Assembly (NCBI GenBank): GCA_047495785.1 | Contig: JBLDXI010000021.1 | Coordinates: 2,480,001 to 2,544,000, forward strand | From: Lepidodermella squamata | Lineage: Eukaryota; Animalia; Gastrotricha | Reading direction: 5' to 3' | Length of the DNA stretch: 64,000 bases | In this document: one piece after another, positions 1 to 64,000 of the stretch | How the letters are laid out: each line of letters begins with the position of its first letter | How positions within the stretch are numbered: the stretch's first letter is position 1 | Program-made: the position numbers and the translations under genes | The notes under the pieces: generated by a model | What the model saw: only the letters and a program-made list of their open reading frames with translations | What the model was told of the DNA's origin: nothing | Databases searched by the model: none

Positions 1-858
1 GCGACGAGAAAGAAAAACGCGGCAATGGCGACCCCGAGCCAATCGAAGTCGACGAGAACGCTAAGAGTGACGTTGATGTAGAGCGGCAGCGGCGCATTGA
101 GGAGAGTTTAAAAATGCGTCAGCGCCAAGTAGCCGAGTCTCTGAGTGGTGCATTGCGCGACCGAGAAGCGATGGTTGAGCGGCACAAGAAGCACGAAGCT
201 GAGGACCTTTTCAAAGCCTTGCTCGCAGATCTTGTGCGCAATGCTGATTCGTCGTGGCATGACGCAAAGAAACAGGCGAAACGCGACGCTCGGTGGGACG
301 CGGCGGAAAAGCTGTTGTCGAAAGATGACCGAAAACGCCTGTTCAAAGACCATGTGGCAGCTTTGCAGAGCAAGGCTCGCGAACTTTTCCACAAAATGCT
401 CGATGAATGCCCCAGCTTGACTCTTTCCTCCAAGTGGGTGGAAAATATAAAGCCTGTTGTGGAGTCAGATCCGCGCTGTTCACGCTTTTCGACGTCAGAC
501 CGGCGTTGTGAGAAGGAGTTCGAGGTCTACATGGCCCGGCGGGTGAAACGTGCCAAAGATGACTTTCATAATCTGCTCAAGGAAACGAAGCTCATTACTC
601 ATACTACATATGTCACGATTAAGGAGGACGATTCTAAAATGGATGAATTGCGAAAGCTACTCGCGGTAAGGAATGACTTGAAAGTGACTGCCTTCATAGT
701 TTGATTTCATTTGCGTGTTTCAGAACGATCGCCGTTACCTCGACTTGGAAAGTCTCGGCCGCGAACGCGATGATATCTTGTTGGATTACCTACGCGACCT
801 CGACGCTAGGGGTCCTCCGCCGCCGCCTACTCAATCGGAACCGGCGAGGCGGCACTGA
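1..858 (+). CDS. TCERG1: Transcription elongation regulator 1 (FF-repeat protein), 3' part; 5' end lies outside the window
   Basis: Tandem FF domains in ORF 114..704. Intron 666..723 (gtaag..cag). Last exon reads NDRRYLDLESLGRERDDILLDYLRDLDARGPPPPPTQSEPARRH*, matching the TCERG1 C-terminus (RGPPPPPT.SEP). Confidence 0.93.
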
Positions 859-1078
859 ACGCTCGCGTCTTGCCTCAATGTGTAGATTTGTTTATTGTTA
901 TTATTATGTCGCTGTTTTCGCTCACTTGATGTCATCGCTTGCGTGAAACGTGCTCAAATCAGTACTATGTTAACGAAGATGATCTTGGTATCAGGTGGGT
1001 GACTGCGACAGCTCACCGCAATTCTGTAAACAAATGCCTTGGATAATAAAAATGCGATTTTTTTCACAATGTGTTGTA

Positions 1079-1535
1079 CTGTGTACTGTGACCCATATAC
1101 AAGCCGCTGCAAGGATGCAATCGTTCACAATTTATGTCTCAATATGCCGACATCAGACGTCGCGCCACTTGCGTGTAATGACCACTCAATTCGAACGGGA
1201 AGGGACATATGGGACATTAGTGACATCATTCTCGAGAGACTGGCCTGCAGTCCTCGAGGATTTTCTTCCATGCGCAAATTACAGGCGAAATGGGCTCGAG
1301 TTCAGAAAGTTTCAAAGCCTCCGCCTTGATTGCGCATTCGCAGGTAATTCGCATGTCCCACTTATACGACGAGCGCAAAACTTGATGCTCGCAGTTCCAC
1401 ACGAAACACGCTACATCGCGCTTTGATCCGCCCAAAGTCTTGTGCAACGCGGCTTAGCGAGCGCGCAAGCCGCCTTCTGCCCGCCGGTTGACCCTCAACA
1501 AACAAAGGGAGGCCGGTAGCGAGGCATCCCATATC
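1079..1535 (-). ncRNA. Candidate structured ncRNA with H/ACA-type 3' end (telomerase-RNA-like or long H/ACA RNA)
   Basis: Dense run of helices whose non-Watson-Crick pairs are G.U on the minus strand. H-box ACATAA (1137-1132), 7-bp stem (1131-1125/1091-1085), then ACA (1084-1082). Identity is inference. Confidence 0.4.
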
Positions 1536-1708
1536 GTACATCGCTGTGATATTTTGGTATGATACAAGTCGCTGTGTGATATCTTAAAAATTTTCATTCA
1601 GACTCCGTTTACAAAACAGCTATCTAGAGCCACCCACCGATTCACGAATATTTTCACCAAATACTCATAATTAGTTCTAAAATATCAGTTTGGCCCCGGA
1701 AGTTAGAC

Positions 1709-3537
1709 ATGTTTCGGCATGGCCGACATGTCCAAAATCAAGCAGATAGCGCCGCTGAGCCAACAAGCAACTATCATGCCTCCGTCTATTCTGTAAATTT
1801 AAAGGTAAGTTCAATGATCCTTGAAAATACAGCTTATCAACTTTGTGTTTACTGCTTCAGAAGAAATGCAGCACGCCAAAAAACAAAATTTTATTGAAGT
1901 TGAGGTCAGCATCATCTGTCATCATCGAGAACGTAGGCGCCGAAGGCGGACATAATGAGAAGCCATATGACGAATTTACTTTGTCAATGCGGACTTTCGA
2001 AGCAAACTTCGCTGATGGTAACGTATTTTTCGATACATTTCGTTATCAATATAGAAGCATACCTATACAAATTATAACAGGCAGCCGAGTATTCTTTCGT
2101 CGCGACTGCTATCACCGGCTGTTGACAGTCAGTTGCGGTTCATCAGTCGTCATAGACGACGCCCCATTATTACAAATAAACGCAAATTCACAGCCTTCCT
2201 CGTCCGCCATTGCTTCATCACTGTCAGCGGCTTTTACGAGCTGCAAAGGCACAGGTTTAGCGTGGCTGTCACCTGAGGCAAGGGCAATATATGCCAAAAC
2301 TCTTGAGGTAATTTTCTTCGAAATGAGGTACCATGTAACTTCAAGAATTGCTTATCTATTTAGGTGCTGTCACATTGCGAGAAGCTTGAAGCCGCATTGC
2401 TTAGTATATTATCGCGCAGCAAGCACATCAAACTGCCATTTACAATCGGCAAAACGAAACTGCAGACTCCGGACTATCCTAATCGACAGCAGCCGTCAGA
2501 GATACATCCTTTTCACTCTTTTCTATGCCCGTACTGCACATTTTACCCCAATGGACGCCAACAGTCAAGTGCAGTAGTCGGCTTTGAGGAGTATAGCGCC
2601 AGCTTAGAGCCTGGCGTGGTAATCGAAGTAGGCAGCAGCAAAGATTTTTCGTCTTCTGGCATTGGTAAGTCAATTTTTTCGTTAGAAATTTAATAATAAT
2701 TAAGTTTCCACTAGCGAGTAAATCTATCTCACCGCCAAATTTCTTCACGGCGAAAGAGCTGCAACTTCGAAACTTGAAAGTCGAACAACTGGATCGACAA
2801 TCATCATTTCTGGGGTCTGCAAAAGATAGCGGAGAGGAAATTGACAATTCTTGCCGCAAAACTTGCGCATGCTGTAGAGATGACGTTCCGCATGGCGCGC
2901 CCGTTGACGATGCGTCATTCTTGGAGAGCGTTAAAGCAAAAGCTAACCAGATTGATTTACGCCCGAAGCAATTTAAAAAGGAAAATCGTAAAAAGGTAGC
3001 GAAACCGGCAAGCACTGTTGGCAAGTGCAAGTCAACTGCCTGCACGAGCTGTCTCAGCGATGCGATTGCCAAGGTGCAACTTACCCAACAGAGGCAGGAT
3101 AATGTCGCCACGAGTCGACCTTTGCCCAAATTGGGAGGTAAAGTGAGCAACAAAACAATATATGCAGAAGCAGAAACATCTATTTGCAAGCGATCTAAAC
3201 GCTCGCATACTGCCCAGCATCTAAAGCGTAATGGTAAAACTGCCCATGCTGGACAAATTACAAAATCAGTGGACAAATCAGCGGCTAATTCAGTAATCCG
3301 TTCAGCGAAGAGAACGACAGTTGCGCCAGCCCAAAACGGTAAATATCATTAGTCATTAGATGACTCAATTTATGATGACTTTTCGTCCTACCAGATTATG
3401 TGTGTACTCCAATTAGTCGATCTCGATCGAAAGGCAGCAAGAAACCCTGTCAGCATATTCGACTTTCGGGCGGCGAAAACGATATCAGCTGTGACCAAGT
3501 TGTAGAAATAGTGTATGGTGATGAATCGGTCGGTTAA
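1709..3537 (+). CDS. Hypothetical multi-exon protein with a basic, Cys-containing low-complexity C-terminal half
   Basis: ORFs 1709, 1843, 2364 and 2774 join in frame across short GT-AG introns (1805..1860, ~2309..2363, ~2664..2714, ~3339..3394; probable in-frame intron ~2018..2080). Last exon ends ...YGDESVG* at 3537. No family recognised. Confidence 0.65.
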
Positions 3538-3638
3538 TTTTCGCATCGTTGATCGCATTTTGAATGCCGATAAGTACTTGTAAGGAACTTTCTTCAATAA
3601 TTTGTGCAAAAGTACATGTAAATATGTATAAATAATAT

Positions 3639-5348
3639 GAGCCGTCACAAGTGAAAACCGTGGGTTAGGACATTTTTTTCGATTTTGAGTTGACATCAAT
3701 TTCTAGCTCGGTTTTTCATGCCCTTTTCAAATCTGAAAACCGTTTCTCAATATCCGCTACCATTGTGGAGATAATGAAGATTGAGTGAGCGCGCATAAAA
3801 ATTCTTAATTTTTCAGGAGAAGCAAAAAACAAAAAAACACAAATCGCGCATCAAATCGCAGAAAAAGTCAGCATTTCGCGCACAATGCAATGCTGATTCG
3901 TAGTTTCACGTGAACCTTCTACTTATGAGTAACTAATGCAACTTGAGCCGCAGATTCCGAATTTTGATGTAAAATGGGCGTAATAACCACCTATCATCTT
4001 CAAACTAGACATTTTTTGCGTTGCACCGATTGTTACATTTCCCTCGTTATTCTATCTTTAATCTGAATTGACTTCAGCTTTGTTAGTCCTGCGACCAACA
4101 CGCTGCGTTTGAGTCTCAGCCAACGCCAAAAGGCACGTCAACAATTTAGTGATAGCCATAAAGCCACACACTGCTAACTGCAAACGCAAGTTGAGATTTT
4201 GAGAACCTCTAATGCACGGTCCTCAAAATCTCAACGTGCATTCGAACGTGCTTCTTCCTAGCAATGAAAGCATAGCTCCACACAATATTAATGGCCGAAG
4301 ACGGTCGGCTGTGATTTAATTGAGATTTCTGCGCTAGAACTTCGATAGCGTCGTCTCAATGCCTAATTATAGCCAGCCTGGTAATAGAGGTTTTGATAGA
4401 GAAATTTTTGGCAATTTCGTCACCACTCATTACAATTTTGCGCCCTCGCCTCACCCCTGTATGGTAACCAAAGCAATAGATTCAGAGAGTAGCCATAATA
4501 ATGGAATAAGGAATAAGGGAATTATACAGGGAATTGTACCTGCGATCAAAGAGATAAATCGCAAACAAATTTTACGCGATATTGTCGTCCTCGGTGAAAG
4601 ATTTGAGCTTAGACACAACATTAATTTGCACTTAACCTGACGCTGCGAGAATCTGTGCCTTGATTATTTGCCCGGGACAACTCAGACGATTGAATCCTAT
4701 AGCCCTTAGGTGCCTTTTAAAATAGGGGTGAAATGCGTTTCTGCTTGCTACCAAGTCCCATTTAATTCTAGTCTACCAACTTAATCCTAGCGCACCAAGG
4801 GTTCTTCCACTAGTTCGAGGGACATCTAGTTTCTAGAAATTGAGATGATTTACGATAAAAGGTCGGGGAATAAGCCTCATGATACATGATCGGTGGGAAA
4901 GAGTGATGAAAACAACTAAAAAACGCCCATTTCATACCGCGAATTTTTGATCGCGCGCATTCGACGCAATGACGTCAAAGGTCAAGTTTGGAATTTATTG
5001 GCGGTTTTTGTGTCTAAAAAAACTACAAGCAACAAGCTTCAAAATGAATATGGGGTTCTCGCGCGAAAAATGCAATGGGAAAATTTTTTACGCGCGCCTC
5101 GCAAAAGTGCGCACAAGGTGACAAGTGTGTAAATTTTACATTTTTGACGCCTTCACAATAATAGCTTATATCATCAAAAGTACGCATCGGGGGTGAAAAC
5201 GGATTGCACCATGAGATTCCTCATGAAAAACTGCATTAGAAAATGATGAAAACTCATTTTCGACACATCAAACCTATCCAACCTCCTTTGCACTGTGGCG
5301 AAAGATTTACAGAAGTGCGTAACCCACGGTTTTCACTTGCGGCGGCTC
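3639..5348. mobile_element. Non-autonomous DNA transposon, Sola-like (GAG..CTC termini, ATAT TSD)
   Basis: TIRs GAGCCGTCACAAGTGAAAACCGTGGGTTA (3639-3667) and TAACCCACGGTTTTCACTTGCGGCGGCTC (5320-5348), 2 mismatches. Flanked by ATAT on both sides. No transposase ORF. Confidence 0.8.
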
Positions 5349-5985
5349 ATATCTAAATATTTGGCTCTCCAGTATTTTATGTGAAGCAACAGATTTTGTG
5401 TTGGATCTTTGAGTGCGATGTCGCGCAGTATATAATACTTTGTTGATAGGCTAAAACCTACTTAATGCGATACGTATATTTCAAGCAACAGTGTATATCT
5501 CAGGGTATGCGTCGAGGTTTCTGGCAACTTGAATATTGCTCTCACCCACAATAATTTTTTTGGGAACTGTTGTACTTATGTTGCTATTCCAATGATGATC
5601 ATACTGTGATTACTGTTGCTTTTGTATTATTTAATCTGCACTTATCTTATGCGTAGTGTTCGCTATATCTTCTCATGAATACTGTATTTTGGTGCGGCTT
5701 TACATTCGTCAAGTAACTGGTAATGAGATCGGGTTAAAATAAAAGAATTCTCAAGAAATTCTGTTTCAGCTCCAATCAAGCAGTGAAATTAAAAAATTGA
5801 ATCATCGAGTAAAAAACCAAGTAAAACAGAGAAAATTTCTCATTAGGTCGGGTTGATACACTTAACAGCTTGGGTGAACTTATTGTGCCATGCCACATTT
5901 GCTGGCATTCCGAGCGACCTGGCAAAAATTGTCAAGTTATACCGTGGCGCAATCTTAATTTAGCCAACTCGCTGAATAACCCATT

Positions 5986-6182
5986 CAGGTAGGACGTCAA
6001 AACAGCGAATACGCAGAACAGCAAAACTGACATAACAGCGAAAGCGACAAAACAGCGAAAAATCCTCCCTAAAATGCTGTGTAATGTGCGATATTAAAAT
6101 CGCTGTTATGTCGCAAATTAGATTTTTCGCTGTTTTTACGCGTTCGCTGTTTCGGGTATTCGCTGTTATGGCGGTCTGCCCC
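5986..6182. mobile_element. Small palindromic MITE-like element
   Basis: Four AACAGC(G/A)A motifs on the left mirrored by four TCGCTGTT on the right; degenerate termini. Confidence 0.6.
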
Positions 6183-6346
6183 AATTCAACCATTAAACTC
6201 AGTGAATAGCGTAAAAAAATTTAACCGTTTCACATAGAACAACAGAGCAACAAGCAACTTTTATTGGTTTTTCCAAATTATACGACAGACAACGAAGATT
6301 ATCAAAACTAGAAAACAACTCTCGCAAGAAACAGCAACTGAATGAT

Positions 6347-8201
6347 CTACCACGAGCTTCCAACAGAAGAGCCCGCACAGAGTAGGCTGAGACCGCACCG
6401 ATGTAGTCCTCGCTTGTATAAATCAGATGAACTTCGTTCAACACTAACAGCATTGTTAACGTGAGCGCTATTCGAGCCAGCTAGCTCGGCGATGCCGTTG
6501 GGAGTTCTCGACAAAGCTGATCGGGTTGTGAACGGGGCGTTGTTCTGTTGCCGCAGGGAATTCAAATAAACTGCCGATGCGTGTTTGATTGGGTCCATCA
6601 GAGCAGCTAACATTTTGTCATATAGGTCACCCAAATGCACCGTTGCGGCAGCGGCGAGGTGTAAAATTGATTCCTTGGCAGGCCTTGAGTTCCAAGCCTC
6701 GCACTCAAACTGATAAATTTAACCATAATTTGAAAGATAACACAGGGTAATCCCAATGCTAACCTGAGCAGTCAAATATCTGTGTTCCAATAGATCCAAG
6801 TCCTTGCCTCCGGGGCAGTATTCATACAATAAGTCGAAAAGTGTCCAGGTGTTCCGGGGTACTTTTCCAAAAGAATCTCTCATGAAAAGACAACTTTTCA
6901 TTGCCTGCAAAAAAGAGGAAAATTACTAATAGCGCAATATCAACCGATAAATCATGGTCTTTTCAATTCATTAGCGCAAAATACAGTTCAGGTTGGAATT
7001 TACGCTTGTTTTACATGATGTCTGGGGTAAAAATGATTAAAATCCTAAAACCGCATCAGACTATTTGAGCAGCACCAAAGACAAATTAAGGCACGCTATA
7101 AGAGAAAATCTTACAGCAGTGTCGCAATACAAATCCAGATTAATATTGCAGCAGTGATACAAGGAGTCGGCCGCAGTGCGACTGTCATGCATGATTTTCC
7201 GCGGCACTCTGTCGGACGGCGATGAAAGGAACTCCGCTAACCCACAGTCGATCATGGAAGCAGTGTTCATATGGCGCACGTCAAACAATATAACACCGAT
7301 CGGCGTCGCTACCTAAAATTAATTAGAAAGAAATGCGGCTAAAATTTTGTAAAAAAAACGGACTTACTGTTATCCATGATGGCCTGTTAGTGCGAGACAG
7401 AGCAGTACCAAATACGCCAAGACCCACTCGAGCCAAGGATCTCGACATCAAATGCCGAATAGCGCTAACAAAGTTGCGATCACCTGGATTTTCCAGTACT
7501 ATGTACTTATTCGAATCGGTCATTTCACTGACTAGAAAATGGCGATGAAGATCAGTGTGTAATAAAAGTTCGAAATCTAACAATCTCTAACACGCTCCAA
7601 CTTGAGCTGGTGATTGCTGGCTTCGATTTGGAATGCATCGTCGGCAGGGAAAATCGATGATAGATCTGGTGCAAAGTTGTCTGAGATTACTTCTGACGCC
7701 TGGCCCCTGCTCCTGAACCGATCTGAACGAGCTGATTGACCGGGTCCATTGAATCTTCGTGTTCGTTGAGCTGCACCAGCAATATTTTGTTCAGCCGAGT
7801 TATAAATAGAACTGACCAAGAAACATTAGCCTTTGCAAAAATATTGTATTCAAGTTTACAACTTACACGGGGTCGTTTGCCAGTTCCGACGGGCTGCCGC
7901 TCAATATTTGAATGGCTTCAGTGTAAAGTTTGTATTAAATACGCGAAAGTAAATCCACAGGAACTTACAGCGGTCAACGATGGAGTCTTTCGATATCTTT
8001 ATTCTGGGCAATGATTCTGAAGAGCCATTAGGGTCGATGAACTCAACCTCTTCAAGCATGAGCTTCCCTTGTATAACGCTAGTAACTGAAGAAAACGCTC
8101 AATTCAGACAAGTGCTGCCAAAACACATCTACGTTACCTGTTCCCCGGTAGATGCCGTCCAGGGTTCGCAATTCAACACGCTTTCCGGAATAAGAGCTCA
8201 T
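6347..8201 (-). CDS. EXD1: piRNA biogenesis protein EXD1 (N-terminal Lsm-like domain + DnaQ-like 3'-5' exonuclease fold)
   Basis: Spliced translation MSSYSGKRVELRTLDGIYRG... YIVLENPGDRNFVSAIRHL..GVFGTALSRTNRPSWITVATPIGVILFDV..KIMHDSRTAADSLYH..DT..AWNSRP..YLNSLR follows the EXD1 motif order (WLQVAT..YLFD, KVIHDCR, FDTQ, W..RP, YLN). Confidence 0.85.
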
Positions 8202-8254
8202 TTTTAAAAACTCTATACAACAAGTAAGGTTAACTATTGAGTAAGTTATGGTAA

Positions 8255-9806
8255 TTATTTATCAAGGCGCATTTTCTTGGCACCAAGGTGGGTCGCCCCC
8301 GTCGTTTCAGCGAACTCCGAATGTTCAACAGCGACCACTTCCTCCTTGATGCCAGATGAGCTCTCAACGGCTGATGTCTTCATCTGATTCTCTTCGCTGT
8401 CGTCTTCGTCTTTGCTATCATCGTCATCGTTTTCATCTTTGACTGTTTCCATGCCCCATAAATCGGTTTCAGCTTTGCAGTTCTGCAAAATTAAGAATAA
8501 CATGATGACTGAAATACGAAAATATTATCACTTGAGTGGTCTGGCCGTCGCGTGAAATGAGCAACTTCCACGGCAAATCAAAGTTGACATTTAACAATTC
8601 TTCAAACGAGATGTGGTCGTCATTTAAGGACCCTCTGGAAAACAAATATTTGATGACCTGTCATTTGCCAAGACGCATTGAAAACTAACGATTTTCTATG
8701 TTTTTTAACGAGATCCAGTTTCTCGGTTAACATAATGGTTAATTGTTGAATGTGTCTTTCAGCAATCGTAATACAAGACTGGAGCTAAAATGAGACAAAT
8801 GGGGCTACATAGGTTTATAGAATTAATAGCAATGAAATAAACCTGTTGAGCTGATATTTTTCTCTTCGACACTGATTTCAACGCGCAAACTTCTTGACGG
8901 GCGTTCACGGCGATATACAGCTTGCTCTCAGCGAGACGTTCTTCGGTTTCAGTAGGATCAACAATAATTGTCTTGCCATCGTGAAACAAACAAAAAGTCG
9001 TGAAAAGGGGGTAGTGATTCATGACAATCGGCTGCATAGTCTTCTCGAAAGAGCTCCAAACTCGTAAGCAGCGACCCTCGGTGCACGTTGCTGGAAGGGC
9101 GAAATCAGCCAACGACGATATTGCTGCTAATGACGCGCAGTCGAGCACGTTGCCATCAGAGTTAAGTACCGTTAGGTTAACAGTAATTTTCCAAACCTTA
9201 AGTTAATAGGTAATGGACTTGGTAATAAATGGAATAAGAAAAAATTCCCCCACTTTCTCGCCAGAAATAATACAGAGCGATTCCAAGTCGATACTACCGG
9301 ACTGTAGTATTGATTCTTGCAGAAGAGAACGCAGCTCATTGATGTATTCTTGAGGGCTAAGCATGAACGTACGAAATACCAAATTTTAGGTTAAGGGAAG
9401 GCTTTTACCGTGTGGATGTGTCAGATACAGCAACCGGTGTGAAAAAGGCAAAGTTTATATTAACGATACCTTCGGATGGTCGCGACCCTTTGGGCTCAGC
9501 AATTTCGGCGTTAACTTTGGATGAGACGCTAATAAGCAGCAGAGAAAATAAAATAAAAAAATAGAAAATATGAAGAATCATACATTGTAGAACCGATGCG
9601 AGCGGTAGTGGAGCCTTGCGAACCAATTCTAAGATACACTTCACGATATTGGATGAGCTTTCTAAGATCGAGTCTCTAAACGGAAACAAAAATAAACAAC
9701 TGTCAAAGGCGCAAGGCAACGCTAAGTAATAGCTCACCCAGCCAAATCCCAAAGCGTCTAGTTGACAATGTCGGACACAATTCGCATTAATATCTTGACC
9801 CTTCAT
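8255..9806 (-). CDS. EXOSC9: Exosome complex component RRP45
   Basis: RNase PH-type motifs across exons: RLDLRKLIQYR, RPSEGIVNIN, IDLESLCIISGEKV, NSDGNVLDCASLAAISSL, IVDPTETEE; acidic tail. Confidence 0.9.
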
Positions 9807-12787
9807 CTGGCAGTAGGTAAAAGCAACAAGTGGCAGGGCTTAAACAATACTTCTCGTGAATAGATGCGGAATTCCGTGTTCAAAAATCCCGGCGGGAGAT
9901 AAAGACACGATGTGCTTTTCAATAAGTCTTCAAATTAGTTTTTATTTAACAACATTTATCGGAATAAGATTGTTATACAAATACAGCCGGCTTTTTAATT
10001 GTCACATTTTCCATATTTTTATTTTTTAAAGGATCCTCCGTTTCTTGGTTGCTGTTTTTTTCTTGGCTTTCCTGGAAGGGCGAGATCGGGAGGGCTCTCT
10101 CTTGTGATGCCAAAAGGTCAAAGGTCGGGTGCTGGTGGCCTGAGACTTGCCTGAGCTATCGAATGACGTATGATCACTTAAAACCAGTAACCCTTAGAAT
10201 CTTTAGCTCAGATCTTGATATTTCAAGTCTTGATTAGGTATGTTAGTCGAGCATCAGGCGAGGGTCAGTGCTGCTGAGAATATTAAGGTCCTCTTTAAGG
10301 TAATTATCTTGCTTCACTTGAAATTAGTATGGTCACCCTACCCTTTGAAATGCAATCGCCCGGTATCTCTCCCGGCGTCATTAGCTTACGGTTTTTTGCT
10401 GATTTTATGTGGCTTTCTATTTTTCTATTGCGAGCTTCTGCACCCGCCGCCACCGCTCAAGGCTCAAGGGCGTAGACGTGGCGGCCTTACTCTAATACTA
10501 GGAATGTTCAGAGGAACCATCATCTAAATCATTATTGTCATTTTCGAGCGGAGCCAATTATGTACTTGGTACTTGGTTATGAGCGGTTTGAATGATAAGG
10601 GCTTTGAAGCCAGTGCGGAGTACAGTCTTCCAGGTTTCTAGGATCCTCTAGTTGAACTAGCTAGCCATTGCGCTGATCTTATGGTCACGTTTTTTAGCCA
10701 TTAGCGGAGCAGAGTTTTTCAGTACCCTACACCATGTAAATGACCCATTTGGCTTACATTTTCCATTCGTTATAAGGCCTTTCTCGTAATTCCTCATAAT
10801 TCACACTGATTGACCCGTTTATCGCCTAATATTCAGGCGACGGCATTTCATTGGCGTTTGCGTGGACAAGTAGCTCATTATCATTGGTCGGAAAACTACA
10901 TTCTCTGAGTTAACCTCGAGCCTCGAGCTGTTGTCCCATCAATAAGATATTGAATCTTTTGGTTCCCATGGCAACCTGCTATTTGGCTAGAAGCTAGAAC
11001 ATTTATCAAGGATTTTTCCAGAACGTCTATCGGTGTCTTAAAGAGGATTGTCTGTGATCATCTCAATTTCCGCTAATTTCGAATTATTTCATGATTCTAG
11101 ATGATTCTAAACCACGAGTCACGAGTCCGGGAAAATTGTAGAATCTTCACTTCCGGATCTTCACTTTACTTTCTTCCGTTCATGGGCGTCTGACTGACAT
11201 CGGTGTTTAACGGTGGGTACAGATCGTTCTCAGCATCGAGACCAGCTCTCTATGGTTTATGGCTGACAGTTGTGGAAATAGGCAGATTATTTTAGCTTTC
11301 TAATTCAGGATTAAATGAAGTGCTCGAATTCTCACTTTTTCAAGTATGTCTCAAATTTCAAAACATTTCCCTCGCAATAATAAATTGAGCTAACCTGCTT
11401 AATTTTCGGCATAGTAATATTTCGAAAAATATTGTCATCATTTACGTCTCGTGAGACATAGGGTTGTTGTTTTTTTTTCGATTTGTTATTACTGGGCATG
11501 ATATCGTTAACGCCGCGCCAATACAACCACTTGAGCTCAGCTTTTTTAATGGTAGCATTTAGCAAAAGCTACCAAACGGTTGTTTGGCACGACGCTAACG
11601 ATATCCCGGACGGAAGCTCATACAAGAAAAGAGTGCAGCCGTTGTAAGGTTGCGAGAGTGTCGTGAAAGTTTCAGGTCCTTTCATGTTTCAGTGAAGTTA
11701 TTTTATCACTTTTGATGATTTGAGAAAAAAAAAGGTTTGTTCAAGAGTTCTAAATAAATACGTTAGGCGGCAGCTCTTTGCACCGCTTTTAGATTCCATT
11801 AAGAGGTTGTTGAAAAGATGGGCGAGTATTTTAGACTCTTGTTGAAGTGTAGCTTGGGGCGACATGTGTTTGTGTGAACTGGCTACGCATCATTGATTGA
11901 TAACGATCAAAGGCCTTGCGGCCGAAGACCTGGGAGGCTTTCTGGTGCTTTATCGTCGAAGCATCTCCATACCAGCATCTCCATCCAGGCGAACATCGCG
12001 TTACATTCGTTGGTGCTTTCAGCTCGGGGGTTATGTCTTGAATGTGTTGAATCGGTTCAGATTTGAGTCGGCGCAAAGTTTTATAGCACTGCCTGCTTTA
12101 ATTATTTAATCCGCAACTGGGATAATTAGTAAAAAACTAGGTTCTCATTATATCTAAATGGCAGTGGCAATATTCTAATTTCGCTTTGGTGAAGCCCTAA
12201 CTTGAAGCGACTTGTTAAATTTTTGATAATGATAGAATATTTAGCTTGATTAGTTTACGTGTGCTGCTTTTACCGCCAGCCCTATGATTTTTTGGTGTTG
12301 ATGCGCTAGTTAAATGTGCTAATGTGTTGGATTGCCTTGGCTTATGTATCTTTATGATAACGCTCAGAGACACTATTTCAGTAATGGCGCTTCTTCCGCG
12401 TCGCATGCGGCGCTTTTAAGCGCGCGTAAGAGGAGTGCTTTCCCGTTCGCCATTATAGTGCGGCCATCAGCGGTCAAGCGCTCAGAGGCTTGCATTATTT
12501 GTGTGCGTCGACAGTTTTATTATTAGCCGAAACCGTATTCCGTGCGGTGGTGTCGCACTAATTATCAATGAAATACTATAGTATGGAACGGCGGCTTCGT
12601 CATAAATTCGAGTACGATCCCGCGTTACAACAATGGTTGTAACCCGGTCAGTATCATGAAAGTTCAAGAATGCAACAAGAGGTTGTCCGAAAGGTTTAAT
12701 TGTTTTCTCTCTTCATGCGTGTCGTTGCCCTGCACTATCCGCAGTTACTGGCTTTATTAGTATCGCCTGTGCGAGTTGTGTTTTCAA

Positions 12788-15141
12788 ATGAAATTTAGTG
12801 CGATCCCGCCCGTTCAAATATGGGCTGTTTTCGTTTCGCTAGTTGTAATTTCATCATATTATCATCTACCGTCAAACGCCGAAGTCAAAGTTGCGGAGCG
12901 TGATGTCCCCCCTGCCGAGGCTACATTTACAATCCTCGACGAGGACCAGGTTGGTCTGCTCGACGCTCTACCGAAGCAGCAAAACTCGTCGAAGAAGGTC
13001 ACCAGATCGTTATCACCTCATCAAAGGGCGCAACGGTCGTCTTCATTCCGACTCGAAGATAACGGCTCAAAGCTGCATTATTTAAGAACACCCCATAATG
13101 ATTTGTCGCCCGGCTCTCAAGGTAATTTAGCCGTTAATCACGTTATCACATGATTTGAAGATTACTTTCAGGTGAATTGGAGCGTTTAATGAGTGCACCT
13201 TCTGACAACGAAGGGTTGATAACTGATTCGCTGTTTTGCTACTATCAGTCAGTGCAAATCGGCTACGATCTTGGGCCTTCTGTTACAAAATGCACGATGC
13301 CTAATCACGATTCTTGCATGGTTTGCTAGTTAAAGTTCACTAATCATTTTCATCTATAGTTTTTTTTGCCGTTTATCAGCTGCTAGAAAATACTCGCACT
13401 GGTGTCCGTGAAATGAGCTGCATCTCTTCGAACGATTGCGAACTTACTCGAGCCGAATTATTGAGAAGCAAAGCGGACGGTTCAGTTAAATTGACGTGCT
13501 GCCGCAGCAATTTGTGCAATGGCCCACTAAATAATCGACCGCGAAGTAATGCTAACAACAACAACAACGCGCCTGACAATAGCCGCCGAGTCCAACCGGC
13601 ACGACAACGGTCGACCGCTGGTCTCAGAGATCGTCATCCTGTTCAGCAACAGCAATCACCCCTCGATGAATTGCAAGGAGTTCTGCCTGACTCGAATCAG
13701 TATTACCAACAACCTGCCCGACAGGCTCGAACTCACTCGAGGCAGTTAGCGCCGCCTAGCCAGCCGGCAAACATTCGTCAGCCAATGATGGAAAGAGCGA
13801 GAAGTGCCGCGAGGCCAAGACCCAGTCTCCCTAGCATTCCTGGAGTCGTTCCGCAGAGCGATGGCGGCGATTCCGCTCCGCCTTCAGATGCGAATATTTC
13901 ATCCATGATCAATCGCGTTTTGACAGGCATGCCTAATCGAGGTCAATCACAGCAGCAGCAACAACAACAACAACAGCAACAGCAGCAGCCGCCCAAAGCG
14001 CCAGCGCCTCGTCCCAATCGACCGAGCCTTCCGTTTGCGCCTGGGCTGACCGAAATGCAGCAGCAACAAAAGCAGCAGCAGTTATCGCCAGAGCAAGATA
14101 TCTACCAGCAGATGATGCAGCTTTTGAGTGAGCGATCGAAGCAGCAGCAACAGCAAAGACAAAGGACGGAAAGTTCTGCTGAAACCAGGTCAAATCCCGC
14201 CGCATCGATGATGGCGCCAAACGTTTGTGATTTCCCGCCATTGATGCCAAACGCTTGGGTATCGGTTGCCTCCCTCGAGGTCGGATCTGAGGTCTATTAT
14301 CAATGCAGCGCCGGCTACCAGTTGGAAGGGCCTCGCGTAGTCACGTGCACCGACCAGCCATCCGGCACAACTTTATCACCCATGGCAAGCTCGTCGTTAA
14401 ACTCGCATCCGCGGTGGACACAAGTACCCAACTGCGCTCGAATGGCTGAGGGTAACAATCAATTGGGCGATAAAATCGTGGCGTTGCCAGAAAATGATAT
14501 AGTCAGTCAGATTGTTGCTCGAAACAGCAACAACAATAATAACAATCAGATCGCGAGTAACGGGATCAGTGATAATTTCAAAGGCCAGTTGCCAGACAGT
14601 GGAACCTTGGCCCCACCTGTCGATGTAATGGCCGGCGTAGAGGAGTCGGATGTTCCGCTGACGAGCAACCTTGTCGAATCAGCTGGTTCGCGCAATGGAG
14701 CCGCCGCTGGATCGAACGACCGCGTGACCCAGTGTTATGACAATCGCGCCGGCTCAGTTTTCGTCGCTTCCTGTCGAGGGGATTCAGTCATATGCACGGT
14801 AAGACTTTTTTCGAAAATTCATTCTGTTTATTGTGCGAACTCAATTATAGCGCATTGTAACGAGTGGGACGTCTGCATCCTCGCTGTTGACTTCTGAGCC
14901 GGGCGCGGCGTTGTCGCCATACGGCGCCGATTCGGCGTCTCAAGCGCTATCGGACCCATTGTCGCCGAATTCTCGGTCAAACTCGGCTGGCTCTTTGTCA
15001 TCGGGAGGCAATCAGCAACAACAGGTTTCCCAATACTGCGCTCTCCTCGATGATTGCTTGCGCTTTGAGCGCTGGGTCCGACTGGCCAACCGCGATGACA
15101 TCGACGTGCTGTGCTGTTCAACAGACCTTTGTAATGCCTGA
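12788..15141 (+). CDS. Secreted protein: signal peptide, Ly6/three-finger-like domain, Q/P-rich linker, sushi (CCP) domain, second Ly6-like domain
   Basis: Exons ~12788-13121, 13172-13320, 13380-14798, 14851-15141. Hydrophobic N-terminus; two CCxxxxCN motifs (CCRSNLCN, CCSTDLCN); CCP motif C..PP..PNA..GSEVYYQCSAGYQLEG..TC..W...PNC. Confidence 0.8.
13947..13988 (+). repeat. CAG/CAA poly-Gln tract (coding)
   Basis: (CAG/CAA)n run encoding ~13 Gln. Confidence 0.85.
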
Positions 15142-15520
15142 ACTTTTCTAGAGCCCATCAACCCAACGACATGAAGCGTGTGCACAATCAATAAAACCCG
15201 TTTTCATTTTTTGTTGTGTTTTTTTCCTTGTGGTTGGTGATAGAAAAGCTGAAAGCTGTAAAATGCTTGTCATGTTTCATTTCTAGATGTTTAATCATAG
15301 CTTAATAATATGGACGAGTCACTGCGTGCGAAGAAATGCAGTAACGGCATGTCTCTCCTCGGAAAATTTCGTACGTTTCTCATCAGAAAATGCGGTGAGA
15401 ATATCAATAGCGTGGATATCTTTTTCTACAGCATTATCTCGACATTAGTTACAGTTTTTCATGTTTTTTTTTATTATAATGTAGGGAGTCTTGATACTTA
15501 GAGGTAGCTGGCAGGGCTGA

Positions 15521-16887
15521 ATGGAAATGCCCAACAAAACGGGTTCTAGTTCGGCAGAAATCGTTAGCAAGTATGGCTGGCACTACTCGGTCGATGCTAA
15601 GTACGCTGAACAATACCGCGAATTTGAAACGCGGCGGTACAATAATGTGGTGCTATACTTTGGTGCATTCGTCATTGCCGCGGTTGGCTTTCGGTTGCTC
15701 AACAAACTGCTTGCCAGTATTTACAGCAAAAGCAACAGAACAGCGAAGGAACACCGGGCGCTTGTCAACAATTCAGTTTCCCTTGTACACGCTACCGTTG
15801 CCGCAATATTGATTCACTACGAGTAAGCCAATTGAGTCTCGCTCACTTTAATTCATTGATAATTTCTTGGCAGTTTTAAAATCCTGACTCCTCTACTCTT
15901 GGAAGATTTGCGTCATATGCATTCTGACGTTACGCTCCTCACTCTTGCCTTCTGCGGTGGGTATTTCTTTTACGATACTTTCGATTTGCTGTCCTCCTCA
16001 TCGGGTCGTGCGTTGGTTGAGCTGCTTTGCCATCACATCATTGTAAATTTAAATATTTTTGGCAACTTATGACCAACTGATTTGTGCTTTTCCGTTCCAG
16101 ATTGTTGCTAACTATACCTACGTTTTGTATCGACGAGAATACACTTCATTCTGTGCAGCTTTTTTGTTTTGCGAAACAAATAGCATCTTCCTGCACATCC
16201 GCCAGCTGCTACTTCATAACAATGTTCCGAAAACCAGTATTATCTTCCGGATCAACGCACTCTTGAATTATGGTAAGTAAAACAAGTCTTGAGAGCTTCG
16301 TAAGGATAGGTATTATTCATGTCCCATACTCACAAATACATACCTAATTCGTATAGTGCGAGATCTAAGTTTACAGCACATTTATTTGAAATTTTCGGTT
16401 GGAACCGATTTGTTTGATTCCCAAACGCATATCAGGTTGTTTAACGGGAACATTTATTCAGTGTTTCTTTTAAGCAGTTTAACAGTTTAAATTTTAAACA
16501 CCAAAAGGGCAAAATTTGGCCGAAATATCAAGAAAAACCGTCTTCACCCCCAAAATGACACTAGCACCGCAATTTTAAACACCAAATTGATCCTTAAAAA
16601 CACGTTGATTTAATAGAGCGTCAAAGCATCAAAATATTTTGACCGTTTTGTTGATTTTGCGCTATTTTTCACAATCAGCGACCTTCTCGGTTTACCGGAT
16701 AATGAATTGCTGGTGGCTGCTCATGTACATGTTCAATAACTGGAGTGAATTCGATGTTATCGTTAAATTCCTAATGGCCGCGTCGGTGCCGCTGATCTCA
16801 ATCGTCCAGTTGCCTCTTCTCTACAGAATGGTTCATTCGGATTGGTTCAGACTGAACGCTCATCACTCGAAAATGAATTTTGACTGA
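15521..16887 (+). CDS. TLC (TRAM/LAG1/CLN8) domain membrane protein, TLCD1/2-like
   Basis: Exons give NNSVSLVHA, GYFFYDTFDLL, ELLCHHII, ETNSIFLHIRQLL, FSVYRI. Introns 15823..15873, ~16043..16100, ~16273..16678. Confidence 0.85.
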
Positions 16888-18174
16888 AACCTTCATGTTG
16901 ATGTTCTCCGTTGTTTGGGGCGATATCTTTTTATGTCTACACCTATTTGCGCTCTTATTCAGGCATTGGTATCCCGCTTTCCGCTCTATAACTTCATTTC
17001 TCCTGCTAGTGAGATTTCTGCGCTTGTATTTTGTTGACTTCTTCGGGTGAAAAACTTCGAATACTGCGCTGCTGTGAACGCTTGGATGCCTCACATATTA
17101 TGAGTATTCTCCGCCGTTACATCGTCTAGTGCTAATGATCCGAAAAATGTGCGTGTCCTGCTGTGCTAGTCCTTCGACTACTTATTATTCTTTCTAGCGA
17201 TTATTATTTCTATTTCTAACTTTTCACATCGACCTTATCGCCACGCCATTATATCGCTTCAGTCAATCGCCTCTAGCCAAGCTCGTTGGGCTAAGTTTGT
17301 GCCAATGAATTCAAGCCTGACCAAAGTATTAGTGAGCCATTGGAAAATTCTAGATTTCTAAATTGGAGCGTTAGCTCATTTTAAATTTTTTTGCTTTTTA
17401 TTCGGCAATTTCGTTCGAGTTAGAATGGTCTGCTTTCAAAACGATACCTCTTTTGTCGATTTACGCTATGAAGAGACGCTCTGAGTCTGAACTATTTTTT
17501 AACGACGCTTGTTGTATCCGCGAGATAACCGGTTACTTATGAGCTAGTCGCGGGCTGTTGACTTCGCTTCATTTTCTGGGATAATATCTTTGAATTTGAT
17601 GAATTATTCAGCCATCAATAATTTTTAATTTAGATGCGGACTTTGCTGTTGAATTTTTGTTTCATTTTTCATTCGGCCGTTATGGACTAGTGCTGATTTC
17701 TCAAATTTTCTGATGTGAAGATTATAAAATACATATTATTACAGCTTATGGTGGTAATTTTTGTCCGGAGCAGGTTAATTGTCAGACGTTGTATGACTTA
17801 TGCACTGAATAGACTTCACGCTGATGCTGTGAGTGAAGTAAAAGCTTGGCATAATAAAACTAGAAAGAACAAGCTAAGAAGTGTTTTCCCATGTACGAAG
17901 ATTCACGAAGGGTATTTACAAAATGGTCGTGTTCGACGATCGATTGACCACCAAGAATCAAGATGATCGTTTTCCAAGTGATGGAAGCTTCTGCAATCCT
18001 AATTTACAAACCATAGTACCCACATTGTGCGACTTTACCCTATGGTAATTTCTGAAGCACTGAAGACTTGGAGCAAGAATTCTAGATTGATTGATTGATT
18101 TAGGGTAAGGTTACTTAATATGCCTTAAAATGTGAGAAATTAGTTGGACCCGGCCAGGGTTGAGGAGTTACCTA

Positions 18175-18799
18175 CCGTAATTTGGGGTGGCTTTGCCCAG
18201 TGGGGTGACTTTGACATGTCAAAAAGGGGTGACTTTGGCCACTCAAATGTCGAAGCCGGCAAGGTAAAGACCCCATGAGTGGGATACCGCTAGATAGCCC
18301 AATGAAAGCCAGACCTAGCTGTGTACAATGTACATGTACGACTTATTACCGAATATAAAATGACAGGTCAAGTTGGGTTTTTTTTTTAAGTTCGATTTCC
18401 GGTAGAATTTTGGTGACTAACCAAAGGAATAGATGCGATCAAAATCAAAATCGAATGGCATTTTCGAACCACTCTGCTTACAGGCTATCCAACGGTAGCC
18501 CACTCATGGGGGTCTTTACGTTGTCGGCTTCGATATTTGAGTGGTACAAAGTCACCCCATCAGCATCTAACATGTGTTTCGGGTGACTTTGACCACCGTT
18601 ACCTGTCCACTAAAATTCATGCTCGTATCTGATAGTTACTTTGACTGCACTGTCTGTTTCTACTCGTTACTGGCTTTCCGGCAACATCCATATTGAGGGG
18701 GTTTGCATATCGATTTGCCAAGATTTTAGTGAATGAAAGTCGATCGCAACAACCATGCCAATATGTCACCCCACTAACCAAAGTCACCCCAAATTACGG
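18175..18799. mobile_element. Tc1/mariner-pogo-type MITE (TA TSD)
   Basis: 21-bp TIRs CCGTAATTTGGGGTG(G/A)CTTTG with 1 mismatch; TA on both sides. Internal GGGGTGACTTTG repeats and an inner inverted repeat (~18240-18289/18493-18544). Confidence 0.9.
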
Positions 18800-20858
18800 T
18801 AAATGCCAGCAAATAACCAGAAAAAACCTCTTCAAAAAAACCCATGTGATTAGCATGCACCAATATAGAGATAATGCTACTGCAATCAAACCAAATGTTG
18901 TTGTGCTGATTTAAGACAGGTTTCTTAAAGTTGCATAACTTGAGACTTTAGGCAATTCGAACCTAAACTGCAAACTCCCTCAATTCGTTTACGATTATGT
19001 TGAAACCTGGCAAGTATGGTTATTCAGTCCCGCTGGATACGCTGGAGCGTTTAATTTTTGCATAGCACACTTCCTCATCTCAGTTTCAGTCATCCGAAAC
19101 ATTCTGCCAATTCTGCCAGAAAATTAGTAGAAAAGATCGAAGTCCCGAAGTGTCAAAGGTCTGACAGGCCGTGCGTTGTCAGGATACGATATTTGGTTGT
19201 ATCGAGCCTTTCGAAGTCTAAAAATGCTGCTTTATAATCTCTATAAATGGGTGCTAATTCCCGACTAGCTTATATTTCGTGATGTTATGCATGCTGTACC
19301 GACTTAGTTATCCTCAGAGACACAAATCTCCGGCTGCAGCCTGTCAGCCCTGACTTTTACTACAGATAGTGCGAGACAATGAACGTCATGGACAGCACAC
19401 AGCGGAAAGATGAAGAGGAATATTTCGATTTCCACCGGCGACAATTTAGCTGAGATCAAATCAGCCTTTATTTACAGGTTACATCAAGCTTCTTCAAACT
19501 CTACGTCTCCCGTCGAGAAGTTTTCGCGTTGGCCCGCCAGGGAAAATGACTTCCACTACGTCAGCTTTATGAACTACTCGCTAAATTATCCAGATAATAA
19601 GACAAGAAGTCCCAGAGCTTCTCTTTAGCATCGTCGCTGATATTATATTGCGATCTATACACAAATGTAACACTCAGCCAGGTATTATCCAGAAAACATT
19701 TCCGTTTCAATTCATGCATTGGATTGGCAGAATATCCAGTGAATCCATGTATACAGTATCCACAGACGATTTCTAGCTCGGGAGCCAATACAACATCTCC
19801 ATTTGAAACAGCTAACAAAGCCCGTTTTATAAAAACATTTTATTTTTCATCTGTAAACCATAAAAATAATGAACATTGCACAATTAACATGATGAGACTA
19901 GAGAAGATGAGACGAGAAGTTGTGTGAAACGAAGAACGAAAGAGAATCGTTGTGACAGATCTAATCGAACCCTGCGAGAAGGTATTCGTCGAATAGAGGC
20001 GCGCCTGTAAACGCCGTCGAAAATGTTATCACATCATGGCAGTACAGAACAACACGAGAAGACGAAAGATAAACGGCCTTCGACTAGACTTCCGAGTAAC
20101 ACTGGAAGAACTCAAAGTGCAAATATTATCAAAATGGCGATGTGAAATTGTGTATAAATAAATTAACGCTGAGATCAAGAGAAGAGAACAGCTGAGAATC
20201 AGCCGCAAAAGCTTGGTCCTAGCGAGAACAACTTCGCTTGATAGGCACAACAAATTGACGACACAACGATAGGACAGGCGGCAGGCAAGGCGAAGCGTGA
20301 AGAGCGGATGCCCGGCTCGGCCCTGCGCATGAAGTGCTGCCCTATTAATAAAATTGCGACCCCCGCGGCCACGCTGAGATCATAGCTGGCTAGTGAACGA
20401 GCGAAATTACGGCGAATAATAGCGTTCATGTCAAATAAGCATGCACGCTATGAGGCTGATCGCGCGAGTAGTGGCAAAAATGCGCATTGATTTTTGCCTC
20501 GCTGCGAAATAACACAACGGCCTCGAACGCAATATTCAACAATTTAGTATAAAAATTTACGCCAGTCACTTCAATCGAAAATAAAATACCCATGCATGCT
20601 TAGATGCTTTCACTGAGCGTATATAGGTCTATATATTTAACTCGGGGAAGGTGTGCAAAAAAATGGACTCACTTCGAACAAAAATAAGCGATCGGCAAGA
20701 ATATTTTTCACGTAGCACAGACATGAAAAACGCGAAAATCGATAAAAATAACATGATTCTTTCTGACAATTAAATTTATGGAGATTTGAGATACGCATAT
20801 AAATGAGGAGAGCGACGAAAGCAAATGAGGAAGACACAGGTTTACAACGCCGAGACTA

Positions 20859-23800
20859 TTATTGTCGAGTCGCGAATGGAACGGCCGGGCTGAGGGGCGC
20901 ACTCGAAAGGGATGTTTCTTGAACTCGCTTAACCAGTTGTCTCGCCAAATCAAGCACGCGCTCAATGTTGTGCCTCTCGGCCATGTCTAAAACAATTGAA
21001 AGCGAACAAAATAAAAGGGAAAGCAGGGTGAAACAAGACGAACCGTTGAAAAACTTGATTATATCAGTGAAATCCATATTTTCAGCCACAATCACATCTC
21101 GATAAGTTTCGATCAGGGCGAAAGCGACAAAAAGGCTGAATGAACGAGATGCCACGTCGTCGGCCGCCCAAATCGTCTCCCATATGCGGAAAACGTCGGC
21201 ATATACGAATTCGCGCTTGAAATCGAGCAGCAACCAACGGTAAGCAAAGTACAAATGGGTGGCGTCCATTTCAGTCGGCGATTCGGCCAAGTGTTCGTAC
21301 AACTCAGGGTCTAAAATTTGGATTAGTGAGCGGAGTCGCGACAATGAAATGTCAATAGCGGCCGGGCCGGCTTGGCTAGACACGGCGCCGGTTGGAAAAT
21401 TAACATGCAGGCGGTCCATGAGCTTCGAAAACAGTATGAATGCCATTGCCTCGTACTCGTTCTCATTTGATTCCTTGCAAACGACAAGGAACGGAGCAGC
21501 CAGGTCGCACATACCTGTAAAAAAATATGTAGTCATAAAACCGTAGCCAAATAGACATGATCAATTGGCTAACCTTGAATGTAACCAACGTCGATGTGCT
21601 GCCACACATACGAGCAGACGATGCGGCGGAGAGCAGCTAAATTTTCAGGATAATTCGGACGGAAGAACTCGAGAGAACGATCGCATCGCGCCACGTCTTT
21701 GTCGATGCGATGCAGATTGATGAGCCAATGCGCGAGCATCGTCATTTGTGGGTCATTCGGCCCAGGTGTATCTGCTGATCCAGAGGCGGGCGATGGTCGA
21801 CGAGTCGGCGGACTGCTCTTGCCGGTGGGAATTATACCATTGGCAACGGCTGCCATGACGCTGTCGTACGACGCCATCAGGCTTGATTCGCTCAAGCGAC
21901 GCTTTGTTTCATTTTGAGCGTCCAATTTCGCAAGATCAAATGTGGCTGAGAAAGAGCGGCGCATTCCAACTGCCAACTTGTTGCCACTCGACTCTTCGGC
22001 AGTCACTGGCAGTGGGATGTTGGAGAACGTGAAAACTACTTTCGATCGACGCTTCGTCTCTTCGGAAAACACGCTCTCTTTGTCTTCAGTCGGGGGAGGG
22101 ACAGCCGAGGCCACAGCCGACGGGAGACCAGTTGTATTGCTACTACTCCGTGCCGGTGTGAATGACTCGGACGCAATGAGCTTTCGTTGAGCCGCCAAAG
22201 TTTCAGCCTGTTGCTCAGCAGCCTGCCACTCGAGGCATATTGCGGTATAATTTTTCGTATTCTTCTCCCAAATTGCTGTGATATCAGCGTCACTACTGCC
22301 CAACTCAGTCACGCCGAGTAAAACAGCCCAAATGCGAGGCCGAAGTTGCAAATCCGCAAGACCACCCGAGTAGATCAATCGGTGGAAAAATGCAACAGCC
22401 ATTTCGGGCTTAGAAGCGTGCAGTTCTTGTAGCAATTTGAAGGTCTTTTCGTCAATACTCGACGCGCAAGTCAACGCTGCTAGATTTTCGTCAGGTTCAA
22501 ACGTTTTTGTCACGTGACTTGATTCAGCTTCGCGGCTCAGAACCAGCGCCGCTAGCTGTGTTCGGACGGTCTTGACATGGCGAACGTAAGCAAGCCAGCC
22601 GTAGAAGGCACGGGCAAGCAGTTGCCGTTGTACAGACCGGCATACAAACGATAGCTTGCCGACTCCGCGGGGGTGACTCGGCGGTACGCTGCCTTGCTGT
22701 TCATCCAAGTGCTCAATATCGTTGAAATACTGCGCACCGGCCATGGTGACAGCTGACAGAGCGGCTTCGAGCGACATGCTCATTCCGGACATGGATTTCG
22801 ATGACGGAAGCGTGGCGCCGGTCGCTGCCTCGTGCAAATTGTAGTCGGTTCTGGATTCTCGCAGCCCGCGGTGGAAATGCTCGCCGAAGGCTTCCATCGG
22901 TGGAACTTTATTTTCGGCTTCCTCAGCCTCGCCAGCAGCACTAAGCGAATTCTTTTTAACTCGCTCTTCAGTTGACGGCGTTGGTGATGAGGAAGATTCG
23001 GTGAAAGGCAGTCTCGGGCTCGTTGGCACGATTTGGAACACCAAATCCCGCGATTCATTCTCTGCGTCAAAAGCGGCTACGGCAAGCGGAGGTTCAATCC
23101 TGCTACCCTTTGGAACGGCGGAGCTTAAAGCTTGCAACAACGATAAAGCTGATGCAGCCTGCTTAAACATCATAGCCGGGAACTGCACGCCATCCTTTCC
23201 TATGAAAACTATCGTAGCATGGCTGTCAGAATGCGGTCGAGTGTGACAGTGAATATGAGAGACCTCGCCCAGCTTGACAGTAATAACTCTAGGGGTCTTT
23301 TTATGTAGCTGCGGTGACGTTTCGAACGAAGAAGACGAATGGAAAATATTGTTAGGAGTCCATCGGATGACAGCTCCGCCACCATCGTCACTTGCCGGTG
23401 AATTATTAGAAGGAACACAAACAGCTAGGTAGCCCAAAATTGAAGCAGACCCGGCAAACTAATGAACATAATATAGAAAGTATCAGAATGACGCTGGGTG
23501 ATGAATAGCAGCAATTTTACCGGTTCCATTGCTACGTTATTCTTGGCAAATATCAACTCTGGGGCTCGATTGCCTGGCCAACTCATGCCGACTGCAGTAT
23601 ATAAGAAATCTAATTCAACCCCAGCTGATGTGGATGATGACTTTTCTGCCACTAGCGGTGCATGCAACAAATCACCCGCAGCAATCGAAAAATGGCGTGC
23701 TCGAGTCTAGAAAAAACGAATTCAATAATACGATTCGCGAAGTCTTGCATAACTTTACCAATAAGTTTTGACGAGATCCAGCTTTTGGAACTTGATTCGA

Positions 23801-24679
23801 CGCGCATTGATTCTTACGCCGATTTAAAAGATCTTCGATAGAATTTTCTCCATAAGCTGGTATATCAGAACCACGCAGGTGGCTATAGTCGACAGAGCAA
23901 GGCCCAGCTAATAGCGCAGGTATCAGAGGTCCGCAAACTGGGTCGGCAAAAAGAGCATACGGCTGATATATTGCAGCAGAATTGCTTGAGAGACATCCTA
24001 AAATTTGTAGCAGGTGTTTGTCAACTAGAGCAATCTAAACAAAAATTAGCAATAAATATTTACGGCTACAAAAACACAAGTTCACCTTGATCCAAAGAAC
24101 TCGTTCACTGTATTGGTCTCCGCTAGCCAGTGAAAACGTAGCTTTCAAACTTTCACGTTTCTCTTCGCCCTCTGATCGAGCAGAACGGGATCCGAACGTG
24201 AACATTTTGACAACAGGTGACTTTGAAACAGGAGATTTGCTTTTAATGCTCCGAAGTCGGCTCGAAATATAAGCAGCCGAAGCGCATCCCAATTGGTCCA
24301 AACGAGCAAGTAAATCAACATAATACGTATCGGCGTTGGTAAAACTGTCAAACGCCCGCCGCTTCAATCCGTGCTTAATGCAAGCCTCGACAGCAACTAC
24401 CCACAAATAGAAAGCAAAAGAAATGATATAAAACTATATTCGACGAACTTACGGCACAGTTGATAAACGACGCCACTGTCTTCATTGACTAATTTCCGGT
24501 AAGCCAAAAGCTCCATTAGACTTTTGACCTGTTGAATATATTATAGGTAAAATATATTTAACAAGTAGGAAGTAAGATCAAGTCAAACGAACATTTTTCT
24601 TCAGATCAGCCAACAGATTCTTTTTGTAATCGTCGTGATTCTCAGCTCGAAGGGATGACTTGCGAACTTTTGCGAACAT
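20859..24679 (-). CDS. SGSM1: Small G protein signalling modulator 1/2-like (RUN + PH-like + TBC Rab-GAP)
   Basis: RUN (AVEACIKHGLKRR, WIKIALVDKHL), RQLLARAFYGWLAYVRH, TBC fingers IDKDVARCDR and GYIQGMCDL, AYRWLLLDFKREF, MDFTDIIKFFN. SGSM1 vs SGSM2 cannot be resolved here. Confidence 0.92.
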
Positions 24680-25116
24680 TGTTGAAAATAAAAAATCTAT
24701 TTGGGAAATAAGCTCCAGGTATAAACATGGATGTTGTTGAAGCGTCCTTAATTAAGTAGCTCAAACAATCCCGTGGCGAGCGATGGAAAGTTGGATGCAT
24801 TTAGGTAAACGTATAAACTCGGAGCAAAGAAGCTCCCAATTGTTCTAATGATTACAGCTGTCTGAGAAGAAAAATTGCACCGCTACATCACTAATTCCAA
24901 AATATTTGACGTGTCAGCGCTCAGTGGTTGACTGTTGAAAAGTAATTTTTCAACCTCGAGTGTAGAACCCGGAAATATCAATTTTAGCTGCTATACCACA
25001 AGTGACATCGAATCAGCAAAGGACGAGGACACTTAAGCACCAGGATCGAAGGCGACACAGGTGATATGGAAAATACGAAGCAATAATGTGTCTTAAACGG
25101 CAGCTAATAATGAGCT

Positions 25117-25429
25117 CTATCTATCTATATACCTATCTATATGCCATAGATCGCTACACCTGCAGTTAACTATCATGATGAAGTGCAAGGCCGCACTCAG
25201 TACTCCGTGTGAGGAAAGAATGATGATCTTCCATGGCCGCCCAAGCCAATGACCGTTGGGGATGCGACTGGCCACGTATATCAATCATCGCTCTCCAAAC
25301 CAACTCATTGGCTTTTACAAGAATACCTGCACAATGAGAAAGGTAGGCAAAAAGGGGGCACAACTACCTCTGCGGGTTCTAAGGGTAAACAACAATCAAT
25401 GATGACCGCTGGCAAGGTCGCTGCCAGAT
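25117..25429 (-). repeat. Possible retroelement 3' end with (ATAG)n-like tail
   Basis: Non-coding segment ending on the minus strand in ATAGATAGGTATATAGATAGATAG; adjoins a LINE fragment. Confidence 0.3.
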
Positions 25430-25447
25430 CAGTAATATCGGCTTGAT

Positions 25448-25860
25448 TTCATCTTCAATGTGAAAGATACAGTATGTATATTTTGTAAGGAAACTGTTAC
25501 TTTTCGCCTTATGGCAAACCACCTGTCTTATTTCTGCACAGGTATCACTAGTCATGATCCTGTCAGAATTTTTAGTAATAATCAGAGCACTATCAAAAAT
25601 ACCCTTATTTTCTTCAAACGCGTAGCCTTACATATATCTAGAGCCACTACTATTGTCTAAGGATTGGCAAATTGCCTTCGACACTAGGGCTTCTCTCTGC
25701 CCAATGATTGAATTTGCTTCCTTGGTGGACCCGAGGTCCCCAAGGTATGAGGGCAGGCAGTAATATCGGCTTGATCAGGCGCCTAACGTCTAAATGCCGA
25801 ATAGCCGTTATCTCCTTAAACGGCAATGATATTAGTGTTTGTTAGTGAGTGTGTGTGTGT
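25448..25860 (+). mobile_element. 5'-truncated non-LTR retrotransposon (LINE) fragment
   Basis: ORF 25460..25660 carries a CCHC knuckle CIFCKETVTFRLMANHLSYFC followed by ..IKNTLIFFKRVALHI, resembling LINE ORF2 C-termini. It is followed by a UTR-like segment and a (GT)n tail ending ~25860. Confidence 0.55.
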
Positions 25861-26918
25861 TTCATAACATGGAAGAACAGATCAGAAGGCGTCGGCCACG
25901 GAAGGGTTGGCCGTTGATTGTGAATTCTGAAACATGGGCCCGATGTCACTTGCACTGGCGTCAATCAGAGATAGGCGCTACCTTCGTAGTTTGACTGTCT
26001 GCGACGCGGATTTTTTGCTAGCATCAGCTTCGTTATTTAATTCCACCCACCAGGTACTAGCGGTCGCGCAGTGGATGCAGACAAGGATGACCCGCGGTCG
26101 TGGAATTTTTAGCGCCTGAAAAGCCGATGTGACCCTCAGGAAAATATATTGCAAAATTGATGAAATCAGATTCCCGATCACTATACTATAATTTATTGAA
26201 TGGTTTACAGCAGTAAAAATGCCTTGAAATGTGCATATTATCGGGCAAATATGGGCACCCGAACCCGGGATTTGCAAATCAGTTTCAGATAGCGCCCTAC
26301 TGTGCCCTCCGTGGCGTCGGTAGCGGCTAGCGGCCCGTTGTCCGTTTGCGCCCGACAATTTTTGTTATTACTACCAGGATATGGGATATGCAGTGAGCAA
26401 TGAGTTGATAATCGCTGATCACATTTTGTTTTTCTTGACAAAATTCAAAATTATCTCTTATCTTACCGAGATCACCTGTTATCCTTATGTTATACTCTTG
26501 TACGCCCCTTTCAATCTGCGCACGGTCACTTGCAGGTTTCAAGTTATTCGCGGATTCCTACACTTACTTGCGCCTTCGATAACTGCGCAGGATGTCAGGG
26601 TCCAGACCAAAAAATGTGTGAGGTAAACTTGAGCTTGTTTGCTTGGTAGATTGACAGAGAGATGGTCTAGAAACTACGCAACTGCTCTGAGTCCGAAATA
26701 AATAGAGTACCAAGAGCATCAGCTCCAGATTTATCTCTACTTCCGCCTTATAGGTTATGGCGAGTCCATATTGCACGAATTTTGATCTAAAGTTATTACC
26801 TGAAACTTTAGATTTGCCGCATTAAGAAGTGGAAAACCTTTCTATATGCAAAGACCAACGTGTCGATTATCAGCATACCAGAGAAATATTGTTTATTAAT
26901 TTTAGGTATATTGGTAAC

Positions 26919-28898
26919 ATGGCGAATCTATTTGGGAGCGATTCGCTCTTTCTCGACTTTGACAAACATCCAGGGGAATCATCAGCAGGTAAGTGCCGCA
27001 GTGTAATCTAAAAATTGTGCTAAACTTCACATTTGTAGCTGTGAGCACTGTCGATCTGACTCAAGACTCCGATGCAGAATCAAACGAACCAGCTAAGAAA
27101 GCTGCGAGCGAGAAACTTCGAGAAATAGCTCGGCTAGATGTGAGGATGATCATTGTTCAAAGTCGCCGAAACCTAGGGATTTATTAATTTCAGTGTGGCA
27201 AAATTATGGAGGACCGCACGGCCATGGTTATGCCCTCTGATTGGCCATTAGTATCAAGTCTTTCTGCTTTGGGCGATCGTCCTAACTACTCTTCCACGTT
27301 TCGCGATCCCCTAGCGCCGCGAGAACCTGAGGAAGACAAGCCACAGCCTCGCGCTCGGCCGAAAATGACATGTTTCAACTGTGGAGGTTCACATATGCTA
27401 AGTGCGTGCAAAGAAAAGAAAGATTATGCCAAGATCAATCAAAAACGACGTGAATTTAATGAAGCAAATCCTCAAGCAGCGAACCGGTAATTTGCTTATT
27501 ATTTTTGTATGAAAAGCATTGTTCATTGAATTTTAATGACAGCCCTAATCCGCAGCAGCAGCAACAGAATCAACAAAATTCAACATATCCTAGTAATGAC
27601 ATCGCCGGTCAAATTCCGCCGTTAGTGTCTTTCGACCATTTTAAACCGGGAGTAGTTAGGTAATATCATTTTGAAGATTATATTTGTATGTGCTATAAAA
27701 TAAATGCTATTTGATATCAGCCACGTGTTGCGACAAGCTTTGAATCTTTATCCGAATCAAATTCCACCTTACGTGTATGTTCTTCGAGAGCTTGGGTATC
27801 CTCCCGGTTGGCTTGAAGAGGCCCGTGTTCCACTTGGTCCTGATGAAGTCTCAGGTATGCTATCACTGCCTTTATTTACTCGATCATGTTTCAAATTCAA
27901 CAGATGTGCCGCTTTTCGACCCGAAACGAATCGTTGAATATCCCGGTTATAACGTGCCTATGCCAAAAGGTTCCGTAGATGAAACACGGCAATTCAGAGT
28001 GAAGAAGTTTGATTCTCGTCATTCGGCTGATGCAATGCGACATTGGATGGGCTGTCTAAAAAATCATCACGAACAAAGACGGGCGCTGTTAATGCGGAAT
28101 TCAACCAATCAACGACAGGCTCAAGCCGGCGAAGAAGCAATGGACCTGGATGAAGCGAGTAACGATGAGACTGGCGAAGTTTCTGCGACTTCGGACGGCA
28201 ATCAAGCGCATAACCTGTCTAACGAAAATTCAAATTCTTCCGCCGACGTTGATATCGAGCAATTAACTGAGGAGCGTGAGCGTTTGCTAAAATTACTCGA
28301 ATCAACGCTGAGTGGCAATGCTGTGATAGAAACCGAAGAAGGCGGTGACGACGAAGTCGCTGGTGAAGGGGAAGGCTGCTCAAAGCCTGAAGATGGAGAC
28401 ACCCCGTCAACTCCTGTAATCAGCAACCCGGCTGTCCCTCAATCGTTCAGTTTGTCACTAGGCGTTTCAACAGGCACGCCGCTGCCGGCCGATGTGCTAA
28501 AAACTCCAGCCTCGGTCCCTGCTCGAGAGAAATTTGCAGCTGGTATCGGATGCCACTTGCCGTTTCAGAATCTTCCCGAGTCTGTCGGCACGTTTGAGCG
28601 CCTACAAAGCGTCCTCGCAAATATTAAAAAGCGGCAATCAGTCGGACGGACACCTGTTCCCGGCGTCTCGGCCTCGCTACCGGTCACTCCACAGGAAGGC
28701 TCACCCTCGAAAACCGGCAACTCCGGTAAGCGTAGCTATGTTGACCTTGACGCGCCTGACGACGAGCCTCGGCACGACCGGGGCAGAGATCGAAGCAGCG
28801 ATCGAGACCGCCGCGATAATCGTCAAGGCCGTTCTTCCGATAATCGCGGTTATTACTCAGAGCCTCGCTCGTCTTCTCAACGCTATCGGCCGTATTAA
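26919..28898 (+). CDS. ZCCHC8: Zinc finger CCHC domain-containing protein 8 (NEXT complex scaffold)
   Basis: CFNCGGSHMLSAC knuckle; PSP domain FKPGVVS..LRQAL..PPYVYVLRELGYPPGWL; IVEYPGYN; C-terminal KFAAGIGCHLPFQNLPESVGTFERL. Confidence 0.92.
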
Positions 28899-29333
28899 TT
28901 GAGTGCAAAGCTATAACTAAATACATGGAATTCCGTTTGTTTCGCCACGTTTGTAGTCACGTGGTTGTTTTTGTTAAGCATAATTTTTGAATAAAGCTTC
29001 TTATGGTGGAAACTTGGTCCATCTGTTTATACAACCGTTGCTGGAAGCATGTAATCAGTGCAGGACATTTAGTCACCTTCGAAAGGTACCATGTAGTGAA
29101 GAGATTTCGGTCAGTGGGTCACCTTAAAATGCCTGGGTGAATTCGGTCCATTAATATTTGAAGTTGGCAATGCGAAGACCTTATGAGCCGACAAAAGACT
29201 ATACGAAGGGCTGCTTATTTGGAAATAGCAAGATGTCCGTAAGATTTTGAAGTCTCCGTTTAGCATTGACCGAAAATGAATTTGCAGCATGACATTTGTT
29301 CAAGTTACCACGTAATTTCACACTCAGCAATGC

Positions 29334-32300
29334 GTCTTATATATGAGCATTGTCACATTATATTGGGCCATCTGGCGCATGTCTACCACCAGGGTCTTTC
29401 GCTCTCCACGCGATTTTCAAGTTTCAGGTTTGAGTGATTCCAGCCAGGAGTCTAGGTGACTACAAAATTAGCCACAAATCAAGTTAAAATCTTTCGGACT
29501 TGCGGAAACCGGCATTCGATAGCCCAAGAGCTACCTAATTCTGCATTTGCCGAATATTTTCCAAAGTTTCACCTGGAAAAATTATAAAAAAAAATGGTTG
29601 AATTTAGGGAGGGATGCTCTTCAAAAACTTGTTTGTTTCAGCTTTGACAGTGCACAGGACTCATCAAGGCATCATGTTACCTAAGAAATTGGAAATTGTG
29701 AGATAATAATCTCAGGTGTCACAAGTGACGAAGATTAACATTTTCTGAACCAATCTTCTTCAAGGCTTTCCAATCTCCTGCAAATAGAGATGAAATTTGT
29801 GTGCAAACAAACTGGTATTTCAGGGGTTAAACCACTGCCAAATTACTTCATTAACTCCTATTCCGAGTTACAGATTCCGTAACCCCTATTATTCTCGTAC
29901 ATGTGAATGCTAGCGAACACTTGGAGTACGTTCGAGAATCACGTTCGTAATGCTTAGCATCAGGTGGATTGCTCTGCCAGCAAGGGTGCTTATGGCACTA
30001 ATTGAAATGATCGCGATGTCAGTATTCATTTCCAGGACGAGATAATAAAAACCCCAAGCGTACCGTAATCATTTATTTTTGTATTGAACATCCAAGGTTA
30101 CAAGTTGTATTACGTTTAGCCGCAAATAAACAGACGCCGCGTTTTAAAGGTTGATAGAATGGTTGTAGATGGAAATCCATGTCTCAGGCGTGGCAGTCGC
30201 TGGGATACAAATGACAGTTAACGGGGATAGCAGAGTGCACATATTCGATAGTACATTTTAATAATAATAATAATTTAGCAGAATAAACCTCCTCGCAATG
30301 AATAACTTTTCCAGTCGTAACTACAAATAATTTTCAGGCTATATTTTCTTTGAATTTATAGATACAAATTTCGTAAGCACAACGTTTAGGACTAACACAT
30401 TTCGTCGGTTAACGATATCATATCATCGATATTCACAGTACTGTAATACTATGGCGCGCGTTGGAATTATAACGTGACAGCCGATAATAAATAATAATTT
30501 ATATATATAGTATTTTATCGTGCACTAAGCGGACGCGTATCACAAGGATGGTTGTAGTTTCGCCGTGACGTCGACCATGCACAAAAAAGAAAGAGAAACT
30601 CCATTTTATTGTTTGTACACTAGAGTAGGTGGAATCAGCTACTTTTATCCTGTCAGAGACACGGGATTGCTGCCGTTTATATAGCTATTGCGACAACGAA
30701 AAAAGACCGACAATTGGAATTTGACACAACCACAATGTCTTATATATGAGCATTGTCACATTATATTGGGCCATCTGGCGCATGTCTACCACCAGGGTCT
30801 TTCGCTCTCCACGCGATTTTCAAGTTTCAGGTTTGAGTGATTCCAGCCAGGAGTCTAGGTGACTACAAAATTAGCCACAAATCAAGTTAAAATCTTTCGG
30901 ACTTGCGGAAACCGGCATTCGATAGCCCAAGAGCTACCTAATTCTGCATTTGCCGAATATTTTCCAAAGTTTCACCTGGAAAAATTATAAAAAAAAATGG
31001 TTGAATTTAGGGAGGGATGCTCTTCAAAAACTTGTTTGTTTCAGCTTTGACAGTGCACAGGACTCATCAAGGCATCATGTTACCTAAGAAATTGGAAATT
31101 GTGAGATAATAATCTCAGGTGTCACAAGTGACGAAGATTAACATTTTCTGAACCAATCTTCTTCAAGGCTTTCCAATCTCCTGCAAATAGAGATGAAATT
31201 TGTGTGCAAACAAACTGGTATTTCAGGGGTTAAACCACTGCCAAATTACTTCATTAACTCCTATTCCGAGTTACAGATTCCGTAACCCCTATTATTCTCG
31301 TACATGTGAATGCTAGCGAACACTTGGAGTACGTTCGAGAATCACGTTCGTAATGCTTAGCATCAGGTGGATTGCTCTGCCAGCAAGGGTGCTTATGGCA
31401 CTAATTGAAATGATCGCGATGTCAGTATTCATTTCCAGGACGAGATAATAAAAACCCCAAGCGTACCGTAATCATTTATTTTTGTATTGAACATCCAAGG
31501 TTACAAGTTGTATTACGTTTAGCCGCAAATAAACAGACGCCGCGTTTTAAAGGTTGATAGAATGGTTGTAGATGGAAATCCATGTCTCAGGCGTGGCAGT
31601 CGCTGGGATACAAATGACAGTTAACGGGGATAGCAGAGTGCACATATTCGATAGTACATTTTAATAATAATAATAATTTAGCAGAATAAACCTCCTCGCA
31701 ATGAATAACTTTTCCAGTCGTAACTACAAATAATTTTCAGGCTATATTTTCTTTGAATTTATAGATACAAATTTCGTAAGCACAACGTTTAGGACTAACA
31801 CATTTCGTCGGTTAACGATATCATATCATCGATATTCACAGTACTGTAATACTATGGCGCGCGTTGGAATTATAACGTGACAGCCGATAATAAATAATAA
31901 TTTATATATATAGTATTTTATCGTGCACTAAGCGGACGCGTATCACAAGGATGGTTGTAGTTTCGCCGTGACGTCGACCATGCACAAAAAAGAAAGAGAA
32001 ACTCCATTTTATTGTTTGTACACTAGAGTAGGTGGAATCAGCTACTTTTATCCTGTCAGAGACACGGGATTGCTGCCGTTTATATAGCTATTGCGACAAC
32101 GAAAAAAGACCGACAATTGGAATTTGACACAACCACAATGTCTTATATATGAGCATTGTCACATTATATTGGGCCATCTGGCGCATGTCTACCACCAGGG
32201 TCTTTCGCTCTCCACGCGATTTTCAAGTTTCAGGTTTGAGTGATTCCAGCCAGGAGTCTAGGTGACTACAAAATTAGCCACAAATCAAGTTAAAATCTTT

Positions 32301-34945
32301 CGGACTTGCGGAAACCGGCATTCGATAGCCCAAGAGCTACCTAATTCTGCATTTGCCGAATATTTTCCAAAGTTTCACCTGGAAAAATTATAAAAAAAAA
32401 TGGTTGAATTTAGGGAGGGATGCTCTTCAAAAACTTGTTTGTTTCAGCTTTGACAGTGCACAGGACTCATCAAGGCATCATGTTACCTAAGAAATTGGAA
32501 ATTGTGAGATAATAATCTCAGGTGTCACAAGTGACGAAGATTAACATTTTCTGAACCAATCTTCTTCAAGGCTTTCCAATCTCCTGCAAATAGAGATGAA
32601 ATTTGTGTGCAAACAAACTGGTATTTCAGGGGTTAAACCACTGCCAAATTACTTCATTAACTCCTATTCCGAGTTACAGATTCCGTAACCCCTATTATTC
32701 TCGTACATGTGAATGCTAGCGAACACTTGGAGTACGTTCGAGAATCACGTTCGTAATGCTTAGCATCAGGTGGATTGCTCTGCCAGCAAGGGTGCTTATG
32801 GCACTAATTGAAATGATCGCGATGTCAGTATTCATTTCCAGGACGAGATAATAAAAACCCCAAGCGTACCGTAATCATTTATTTTTGTATTGAACATCCA
32901 AGGTTACAAGTTGTATTACGTTTAGCCGCAAATAAACAGACGCCGCGTTTTAAAGGTTGATAGAATGGTTGTAGATGGAAATCCATGTCTCAGGCGTGGC
33001 AGTCGCTGGGATACAAATGACAGTTAACGGGGATAGCAGAGTGCACATATTCGATAGTACATTTTAATAATAATAATAATTTAGCAGAATAAACCTCCTC
33101 GCAATGAATAACTTTTCCAGTCGTAACTACAAATAATTTTCAGGCTATATTTTCTTTGAATTTATAGATACAAATTTCGTAAGCACAACGTTTAGGACTA
33201 ACACATTTCGTCGGTTAACGATATCATATCATCGATATTCACAGTACTGTAATACTATGGCGCGCGTTGGAATTATAACGTGACAGCCGATAATAAATAA
33301 TAATTTATATATATAGTATTTTATCGTGCACTAAGCGGACGCGTATCACAAGGATGGTTGTAGTTTCGCCGTGACGTCGACCATGCACAAAAAAGAAAGA
33401 GAAACTCCATTTTATTGTTTGTACACTAGAGTAGGTGGAATCAGCTACTTTTATCCTGTCAGAGACACGGGATTGCTGCCGTTTATATAGCTATTGCGAC
33501 AACGAAAAAAGACCGACAATTGGAATTTGACACAACCACAATGTCTTATATATGAGCATTGTCACATTATATTGGGCCATCTGGCGCATGTCTACCACCA
33601 GGGTCTTTCGCTCTCCACGCGATTTTCAAGTTTCAGGTTTGAGTGATTCCAGCCAGGAGTCTAGGTGACTACAAAATTAGCCACAAATCAAGTTAAAATC
33701 TTTCGGACTTGCGGAAACCGGCATTCGATAGCCCAAGAGCTACCTAATTCTGCATTTGCCGAATATTTTCCAAAGTTTCACCTGGAAAAATTATAAAAAA
33801 AAATGGTTGAATTTAGGGAGGGATGCTCTTCAAAAACTTGTTTGTTTCAGCTTTGACAGTGCACAGGACTCATCAAGGCATCATGTTACCTAAGAAATTG
33901 GAAATTGTGAGATAATAATCTCAGGTGTCACAAGTGACGAAGATTAACATTTTCTGAACCAATCTTCTTCAAGGCTTTCCAATCTCCTGCAAATAGAGAT
34001 GAAATTTGTGTGCAAACAAACTGGTATTTCAGGGGTTAAACCACTGCCAAATTACTTCATTAACTCCTATTCCGAGTTACAGATTCCGTAACCCCTATTA
34101 TTCTCGTACATGTGAATGCTAGCGAACACTTGGAGTACGTTCGAGAATCACGTTCGTAATGCTTAGCATCAGGTGGATTGCTCTGCCAGCAAGGGTGCTT
34201 ATGGCACTAATTGAAATGATCGCGATGTCAGTATTCATTTCCAGGACGAGATAATAAAAACCCCAAGCGTACCGTAATCATTTATTTTTGTATTGAACAT
34301 CCAAGGTTACAAGTTGTATTACGTTTAGCCGCAAATAAACAGACGCCGCGTTTTAAAGGTTGATAGAATGGTTGTAGATGGAAATCCATGTCTCAGGCGT
34401 GGCAGTCGCTGGGATACAAATGACAGTTAACGGGGATAGCAGAGTGCACATATTCGATAGTACATTTTAATAATAATAATAATTTAGCAGAATAAACCTC
34501 CTCGCAATGAATAACTTTTCCAGTCGTAACTACAAATAATTTTCAGGCTATATTTTCTTTGAATTTATAGATACAAATTTCGTAAGCACAACGTTTAGGA
34601 CTAACACATTTCGTCGGTTAACGATATCATATCATCGATATTCACAGTACTGTAATACTATGGCGCGCGTTGGAATTATAACGTGACAGCCGATAATAAA
34701 TAATAATTTATATATATAGTATTTTATCGTGCACTAAGCGGACGCGTATCACAAGGATGGTTGTAGTTTCGCCGTGACGTCGACCATGCACAAAAAAGAA
34801 AGAGAAACTCCATTTTATTGTTTGTACACTAGAGTAGGTGGAATCAGCTACTTTTATCCTGTCAGAGACACGGGATTGCTGCCGTTTATATTGCTATTGC
34901 GACAACGAAAAAAGACCGACAATTGGAATTTGACACAACCACAAT
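29334..34945. repeat. Tandem array of four near-identical 1403-bp units
   Basis: Units start at 29334, 30737, 32140 and 33543 (GTCTTATATATGAGC...) and end ...CACAACCACAAT. The only difference noticed is A>T at 34892 in copy 4. Confidence 0.98.
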
Positions 34946-35749
34946 AGTTAGTAGTAAAACGCCCAAGAAAACATAACACGCCAATTAAAAACATTACATA
35001 ATATCGTAAGCTATGCAAAAGCAGCATCGGATGCATGTAGAAGCACACGGCTGGTGATTTCAAGCGGGATCATTTGTTAGCTATTATGATGATTGAAAGT
35101 TTGTTCAATAGAGTTCTTTCAACTGTAACAGAATTGAAAAATGCGGCTAAACACATGATTTTTTAATGACACGCAAGCGCTTTGTCATTGTGAATACAGA
35201 ATAATATGATATCGCACGAGTCGGCATCTCACAAACTGCACTGATGAGCACACTTGGGCGTTAAACGAGAAGAACTTGAAGAAAACGTTCGAAGACAAGA
35301 TACATGCACACCAGGCTTGTTTGTTTTTCCCCAGACGACAGCGACAAATTAAAAATCAAATTAAATAGTGCACAACCCCATGGCGAGACGATTTCGAGTC
35401 ATAGCTCGCTATTTTAGGCCCAATAAACTACAATAAAATACACGGAGCATGCATGCAGTTTACTCACACGACGATGCTGTAGTTCGACCTGATCAATCAA
35501 GAGTTGTTTATAGCAATGGCGAATCATCCTCCACTTGTCAATAAGATACTTTGTTATTTCTTCAGCTTGCGACGGCGACATACAAATGATAATTCGTAGT
35601 ATGAATACGTGTTATAAACTCTTCAATCTTTAGCTCGGTATATAGAAACTGCGTCGAGTTGTTTAGAATAGTTTCGGAAATTACAATTAAGTTGCAATAA
35701 TATTAAATAATCATATAATAATAGATTTAGTCAGTTCGTTCTTGCTAGC

Positions 35750-38700
35750 TCAGCCGTACAGCATTCCGCTTCCTCCGCCAGGATACATTTGGGCGCCGGG
35801 TTGCGGCATGTAACCGACAGGCGCGCCGCCCATCGGAGGAACGTAGCCGGCGTAGCCCGGAGGCGCCGTCAGCATCAGAGGTGCCTGGTCGAACAGTGGC
35901 GCTTGGTTCGGTTGGGCAGCGGCTTTCTGCTCTTCCTCAGAACGCGTCGACTCAGCCTGTTCAAGCCGATCGAGGCGGGTCTGGAAGTCGCGCATGACCT
36001 AAATGAAAAATAATAACTTAATGTTGTACAAAGCCCGTTTCATTCCCATGCAATCTTACCTGGATCATGTAGGGCATGGCGAAGTCTGTGAGTTGATTCT
36101 TCCATGCCAGTTCAAGGATGACGTCTGGGCGTAGCAGGTCATAGCACGCGTACAGGCAAGCTGAGAAGCAGGCAGTGTTCTTCTCCGCGACGAAATAGGC
36201 CAAAAGCTCTTCAGCGAGTTCCGCCTGCCGCGATTCGGCGGCATAGACCATGGCGTCCTTGAACAGGCGATCCTTCTTGCAAAGGTCGACCGCCAGCTTC
36301 CAGCGGTTGTTGCTCCGGTACAGGTAGGCAGCGATGCGGCGGAATTCAACGAGTTCGTGCTTTTCCAGGCGCTGCGCCAGCGAAATGGTGTCGAAGTTGT
36401 CAAAGGCATCGATGGAGGCGCGCAGACCAGCGTGGTCCTCCTCCTCGATCAGCAAGTTGTTCAGCGCTTCGTTGACCGCCTTCACGTTCAAGTTCTGGAC
36501 CTGGCGCAGGTACGGCTTCGTCATAGCAACGCGACCGGCCTTCGCTAGTTGCGCCACGGTGCGAGTATGGTCGAGGCGGGGGATGAGCACGGTGAGCAGG
36601 TCGTTCAGCAACATCGGCTTGAAATCCAGGTAGAATTGGATAGCCTTGTAGTAGAGCTCGATGTTAGCGACCTTCGTGACGAGGTCCTTGAAGTGGTTCT
36701 CTTTCCACGCCTCGGACGGGTGCTGAATCATAGTCTGCACGGCATTATCGTACTCCTCGTATTTGTCGTAAAGGAAAACGAGTTCGGCCCAGAGGTGGGC
36801 TTGCTCGGCGGCGCGCAGCACCTTTGGAATGTTGACACGGGACCAGAAAAGCTCGAGGTGCTCGCGCATCTTCTCAGGCTTGTACTTCGAATACAGAATC
36901 GCCAGTTCAGTGAACATGCCCATGTGAGCGCGTTCGAGGCCGAGGGCAGCCTCGAGCAATGCGATCAACTCGTCGAAATGGCCACGGTCCTGGTAGAAAT
37001 TGATCAGCTCCTCCAACTCGTCAGCGTGAACGACGATATGGAGACCGCAGATTTGCGCCAGGCGGAACTCTTCATGCTCGACGCAGGCAAAGCAAACCTC
37101 TTTCCACGTGCGGGTGGCATTAGCCTTGCGAGCAGCATCAACTGCGGCCTGGTACTGGCCGAGGTAGACGAGCGTGATGGCGAGACGGGCAAAGTTCGAC
37201 ACTGAGTTGTACAAAATCTTGGCGGGTTCGTACATAGTCGCGGTGAAACAGCGATCGGCGACAGCGGTGATGTTGGCATGGTTCGGGCCAGCAATGAACT
37301 CCTCGAGGTCGGCGAGGCGCCCCGTCTTGGCGTAAGCAAAAACGAGCTCCGAGTCGATGAAAGTCTCGCGAGCCTTCTTGCGCGCCATTTGCAGGTACTT
37401 GACCAAATCCTCGTAGTTGCCAGACTCGGAGGCAGCGGCGACAACCTCTTGGTAGGCAGTTGGATCAACAGCCTTGATGAACGAGTCGATAGCTTCGCGG
37501 ACCATGCCTTGCTTCAACTGGGCACGACCGAGCAGGGACCAAACTGCGGCCTCGTTGCAACGCTCGGCAAATTCGTAGGCACGATCGAGGTTTTGGATTT
37601 GCTCGATGAGCACCTGAATAGCCGATGTGTTGACTTCGAATTTTTTGAAAATGGCGAAAGCCTCTTCGTGGAGACCGTTCGAAATGGCAATGTTTGCGAT
37701 GTCAGGCGCGTCGTAGTTATCCAAGCGAGTAATGTATTCCATAACTCGAGTACGATCAGCCTTGATTGCGGTCAAAATAAGCAAGTTCTGCAGGTTGCGG
37801 TGGTCGGAGAACATCGAATTGTCGAGAACGATCTTTTCCAGCAATTCAATGAGTTCGTTAGGCAGGTCAGCCGTCATGAAAGCCTTGACAGCGCATGAAA
37901 TCTCCTCCGGGTCTTGCGTCTCCGACAAGGCAGTCTGGACGACCTGGTCGATGAGTTGGCGGCGGAATTCGTTTTCGACGCGCAGGACGAACGCCCACAT
38001 TTCAGGGCTCTTCCGACGCACCAAGTAACGAGCTTCGGTTTTGAACAAGCTGTTAGTGTTGCAAACTTCAATGAGCTCCTGGTCGCATTTTCCACGCTCG
38101 TATGCAACGCAAGCCAAGTGAGGGTCACGCTTTTCGCAGTACTTGCCGACAACGCGCGAGTCGTAGTACTGGTTTTCCTTCAAGAAACGTTCGGGATTAT
38201 TGTTCGAGTCAATGTAGATCTTGGCCAAGGCGTTGTGGACGCCTGGTTCGACAGCTCCTTCGTGGATGCGCATTTCCAGCCATGGCAGCAGCAATTTCAA
38301 ACGGTTGCGCTTCTCACACTCGGCGACAAGGTCGTCGGTCGAGAATTGGCCGCGCACCAGCATGATCAACTGCTTGATGATGTCCTCGCCACAGTCGACA
38401 TCGAGGAGGCCACCGACGACGGCAGGCAAACGCGAAGGGTTCACCTTCTGCACGTAAATCTCAATGTACTTCTGCAGACCGTTACGGAACAAATACAGCA
38501 CCAAATCGTGAACGTAGTCGAAGCGGTCGCAAACAATGATCAGCGGCAATTGATCAGTCAGCTTTGCTTCCTTCAAGAAGTTCTTGACTCGTTCAGGGTC
38601 GTATCGCTCCGACTCGCGGCAAATACGCTCGACTTCCTTCATCTGGCCTGTTCGGCACGCGGCTTGGATGTACTTGAAATGCACTTCAGAATCTTGGCTG

Positions 38701-41108
38701 AAGTTGACAATTGCGCCGAGAAACAAGTATAGACCTTCGTAGCACTTGAACGACTCGAACATGTCGACTAGGGCTTGTGTAGTCAACTGCTCGTGGTACT
38801 TGGTCGCGATCTGAACGACTGCTTGCAAGTTCTGTCGGATGTTGGCTTGCAACATAGCCTTCAAGCATTCCATCGAATCGTCGACACTAAGGGTTGAGAA
38901 ATACTTGACGAGCCACTCGATTTGGAAGAGAGGCGCGTGCACCAACGCCCGCTTGATGTCGTACAAGTCCGTGTAGTGTTCCAGAGCACGTTGGTATAGA
39001 CCAGCCTTTTCGCAGAGCTGAGCGATGAAGGCACGATCGTAGTTGGTGAACATGTTCCGAGCAAAGATGGCTTCAGCGACTTGAGGAGCGTGAATCAGGT
39101 TCATCTCAAGCAAGCGAGTCTGCAAGTGGCCCTCAGTCGGACGGTTGTTTTGCAGTGCCTCGAGCAAAAACGCGGTGCATTGGGGAACCAGAGTCAACTC
39201 CATGAAGGCATCCACGACCTGATTGATGTCAGCTAGCGGCTCAGGCAGGTCCGAGGCGACTAAGCGTTGGGCGAATTGAACACCTTGATCCGGGCTTATG
39301 CGCAGGAGCGAACGCAAAAGGTACAAATAATCCGGGCGATATCCAACCTTAATTTCAAAAACGGATTAATGTCAAAATATAACAAGGCAAACGGGAAATA
39401 CAAACCTTTTGCGAGTACATGATGATTTTGTCGAATTGTCCCGTTTCAGCAAAGCATTGAATGACCTTGGCCGGAGCCTGGGCGCGCAAGTACACAGAAA
39501 GGGCAAGAACAGCATCGAAGCCCTTGACTAGATCACCCAGTTCCTCTGAACATTCCAGCTTATCTTCCTTCAACCACTTTTCAAGTAGTTGTTTGCGTCC
39601 TTGCTGAAGAGCTGGTCGACACAGTTCGATGGATTCCCATTTGTTCAGTTTTCCGCTTTCCAACAGCAGACCGAAGTAGTTCAACAACGGGGTCGCCTGG
39701 CCTGGCTGAGTCGGCGCTTGTTGGAAGCGCTGGATGGTCTGTGGATTTCGAAGGATTCCACGAGGAGCAGTAGCTGCGACCTTTGCAGCCTCTTGATAAT
39801 TACCGGCGTTGAAAAGATCGTTGAAGCGGCGAACGAAAAGGTCATCAGCGCCCGGCAGATTGTTACGTGCCGCAAAGCGGAACGCAAGCTCAGGTTGATT
39901 TAGATTAGTTGTCAGATATGGGACAATGCTATCGTCATCAACACTAACTGACAGAACCTGGCCTTTGCGGTTGATACCGATGATGCCACCAGATGCTTCG
40001 TGGGGGCTTGTGACAAAGATAGTGTCAGCGCTAATGCGATTAGTGTACAGGCAGGTGGCTGATTCAACGTCATACAAGTGAACATATCCGTATTTGGTGA
40101 TCATGAAAATCACTCCGTGTTTCGGGCCGAATTGCATGGCCACAGGGAAGTCGTTGGTTGACTCCGGGGGAAAGAAGACGTCCACAGCCTTTTTGGAATA
40201 AGGCTGATTTCCTTGAGGAGGAGTTCCTACTTCGATAATATGCAACTTCCCGGCGCCCTGGGCATTACGCACGGCAAATGTGAACAACGTTGAGGCTTGT
40301 GGATTGCCTTCAATACGGAATTGAGCGAACGCTGCAGCATGGCCTTCGATAGGTTGCGATACCTTTCTCTCCACTGAGTACAACTGCATACTTCCAACGA
40401 CTCGGTTTTGTGGAGCTTGGATACCTTGAATAAGGATGCTAAGTTAATAAGCTAATTGATCTTTTAAAGTTTCTTACCGATCAATAAAAGCCATTGCTGA
40501 CGAATGTCTGTCCGATAATTAATGATTTGGCAGCCATTAAGGCTGGTATGCCGATCAAACATTTTCACAGGTGCCGAATCTCCCTCAAGAGACCAGTGAT
40601 ACACGGCGGTTTCAGTTACCATGCCGATGGTGTTATTAGAAATCCACTTCCAGAAGACAACATCCTCGACCATTGTATGACCCTTGAGTTTGCTTTTCTG
40701 TTCGATGTTAAAAATTTGCAAAGTTTTTCCGGCTGGAAAGTAAACGCGACATGATAGAACATGAATAAATGCCTGCTTGGGAAACTTACCATCTCCAGCG
40801 CCCTTCAGAGCGATGATTTTGTTTACAGGATTCATGATTGCAGAATCTGCGGTTATCGGCCTTCGCACGGGATTTGCCGGGTCAGCGAGGTCAACAATGA
40901 CAACCATGCTTGTGTCGCCAGCTTTTTCGCGAACACAAATGAATTTGTCGGACTCCATGGTGACAGTAGCAAATCCGATATTGGCTGCATTGACCCCGAC
41001 ATTTTGAAGCTATAAATATCAGGATGACATTAGCTTAATAACATTGATAGAACTTAGCTCCCTTACCTGTAAGTGCTCTTGAAATTTGATTGGTAATGGT
41101 TGTGACAT
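35750..41108 (-). CDS. CLTC: Clathrin heavy chain
   Basis: [14 protein letters not shown] start, [35 protein letters not shown] repeats, [10 protein letters not shown], and a Pro/Gly/Tyr tail with PLMLT; six exons. Confidence 0.99.
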
Positions 41109-41267
41109 AGTATGACAAAGTTAAAATACAATGTAAAAGCACGAACTATGGAAATCGACAAATAAAATTAGGCTTATTAAATTGTAGCGTCATTTTTATT
41201 TCGACTGTCCAAAACTAGCGGGCACGCATCACATCTCACTTTCTGAACTGCAAAATATTTATAGAAG

Positions 41268-41609
41268 TTAATCGAACAAAGACAACGACATTTCCTCTTC
41301 TTCTTCAGGTTCCGGTTCCTTCTTCTTTTCCTCCTTCTTGGCCGGGGCCGCGGCAGCAGGAGCAGCACCCTTGCCGGCCGCGGGAGCAGCAGCAGCGGGC
41401 GCTCCAACACCACTGGACAAATTAGCAATCAAGTCCTTGACGTTGACTGAAGAAAGAGCCTTGGCGAAGAGAACGGGCCAGAAAGGCTCAACGTTCACAA
41501 CGTTAGCGGCCTTCAGAATAGTGTTCAGCTTCTCTGAGGTGATGCTAACGCCATCGTCAGCCAGGATCAAAGCAGCATAGATGCAAGCAGATTCGTCAAG
41601 AGCGGCCAT
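41268..41609 (-). CDS. RPLP1: 60S acidic ribosomal protein P1
   Basis: [27 protein letters not shown], Ala-rich hinge, acidic ...LFD end. A pyrimidine-rich non-coding first exon is likely at ~42048-42085. Confidence 0.97.
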
Positions 41610-42171
41610 TGTTCCTTATGGTATAAGGATGACTAAGTTCTCTAAAACGTAAAAATAAAATTCAAAGTGATGACTCAGACGACGCAAAAGGTATCATTAA
41701 CTGCATTCACTACATCGTACATCGCGAACTAAGATTACATAAAATAGTTCTCCGGAATAATGAAGTTCTCATAATGAGGTAAGCAAAAATAAAAGACGGT
41801 TTAGCGATTGGTGATGAAGCAATCAGCGAGAAGATGTGGGCGGGAGTTTGGGATTCGTAAGCTACCGGCAGCAAGATTCCGCGGGCTGATCCGCCGGCGC
41901 TAAAATTGCACACGCTACTCACACTTTTCACATTAATATGCAAAGAAAGAATTTAAAACCGTTTAAAAAGTGAAGATAATAAAATTTAAGACTGACGAAA
42001 AATTATTTATAAAAATGAGGAAAATCGAAGAATAAAGGGTAGGTCACCGTCAGCTGATTATGATGGAGATGAGACGAGATGGACAGATTGGCGATCGGAA
42101 CGTCTCGCTTCTCAGCTACTCAGCTATTTTTAGTTCAAGGTCCTTGGCTGATGCGAAGAGAATTTCAATGT

Positions 42172-42434
42172 CGAGTGTGCCACTCGGTATTCCGGGACAG
42201 CGTGTGTGAATAGTATTCAAGTTGAATAGTGTGTATCTGAATACTATTCATTCGAATTGTATGCACATTGAATACTATTCATGAATTCTATTCCATTTCG
42301 AAGTGCGTGCGAAAACGTGAATACTTATCAACATTGGTGCGCACACCACACTTGAATAGTATTCCAATTCGATTTTTGTACACCAAATTCGACTACCATA
42401 TACACTTTTGAGTGCTCTTGCACTAGTGGCACTG
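42172..42434. repeat. Small MITE-like segment with repeated GAATA(G/C)TATTC palindromes
   Basis: GAATAGTATTC / GAATACTATTC occurs four times; degenerate GTGCCACT / AGTGGCAC ends. Lies between divergent RPLP1 and HPF1. Confidence 0.5.
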
Positions 42435-42902
42435 GTCAACTTTCGGGAAATCGCCAACTTGGCAGACTTTACGTTGTTTTCTCGAGTGTCGAGCTTCCGA
42501 CTTCCGACACAACAGACGTGGGCGGTGGGCGGCCATATTCGCTGACCACTACGCTGACCTTATGGTTAAGCATGTTGTTAGCGGCCGTGGTATATTTAGT
42601 GCCTACGCTACTCCTTTAGCCATTCGTTACGAAGTTCCAATAGTCATCGCCATCTTCCATCTTCTTCCACTAAGATTCTCCACCAATTCATCTTTTGTTA
42701 TGTAACGTTGCCCGACGTCAAAATCTAAAACGTTATTGGTAAAATTCAAAAATCAATCAATTCCTTGACCATTTTAATTAATTTGCTCACTCGAATTGAT
42801 GGCCCAAATCAGCAGTTTCTTGCTTAATTATAACCTGTCTTTTCCAATCTATTTAGACTGGTGAACAATAATTAATTAAAAGGCGATATATTTTGAAACT
42901 TA

Positions 42903-44553
42903 ATGGCCAATGTTCTGCCGCCCTGTAAATTTGGTCAGAAATGTTACCGGCAGAATGCAGAACACAGGGCAAAGTTTAGCCATCCTTCGAGGAATGAAGT
43001 ATTTTAAATTATTTTAATTGGTGACAATGCATCCTCTATAAATATTTCAGCCTAATGACGGCAATGAAACGGAGAGTTTGATAACGAAGAACGGTGATTT
43101 CAACGGGATAGCTAAGCAAAGCAATACTGAATCGAAATGTAAAATTACGGACTTCTTCGGTTCGAAAGCACCCGTTGTAGCGACGGAAACATCAAATCAG
43201 CGTAAAAGAAAATTAGATTCTGACGATGTGGAAACGAAAGCTGCTGGAAATGACCGTGTCGAAAAGAATAATCAAAATTCCACCCATTCAATCAGCATAA
43301 CTAGCGATATGATGGATATCATCAAAAGCAAGTTCCATCTGAATTGCCCCGATGACTTTTTGGCGCTGTGGAAGTACTGCTTATCCCGCAACCCTGGTGC
43401 TCCATCTGGTATTTAATGCGCGGTGTTTGCTTTTAAAAAAAAATGAACTTTACTTTAACAGAAGCTCTCATCTCCTCTATGGGTGTGCAGCTTGTGGGGC
43501 CGTACGATATTATTACAAGTTTCAACAAGGCTAAATCTCTGAGTGATGCAGATTTCTTGCGTCATTGGCGCTTCTACTACGATCCACCGGAAATGGTTAC
43601 CATTATTTCTGCTGTGAAAACAACCACCGATTCAGGTTTAATAGCCACGTCAGATTCAGGATTTCACATCGGTTATTTCAGGTTAGTGGTGGCTTTTTTA
43701 TAGAGCTCTCCCGGGATAGTTGTTTCTATTGCCTATAGAGATGATCCCAAAGAGCAACCGTGCTTCTGTGTTTGGAACCACGCCAAGCGAGATGGAACTT
43801 TGATGGCTAAGGGCGATAACGTATTTGCTTCTTTGAAGTATGATTCGTTTAAGCCATTATTCGTCGTATTCAATTGGTGCTGATTCTTTTATGCAGATTA
43901 TATGGCGATGAGCTTATTCGACTGAGTAAAGACGATACAAGCCTGGTGAAGCTAATCCACGCGGAACAAGAGCAAATGAGGAAATTTTTAGCCGCAAACA
44001 AACTCAACTTCAGGTTTGATTACATTTCATAATTTATGGTTTAGTAACTCCGGCTTTCCCTAGCATGGATGCCGTTACCAAGTCGATGAGAGTTCGAGAC
44101 AAAAAAATAGTTGCCAAGACTTTTAATGGCGTTGGATTGGTAGTACCCGTGATTAACGACATTGGTTACCGACCTTTGCCCGAGAGTGCCCAGGGTTTGA
44201 GGAAAATCATGGCGAAAATAGTAGCAGCCAAGTCCCAGACCGAAAAGTTGAAGGCCTTCGAACCTTTACAAGAAATGGTCACTCTTTGTCAATTCGCCAA
44301 CGATGAGGGAGATTATGGCGAAGCAATTGAACTAGGTCTGCTTTTCACATTTCGGAAAGGCTGTTTTTACATATATGGTTTTTTAGGTTTGAACTTGTTC
44401 ACCTACGGAAATGAAGTCTTTCATTCAACCATCAAGCACTTGCTGACAACGGCGTATCGCCTCGGTGCTCGAGATGCTTTTGCAGACGTTATCGAGCAAC
44501 ACCTCGGTGACAGGAGGACCCCGGATAAAATTATTGATATGCTCAGTACCTGA
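42903..44553 (+). CDS. HPF1: Histone PARylation factor 1 with N-terminal PBZ zinc finger
   Basis: PBZ CKFGQKCYRQNAEHRAKFSH. HPF1 motifs HWRFYYDPPE, FHIGYFRDDP, KTFNGVGLVVPV, GYRPLP, QFANDEGDYG. Confidence 0.93.
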
Positions 44554-45345
44554 CTCTTGGAGAGGGTGTTGTTTCAATTTCAATCGTTATGCATCTGAAT
44601 TTTCTGCTACTTGTTTTCAATCAATAAAAAATTGGTCGACTCACGGTTTTTATTTCAACTTCCTCACTTCAATACAATAAGAAATGTGATGGAATACTCC
44701 GAAACCGTGACGCGATGAGCAAGCGGATAAAATAAGGTCGTTGAATAATGCGCAATATAATAATTTTCAAACAATAGTACAACATGGTTAATAAAGAGAT
44801 CAGCTACAAGCAGATAAAAATTACATAATGAAAACAACTCAAGCAAACAAATATTTTAAACGCTGCGACAATTTACCTCATATCACAAAACGGTTGTTAA
44901 ACATGCCCGAACCTTGATCGGAATGACACAGAACAAGATAAACATGAGGGATAATTCAATCCAAACAATTTAACAATTTGATTGACATGGTCAAAAGGGA
45001 GCATCCACGAGAACTATTCAACTCATAAACATTAAGTACGAACATGAACACGAATCACGACAGGTTTCCTGCTAATTTTGGTAATAAATAAAACGAACTG
45101 CGGGGATGATAAAAATTTCGATGAAACAAGAGATTCGACATAATCAGCACCGCAAAATCGCGATGATTACAAACTCGCGACAATAATCGCCAGCTGTCGA
45201 CTTCTCGCTCAAGCACCTTAAATGAGGTTGATTGACTGGAATCGGCAGAAGTTTGTACCCATAGTTTTGTTACCATAGCTCAGCAGATCTTTCATAGGGC
45301 AGCACAGTTCATACAAAAGCGCCAGACAAGTGGAAACTGAAAGCT

Positions 45346-46615
45346 TTACGAGGACGCTGTCTTCTTATGAGAGAAAAAATTGAACCAAGACGAGGAAGAT
45401 TTGTTCTCGTCATTTTGGCTTTTCTTTTTGTCGGATTTACCCTTGGTTTTCAGCTTTTTCTTTTGATTAGCAGACGAAGCAGGCGGCGACAACGACGAAG
45501 GCTCTTCTCTGGCTTGCACTTCGCTTGGAACATCGGGCGATGGAAGGCTTTTCGCTTGATTCGAGTTGCCGTCACAACCCGGTTTTGGTTGTGGGGGAAG
45601 AAAATCCACAACCGTTGCGTACTGAGTAAGGCCCTCCATGCGAATGAAATTGTCTGTAAGTGGGGCAGGAGAGCGACATCGCGCTCTCGCAGCATTTTTG
45701 TTGCTCTTAGTTATCATCGAAGAAGTTTTTGCCGTATTAGAGTTGATGTGGCTTCCTATCGTCGCCATCAACTCGGTATATATCGGTTCTTTAGCTTCTC
45801 GCCTAAGCGAGCCGTTGTTGGAGGGATCAACCTCATTGCCTGACAATTCCCTATCTAATTCAAGAGGACTGTTGTCCGCACCACTAGAATTGGCGTTGGC
45901 GTGAGACTTGCGCATTGAGGTACCTCGGGGTGGTACATGTGGCGCCATTCGCTTTTTCTGTATTTGGGAATAGATATGACCATCATCTTTAGTGCTGTTT
46001 TGATCTGGTAGCGTCGGGCCCATATCGTCATTCACGCCGTTTTCGCTCAGCACAGCTTTTCCTTTCGGCGAAGATAACGAAAGCACATCATGCTCACTAC
46101 CCGCGACGGCTCCATCAGCCACATTGAGTCGATCAGAGTCAGTACGCTGTTGGCGGGTTAATATATCCTCCGTTGTAGAGCGAAATAAATTGAACATTTG
46201 TTCAGCCTCTGAAGAATGAAACCGAAATTCGCCTTCGCCTGTCTCACAAGATCGCCCGGCTTTGAGAGCAGCAATAGAATAATTAAATAATGCCCATAAA
46301 TCATCTTAAATTATTTACCTTCGATTATGAAAACGTTAGTTCGCTTGCCATACCGACGAATGAAGCTAAGAATTTATATGTCGGTTAATATTATGAACGA
46401 AATGGAGAAAGTTTAAATTACTCGTAGCGCAAGTTGTAAACTTGACGCCAAGAAGCGATCTGATCTGCTGGCGATTTCTCCTTTAGAACCAGTCCCGAGT
46501 CGACGAAATGCAGGCGGTAACGATCAGAAACAGCCGTTTCCAGTTGGCATCTAATAGCCGCTGGAGTTGGCATAACTATGACATCGAACAGATTGCCCGA
46601 CGCTGCTGTCGGCAT
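45346..46615 (-). CDS. DOK-like adaptor with IRS-type PTB domain and Tyr-containing tail (copy A)
   Basis: FDVIVMPTPAAIRCQL.. FIRRYGKRTNVFIIE AGRSCETGEGEFRF (IRS-PTB signature RRYG..F..EAGR.C.TG.G.F.F); tail has IYSQI, IYTEL, QYATV. Confidence 0.8.
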
Positions 46616-46856
46616 GTAAAATCCTAGAAATAATCACTCTAAAGAAAAATGAAATGCAAGTTGAGATAGTGTGAGAAGAAAGAGCGATGAATCATCTGTT
46701 GAAATAAATTTGGATAAACATTCGTTTGTCGCGCAAGGCAACTGACTAGACAAAAGAGCGGCTCAACATAATCAATGATTAATGAAGCTGGAAGCAAGCA
46801 AATCGTCGAATAATTGCCACCATCGGAACCCGCCGATGCGGCACTAAGCATCGGAG

Positions 46857-47800
46857 TCATCGGAAGGCCTGTTTGAACAGCCGCCAAACTCCGATACGAG
46901 AAGAAGATGGCGGTGATGATTGAGAGAGGCGTGACTGACTTCTCGAACGAGATGAAGGCGCATTAGAATCAAAATTTTCGATTGAGTCGCCCGACTGTCG
47001 GCGCACAGTTTCAAAACTGGCAGAGGATGGCGATGTGGGTAGTTTTTTATTCATTCGCTTATTTCGCCACCATTCACCAAGACTGGTTGTTCTTTTGCGA
47101 TCCCGAGGTCCCTCATTTGCCCAAGATTGTTTGTCATCTGGAATAGGGACAGGATGGAGCGCTGCCACATTACTATCTACAGACTTGGATTTGCATTTAG
47201 CAACCTTGGCGTAAACATGCAGAGCACTCTGGGAGACAATGTCTGTTGTATAGCGCCTCTCCGAATAGCCACTCGCATCATTTGGTATCAGACCAGCATC
47301 ACTACTGCGCTCGAAGCCTATCAAAGATGGTGAAGTGGTAGGGCCATTATCCGAAGCTTCGGAAGAGGTTGCCCGAGAAACTTTATGCGAGTTGGACCAG
47401 TCCTGTATGATCTTTAGTATACTACTGGCGTCATCCTCCGAATTTGTTTTCAAATGAAACTCTCCCTCCCCACTGCAACTGCGTCGACTGGTGCAAAATG
47501 TGAAAACCTGTTTTTTCGTACACCCATATCGAATTATTTGGCTGAAAGACACGAAGGAAAACATGTATAAAAATTTCTCACTAGCATTAATTACTCAAAT
47601 TTCCACATCAATTTTAACTGCCAACTGTCGTCATTGGAATTGCTAGGACCTAATTTTGATCCCCTTACGAATTCTTTCAGATAGAAGCCGTCTGGTACAG
47701 CTTTAAGAATATAACGCCGCGGGATCGAGCAGTCCAAATCGCAACGAAATGCAGCTTGAGTAGGCAAGATAACTATTTCAAAACAGCTGGATGTTGTCAT
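46857..47800 (-). CDS. DOK-like adaptor with IRS-type PTB domain (copy B)
   Basis: FEIVILPTQAAFRCDL..WKF IIRYGCTKKQVFTFCTSRRSCSGEGEFHLKT; clearly paralogous to copy A; one intron. Confidence 0.75.
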
Positions 47801-48392
47801 TAATTAATTATAAATAATCTAGGAAAAAATATAACTTTTTAAAGAAACCATTTTTATAATAAACGATAAATACATGCTATGAAGACAGCAGAATTCACAT
47901 CATACTGAGTCAATAAAGATGCATAAACTACAACACGAGTTCTACAACGAATTTAACGTGCATGGCACGGACAAAAGAAAGCCTGCTCGTGGCGGAGAGT
48001 TCGCTCAACCATCGTTCGAGCGCACCGAGATACAAACTTCAACAATTTTTCTTTACAGCTGAGACTGGATATTACATCTTAAAACGTGATTGATTTGTCG
48101 CGCTAACACCATCAAACACCGAACTTTGTTCGATCAATAAAAATATTAGGTAATGTATAATGTAATAGAAGTGAATACGTCTAGTAAGTGCGCATGTGTT
48201 ATAGTGATATTGCTACCACCAATTCTTCGTCGAGTGTTGCCCATGTCGAAATATCACCAAGCTAAACCAACTAATGTCAAAACGAATAGAGAACAGGCAA
48301 GTTAATTATCATCCAAGGGTTTAAAATGAGAGAGCCCTTGAGTCTTCATCGGCATGAAAATAAGTTCGTTAATCAAATACAGATCCTTGTCA

Positions 48393-49877
48393 TCAAGTGC
48401 CAGATCCAGTTTGTTCGGTCGAGGGCATTGTGCTGAGCACACGATCCAGCCATTGAAGCGGACCATTTAGGTGAATCTCCACCCAACAATGACAATCGGT
48501 AATGCGCTGTCGCCGATATTCGGCACCCCAGCCCTTGGCAAAGCTCATCCTTATCGAACAAGCGCTAGCGACGTTGTAAACCGCTCGGTAGCCTTGATGG
48601 ACGGCTTGATTGAGCGTTTTGGCGAACTCGGTATTGCTGAAAATATTCAGATGGTTTCCGGGTGGGATTTTAACAACGGTCAGCGGGTGCCAGCCGAAGC
48701 GTTGGTTACAGTTTAAGGATTGAACCCAAATCGCGCACTGAGAAAGGCACTCGACATGAACCTCACCGCCGATGTACCAAAGCCGCACACCCTTGCCGAT
48801 ATGACGACGCGTATCGTCCACCTTAGCTGAGCGTTCCGGGTTTGAGAAGTGACCTAAGCATAATCGGTCACTGCTGCAAGGGTCGACATATCCATCGATG
48901 GTGATAGCCCGAGGTCTTCCACTAAAAGTTCCGACTTGCTTCCCCAATTCATAATAAATAATCTGGCACCAATAAGTTGGCTCAATAAAATCCACGGCCT
49001 GCATGTTAGCTGGTCCATGGCCAGGGGGAGGCATCATCGCCATATCTAAGCCGTTTTGTTGTTGCTGCTGCTGTTGAGCGTCGGCTGCACCCGTGCTAGT
49101 TTCCATTTTCATGGACATATTTCCAGCCAAGGCCATCGAAGTGACGTCGTCAAATATCATCATGCCGTTGGATTCGATTGAAAAATCAATTTTATCATCC
49201 ATAAGTACGTCGGGTTGAATGCTAGGTATCAAATCTAAAGACAAGCAAAACAGTTGAAACATTCTTAATTCAAACTAATCATTTACTTGACAACGAATTG
49301 GTAGACTGGTCAGTAGCACGAGCGCTTGAATGCAGTTCGAGTGAAGCAGCGTTGGCGATTTTCGGCACGAACACCGGGGGTAGTCTTGGAGACATTACTT
49401 TGTCGTAATGAAAAGGGTTGATGCAAATAAGAGGCGATTGGTTGGTGGGAACGTTCGGATTCCCGCTCTGACCGGCGGAAACTTCACAGGTCTGCGCTGG
49501 CCGCAGTTCGTGAATAGTTTGAAGCATAGGCCACCTCCAGAACTGACAGCTGATCAACTGTGAATGCAAAATCGATATACAGGCTTGTCGCGTAAAAATT
49601 AACAACAAACTTGTGGTGGAGTCGGGTTGCCGTTACCATCTGATAACGTCTGGTCTTGCGCCAAGATGCTGGGAATCGTAACGCATTTCGAATTCGGGTT
49701 CTCTTCGACTATTGCACGCTCCAAATCATCAATAGCGCTATGCTTTGTGAGGTGCTTTATAATGGTCTTAATTGCACGCTCTTGCCACTCGGCATTGCTA
49801 GCCGACTCCCCAGGTCTCTTCATTTCCAGCAGCTTTTTCGACTTGTTGGGTTGAAAGATATTGTCAAACAAAGGCAT
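48393..49877 (-). CDS. Divergent R-Smad (copy A), MH1 + MH2
   Basis: [63 protein letters not shown]; ends TGSGT*. Confidence 0.92.
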
Positions 49878-50162
49878 GGTCAATTTCGTAATTTAATAAA
49901 AGACTAAAGCGAATAACAAAGCTATTGATTGCGTACCTCCCGCTTTTATGGCAAAGTAAGAACAATCAGGCCAATCAATGACATCACGGGTATCAAGAAC
50001 GTCATAACTTATTAGATCGCTTCTGAGAAAAATGTCTAAACGTTACTTAAAACTTCAATATCGGTGATAAAAGATTACAATACGCTGCGTCTGAATTAGC
50101 CCAATAAAATTTCACCGAAGCACGGGTAAGGTCTTGAGTATCTTGCTCGACACCGGTTCGTT

Positions 50163-51921
50163 TCAAGACATCGATGGACATGGACCGGCAGAATTTCCCA
50201 TTGCACGTAAAACTCTATCAAGCCATTGGAACGGGCCTGTAAATTAAAGATAAATTAAACAAAATGCATTCGGCTTTGACGCGGACAGACCGTTCAAGTG
50301 GATTTCAGTCCAACAATCACACTCAGTTACGCGTTGCCGTTTGTAGTCAGCACCCCAGCCTTTGGCAAAACTGAGCCGGATGCTGCACGCACCGGTCGAA
50401 AATCTATAAACTTCGTCGTAACCGCGATGAACAGCTTGCTCCAGTGATTTAGCAAACTCTCGGTTCGAAAATATATTCAGATGGCAGCCCGGAGGTACTT
50501 TGACAACAGCATTCGGATCCCATCCGAATCTTTGGTTGCAATTTAATGACTGAAGCCAAATTGGAAACTGAGAGAGGCATTCTACGTAAACTTCACCGCC
50601 AATATACCACAGCTTGACACCACGACCAATGCTCTGTCTTGTCTGCTCAACATGAGGAGTTCGCTCAGGATTAGAGAAATGGCCGAGACAGAGTCTATCA
50701 CTGGACGCGGGATCGACGTAGCCGTCGATAGTTATAGCGCGAGCTTTTGCGTCAAATGCTCCGACCTGATACATATCGAAAACAGAAAGTCATATTGTAT
50801 AAATCAGCTGGTAGGACTTGCAACGCCTTTTATCTAACTAGCTTAAATTACATGATAATTGGATCTTAAGATGAATATTTTGCAACACGGAATTTATCAA
50901 TTTGGAAGAGTTTGTCGCACGAAAAGCTATCAGTTTTTTATGGCGATTTTTTACAAAGAAAGCATTGAGGGATGGTTCAAAGCTTTCTTTGTTAACGGTC
51001 CAAATTGATGATTACTCATTCAATCGAATTTCAATCGATACTTACGAATAAGTATCATGGAGATTTTTACATGCTAAAATGGAATAGCAATCTTGCGGTC
51101 GAATATCATTTGTAAGAGTTGTACGATGGGTTGAGAGTGGACATCGTTCTCTAAATAAAGCTGCTCACCTGTCGACCAAGTTCATAATAAATAACGCGAC
51201 ACCAGTATTCAGGTTCTTGAAAGACGATCGGTTGGACCTCAGATGTTGGCTCCATTTTTACCATTCCAACTGATGCTTGCATACCGGGAAAATGATTAGC
51301 CGCTCCTTGGTTAGATTCCATCAACATGGATGCATAATTGTCACCATTCCACCCAGGAAAGTCAACATTTGATGCAGGAGTGGAAGGCATTTCTAGATGA
51401 TAACGGGATATACCAAAGTCCACAGTAGATGTCATATCCATGCCGTTGGAATTCCCAGGGTTGAAGTTTTGGCGAGGCACAATAATTGGCGGTAAACTAG
51501 GAGATTCGATGCGTTCATAATGAAAAGGATTTACGCATATCAATTCCTTATCGAGAAGATAATTATATGGGCAATTTCGTTGCGCTCTCAGTTCATGAAT
51601 AGACTGCAAGCTTGGCCATCGCCAAAACTGGCAAGCAATGACCGGTGGAGGATACAATACTCCGTTGTATTCCAGGGCGGGGTCTACGATTGTAGATCGA
51701 GGAATAGTAATACAATGACTATTCACATTCTCATCACAAACAGCTTTTTCTAAATCCTCAGCGGAGCTGCCTTTGGAAAGATGTTTAATGATGAAACGCA
51801 CAGCTTTCTCTTGCCACTCCAATTGGATGGAAGCATTCCATGAAGCATTAACATCTACCGGCTTTCGCAGTTCCAGCAAACGCTTTCCTTTAGGTTGGAA
51901 AATGCTGTCAAACAAAGGCAT
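50163..51921 (-). CDS. Divergent R-Smad (copy B), MH1 + MH2
   Basis: [43 protein letters not shown]; spliced last exon GPFQWLDRVLRAMGNSAGPCPSMS*. Confidence 0.92.
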
Positions 51922-53735
51922 AACTGTCTATAAACGGAAAACAGGTAAGGTATAAGAGCATTCGCTATAAAAATTCCGAACATGCTATAGGTAGTAAAAA
52001 CAAAATCAGGAAGACATAAGTTTCAAACCTCATTAGCGTTCTAAAAGAGTGATCAATCTTGCATCATTTTGCCTGATTCGTCATTTAAGCAGCATTTACA
52101 CTCATCGATGTTAACGTCTAGCCAAGCTTCTAGACAGCACATGTTTGCCACAAAAACCCAGTTTGGACCAGATTTTTGGCGATGTCACCCATCGCGTGCC
52201 AGTCTGGAGTCAGATGACAAACTCTCCAAGTCCCAAACATGATGCCAAATATAAGGGCCGAAAGGAGCAGAGAAATCGGTGAAGGTTGTCTGCAAAAATG
52301 CTCTAATTTTAATCTGATTTTTCGTGTGATTTCGAATTTTTACTATTCTGATATTGTTACGTAATACGTAATATGTCGATTACAGCACACTCCGTTTTTT
52401 CGGTCGAACCAAGCTGCAAAAATCTGCTACACCCTCGACAACGATAACTGCGTGTGTTTATTGATGCATTTGCATTTACGGATTCCACTTGTTGCTTTTT
52501 GGTAAATCGATAACGCGGTATCTGCTATATGTCGTCCACCCTTCCCATCCCCTGAGCGCTCTCAGCGTTTTTCAGCTGGATCACCTCGTACTTGTTTTAA
52601 ATGTCTTACGTCTTCTCTCCGCAACTGGTTCATATTGTGATTGCTTGCAAGTAATCCTGCATACTGAAGAATATACTATCATGTGGCTATGTGGCGTTTG
52701 ATGCTGAGAAGCAAAAGCATATCCAACATCACATTCTCGCGGTCAAATCCGTGGGGTAAAATTGACCTTTTATTTTTTGGTTTGGTTTTATAGCAGAGTT
52801 TAAACAATCCAAACTCGTCTTAAATGTTAAGGCAAAAGCCTTTTTCTATCCTGTTAATGTCTCAACCAGAGGCTAAGACGTCGTAAAAACCATCGAACAT
52901 CGACCCTTTGCTCTTAAGTATCGATATATTGAAACGTCTCATTATGAAACCAAAGTTGAGTTACTTGAGACGTGAAGCTGTGGCTGGAGATTTTCTGGAG
53001 TCAGGCTTAAAAGGGGAATATTTCTAGGTCGCGTGGTTCACAGTCATGCGCTATGTACCTCCTTCCTGAGTGAATTATTACGCAAAATTGATTACCTATG
53101 TCCTGTACTTGCTAGGGTGTGCGGAGGTGGGTGAAGGGCGAAGTCGCGTTTTTTGCTTGCCTTCTCGAAAACCCGAAAGGATATGGACTATTGACGACGC
53201 ATTATACCATCTTTTTTGACTTCCTGCATCTTGTAACTTTCCTTGCGTCAACCGACTAGAGACTTCGAACTAACATTTCTTGAGCACCGTTCAGCTCACA
53301 TTTTCTTAAAAATCTTCCTAATTCCTACCTTTTCCGCTTTTTCTGTTGTACTACTCATCATAGCTATGGCTTGAACACGTTGTAAACTCTTTAAAATGTA
53401 AATTTTTTCCTTTCCGCCGAATTCCCATTTGGTTTTGAGAGTGTCCCCATTGTTGCCCATACCTGTCGTGTTTTTATCATGCGAAACATGAGAAAAGATG
53501 CTTCAGCGTAATTATTGCTCGGAAAACGCTAGACCACTAGCCATCAGGATGCATGCTCGTGTGACTATGGTTCCTCGGAATTCTGGCCTGAGATGATATC
53601 TTAGGAGCAATACATTTTGTTGGCGTTAGAGTGTACACTTTCTCTATTTCAGAATGCAGAATTATTTTGAACTTCATGTTTTTAGTTCATTTTCAAATAA
53701 TTATTTTATCTGATCTTCCTTACGAATTCCACGAT

Positions 53736-56079
53736 ATGGCTGCAGAAATAGCTCAAACACATCTAGAATCTAAATCTGAGGTATGTTTCATTATGCTCAT
53801 TTGCATTTTTTCTACCGCGGGCCCAACTGTTTAGAGCGAACGAATGGAGGCGATCAAGGAATTACTTTCTAACTTCAAGTTGAACGATAACAGTGAATCG
53901 GGTAGCACTCGTCCAGGACTGTTGGAGATTGGCCAGCGCATGAATGCACAAATCGAACAGGGCCTATGCAAAGATGGCCAGGCCAACGCGGACATCAAAA
54001 TGTACCCTACATTTGTGGAAAGTCTACCTACGGGAAAAGGTGGGTAATTTTTCATTCCCTTTGGTATTGTTAAGCAGAGGATTGGTTTGCATACTCGGTA
54101 ATCTGCGCGATTTCGACTTGTTTATTATGCAGTATAACGATAAAATTTATTTGATACCCTCCTCGCGCTGTCGATGATGCGGGTAAACTCTGCGCTTGAC
54201 TGCTTTTGAAGCGCTATGGCCTGAATTCAGTTGCACTAAAAGTATCGTTCTACTAATTTTCAATTTCGCATTCCAAAAGCATTTGAGGGTAGGGACTCAG
54301 TTTGAGTGTGAAAGATGTTCCATGCAAAGCAAATCAGTGAGGAATCGTTGCTGGTTGCAGTTTGCTATATTCAAGATCATTATTAACCCCCCAAGGAATC
54401 GAGAAATTTGACTAAAACTGACCTATTCAGTATATTAAAAATGGATTGAAACGAGAAATATTATAAATGAGTGGCTTTTATAGCCGAATTTTTGATCATG
54501 GGGAAATAAGTCACAACAATAATTTATGGTTATGACAAATATCTTGTTATTTTAGAAACTGGAGAATATTTAGCACTTGACCTGGGCGGTACATGGTTCC
54601 GCGTCCTGTTTTTCCGCTTGAATGGTCATGGTGGCATCGAATTTGCAGCAACTCCTCACGTTCAAGCGATCCCAAAAACAATCATGCTAGGACATGGCTC
54701 ACAGTTCTTCGATTTTATCGTGTTCGCGATAGACACGCTCATCACTCGGCTTATTAATGAAGGTCAGGTCAGCATTGACGTTGACGGCAAACGAGATTTT
54801 CCACTGGGATTCACCTTTTCCTTCCCGTGCCGCCAAGTTGCGATTGACAGTGCCATTCTAACAAAGTGGACTAAGGGATTCGCATGTGAAGGTGTCCCTG
54901 GGAAAGACGTTGTCGCGCTATTGCACGAAGCGCGTGACCGAAAGAAAGACATGAAATTCACCTTCCACTGCGCCTGCCTCATCAATGACACGGTCGGTTG
55001 CTTGACCTCCCTTGCGATGTCTCGCCCAGACACGCGTGTTGGTGTCATTTTCGGAACTGGTACTAACGCATGTTACCCGGAGCGCATCGAGCGCATCGGC
55101 ACCATTCCTGAATCGTACGCATCGAAAGACAAATCTGGCGGCGTCATGCTAATAAACACCGAATGGGGCGCTTTCGGAAGCATATCAAAGTGTTTGGCGG
55201 ACGTTCGAAACTGTTACGATGAACAATTGGACCGCGAATCGCTGAATAAAGGCGAACAATTGTATGAAAAAATGATCAGCGGCATGTATATGGGCGAAAT
55301 TCTACGTCTGCTTCTCGTCGACTTGGTCAAACTAGGCCTCCTTCTTCCCGACGTACACGACCACGAAGCTCTTTCCCGGTCGGACTTATTTCAACGCAAC
55401 CAATTGCACACTAAATACTTATCTGAAATCGAAAAGTAAGCAAACTTTGGGATTTCCTCTTCCCTTAGCTTCAATTTGTTGTTCACTGGTGAATAGCGCT
55501 TACCTCTGTTGGTAGGTGTTAACACTGCTGATTTTGTGTGTTTTTGGCTGTGTATTTGGTTATATGGTGGAGGAATCTATTTAATTACATACTTTCTTCT
55601 TTCTCATCTCGAAGATATCACGCGAAATTTATTTTCTAGTGACCCCATGCCTCGCCATCCTGCGCGTAACATGATGGGCGAACTTGGCGTTGACGAAATG
55701 CTCGTATCAGACGCAGACTGCGACATCATCCACGCTGCATGCGAAGCAGTTTCAGGCCGCGCTGCGAACTTGGCTGCTGTAGGCCTTGCTACAGTTCTGA
55801 AGCGCATTGACCCTCCTAGCAGTGGTATGTTCAATGCTTTTGGATTTCCTCGCCGTGAAATAAAATGTATTTTCTTCTCCAGGCGTAATCGTGGTTGGCG
55901 TCGACGGTTCTTTAGTCCGTTTCCACCGTCATTTCCGTCAGGTTTTAGAATCGAAAACTCGTGAGCTGCTCGATGCTGTTAACTGCCAACACGTTCACTT
56001 CAAAATCGAACTCAGCGAGGATGGTTCAGGACTTGGAACAGCCGCTGTTGCCGCCGCCGCTGCTCCTAAACGGTCTTGA
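53736..56079 (+). CDS. Hexokinase (single ~50-kDa domain)
   Basis: KMYPTFV, ALDLGGTWFRV, LGFTFSFPC, KWTKGF, INDTVG, GTGTNACY, INTEWGAFG, EKMISGMYMGE, GVDGS, SEDGSGLG; five exons. Confidence 0.96.
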
Positions 56080-58445
56080 TGTCGAGGACGCCTTGTCTTA
56101 ACAGTCTGCGTGCCAGTATTGTATATCCACCGTGCGCACCATCATTTTGATAGTTGAATAAGCTGTTGACTTACTCTCGCTGTGCCTTGCCACTTTCCCT
56201 GTTCATCAATTCGTCGCCACTCATTCTACCATCCTGGCCGTTGAACTCCGTCGATCAATCAATCAGCTGACTACAATCGTCGCTCAACGGTCGTTAACCC
56301 CTGAGTTTGGTATTTCGTTGCGGAGGCTAGTCGACTGCTGCTTAGGAATAACTGCCATTTGATCTAAATAAGAGCGCGGTACGACAAAGGTGCGACACGC
56401 CCTGCTGTTAAGGCGTCTTTTTCTTGTCTTCGTCCATCTTTTCTTCAATGTTGGCTGGGCCATATTCACGGGTTCCTAGCCTCGAAATAATTTGTGTCGC
56501 TCGGCATCAACCGTCACTCTTAGGAATCTTTACCAGATATCTTCAACTAGATTCTGTGGTAGTTAAATATATTAAGCTGTTACAATTGAAGCACTTTGCC
56601 GGTGACTGGCGGTGACTAATACCACAATAAACCCGAGTTGTTTTAAGCCTGTTTTACAATTAATGGTTTTGTGGTAATGATTAATAATGAGCATTTCGTC
56701 TGTGTTATATATCGCGCTCTCTTTTAATCGTTTGTTTCTACCGTGATGCTAAATCGTGTTTGTTTTAATTCTTACGAATGGTTTTGGCAACCTTCATCCT
56801 CTTTCACTTCATGCTACCTTAAGTATGAAAATAGAGAGTTATTCTCTGCATTTACTCATTTGGAATTATTGTAGATTTGATTTCGGCATTTATTTGGCTC
56901 CGCTGCTATTACTTTTCTCAGCTATTTTTCACGAGTTAGTGTTGTCTGACTGATCTTCTCCAATTAGTTTCTTCTGTTCGGCGCCTAGCGCTTGATTGCA
57001 TGCTTTTAGCGATGTTTAGCCATTGATTGACCCGCTTCGCTGAGAATGGATATTTGATGGAGAATCGTGAAGATCATGGCTTATTCATGCCAGCGAGCAA
57101 GCACAATCCAGCATTTATGTTCAAACGAGTAATGCAAATTGTAATATATTTACCCGAAATGATGGTGTAATTGATAATAAACCTGTAAAATGTTCGTCTT
57201 GATTTTTGATGGAATATAATTTTTAACAAATCGTTTCAACTGACGGAAAAAGAAATTATAATTTATTATTATGAGATATTAACAGGAAGTTGTTCAACTT
57301 GTGAGCGACTTCCGGTGATAGCTTTGGCTATGATTTTTGAACGTTCTTACTTCTCTGTCATTATATTGCGAATGTATTGAAGATGAACTAAATTTTATAC
57401 AAAGAAGTTCATACTACTTCAATCTTCGTGCACTAATCGGTCTGAATGGTTCTGAGGTAGCCATAAGATGTGGCCAAAACACTTTGCCCCGTTACCCGTT
57501 CCCTTTTCTCATTATTTGTGAACTCGGTTAGCAATCCATTGGAAAGAAGTGTTATGGTCATATCTGAGTTGTGTTTGATATAATTTATGAGTCTCTCGAT
57601 ACTCCTTCTATGCCAGCCATTGTAATCAATAATCAGCGTTTCTGCTTGTATTATCCATATCCTTGAATGCAGTGTGAATAGAAATTGATTTACAATTTAC
57701 AGATTAATGTGTTAAAATCTATGATGTTTGAATCATAGTGCACTTACCCGGCATTTTTCGAGTATACAACACGATTAGTTGGAAACAGAATAAAAGACAA
57801 TATTTGTTCTCCTGCTCCGTGTCCTGCATGTGCTCACGTCACTTGGCATAGTTGCTTAGCGTGGGCGAAGTCACTTGTACATACAACCAGTAGTTATTAG
57901 TTATTTTTTCAGCCGCTATGGTTGCTGTCGTAGTGATCTCAATTTTCACAAAAAATCTCGGTCCACGTTTGAGACTTTGACCTATCGATTTTCGCAATTA
58001 TCATCATCCACGTATAGCTTTACATAGCTCCTGTGGTTGGTAGCAATGAGGCATAGTTGAAAAACATGATAGCCCTGCGCATGTCGGCTAGCGGATGACC
58101 AGAGCCCTGTCTGTAACAATAATGTGATAATTAAAAGATGATTTTTTCGTGCTCTCAAGGCCTAAAGCAAATGTAAAAGTCTACTGTCTACTTTGCCAAC
58201 ACTTCACAGCATTCGTACAGAAGTTCTGTTCTCCGAGAAATTTGCCGAAAATGTATATTTTTCCACAATTCCTTATTTTTAAGGGTCTGTCGAATGTAGT
58301 AGCTGGCGCAGATAGAATCAAAACTATTTGAAAGAATAATAATCCAAAATTTCAGATTTGAAAAAATTGATGAAAATTGCCGCCTGGTATTGGGCTACAT
58401 ATCGAATTGGCCAAGCTACTCGACCTATATTTTTGAGGACAATTC

Positions 58446-59718
58446 TATATTTGTATGATATAACATGAGTAGGAATCTATATTTGAGTGAAGCACGAAAT
58501 ATAGATCGAGTAAAACGAATGAAACGAGTGAAATCGAGGCGGAACGAGCCGGCAGGCGAGTGGAGACGAGATTTCACGAGGTGAATGAGTTTTACGAGAT
58601 CTATACGAGTGCTTCACGAAAATATAGGTTTCTACGAATGTTGTATCGTAAAATATTACACGTGTCTATATTTTTCGCAACGCAGAAGTATTAAAAAATA
58701 AAAAATCCAACTTAAAATTTCCCCTAAAAATGGCTTTATTCTCATTCTCGCTCATTTTTTCTCATTCGTTCGAATTTCGTCTCGTTTTGAAAGTCGATTT
58801 TCTGTCCGAACGGAATTCTGCTCGAATTTCCCGAACAAATGCTCCCAGAATTCTGCTCCGATTGGCAAAGCTGCCGCAATTGAAGCCGAATGGTTCGATA
58901 ACCCATCAACCCTGAAACCTGGTTCCTTCGAAATCAACGTTCGCGAAAACCATGCGCCTTTACAACCGAAGAAACTGGTTCGATTTGAACGACACGTTTG
59001 GTTGCGATGGAAGAAAGTCGACAGCAGTCCGTCGGAATTTCATCTCTGGATGTTGAAAATGGCTCAATTTCAGACTAGCGCGTCGCAACGGTGTTTGGTA
59101 CGTCGATGTTTTCAGCGTGATCGAATCGGAACTGTCGCTGGCAGAGTACTTCAAGTTCAATCAAGTTTCACGGTGGTGATTTCTGCGAATTGGGGTCAAA
59201 ATGCTGTCCGATTTTCTGGATTTTCTGCTCAGTGTTCGCGGCGCGTTCTATCGATCTAAGGAGACGACTTGCTGACCGTACCTGTTCGATGATCTTCTGC
59301 GCGATCCGACCCACTAATCGCTGCGAATTCATGCACAGCGGGGACGAAATGCTGCTCGATTTTCCGGAGTTTTCTGAGAAATCCTGGTTCCTACGGCCAA
59401 TATTTGCAGCCCGCCTGCCATGCTGTCCCCGTCTAAATTATTCTCAAAATTGAATTTCCCCATTTTCTTTCATAATAAATTGCGTTGCGAAAACTATATC
59501 CCTGTGTTTTTCCGTTAGACAGGCTTGGAAATGGGCATTTATATTCAAAATATAGATTTTCCAGGTCAAAAATATAGATAAACCTGAATCTATATTTCAG
59601 ATATAGATCAGAAATATAGTTCATATTCAAATCTATATTTGAAGTATGAAAAACTATAGATTTGTGTTTCAAGGTTAAAAATATAGACACAGTGTTATAT
59701 TTGTATGATATAACATGA
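58446..59718 (+). mobile_element. Non-autonomous element with a GA-mismatch hairpin and split terminal repeats (Crypton-like?)
   Basis: 23-bp direct repeat TATATTTGTATGATATAACATGA at 58446-58468 and 59696-59718. Hairpin 58447-58656. Perfect 14-bp inverted repeat 58662-58675/59677-59690. Many AATATAGA/TCTATATT motifs. No long ORF. Family assignment is inference. Confidence 0.7.
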
Positions 59719-60099
59719 CCCAGACTGGCACGGCGAAAGGGGACAACGGTGAACAAACGGGGGTGAACAAAGGGGCGAAATCGATTATTTCACCGTTGTT
59801 CAGCGGACACCCCTGTTCTCCGTTATTCACCGCTGATGACCAATTTTTTTTATGTTATTGTTATTTGTGCAAAGTTTTTTTTAGCTAATCCGTTGTTCCT
59901 CATTGTTCGCCTGTCGTCTGTCGAGTGAACAACGATGAACACGCCAGTCGTCACATCACTCATGAACACCAACGAACAAATTGTTCACGCTTGTCCTCTG
60001 TTTTCTCATCTAAACGGCAAAATGTTCGCCGTTGTTCACCGCGTTTTCGTGCCAAAACTCACTGTTCATCGTTGTTCTCCTATGCCGCGCCGGTCTGGG
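59719..60099. mobile_element. MITE with CCCAG..CTGGG termini
   Basis: TIRs CCCAGACTGGCACGGC / GCCGCGCCGGTCTGGG (14/16 match); internal GTGAACAA / TTGTTCAC repeats. Confidence 0.75.
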
Positions 60100-61583
60100 A
60101 AGCCGGGGGTATCGGTTTTTCTGGCGGAATTTCATGCCTGGTATAAATTTCTTCCAAACATGCCAGCTCAACTGAATTCGATGCCCTCTTTTGCGCGTCA
60201 ATCCGGCAAAAAATACTGCCATTTGAAAAAGTTAGCAATTTTTTACCTCGGCGCTCACCTGCGAAGAAGTGCAACCATTCTTCTTCAACGAATTCGTTTC
60301 TCATGTTTTATGTGTCGTTTTAAAGACAAGACTCAGGGCTATCTCCTGCCTTTTGAACAGTATTTCTTTCTACCAGGGTTGTGGAGAAACTCGCGCTCGA
60401 AGCCAAAAGTGTCCGAAATTAGCCTGTCCGAAAAAGGACTGCGTTACAGTATAGCTCATTTTCATTTTTGTCATTTCTATCAACGTCATCCACGCCATTT
60501 ACGGCATTTTCACGGGCTGCAAACCCGGCACTGTGTTGTGGCTCCGCAGTGACATCAACCGAGGGAGTACAGACTTGAGACATGCTATTATTACCTTCAC
60601 TCGCCGGCATTACATCAATAATAGGCGTGACCGTCGTCATCCTAATCACGGGCTTGTTTGGGTCAACAGCCTCACGTGAAACCAGGCTGCTGAGAGAACG
60701 GAAAGAGGAGAAAGAAGAAAGAAGCATCTCGGAATTCGAAAACCTCAGTACACAGCCATTTTCGCGCACTTCTTCGGCTGGCAATCTTCAAGATCCACAG
60801 TAAAGTTGGCTGGTCTAGGTCGCGAACAATTGGTGAATTGGTGAATGAACGATGAATGAAAATGCAACGCACTGCGAAAAATTAGTTTTATTCAAATCGA
60901 AGACGAACTGCGTAAAAAACAACACTCATGACTGATAAAATCGCGGGCGTCAACAACGTTTGCTCAACAAAGATTAACCAACATAATGATTTTGACAAAA
61001 GTTTCAATGCAAATTCATATGAAACAGGCAATATGAGGCCTGTAAGCTACAAGTTCTATGCGGGTGAAAACACGCGTGCAAAATTCAAGAAACATCTAGA
61101 CAGGACAACGTATCAAATTTATCGATAGGTACCCACACACAATGAAAACTTATAAAATGAATTAATGAATTTGAACGACGATATAATTCCGTGAAATATA
61201 ATATTGATTATTCCTAAGTAATGATGTACATCATCAAGGCAAGTCGGTAGAAAATAAATGATAGAAAACAGTAGAAAAATGAACAATATGCGACAATCTT
61301 GTCGGCATTATACTGAAGTCATTCAACATGGCAAACTTCGCACTGTTAGGCATGATACTGAATACAAATCATCATTAACGTCCACTACCATACATGGCAA
61401 GTGTCTACAACGAATTTTAGTTATTTCTATTGGCAGTAAAAATCCTCCTTATCATTATTTTGAGACATTGCAGGCGATGAAAGACTGAGGCGTCTATAGG
61501 ACATTCAAAGCGGGGCGATTCGGTAGAAGCCTCGCTCAAAGGTAACAGATTACCGCATCGAGCAAGAAACGTTCATGAGAGCT

Positions 61584-63314
61584 CTACACCGTAGCTTTGA
61601 TATCGTGCGAAGCTGAATTATGCATAGCATCGCTTGGAGTATACTCGTAGGCGTACTCGCTGCTGTAGGTGGCACTGTATGGGGGCGGGCTGTCAAGATC
61701 CTGCGGCAGCGATGAATAACAATTTTCGACTATGTTATTGGATAGCATAAGCGCAGGTGATGATACAGAATTGGACAGTGGCTTCTCAATTACGGGAGAG
61801 TTACATTCTGAATCTCCATGAGGCCCTTGAATTCCTGAAAAATTCCACATAATTCTCAAATCTCCACGAAGATATGACATGAAGACCAGCGGAATCAAAG
61901 TGAATGGAACCAAATAGAGTAACGCCGGTTGAGCCGATCGAAAGACTTCACTGCAGATCGTTGCCGTGATTAGACCTAGAAAGTACCCCATAATCGTACA
62001 TCGGAAGTATGTCAATCTGCTATTGCTGACGTAGACAGGCCCAGTAATTAGCGTGACTTCTTGAGAGCCTTTGCTTGTAAGTTGTTGTTTTCTTTTGAAA
62101 GCATCATATCGAAGAACAAAGCAAAGTAGAAGACCTGGAACAACAATATCACCCAATCTGAAATAAAGTAATAAATTAATATATTTAGCCTCATTAAGGC
62201 AAAAAATTACCCCAGCATGGTATAGCGCCCACTTTGCCAGCTGGGAAATACGAGCTTTCCTGGCAGAGACAACTTGGTGGCGCCAACAGCGCCATTGCCC
62301 GGTGAACTTATGAAATGTTGATGCGCAGAAATGTGCTCATAATTGTGTTGAGGAACTTGAGATGGCCCACTCGAACGAACAACAAATTGCGGCTCTCGAG
62401 CTAATGGTGCTGAAGTTGACGCGGCAGATCCGAATGATGAGACTAAAACTGCCAACGGGGAATCCACTGTTCGTGTAGCAACGCGTACCATTACATTCGT
62501 TTGGAACAAATATGAGGAGAAGAAAACCCAGAAAATGTCGTATAAAAGTAGACCAACAAGAAGGAGAGTTGAAACTTTCAGAGATGGCAATCGAACAAGC
62601 GCTATAAAAGCCACACATAATCCCATTGCTAGTAAATCCATTAATAGCCAATGCCCAGTAACAAGCCAAAGAGATACTAGCGTTGCTCCGCCGACTGCCG
62701 CAGCAATTTCTGATGGTTGATAGCGCCCAAAACAAAGTACCGAGCCAGTCGCTCGATGGTACGAGGCTGAGCAAGGTGCCATAAGAGCTTGGCATAATGG
62801 TAAAAGTAAGAAAGCAAATGCCGCTGTCGCAAGTACACATGTCGCGATGACAAAAATTAGCTGAAGGCTCTCGAAATACAAAAACATGACCAATAAAGAC
62901 ACAGAAGCAGCTAGTGGCATCAGGGCAGCCTATGGTCAAAAGTGGGTTCATCAGCAGCAAATTTTAAAATTGAAGCATTACCTGCCATGAGCCCAAAATG
63001 TGCCATGTGCACCAAGGCGGTGGGTTGTTTTGCCTGAGGTTACGACTGCGATCGTTGGGACAGTCTGAACGGCCATGTTGCGAATCAAGGTTTAACGAGC
63101 TACAAAACAAGTCAATCATTTTCAAAAAGAAAATCCAACAAATATTGAATACCGAAAGCTTCCATAAACAATGAGTGCGACAGAAACAGCGTATGTTGCC
63201 AGTCTAGACGTGTCGAATGCTGAATAGGGGCTAAAAATGAAAGTATTGCTGCTTTACACGACAAATGATATTAACTAATAACAAACAGTAACGACACTGG
63301 CTCGCCGGCTCCAT
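61584..63314 (-). CDS. SPPL3: Signal peptide peptidase-like 3 (GxGD intramembrane aspartyl protease)
   Basis: LIVYGSFRSLN, RLPSLKVSTLLLVGLLLYDIFWVF (YD), KLSLPGKLVFP, MLGLGDIVVPG (GxGD, across an intron), QPALLYLVP. Start codon tentative. Confidence 0.93.
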
Positions 63315-64000
63315 TGTATGAATTGTCATAAACAGCCCCACTCTGCGATTGCGGAAAAGAACTCTTATCCATCCTAAAATTTATAATGAATGCAATGGAA
63401 TATCGATGAAATTGATCATAAATAGAGGTCAAACGACGAATGAGAAATACTAAAGAACTAGCAGCCGCCCTATTACTTTTTTCCCACTTTCTTACTACTT
63501 ACTAATCAGTTCTAGTTTACAGAGGGTGAAGTTGTTAACACTCGATAAATTAGTGGACCAATCGTATTCCGCAATTATGGAAATACCGTGATGGAATACA
63601 GGGAATTCAAAATTCAAGAAGCAAGAATCTGGATCTGCAGTTGACTTATCTAGTGGGATATTAGGGGAAGCAAGGAACAGGCGAGGAGAGTGATGCCACG
63701 GTGACGAAATGCGGTATACATTCTTGATTCACGAGCCCAATCACAAGTTTCCCGGTGTTTGCTTGGGTATTAGGCATCAGTTTAAGGACTTCAGTCACTA
63801 TGGGGACAACGATATACTTTTTACAAGCGTTTATTGCGCATAAGTAAACTGGTATAGTACATTACGTTCACGTCGCGGAAGAACTCGCACTTCGGTGTTT
63901 TTTTTTGATTACTGTACTGTCAAGTACGGTTGGCTGGCTGTATTTTTCCGTTATATTTACACCTACTGTACTCAGTGTATAGTCGGACTTTTTCCGAAGT

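What the first reader, a model, noticed from the sequence alone, without database searches (positions are those of the whole stretch)
58447..58656. 210-nt strand-specific hairpin punctuated by ~10 tandem GA/GA mismatches
Arms pair as AACAT/ATGTT, GTAGGAATC/GGTTTCTAC, TATATTT/AAATATA, GTGAAGCAC/GTGCTTCAC, TATAGATC/GATCTATA, GTAAAAC/GTTTTAC, GTGAAATC/GATTTCAC and GCC/GGC around a GGCA loop. Nearly every break is GA opposite GA (once GGA/GGA), and most other mismatches are G.T. Sheared tandem G.A pairs are stable in folded single strands, while the complement would have TC/TC. So it is not a decayed palindrome: it looks selected to fold on the + strand only. Inference: an ssDNA recognition structure, analogous to integron attC sites or HUH/rolling-circle origins.
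Basis: partly seen in the sequence, partly recalled or inferred. Interest (0 to 1): 0.85.

Follow-up and report, generated by a model that had tools for sequence, protein, structure and literature searches.

The report
Purine-punctuated one-strand hairpin repeat
A 230-base hairpin in an invertebrate genome has nearly all its stem breaks made of G and A on one strand, so only that strand folds well; it looks like a non-coding repeat built to fold as single-stranded RNA or DNA, but what it does could not be determined.

Summary
Window 58447-58656, extendable to 58438-58666, is one long hairpin of 77-81 base pairs around a GGCA loop. It has seven pure 2x2 GA/GA loops and four purine-only variants. 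On the + strand, 50 of 52 internal-loop bases are purines, and every pure GA/GA step sits between a pyrimidine and a purine. All four non-Watson-Crick stem pairs are G-T. As RNA the + strand folds at -94.8 kcal/mol and the - strand at -62.2; as DNA the values are -43.0 and -32.2. Inverting duplex DNA cannot put GA on the same strand in both arms, so a strand-specific constraint is the simplest reading. The window is animal DNA, and no recombinase, Rep or transposase ORF lies in its 64 kb. RNA is at least as likely as ssDNA. The hairpin lies in a 1.3-kb non-coding block of nested repeats, which also holds a truncated second copy of its left end. It is absent downstream of the same gene in an uncultured relative. 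No further copies could be reached, so GA/GA conservation remains untested. My best reading is a non-autonomous foldback-type repeat that folds on one strand only.

The parts
58438..58666 (+). Whole hairpin: left arm 58438-58550, GGCA loop 58551-58554, right arm 58555-58666. The finding's 58447-58656 is its well-paired core.
   Evidence: (I1, I2).
58467..58547 (+). Left-arm series of purine steps. Pure GA at 58467, 58485, 58508, 58517, 58526, 58536 and 58546; variants at 58496-99, 58521-24, 58539 and 58541-43. Start-to-start spacing is 18, 11, 12, 9, 9, 10, 10 nt.
   Evidence: per-loop energies.
58558..58637 (+). Right-arm partners of the purine steps. Pure GA at 58558, 58568, 58578, 58587, 58596, 58618 and 58636; variants at 58562-64, 58566, 58581-84 and 58606-08. 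GA is on the same strand as in the left arm.
59677..59718 (+). Truncated second copy of the hairpin's left end. Its inner 23 nt are identical to 58446-58468, including the first GA. Its outer 14 nt are the exact complement of 58662-58675, just past the right end. It is cut off at 59718 where a different foldback begins.
   Evidence: (D1, I17).
58425..58675 (.). Left cluster of six copies of an 8-10-nt A+T-rich motif (core CTATATTT or its complement). Four copies lie inside the hairpin arms and one on each flank.
   Evidence: 12 of the window's 16 copies lie in 58425-59690.
59548..59690 (.). Right cluster of six copies of the same motif, in both orientations, just upstream of the truncated second copy.
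58658..58720 (+). Left arm of a 63-nt, 70%-matching inverted repeat. It starts inside the hairpin's right end.
   Evidence: (I3).
59446..59507 (-). Right arm of the same 63-nt inverted repeat. Together the two arms bracket about 725 bp of non-coding DNA.
   Evidence: (I3).

Best explanation
The hairpin belongs to a small non-coding repeat family of the foldback or MITE-like kind, and it has been shaped to fold as a single strand on the + strand only. Stems of 7-9 bp (one of 16) are separated, about once per helical turn, by tandem G-A/A-G steps in a pyrimidine-GA-purine setting. These are the cheapest possible interruptions of a helix in the folded + strand. On the complementary strand they become TC/TC, which costs energy. 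In the duplex they cut the palindrome into short pieces. The result is a rod that is stable on one strand, carries a regular row of non-Watson-Crick purine steps along it, has a poorly folding partner strand, and has a duplex form that is a weak cruciform former. I infer that the rod is a handle for a protein, read either on a transcript or on a single-stranded DNA intermediate of the repeat's own copying. Shown: the structure, its strand bias, its repeat context and its lack of coding capacity. Inferred: selection for folding, mobility, protein recognition and the kind of nucleic acid.
For: Structure and strand bias. GA/GA ties for the most stabilising of the 100 non-canonical 2x2 loops with these closing pairs (-0.7 kcal/mol), against +1.4 for UC/UC. 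All four non-Watson-Crick stem pairs are G-T on the + strand and none is A-C. Repeat nature: a second, truncated copy of the left end lies 1.24 kb away, identical over 23 nt and with GA on the same strand. The short A+T-rich motif clusters here, and there are nested inverted repeats. No ORF scanned in the block matches a Pfam family at a significant score. A different foldback element sits directly beside it. An uncultured relative keeps the upstream gene order (PTB/IRS, two Smads, hexokinase) but shows no similar hairpin and no detectable similarity downstream of hexokinase. That fits a lineage-specific insertion better than a conserved host gene.
Against: Only one full copy and one 42-nt fragment were seen, so mobility and family size are unproven. 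There is no clean target-site duplication: the 9-nt direct repeat at 58426-58434 and 58667-75 is offset by 3 nt on the left, and the right-hand copy lies inside a longer repeat. An ordinary foldback does not explain the purine steps: the neighbouring foldback at 59719-60109 folds equally on both strands and has unbiased loops (28 of 73 purines). The relative is distant (hexokinase 76% amino-acid identity) and its downstream gene differs, so absence there is weak evidence. There are no expression data and no protein partner.
Confidence: 0.4

Rival explanations
1. It is a stand-alone host gene for a structured non-coding RNA. The transcript would be a rod-like hairpin whose regular purine-purine steps serve as protein-binding sites, and whose interruptions keep any perfect duplex run at 16 bp or less.
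For: The RNA model gives the largest strand gap (-94.8 against -62.2 kcal/mol). Each CGAG/CGAG loop is stabilising in RNA. G-U but no A-C pairs is the usual mark of RNA-level constraint. A run of five T lies just after the stem (58671-58675). The folding strand is the sense strand of the upstream hexokinase gene.
Against: There is no Rfam family at gathering score, and only noise at E of 2 or more. The hairpin was not found downstream of hexokinase in the relative. A second truncated copy and a repeat-rich setting suit a repeat better than a gene. A run of four T inside the right arm (58590-58593) would be awkward for a polymerase III transcript. The five-T run is itself part of the repeated A+T motif.
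Confidence: 0.25
2. This is the first reader's view: a site recognised as folded single-stranded DNA by a tyrosine recombinase or an HUH (rolling-circle) enzyme, as with integron attC sites, IS200/IS605 ends, Helitron ends or Rep origins.
For: Folding is strand-specific. Tandem G-A pairs in a pyrimidine-GA-purine setting are known to be stable in DNA; that rests on established biophysics from my own knowledge, not on a test here. A short motif repeated 12 times around the hairpin could act like iterated binding sites.
Against: No recombinase, Rep/HUH or helicase domain occurs in any ORF of 150 aa or more in the 64 kb, or in the small ORFs scanned nearby. At 210-230 nt with eleven symmetric loops, it is unlike the short hairpins with extrahelical bases that these enzymes use. 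The DNA energy model shows only a modest strand gap of 10.8 kcal/mol, although that model has no special term for GA/GA.
Confidence: 0.12
3. It is a functionless by-product. A short array of a purine-rich unit of about 10 nt (GAG, six variable bases, C) was partly inverted, and the GA is simply the conserved part of the repeat unit.
For: The arms can be read as about 13 units of 9-12 nt that start with GAG or GAA. Tandem Repeats Finder sees 2.3 copies of a 9-mer at 58513-58533. Two opposed unit pairs (58519-58525/58580-58586 and 58538-58545/58560-58567) look like direct rather than inverted copies.
Against: Inverting duplex DNA turns GA into TC, so it cannot leave GA on the same strand in both arms. 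Reaching the present state from an inverted copy would need paired transversions at about ten junctions, while 77 stem pairs show only four changes, all of them G-T. The nested order of perfectly complementary cores is far beyond chance (z = -15).
Confidence: 0.08
4. It is an artefact of assembly or sequencing, a vector or adapter remnant, or a chance palindrome.
For: Palindromes can arise in amplified libraries. Only one full copy is seen.
Against: Artefactual palindromes are perfect inverted copies, not GA-punctuated ones. There is no match in 72,556 plasmid records. The left end recurs 1.24 kb away in a different context. Chance is excluded by the shuffles.
Confidence: 0.02

Closest known systems
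Foldback and MITE-like non-autonomous transposable elements of animals
   Same: It is small and non-coding, consists almost entirely of two inverted arms, carries short repeated motifs inside the arms, and sits among other repeats. A typical example lies right next to it at 59719-60109.
   Different: Ordinary foldbacks are symmetric in the duplex: mismatches are unbiased and both strands fold alike (control). Here every break is purine against purine on one strand. No clear target-site duplication was seen and no copy-number evidence was obtained.
Integron attC sites and IS200/IS605-type transposon ends (bacterial sites read as folded single-stranded DNA)
   Same: Both are imperfect palindromes whose imperfections carry the information and make one strand the functional one.
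   Different: Those are bacterial, 60-140 nt or shorter, marked by extrahelical bases and an unpaired spacer, and linked to a recombinase or HUH gene. This one is in an animal chromosome, is 230 nt long, has symmetric 2x2 purine loops, and has no such gene in 64 kb.
Purine-rich strands of centromeric satellites that form hairpins held by tandem sheared G-A pairs (known from biophysical work; cited from my own knowledge)
   Same: The building block is the same: G-A/A-G steps in a pyrimidine-GA-purine setting, and one GGA/GGA step, stabilising a fold of only one strand.
   Different: Those are long homogeneous tandem arrays of 5-12-nt units that pair with themselves. This is a single nested palindrome with distinct Watson-Crick stems between the purine steps.
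Kink-turn and box C/D RNAs (tandem sheared G-A pairs read by L7Ae-family proteins)
   Same: Tandem G-A/A-G pairs act as a protein-recognition feature in a folded RNA.
   Different: A kink-turn needs an asymmetric three-base bulge beside the G-A pairs, and here the loops are symmetric. Rfam box C/D models score far below threshold (21 bits against a gathering score of 50).
Hairpin-RNA and microRNA precursor loci
   Same: Both are a long inverted repeat in intergenic DNA that would give a stable RNA hairpin.
   Different: Those have long near-perfect duplexes that are cut into small RNAs. Here the duplex is broken every 7-9 bp (the longest run is 16 bp), and no Rfam family matches.
Terminal hairpins of linear single-stranded DNA viruses (compared in concept only; nothing fetched or compared)
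   Same: Both are long hairpins with deliberate mismatched bubbles that work in single-stranded DNA.
   Different: There are no replication-protein or capsid ORFs anywhere in the window, the hairpin is not at the end of a gene-bearing unit, and the second copy has the same rather than the inverted orientation.

Membership tests
Integron attC site | Imperfect palindrome of about 57-141 nt with extrahelical bases and an unpaired central spacer on the recombined strand | tested here: not met
   It is 210-230 nt long, has eleven symmetric or near-symmetric purine loops and only one single-base bulge.
Integron attC site | Lies in a cassette array next to an integron-integrase (tyrosine recombinase) gene in a bacterium | tested here: not met
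   The window carries animal genes (clathrin heavy chain, Smads, hexokinase, SPPL3). No integrase domain occurs in any ORF of 150 aa or more. There is one hairpin in 64 kb.
HUH / rolling-circle origin or transposon end (Rep origins, IS200/IS605, Helitron) | An HUH Rep or transposase gene in the same element | tested here: not met
   No such Pfam domain occurs in the ORFs of 150 aa or more across the window or in the small ORFs scanned within 58.7-61.5 kb. A distant autonomous partner elsewhere in the genome cannot be excluded.
HUH / rolling-circle origin or transposon end (Rep origins, IS200/IS605, Helitron) | A short hairpin that presents or adjoins a conserved cleavage motif | not testable with these tools
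The hairpin is much longer than those described.
HUH / rolling-circle origin or transposon end (Rep origins, IS200/IS605, Helitron) | Iterated binding sites flanking the hairpin | tested here: inconclusive
   Twelve copies of an 8-10-nt A+T-rich motif lie within 58425-59690, but no protein is known to bind them.
Foldback / MITE-like element | Terminal inverted repeats, small size and no coding capacity | tested here: met
   The arms 58438-58550 and 58555-58666 pair over their whole length. Only ORFs of 50 aa or fewer overlap the hairpin. The one searched, the 50-aa ORF, found only spurious satellite translations.
Foldback / MITE-like element | Target-site duplication at the ends | tested here: inconclusive
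   A 9-nt direct repeat occurs at 58426-58434 and 58667-58675. It is offset by 3 nt on the left, and the right-hand copy is part of a longer repeat.
Foldback / MITE-like element | Many dispersed copies in the genome | tested here: inconclusive
   One full copy and one 42-nt end fragment occur in 64 kb. The source genome is not in any searchable collection.
Hairpin-RNA / microRNA precursor | Match to a curated RNA family | tested here: not met
   No Rfam hit reaches gathering score in the window, and only E of 2 or more around the hairpin.
Hairpin-RNA / microRNA precursor | Transcription and processing into small RNAs | not testable with these tools
   No expression data are available.
Kink-turn / box C/D RNA | Tandem G-A pairs flanked by an asymmetric three-base bulge, plus box motifs | tested here: not met
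   The loops are symmetric 2x2. The best box C/D model scores 21 bits against a gathering score of 50.
Purine-strand satellite hairpin | A long homogeneous tandem array of a short purine-rich unit | tested here: not met
   Tandem Repeats Finder reports only 2.3 copies of a 9-mer inside the hairpin. The stems are distinct sequences in nested order.

The most novel reading that the evidence does not exclude
This is a previously undescribed kind of single-strand recognition element in an animal genome. It would be a rod in which sheared tandem G-A steps, placed about once per helical turn, form a periodic ladder read by a multimerising protein. It would belong to a mobile or selfish element that is copied through a single-stranded DNA or RNA form. 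The purine steps would also make the two strands unequal and keep the duplex palindrome from being unstable.
Probability: 0.2. Interest if true: 0.8.

Novelty: new variant of a known kind. Interest (0 to 1): 0.55.

Why it matters
Imperfect palindromes whose imperfections encode strand choice are well understood in bacteria, in integron attC sites and IS200/IS605 ends. They are hardly known in animal chromosomes. If a family of copies keeps this regular ladder of G-A/A-G steps, that would be a clear natural case of selection on a non-Watson-Crick motif across a long helix. It would also give a sequence signature for finding elements or RNAs that work as one folded strand: purine-only loops, a pyrimidine-GA-purine setting and a period of about 10 nt. 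If it turns out to be a lone locus, it is a curiosity of one invertebrate genome.

Tried and rejected
Searches for more copies:
- Exact-pattern scans of JGI metagenome contigs with the 23-nt end motif and a 24-nt core gave 0 hits.
- The same approach on GTDB genome contigs gave 0 hits.
- An exhaustive HMMER search with the hairpin's 50-aa ORF gave three hits, all translations of unrelated satellites.
- Sensitive blastn of 58300-60200 against the whole window, and of 56000-61600 against the relative's loci, found nothing beyond what is reported.

Identifying the source species:
- I searched the SPPL3, clathrin and hexokinase exons one at a time by reference and did not join them.
- Named hits reach only about 50% (SPPL3, hexokinase) or 80% (clathrin) identity. 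A mermithid nematode is among the best named hits for hexokinase and SPPL3.
- The closest sequences belong to an uncultured relative in ENA metagenomes.
- An exact look-up of ten window ORFs found none in the collection. A paper search for the sample accession found nothing.

Other negatives:
- Rfam at gathering and at E of 10 or less gave nothing usable. No tRNA genes were found.
- Four literature searches on tandem or sheared G-A pairs in repeats returned nothing relevant. One paper opened used 'sheared' in another sense.
- Strand difference in folding energy alone proved not to be distinctive.
- The 1403-bp tandem array in the same window holds no comparable hairpin.

Rejected readings: decayed palindrome, coding sequence (only a 39-aa ORF, and the period is not a multiple of three) and vector or adapter.

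A slip: while reasoning I recalled from memory a few short consensus motifs of known RNAs, transposon ends and rolling-circle origins. I stopped, gave none of them to any tool, and use none here.

Full report
What is there. The window is chromosomal DNA of an invertebrate animal and not human. Pfam places these genes in it: an FF-domain protein, a Sushi-domain protein, a RabGAP, clathrin heavy chain (36018-40958, - strand), HPF1, a PTB/IRS protein, two Smads, hexokinase (54618-56079, +) and SPPL3 (61584-62920, -). Introns are about 50-60 nt. I searched the exons one at a time by reference and did not join them. Named relatives reach only about 50% identity for SPPL3 and hexokinase and about 80% for clathrin. 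A mermithid nematode is among the best named hits for hexokinase and SPPL3. An uncultured relative in ENA metagenomes is closer, at 93% for clathrin and 76% for hexokinase. The hairpin lies in the 5.5-kb gap between the convergent hexokinase and SPPL3 genes.

The observation. The minimum-free-energy structure of 58447-58656 is a single hairpin of 77 pairs around a GGCA loop. Its interruptions are:
- seven pure 2x2 GA/GA loops;
- GAAA/CGA, GAAA/GTGA, G/A and GGA/GGA;
- one bulged G.
On the + strand 50 of 52 loop bases are purines. Each pure GA/GA loop is closed by a pyrimidine on its 5' side and a purine on its 3' side, five of the seven as CGAG on one or both arms. The four non-Watson-Crick stem pairs are all G-T, which would be A-C mismatches on the other strand. 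The steps recur every 9-12 nt, once at 18, which is roughly one per helical turn. Four more pairs extend the stem to 58438-58666.

Strand asymmetry. As RNA the + strand folds at -94.8 kcal/mol (z = -15.1) and the - strand at -62.2. As DNA the values are -43.0 and -32.2. In the RNA parameters each CGAG/CGAG loop contributes -0.7 kcal/mol, against +1.4 for CUCG/CUCG. GA/GA ties for the best of all 100 non-canonical 2x2 loops with these closing pairs. The DNA parameter set has no special term for GA/GA (1.3 against 1.7), so it understates the gap. That such steps are stable in DNA is established biophysics cited from my own knowledge, not a result obtained here. The energy difference alone is not unique in the window (3.8 SD; one other window reaches 31.5). 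The distinctive feature is the loop pattern. A dedicated scan found no other hairpin with two or more tandem GA/GA or TC/TC steps in the window or in the relative's loci. A neighbouring ordinary foldback serves as a control: it folds equally on both strands and has unbiased loops.

Why it is not a decayed or neutral palindrome. Inverting duplex DNA turns GA into TC. Holding GA on the same strand in both arms at about ten junctions, while 77 stem pairs carry only four changes (all G-T), requires a constraint that acts on one strand. The arms can also be read as about 13 units of 9-12 nt beginning GAG or GAA. Two opposed unit pairs look direct rather than inverted. This does not remove the need for a strand-specific constraint.

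Context. The hairpin sits in a 1.3-kb non-coding block (58417-59718).
- Twelve of the window's sixteen copies of an 8-nt A+T-rich motif lie here, in two clusters. Four of them are inside the hairpin arms.
- A 63-nt inverted repeat (58658-58720 and 59446-59507) starts inside the hairpin's right end.
- At 59677-59718 there is a second copy of the hairpin's left end. Its inner 23 nt are identical, including the first GA on the same strand.
- The outer 14 nt of that second copy are the exact complement of the sequence just beyond the hairpin's right end. The ancestral stem was therefore probably about 20 nt longer.
- This copy stops abruptly at 59718, where an unrelated 390-bp foldback begins.
- No ORF in the block scores significantly against Pfam. 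Only ORFs of 50 aa or fewer overlap the hairpin.
- The relative keeps the gene order PTB/IRS, Smad, Smad, hexokinase. The 2.4 kb after its hexokinase shows no similar hairpin and no detectable similarity, and the next gene differs.

Interpretation. The structure and its one-strand bias are shown. That the bias was selected is a strong inference. Everything about function is weaker. My best reading (0.4) is a member of a small non-coding foldback-type repeat family that is built to fold on the + strand. The purine steps would serve three ends:
- they cost nothing in the folded strand;
- they disable the complementary strand;
- they break the duplex palindrome into pieces of 16 bp or less.
The regular row of purine steps is a plausible protein-binding ladder. 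Whether the folded strand is a transcript or a single-stranded DNA intermediate cannot be decided here.

The main rival (0.25) is a host gene for a structured RNA. In its favour are the G-U-only wobbles, the RNA energies and a five-T run just after the stem. Against it are the second truncated copy, the repeat setting, a four-T run inside the right arm, the lack of any Rfam match and the absence from the relative.

No recombinase, HUH or helicase domain occurs in the 64 kb. The anatomy also differs from attC and IS200/IS605 hairpins.

Limits. No further copies could be reached. The JGI metagenome and GTDB genome scans gave nothing. The source species is absent from the protein collections. The one exhaustive protein search returned only spurious satellite translations. 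The decisive test, conservation of GA/GA and covariation among copies, therefore remains open.

Steps left out, and a slip. I did not scan the viral contig collection with the hairpin's sequence. The host is an animal, so any hit would have fetched a virus of animals, which is barred by any road; this is listed under referred steps. I also slipped in my reasoning by recalling from memory a few short consensus motifs of known RNAs, transposon ends and rolling-circle origins. I stopped, passed none to any tool, and none appears in this report.

Verdict. This is a real and statistically striking strand-specific hairpin. It is best filed as an unusual variant of a foldback-type repeat or structured-RNA locus, not as an attC or HUH site. 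Interest is moderate until a family of copies or a transcript is shown.

Noticed in passing
window 29328-34950: Four head-to-tail copies of a 1403-bp unit that are almost identical (9 differences in 4220 compared positions), 39% G+C, with no ORF of 80 aa or more. They are unrelated to the hairpin. This could be a recent amplification or an assembly effect.
   Followed up: partly
window 59719-60109: A 390-bp foldback element with terminal inverted repeats and many copies of a TGAACA/TGTTCA motif in both arms. It folds equally on both strands. It abuts and truncates the second copy of the hairpin's left end.
   Followed up: partly
window 4186-4239: A short near-perfect hairpin with a stem of about 18-22 bp and a 10-nt loop, resembling a microRNA precursor. 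It has no Rfam match.
   Followed up: no
window 46857-56079 and L002-L005: The gene order PTB/IRS protein, two tandem Smad genes, hexokinase is shared with an uncultured relative found in four ENA metagenome assemblies. The gene after hexokinase differs: SPPL3 here, AP-3 subunits and a cullin there.
   Followed up: partly
window 58417-58432 versus 58497-58512: The left flank holds a true reverse complement (with TC, 15 of 16 matching) of one left-arm module. The structural partner of that module in the right arm carries GA instead. Both the duplex-inverted form and the purine-corrected form of the same module therefore exist side by side.
   Followed up: partly
window 24520-24573: Another short perfect-stem hairpin turned up in the palindrome scan (score 14, 8-nt loop). 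I did not examine it.
   Followed up: no
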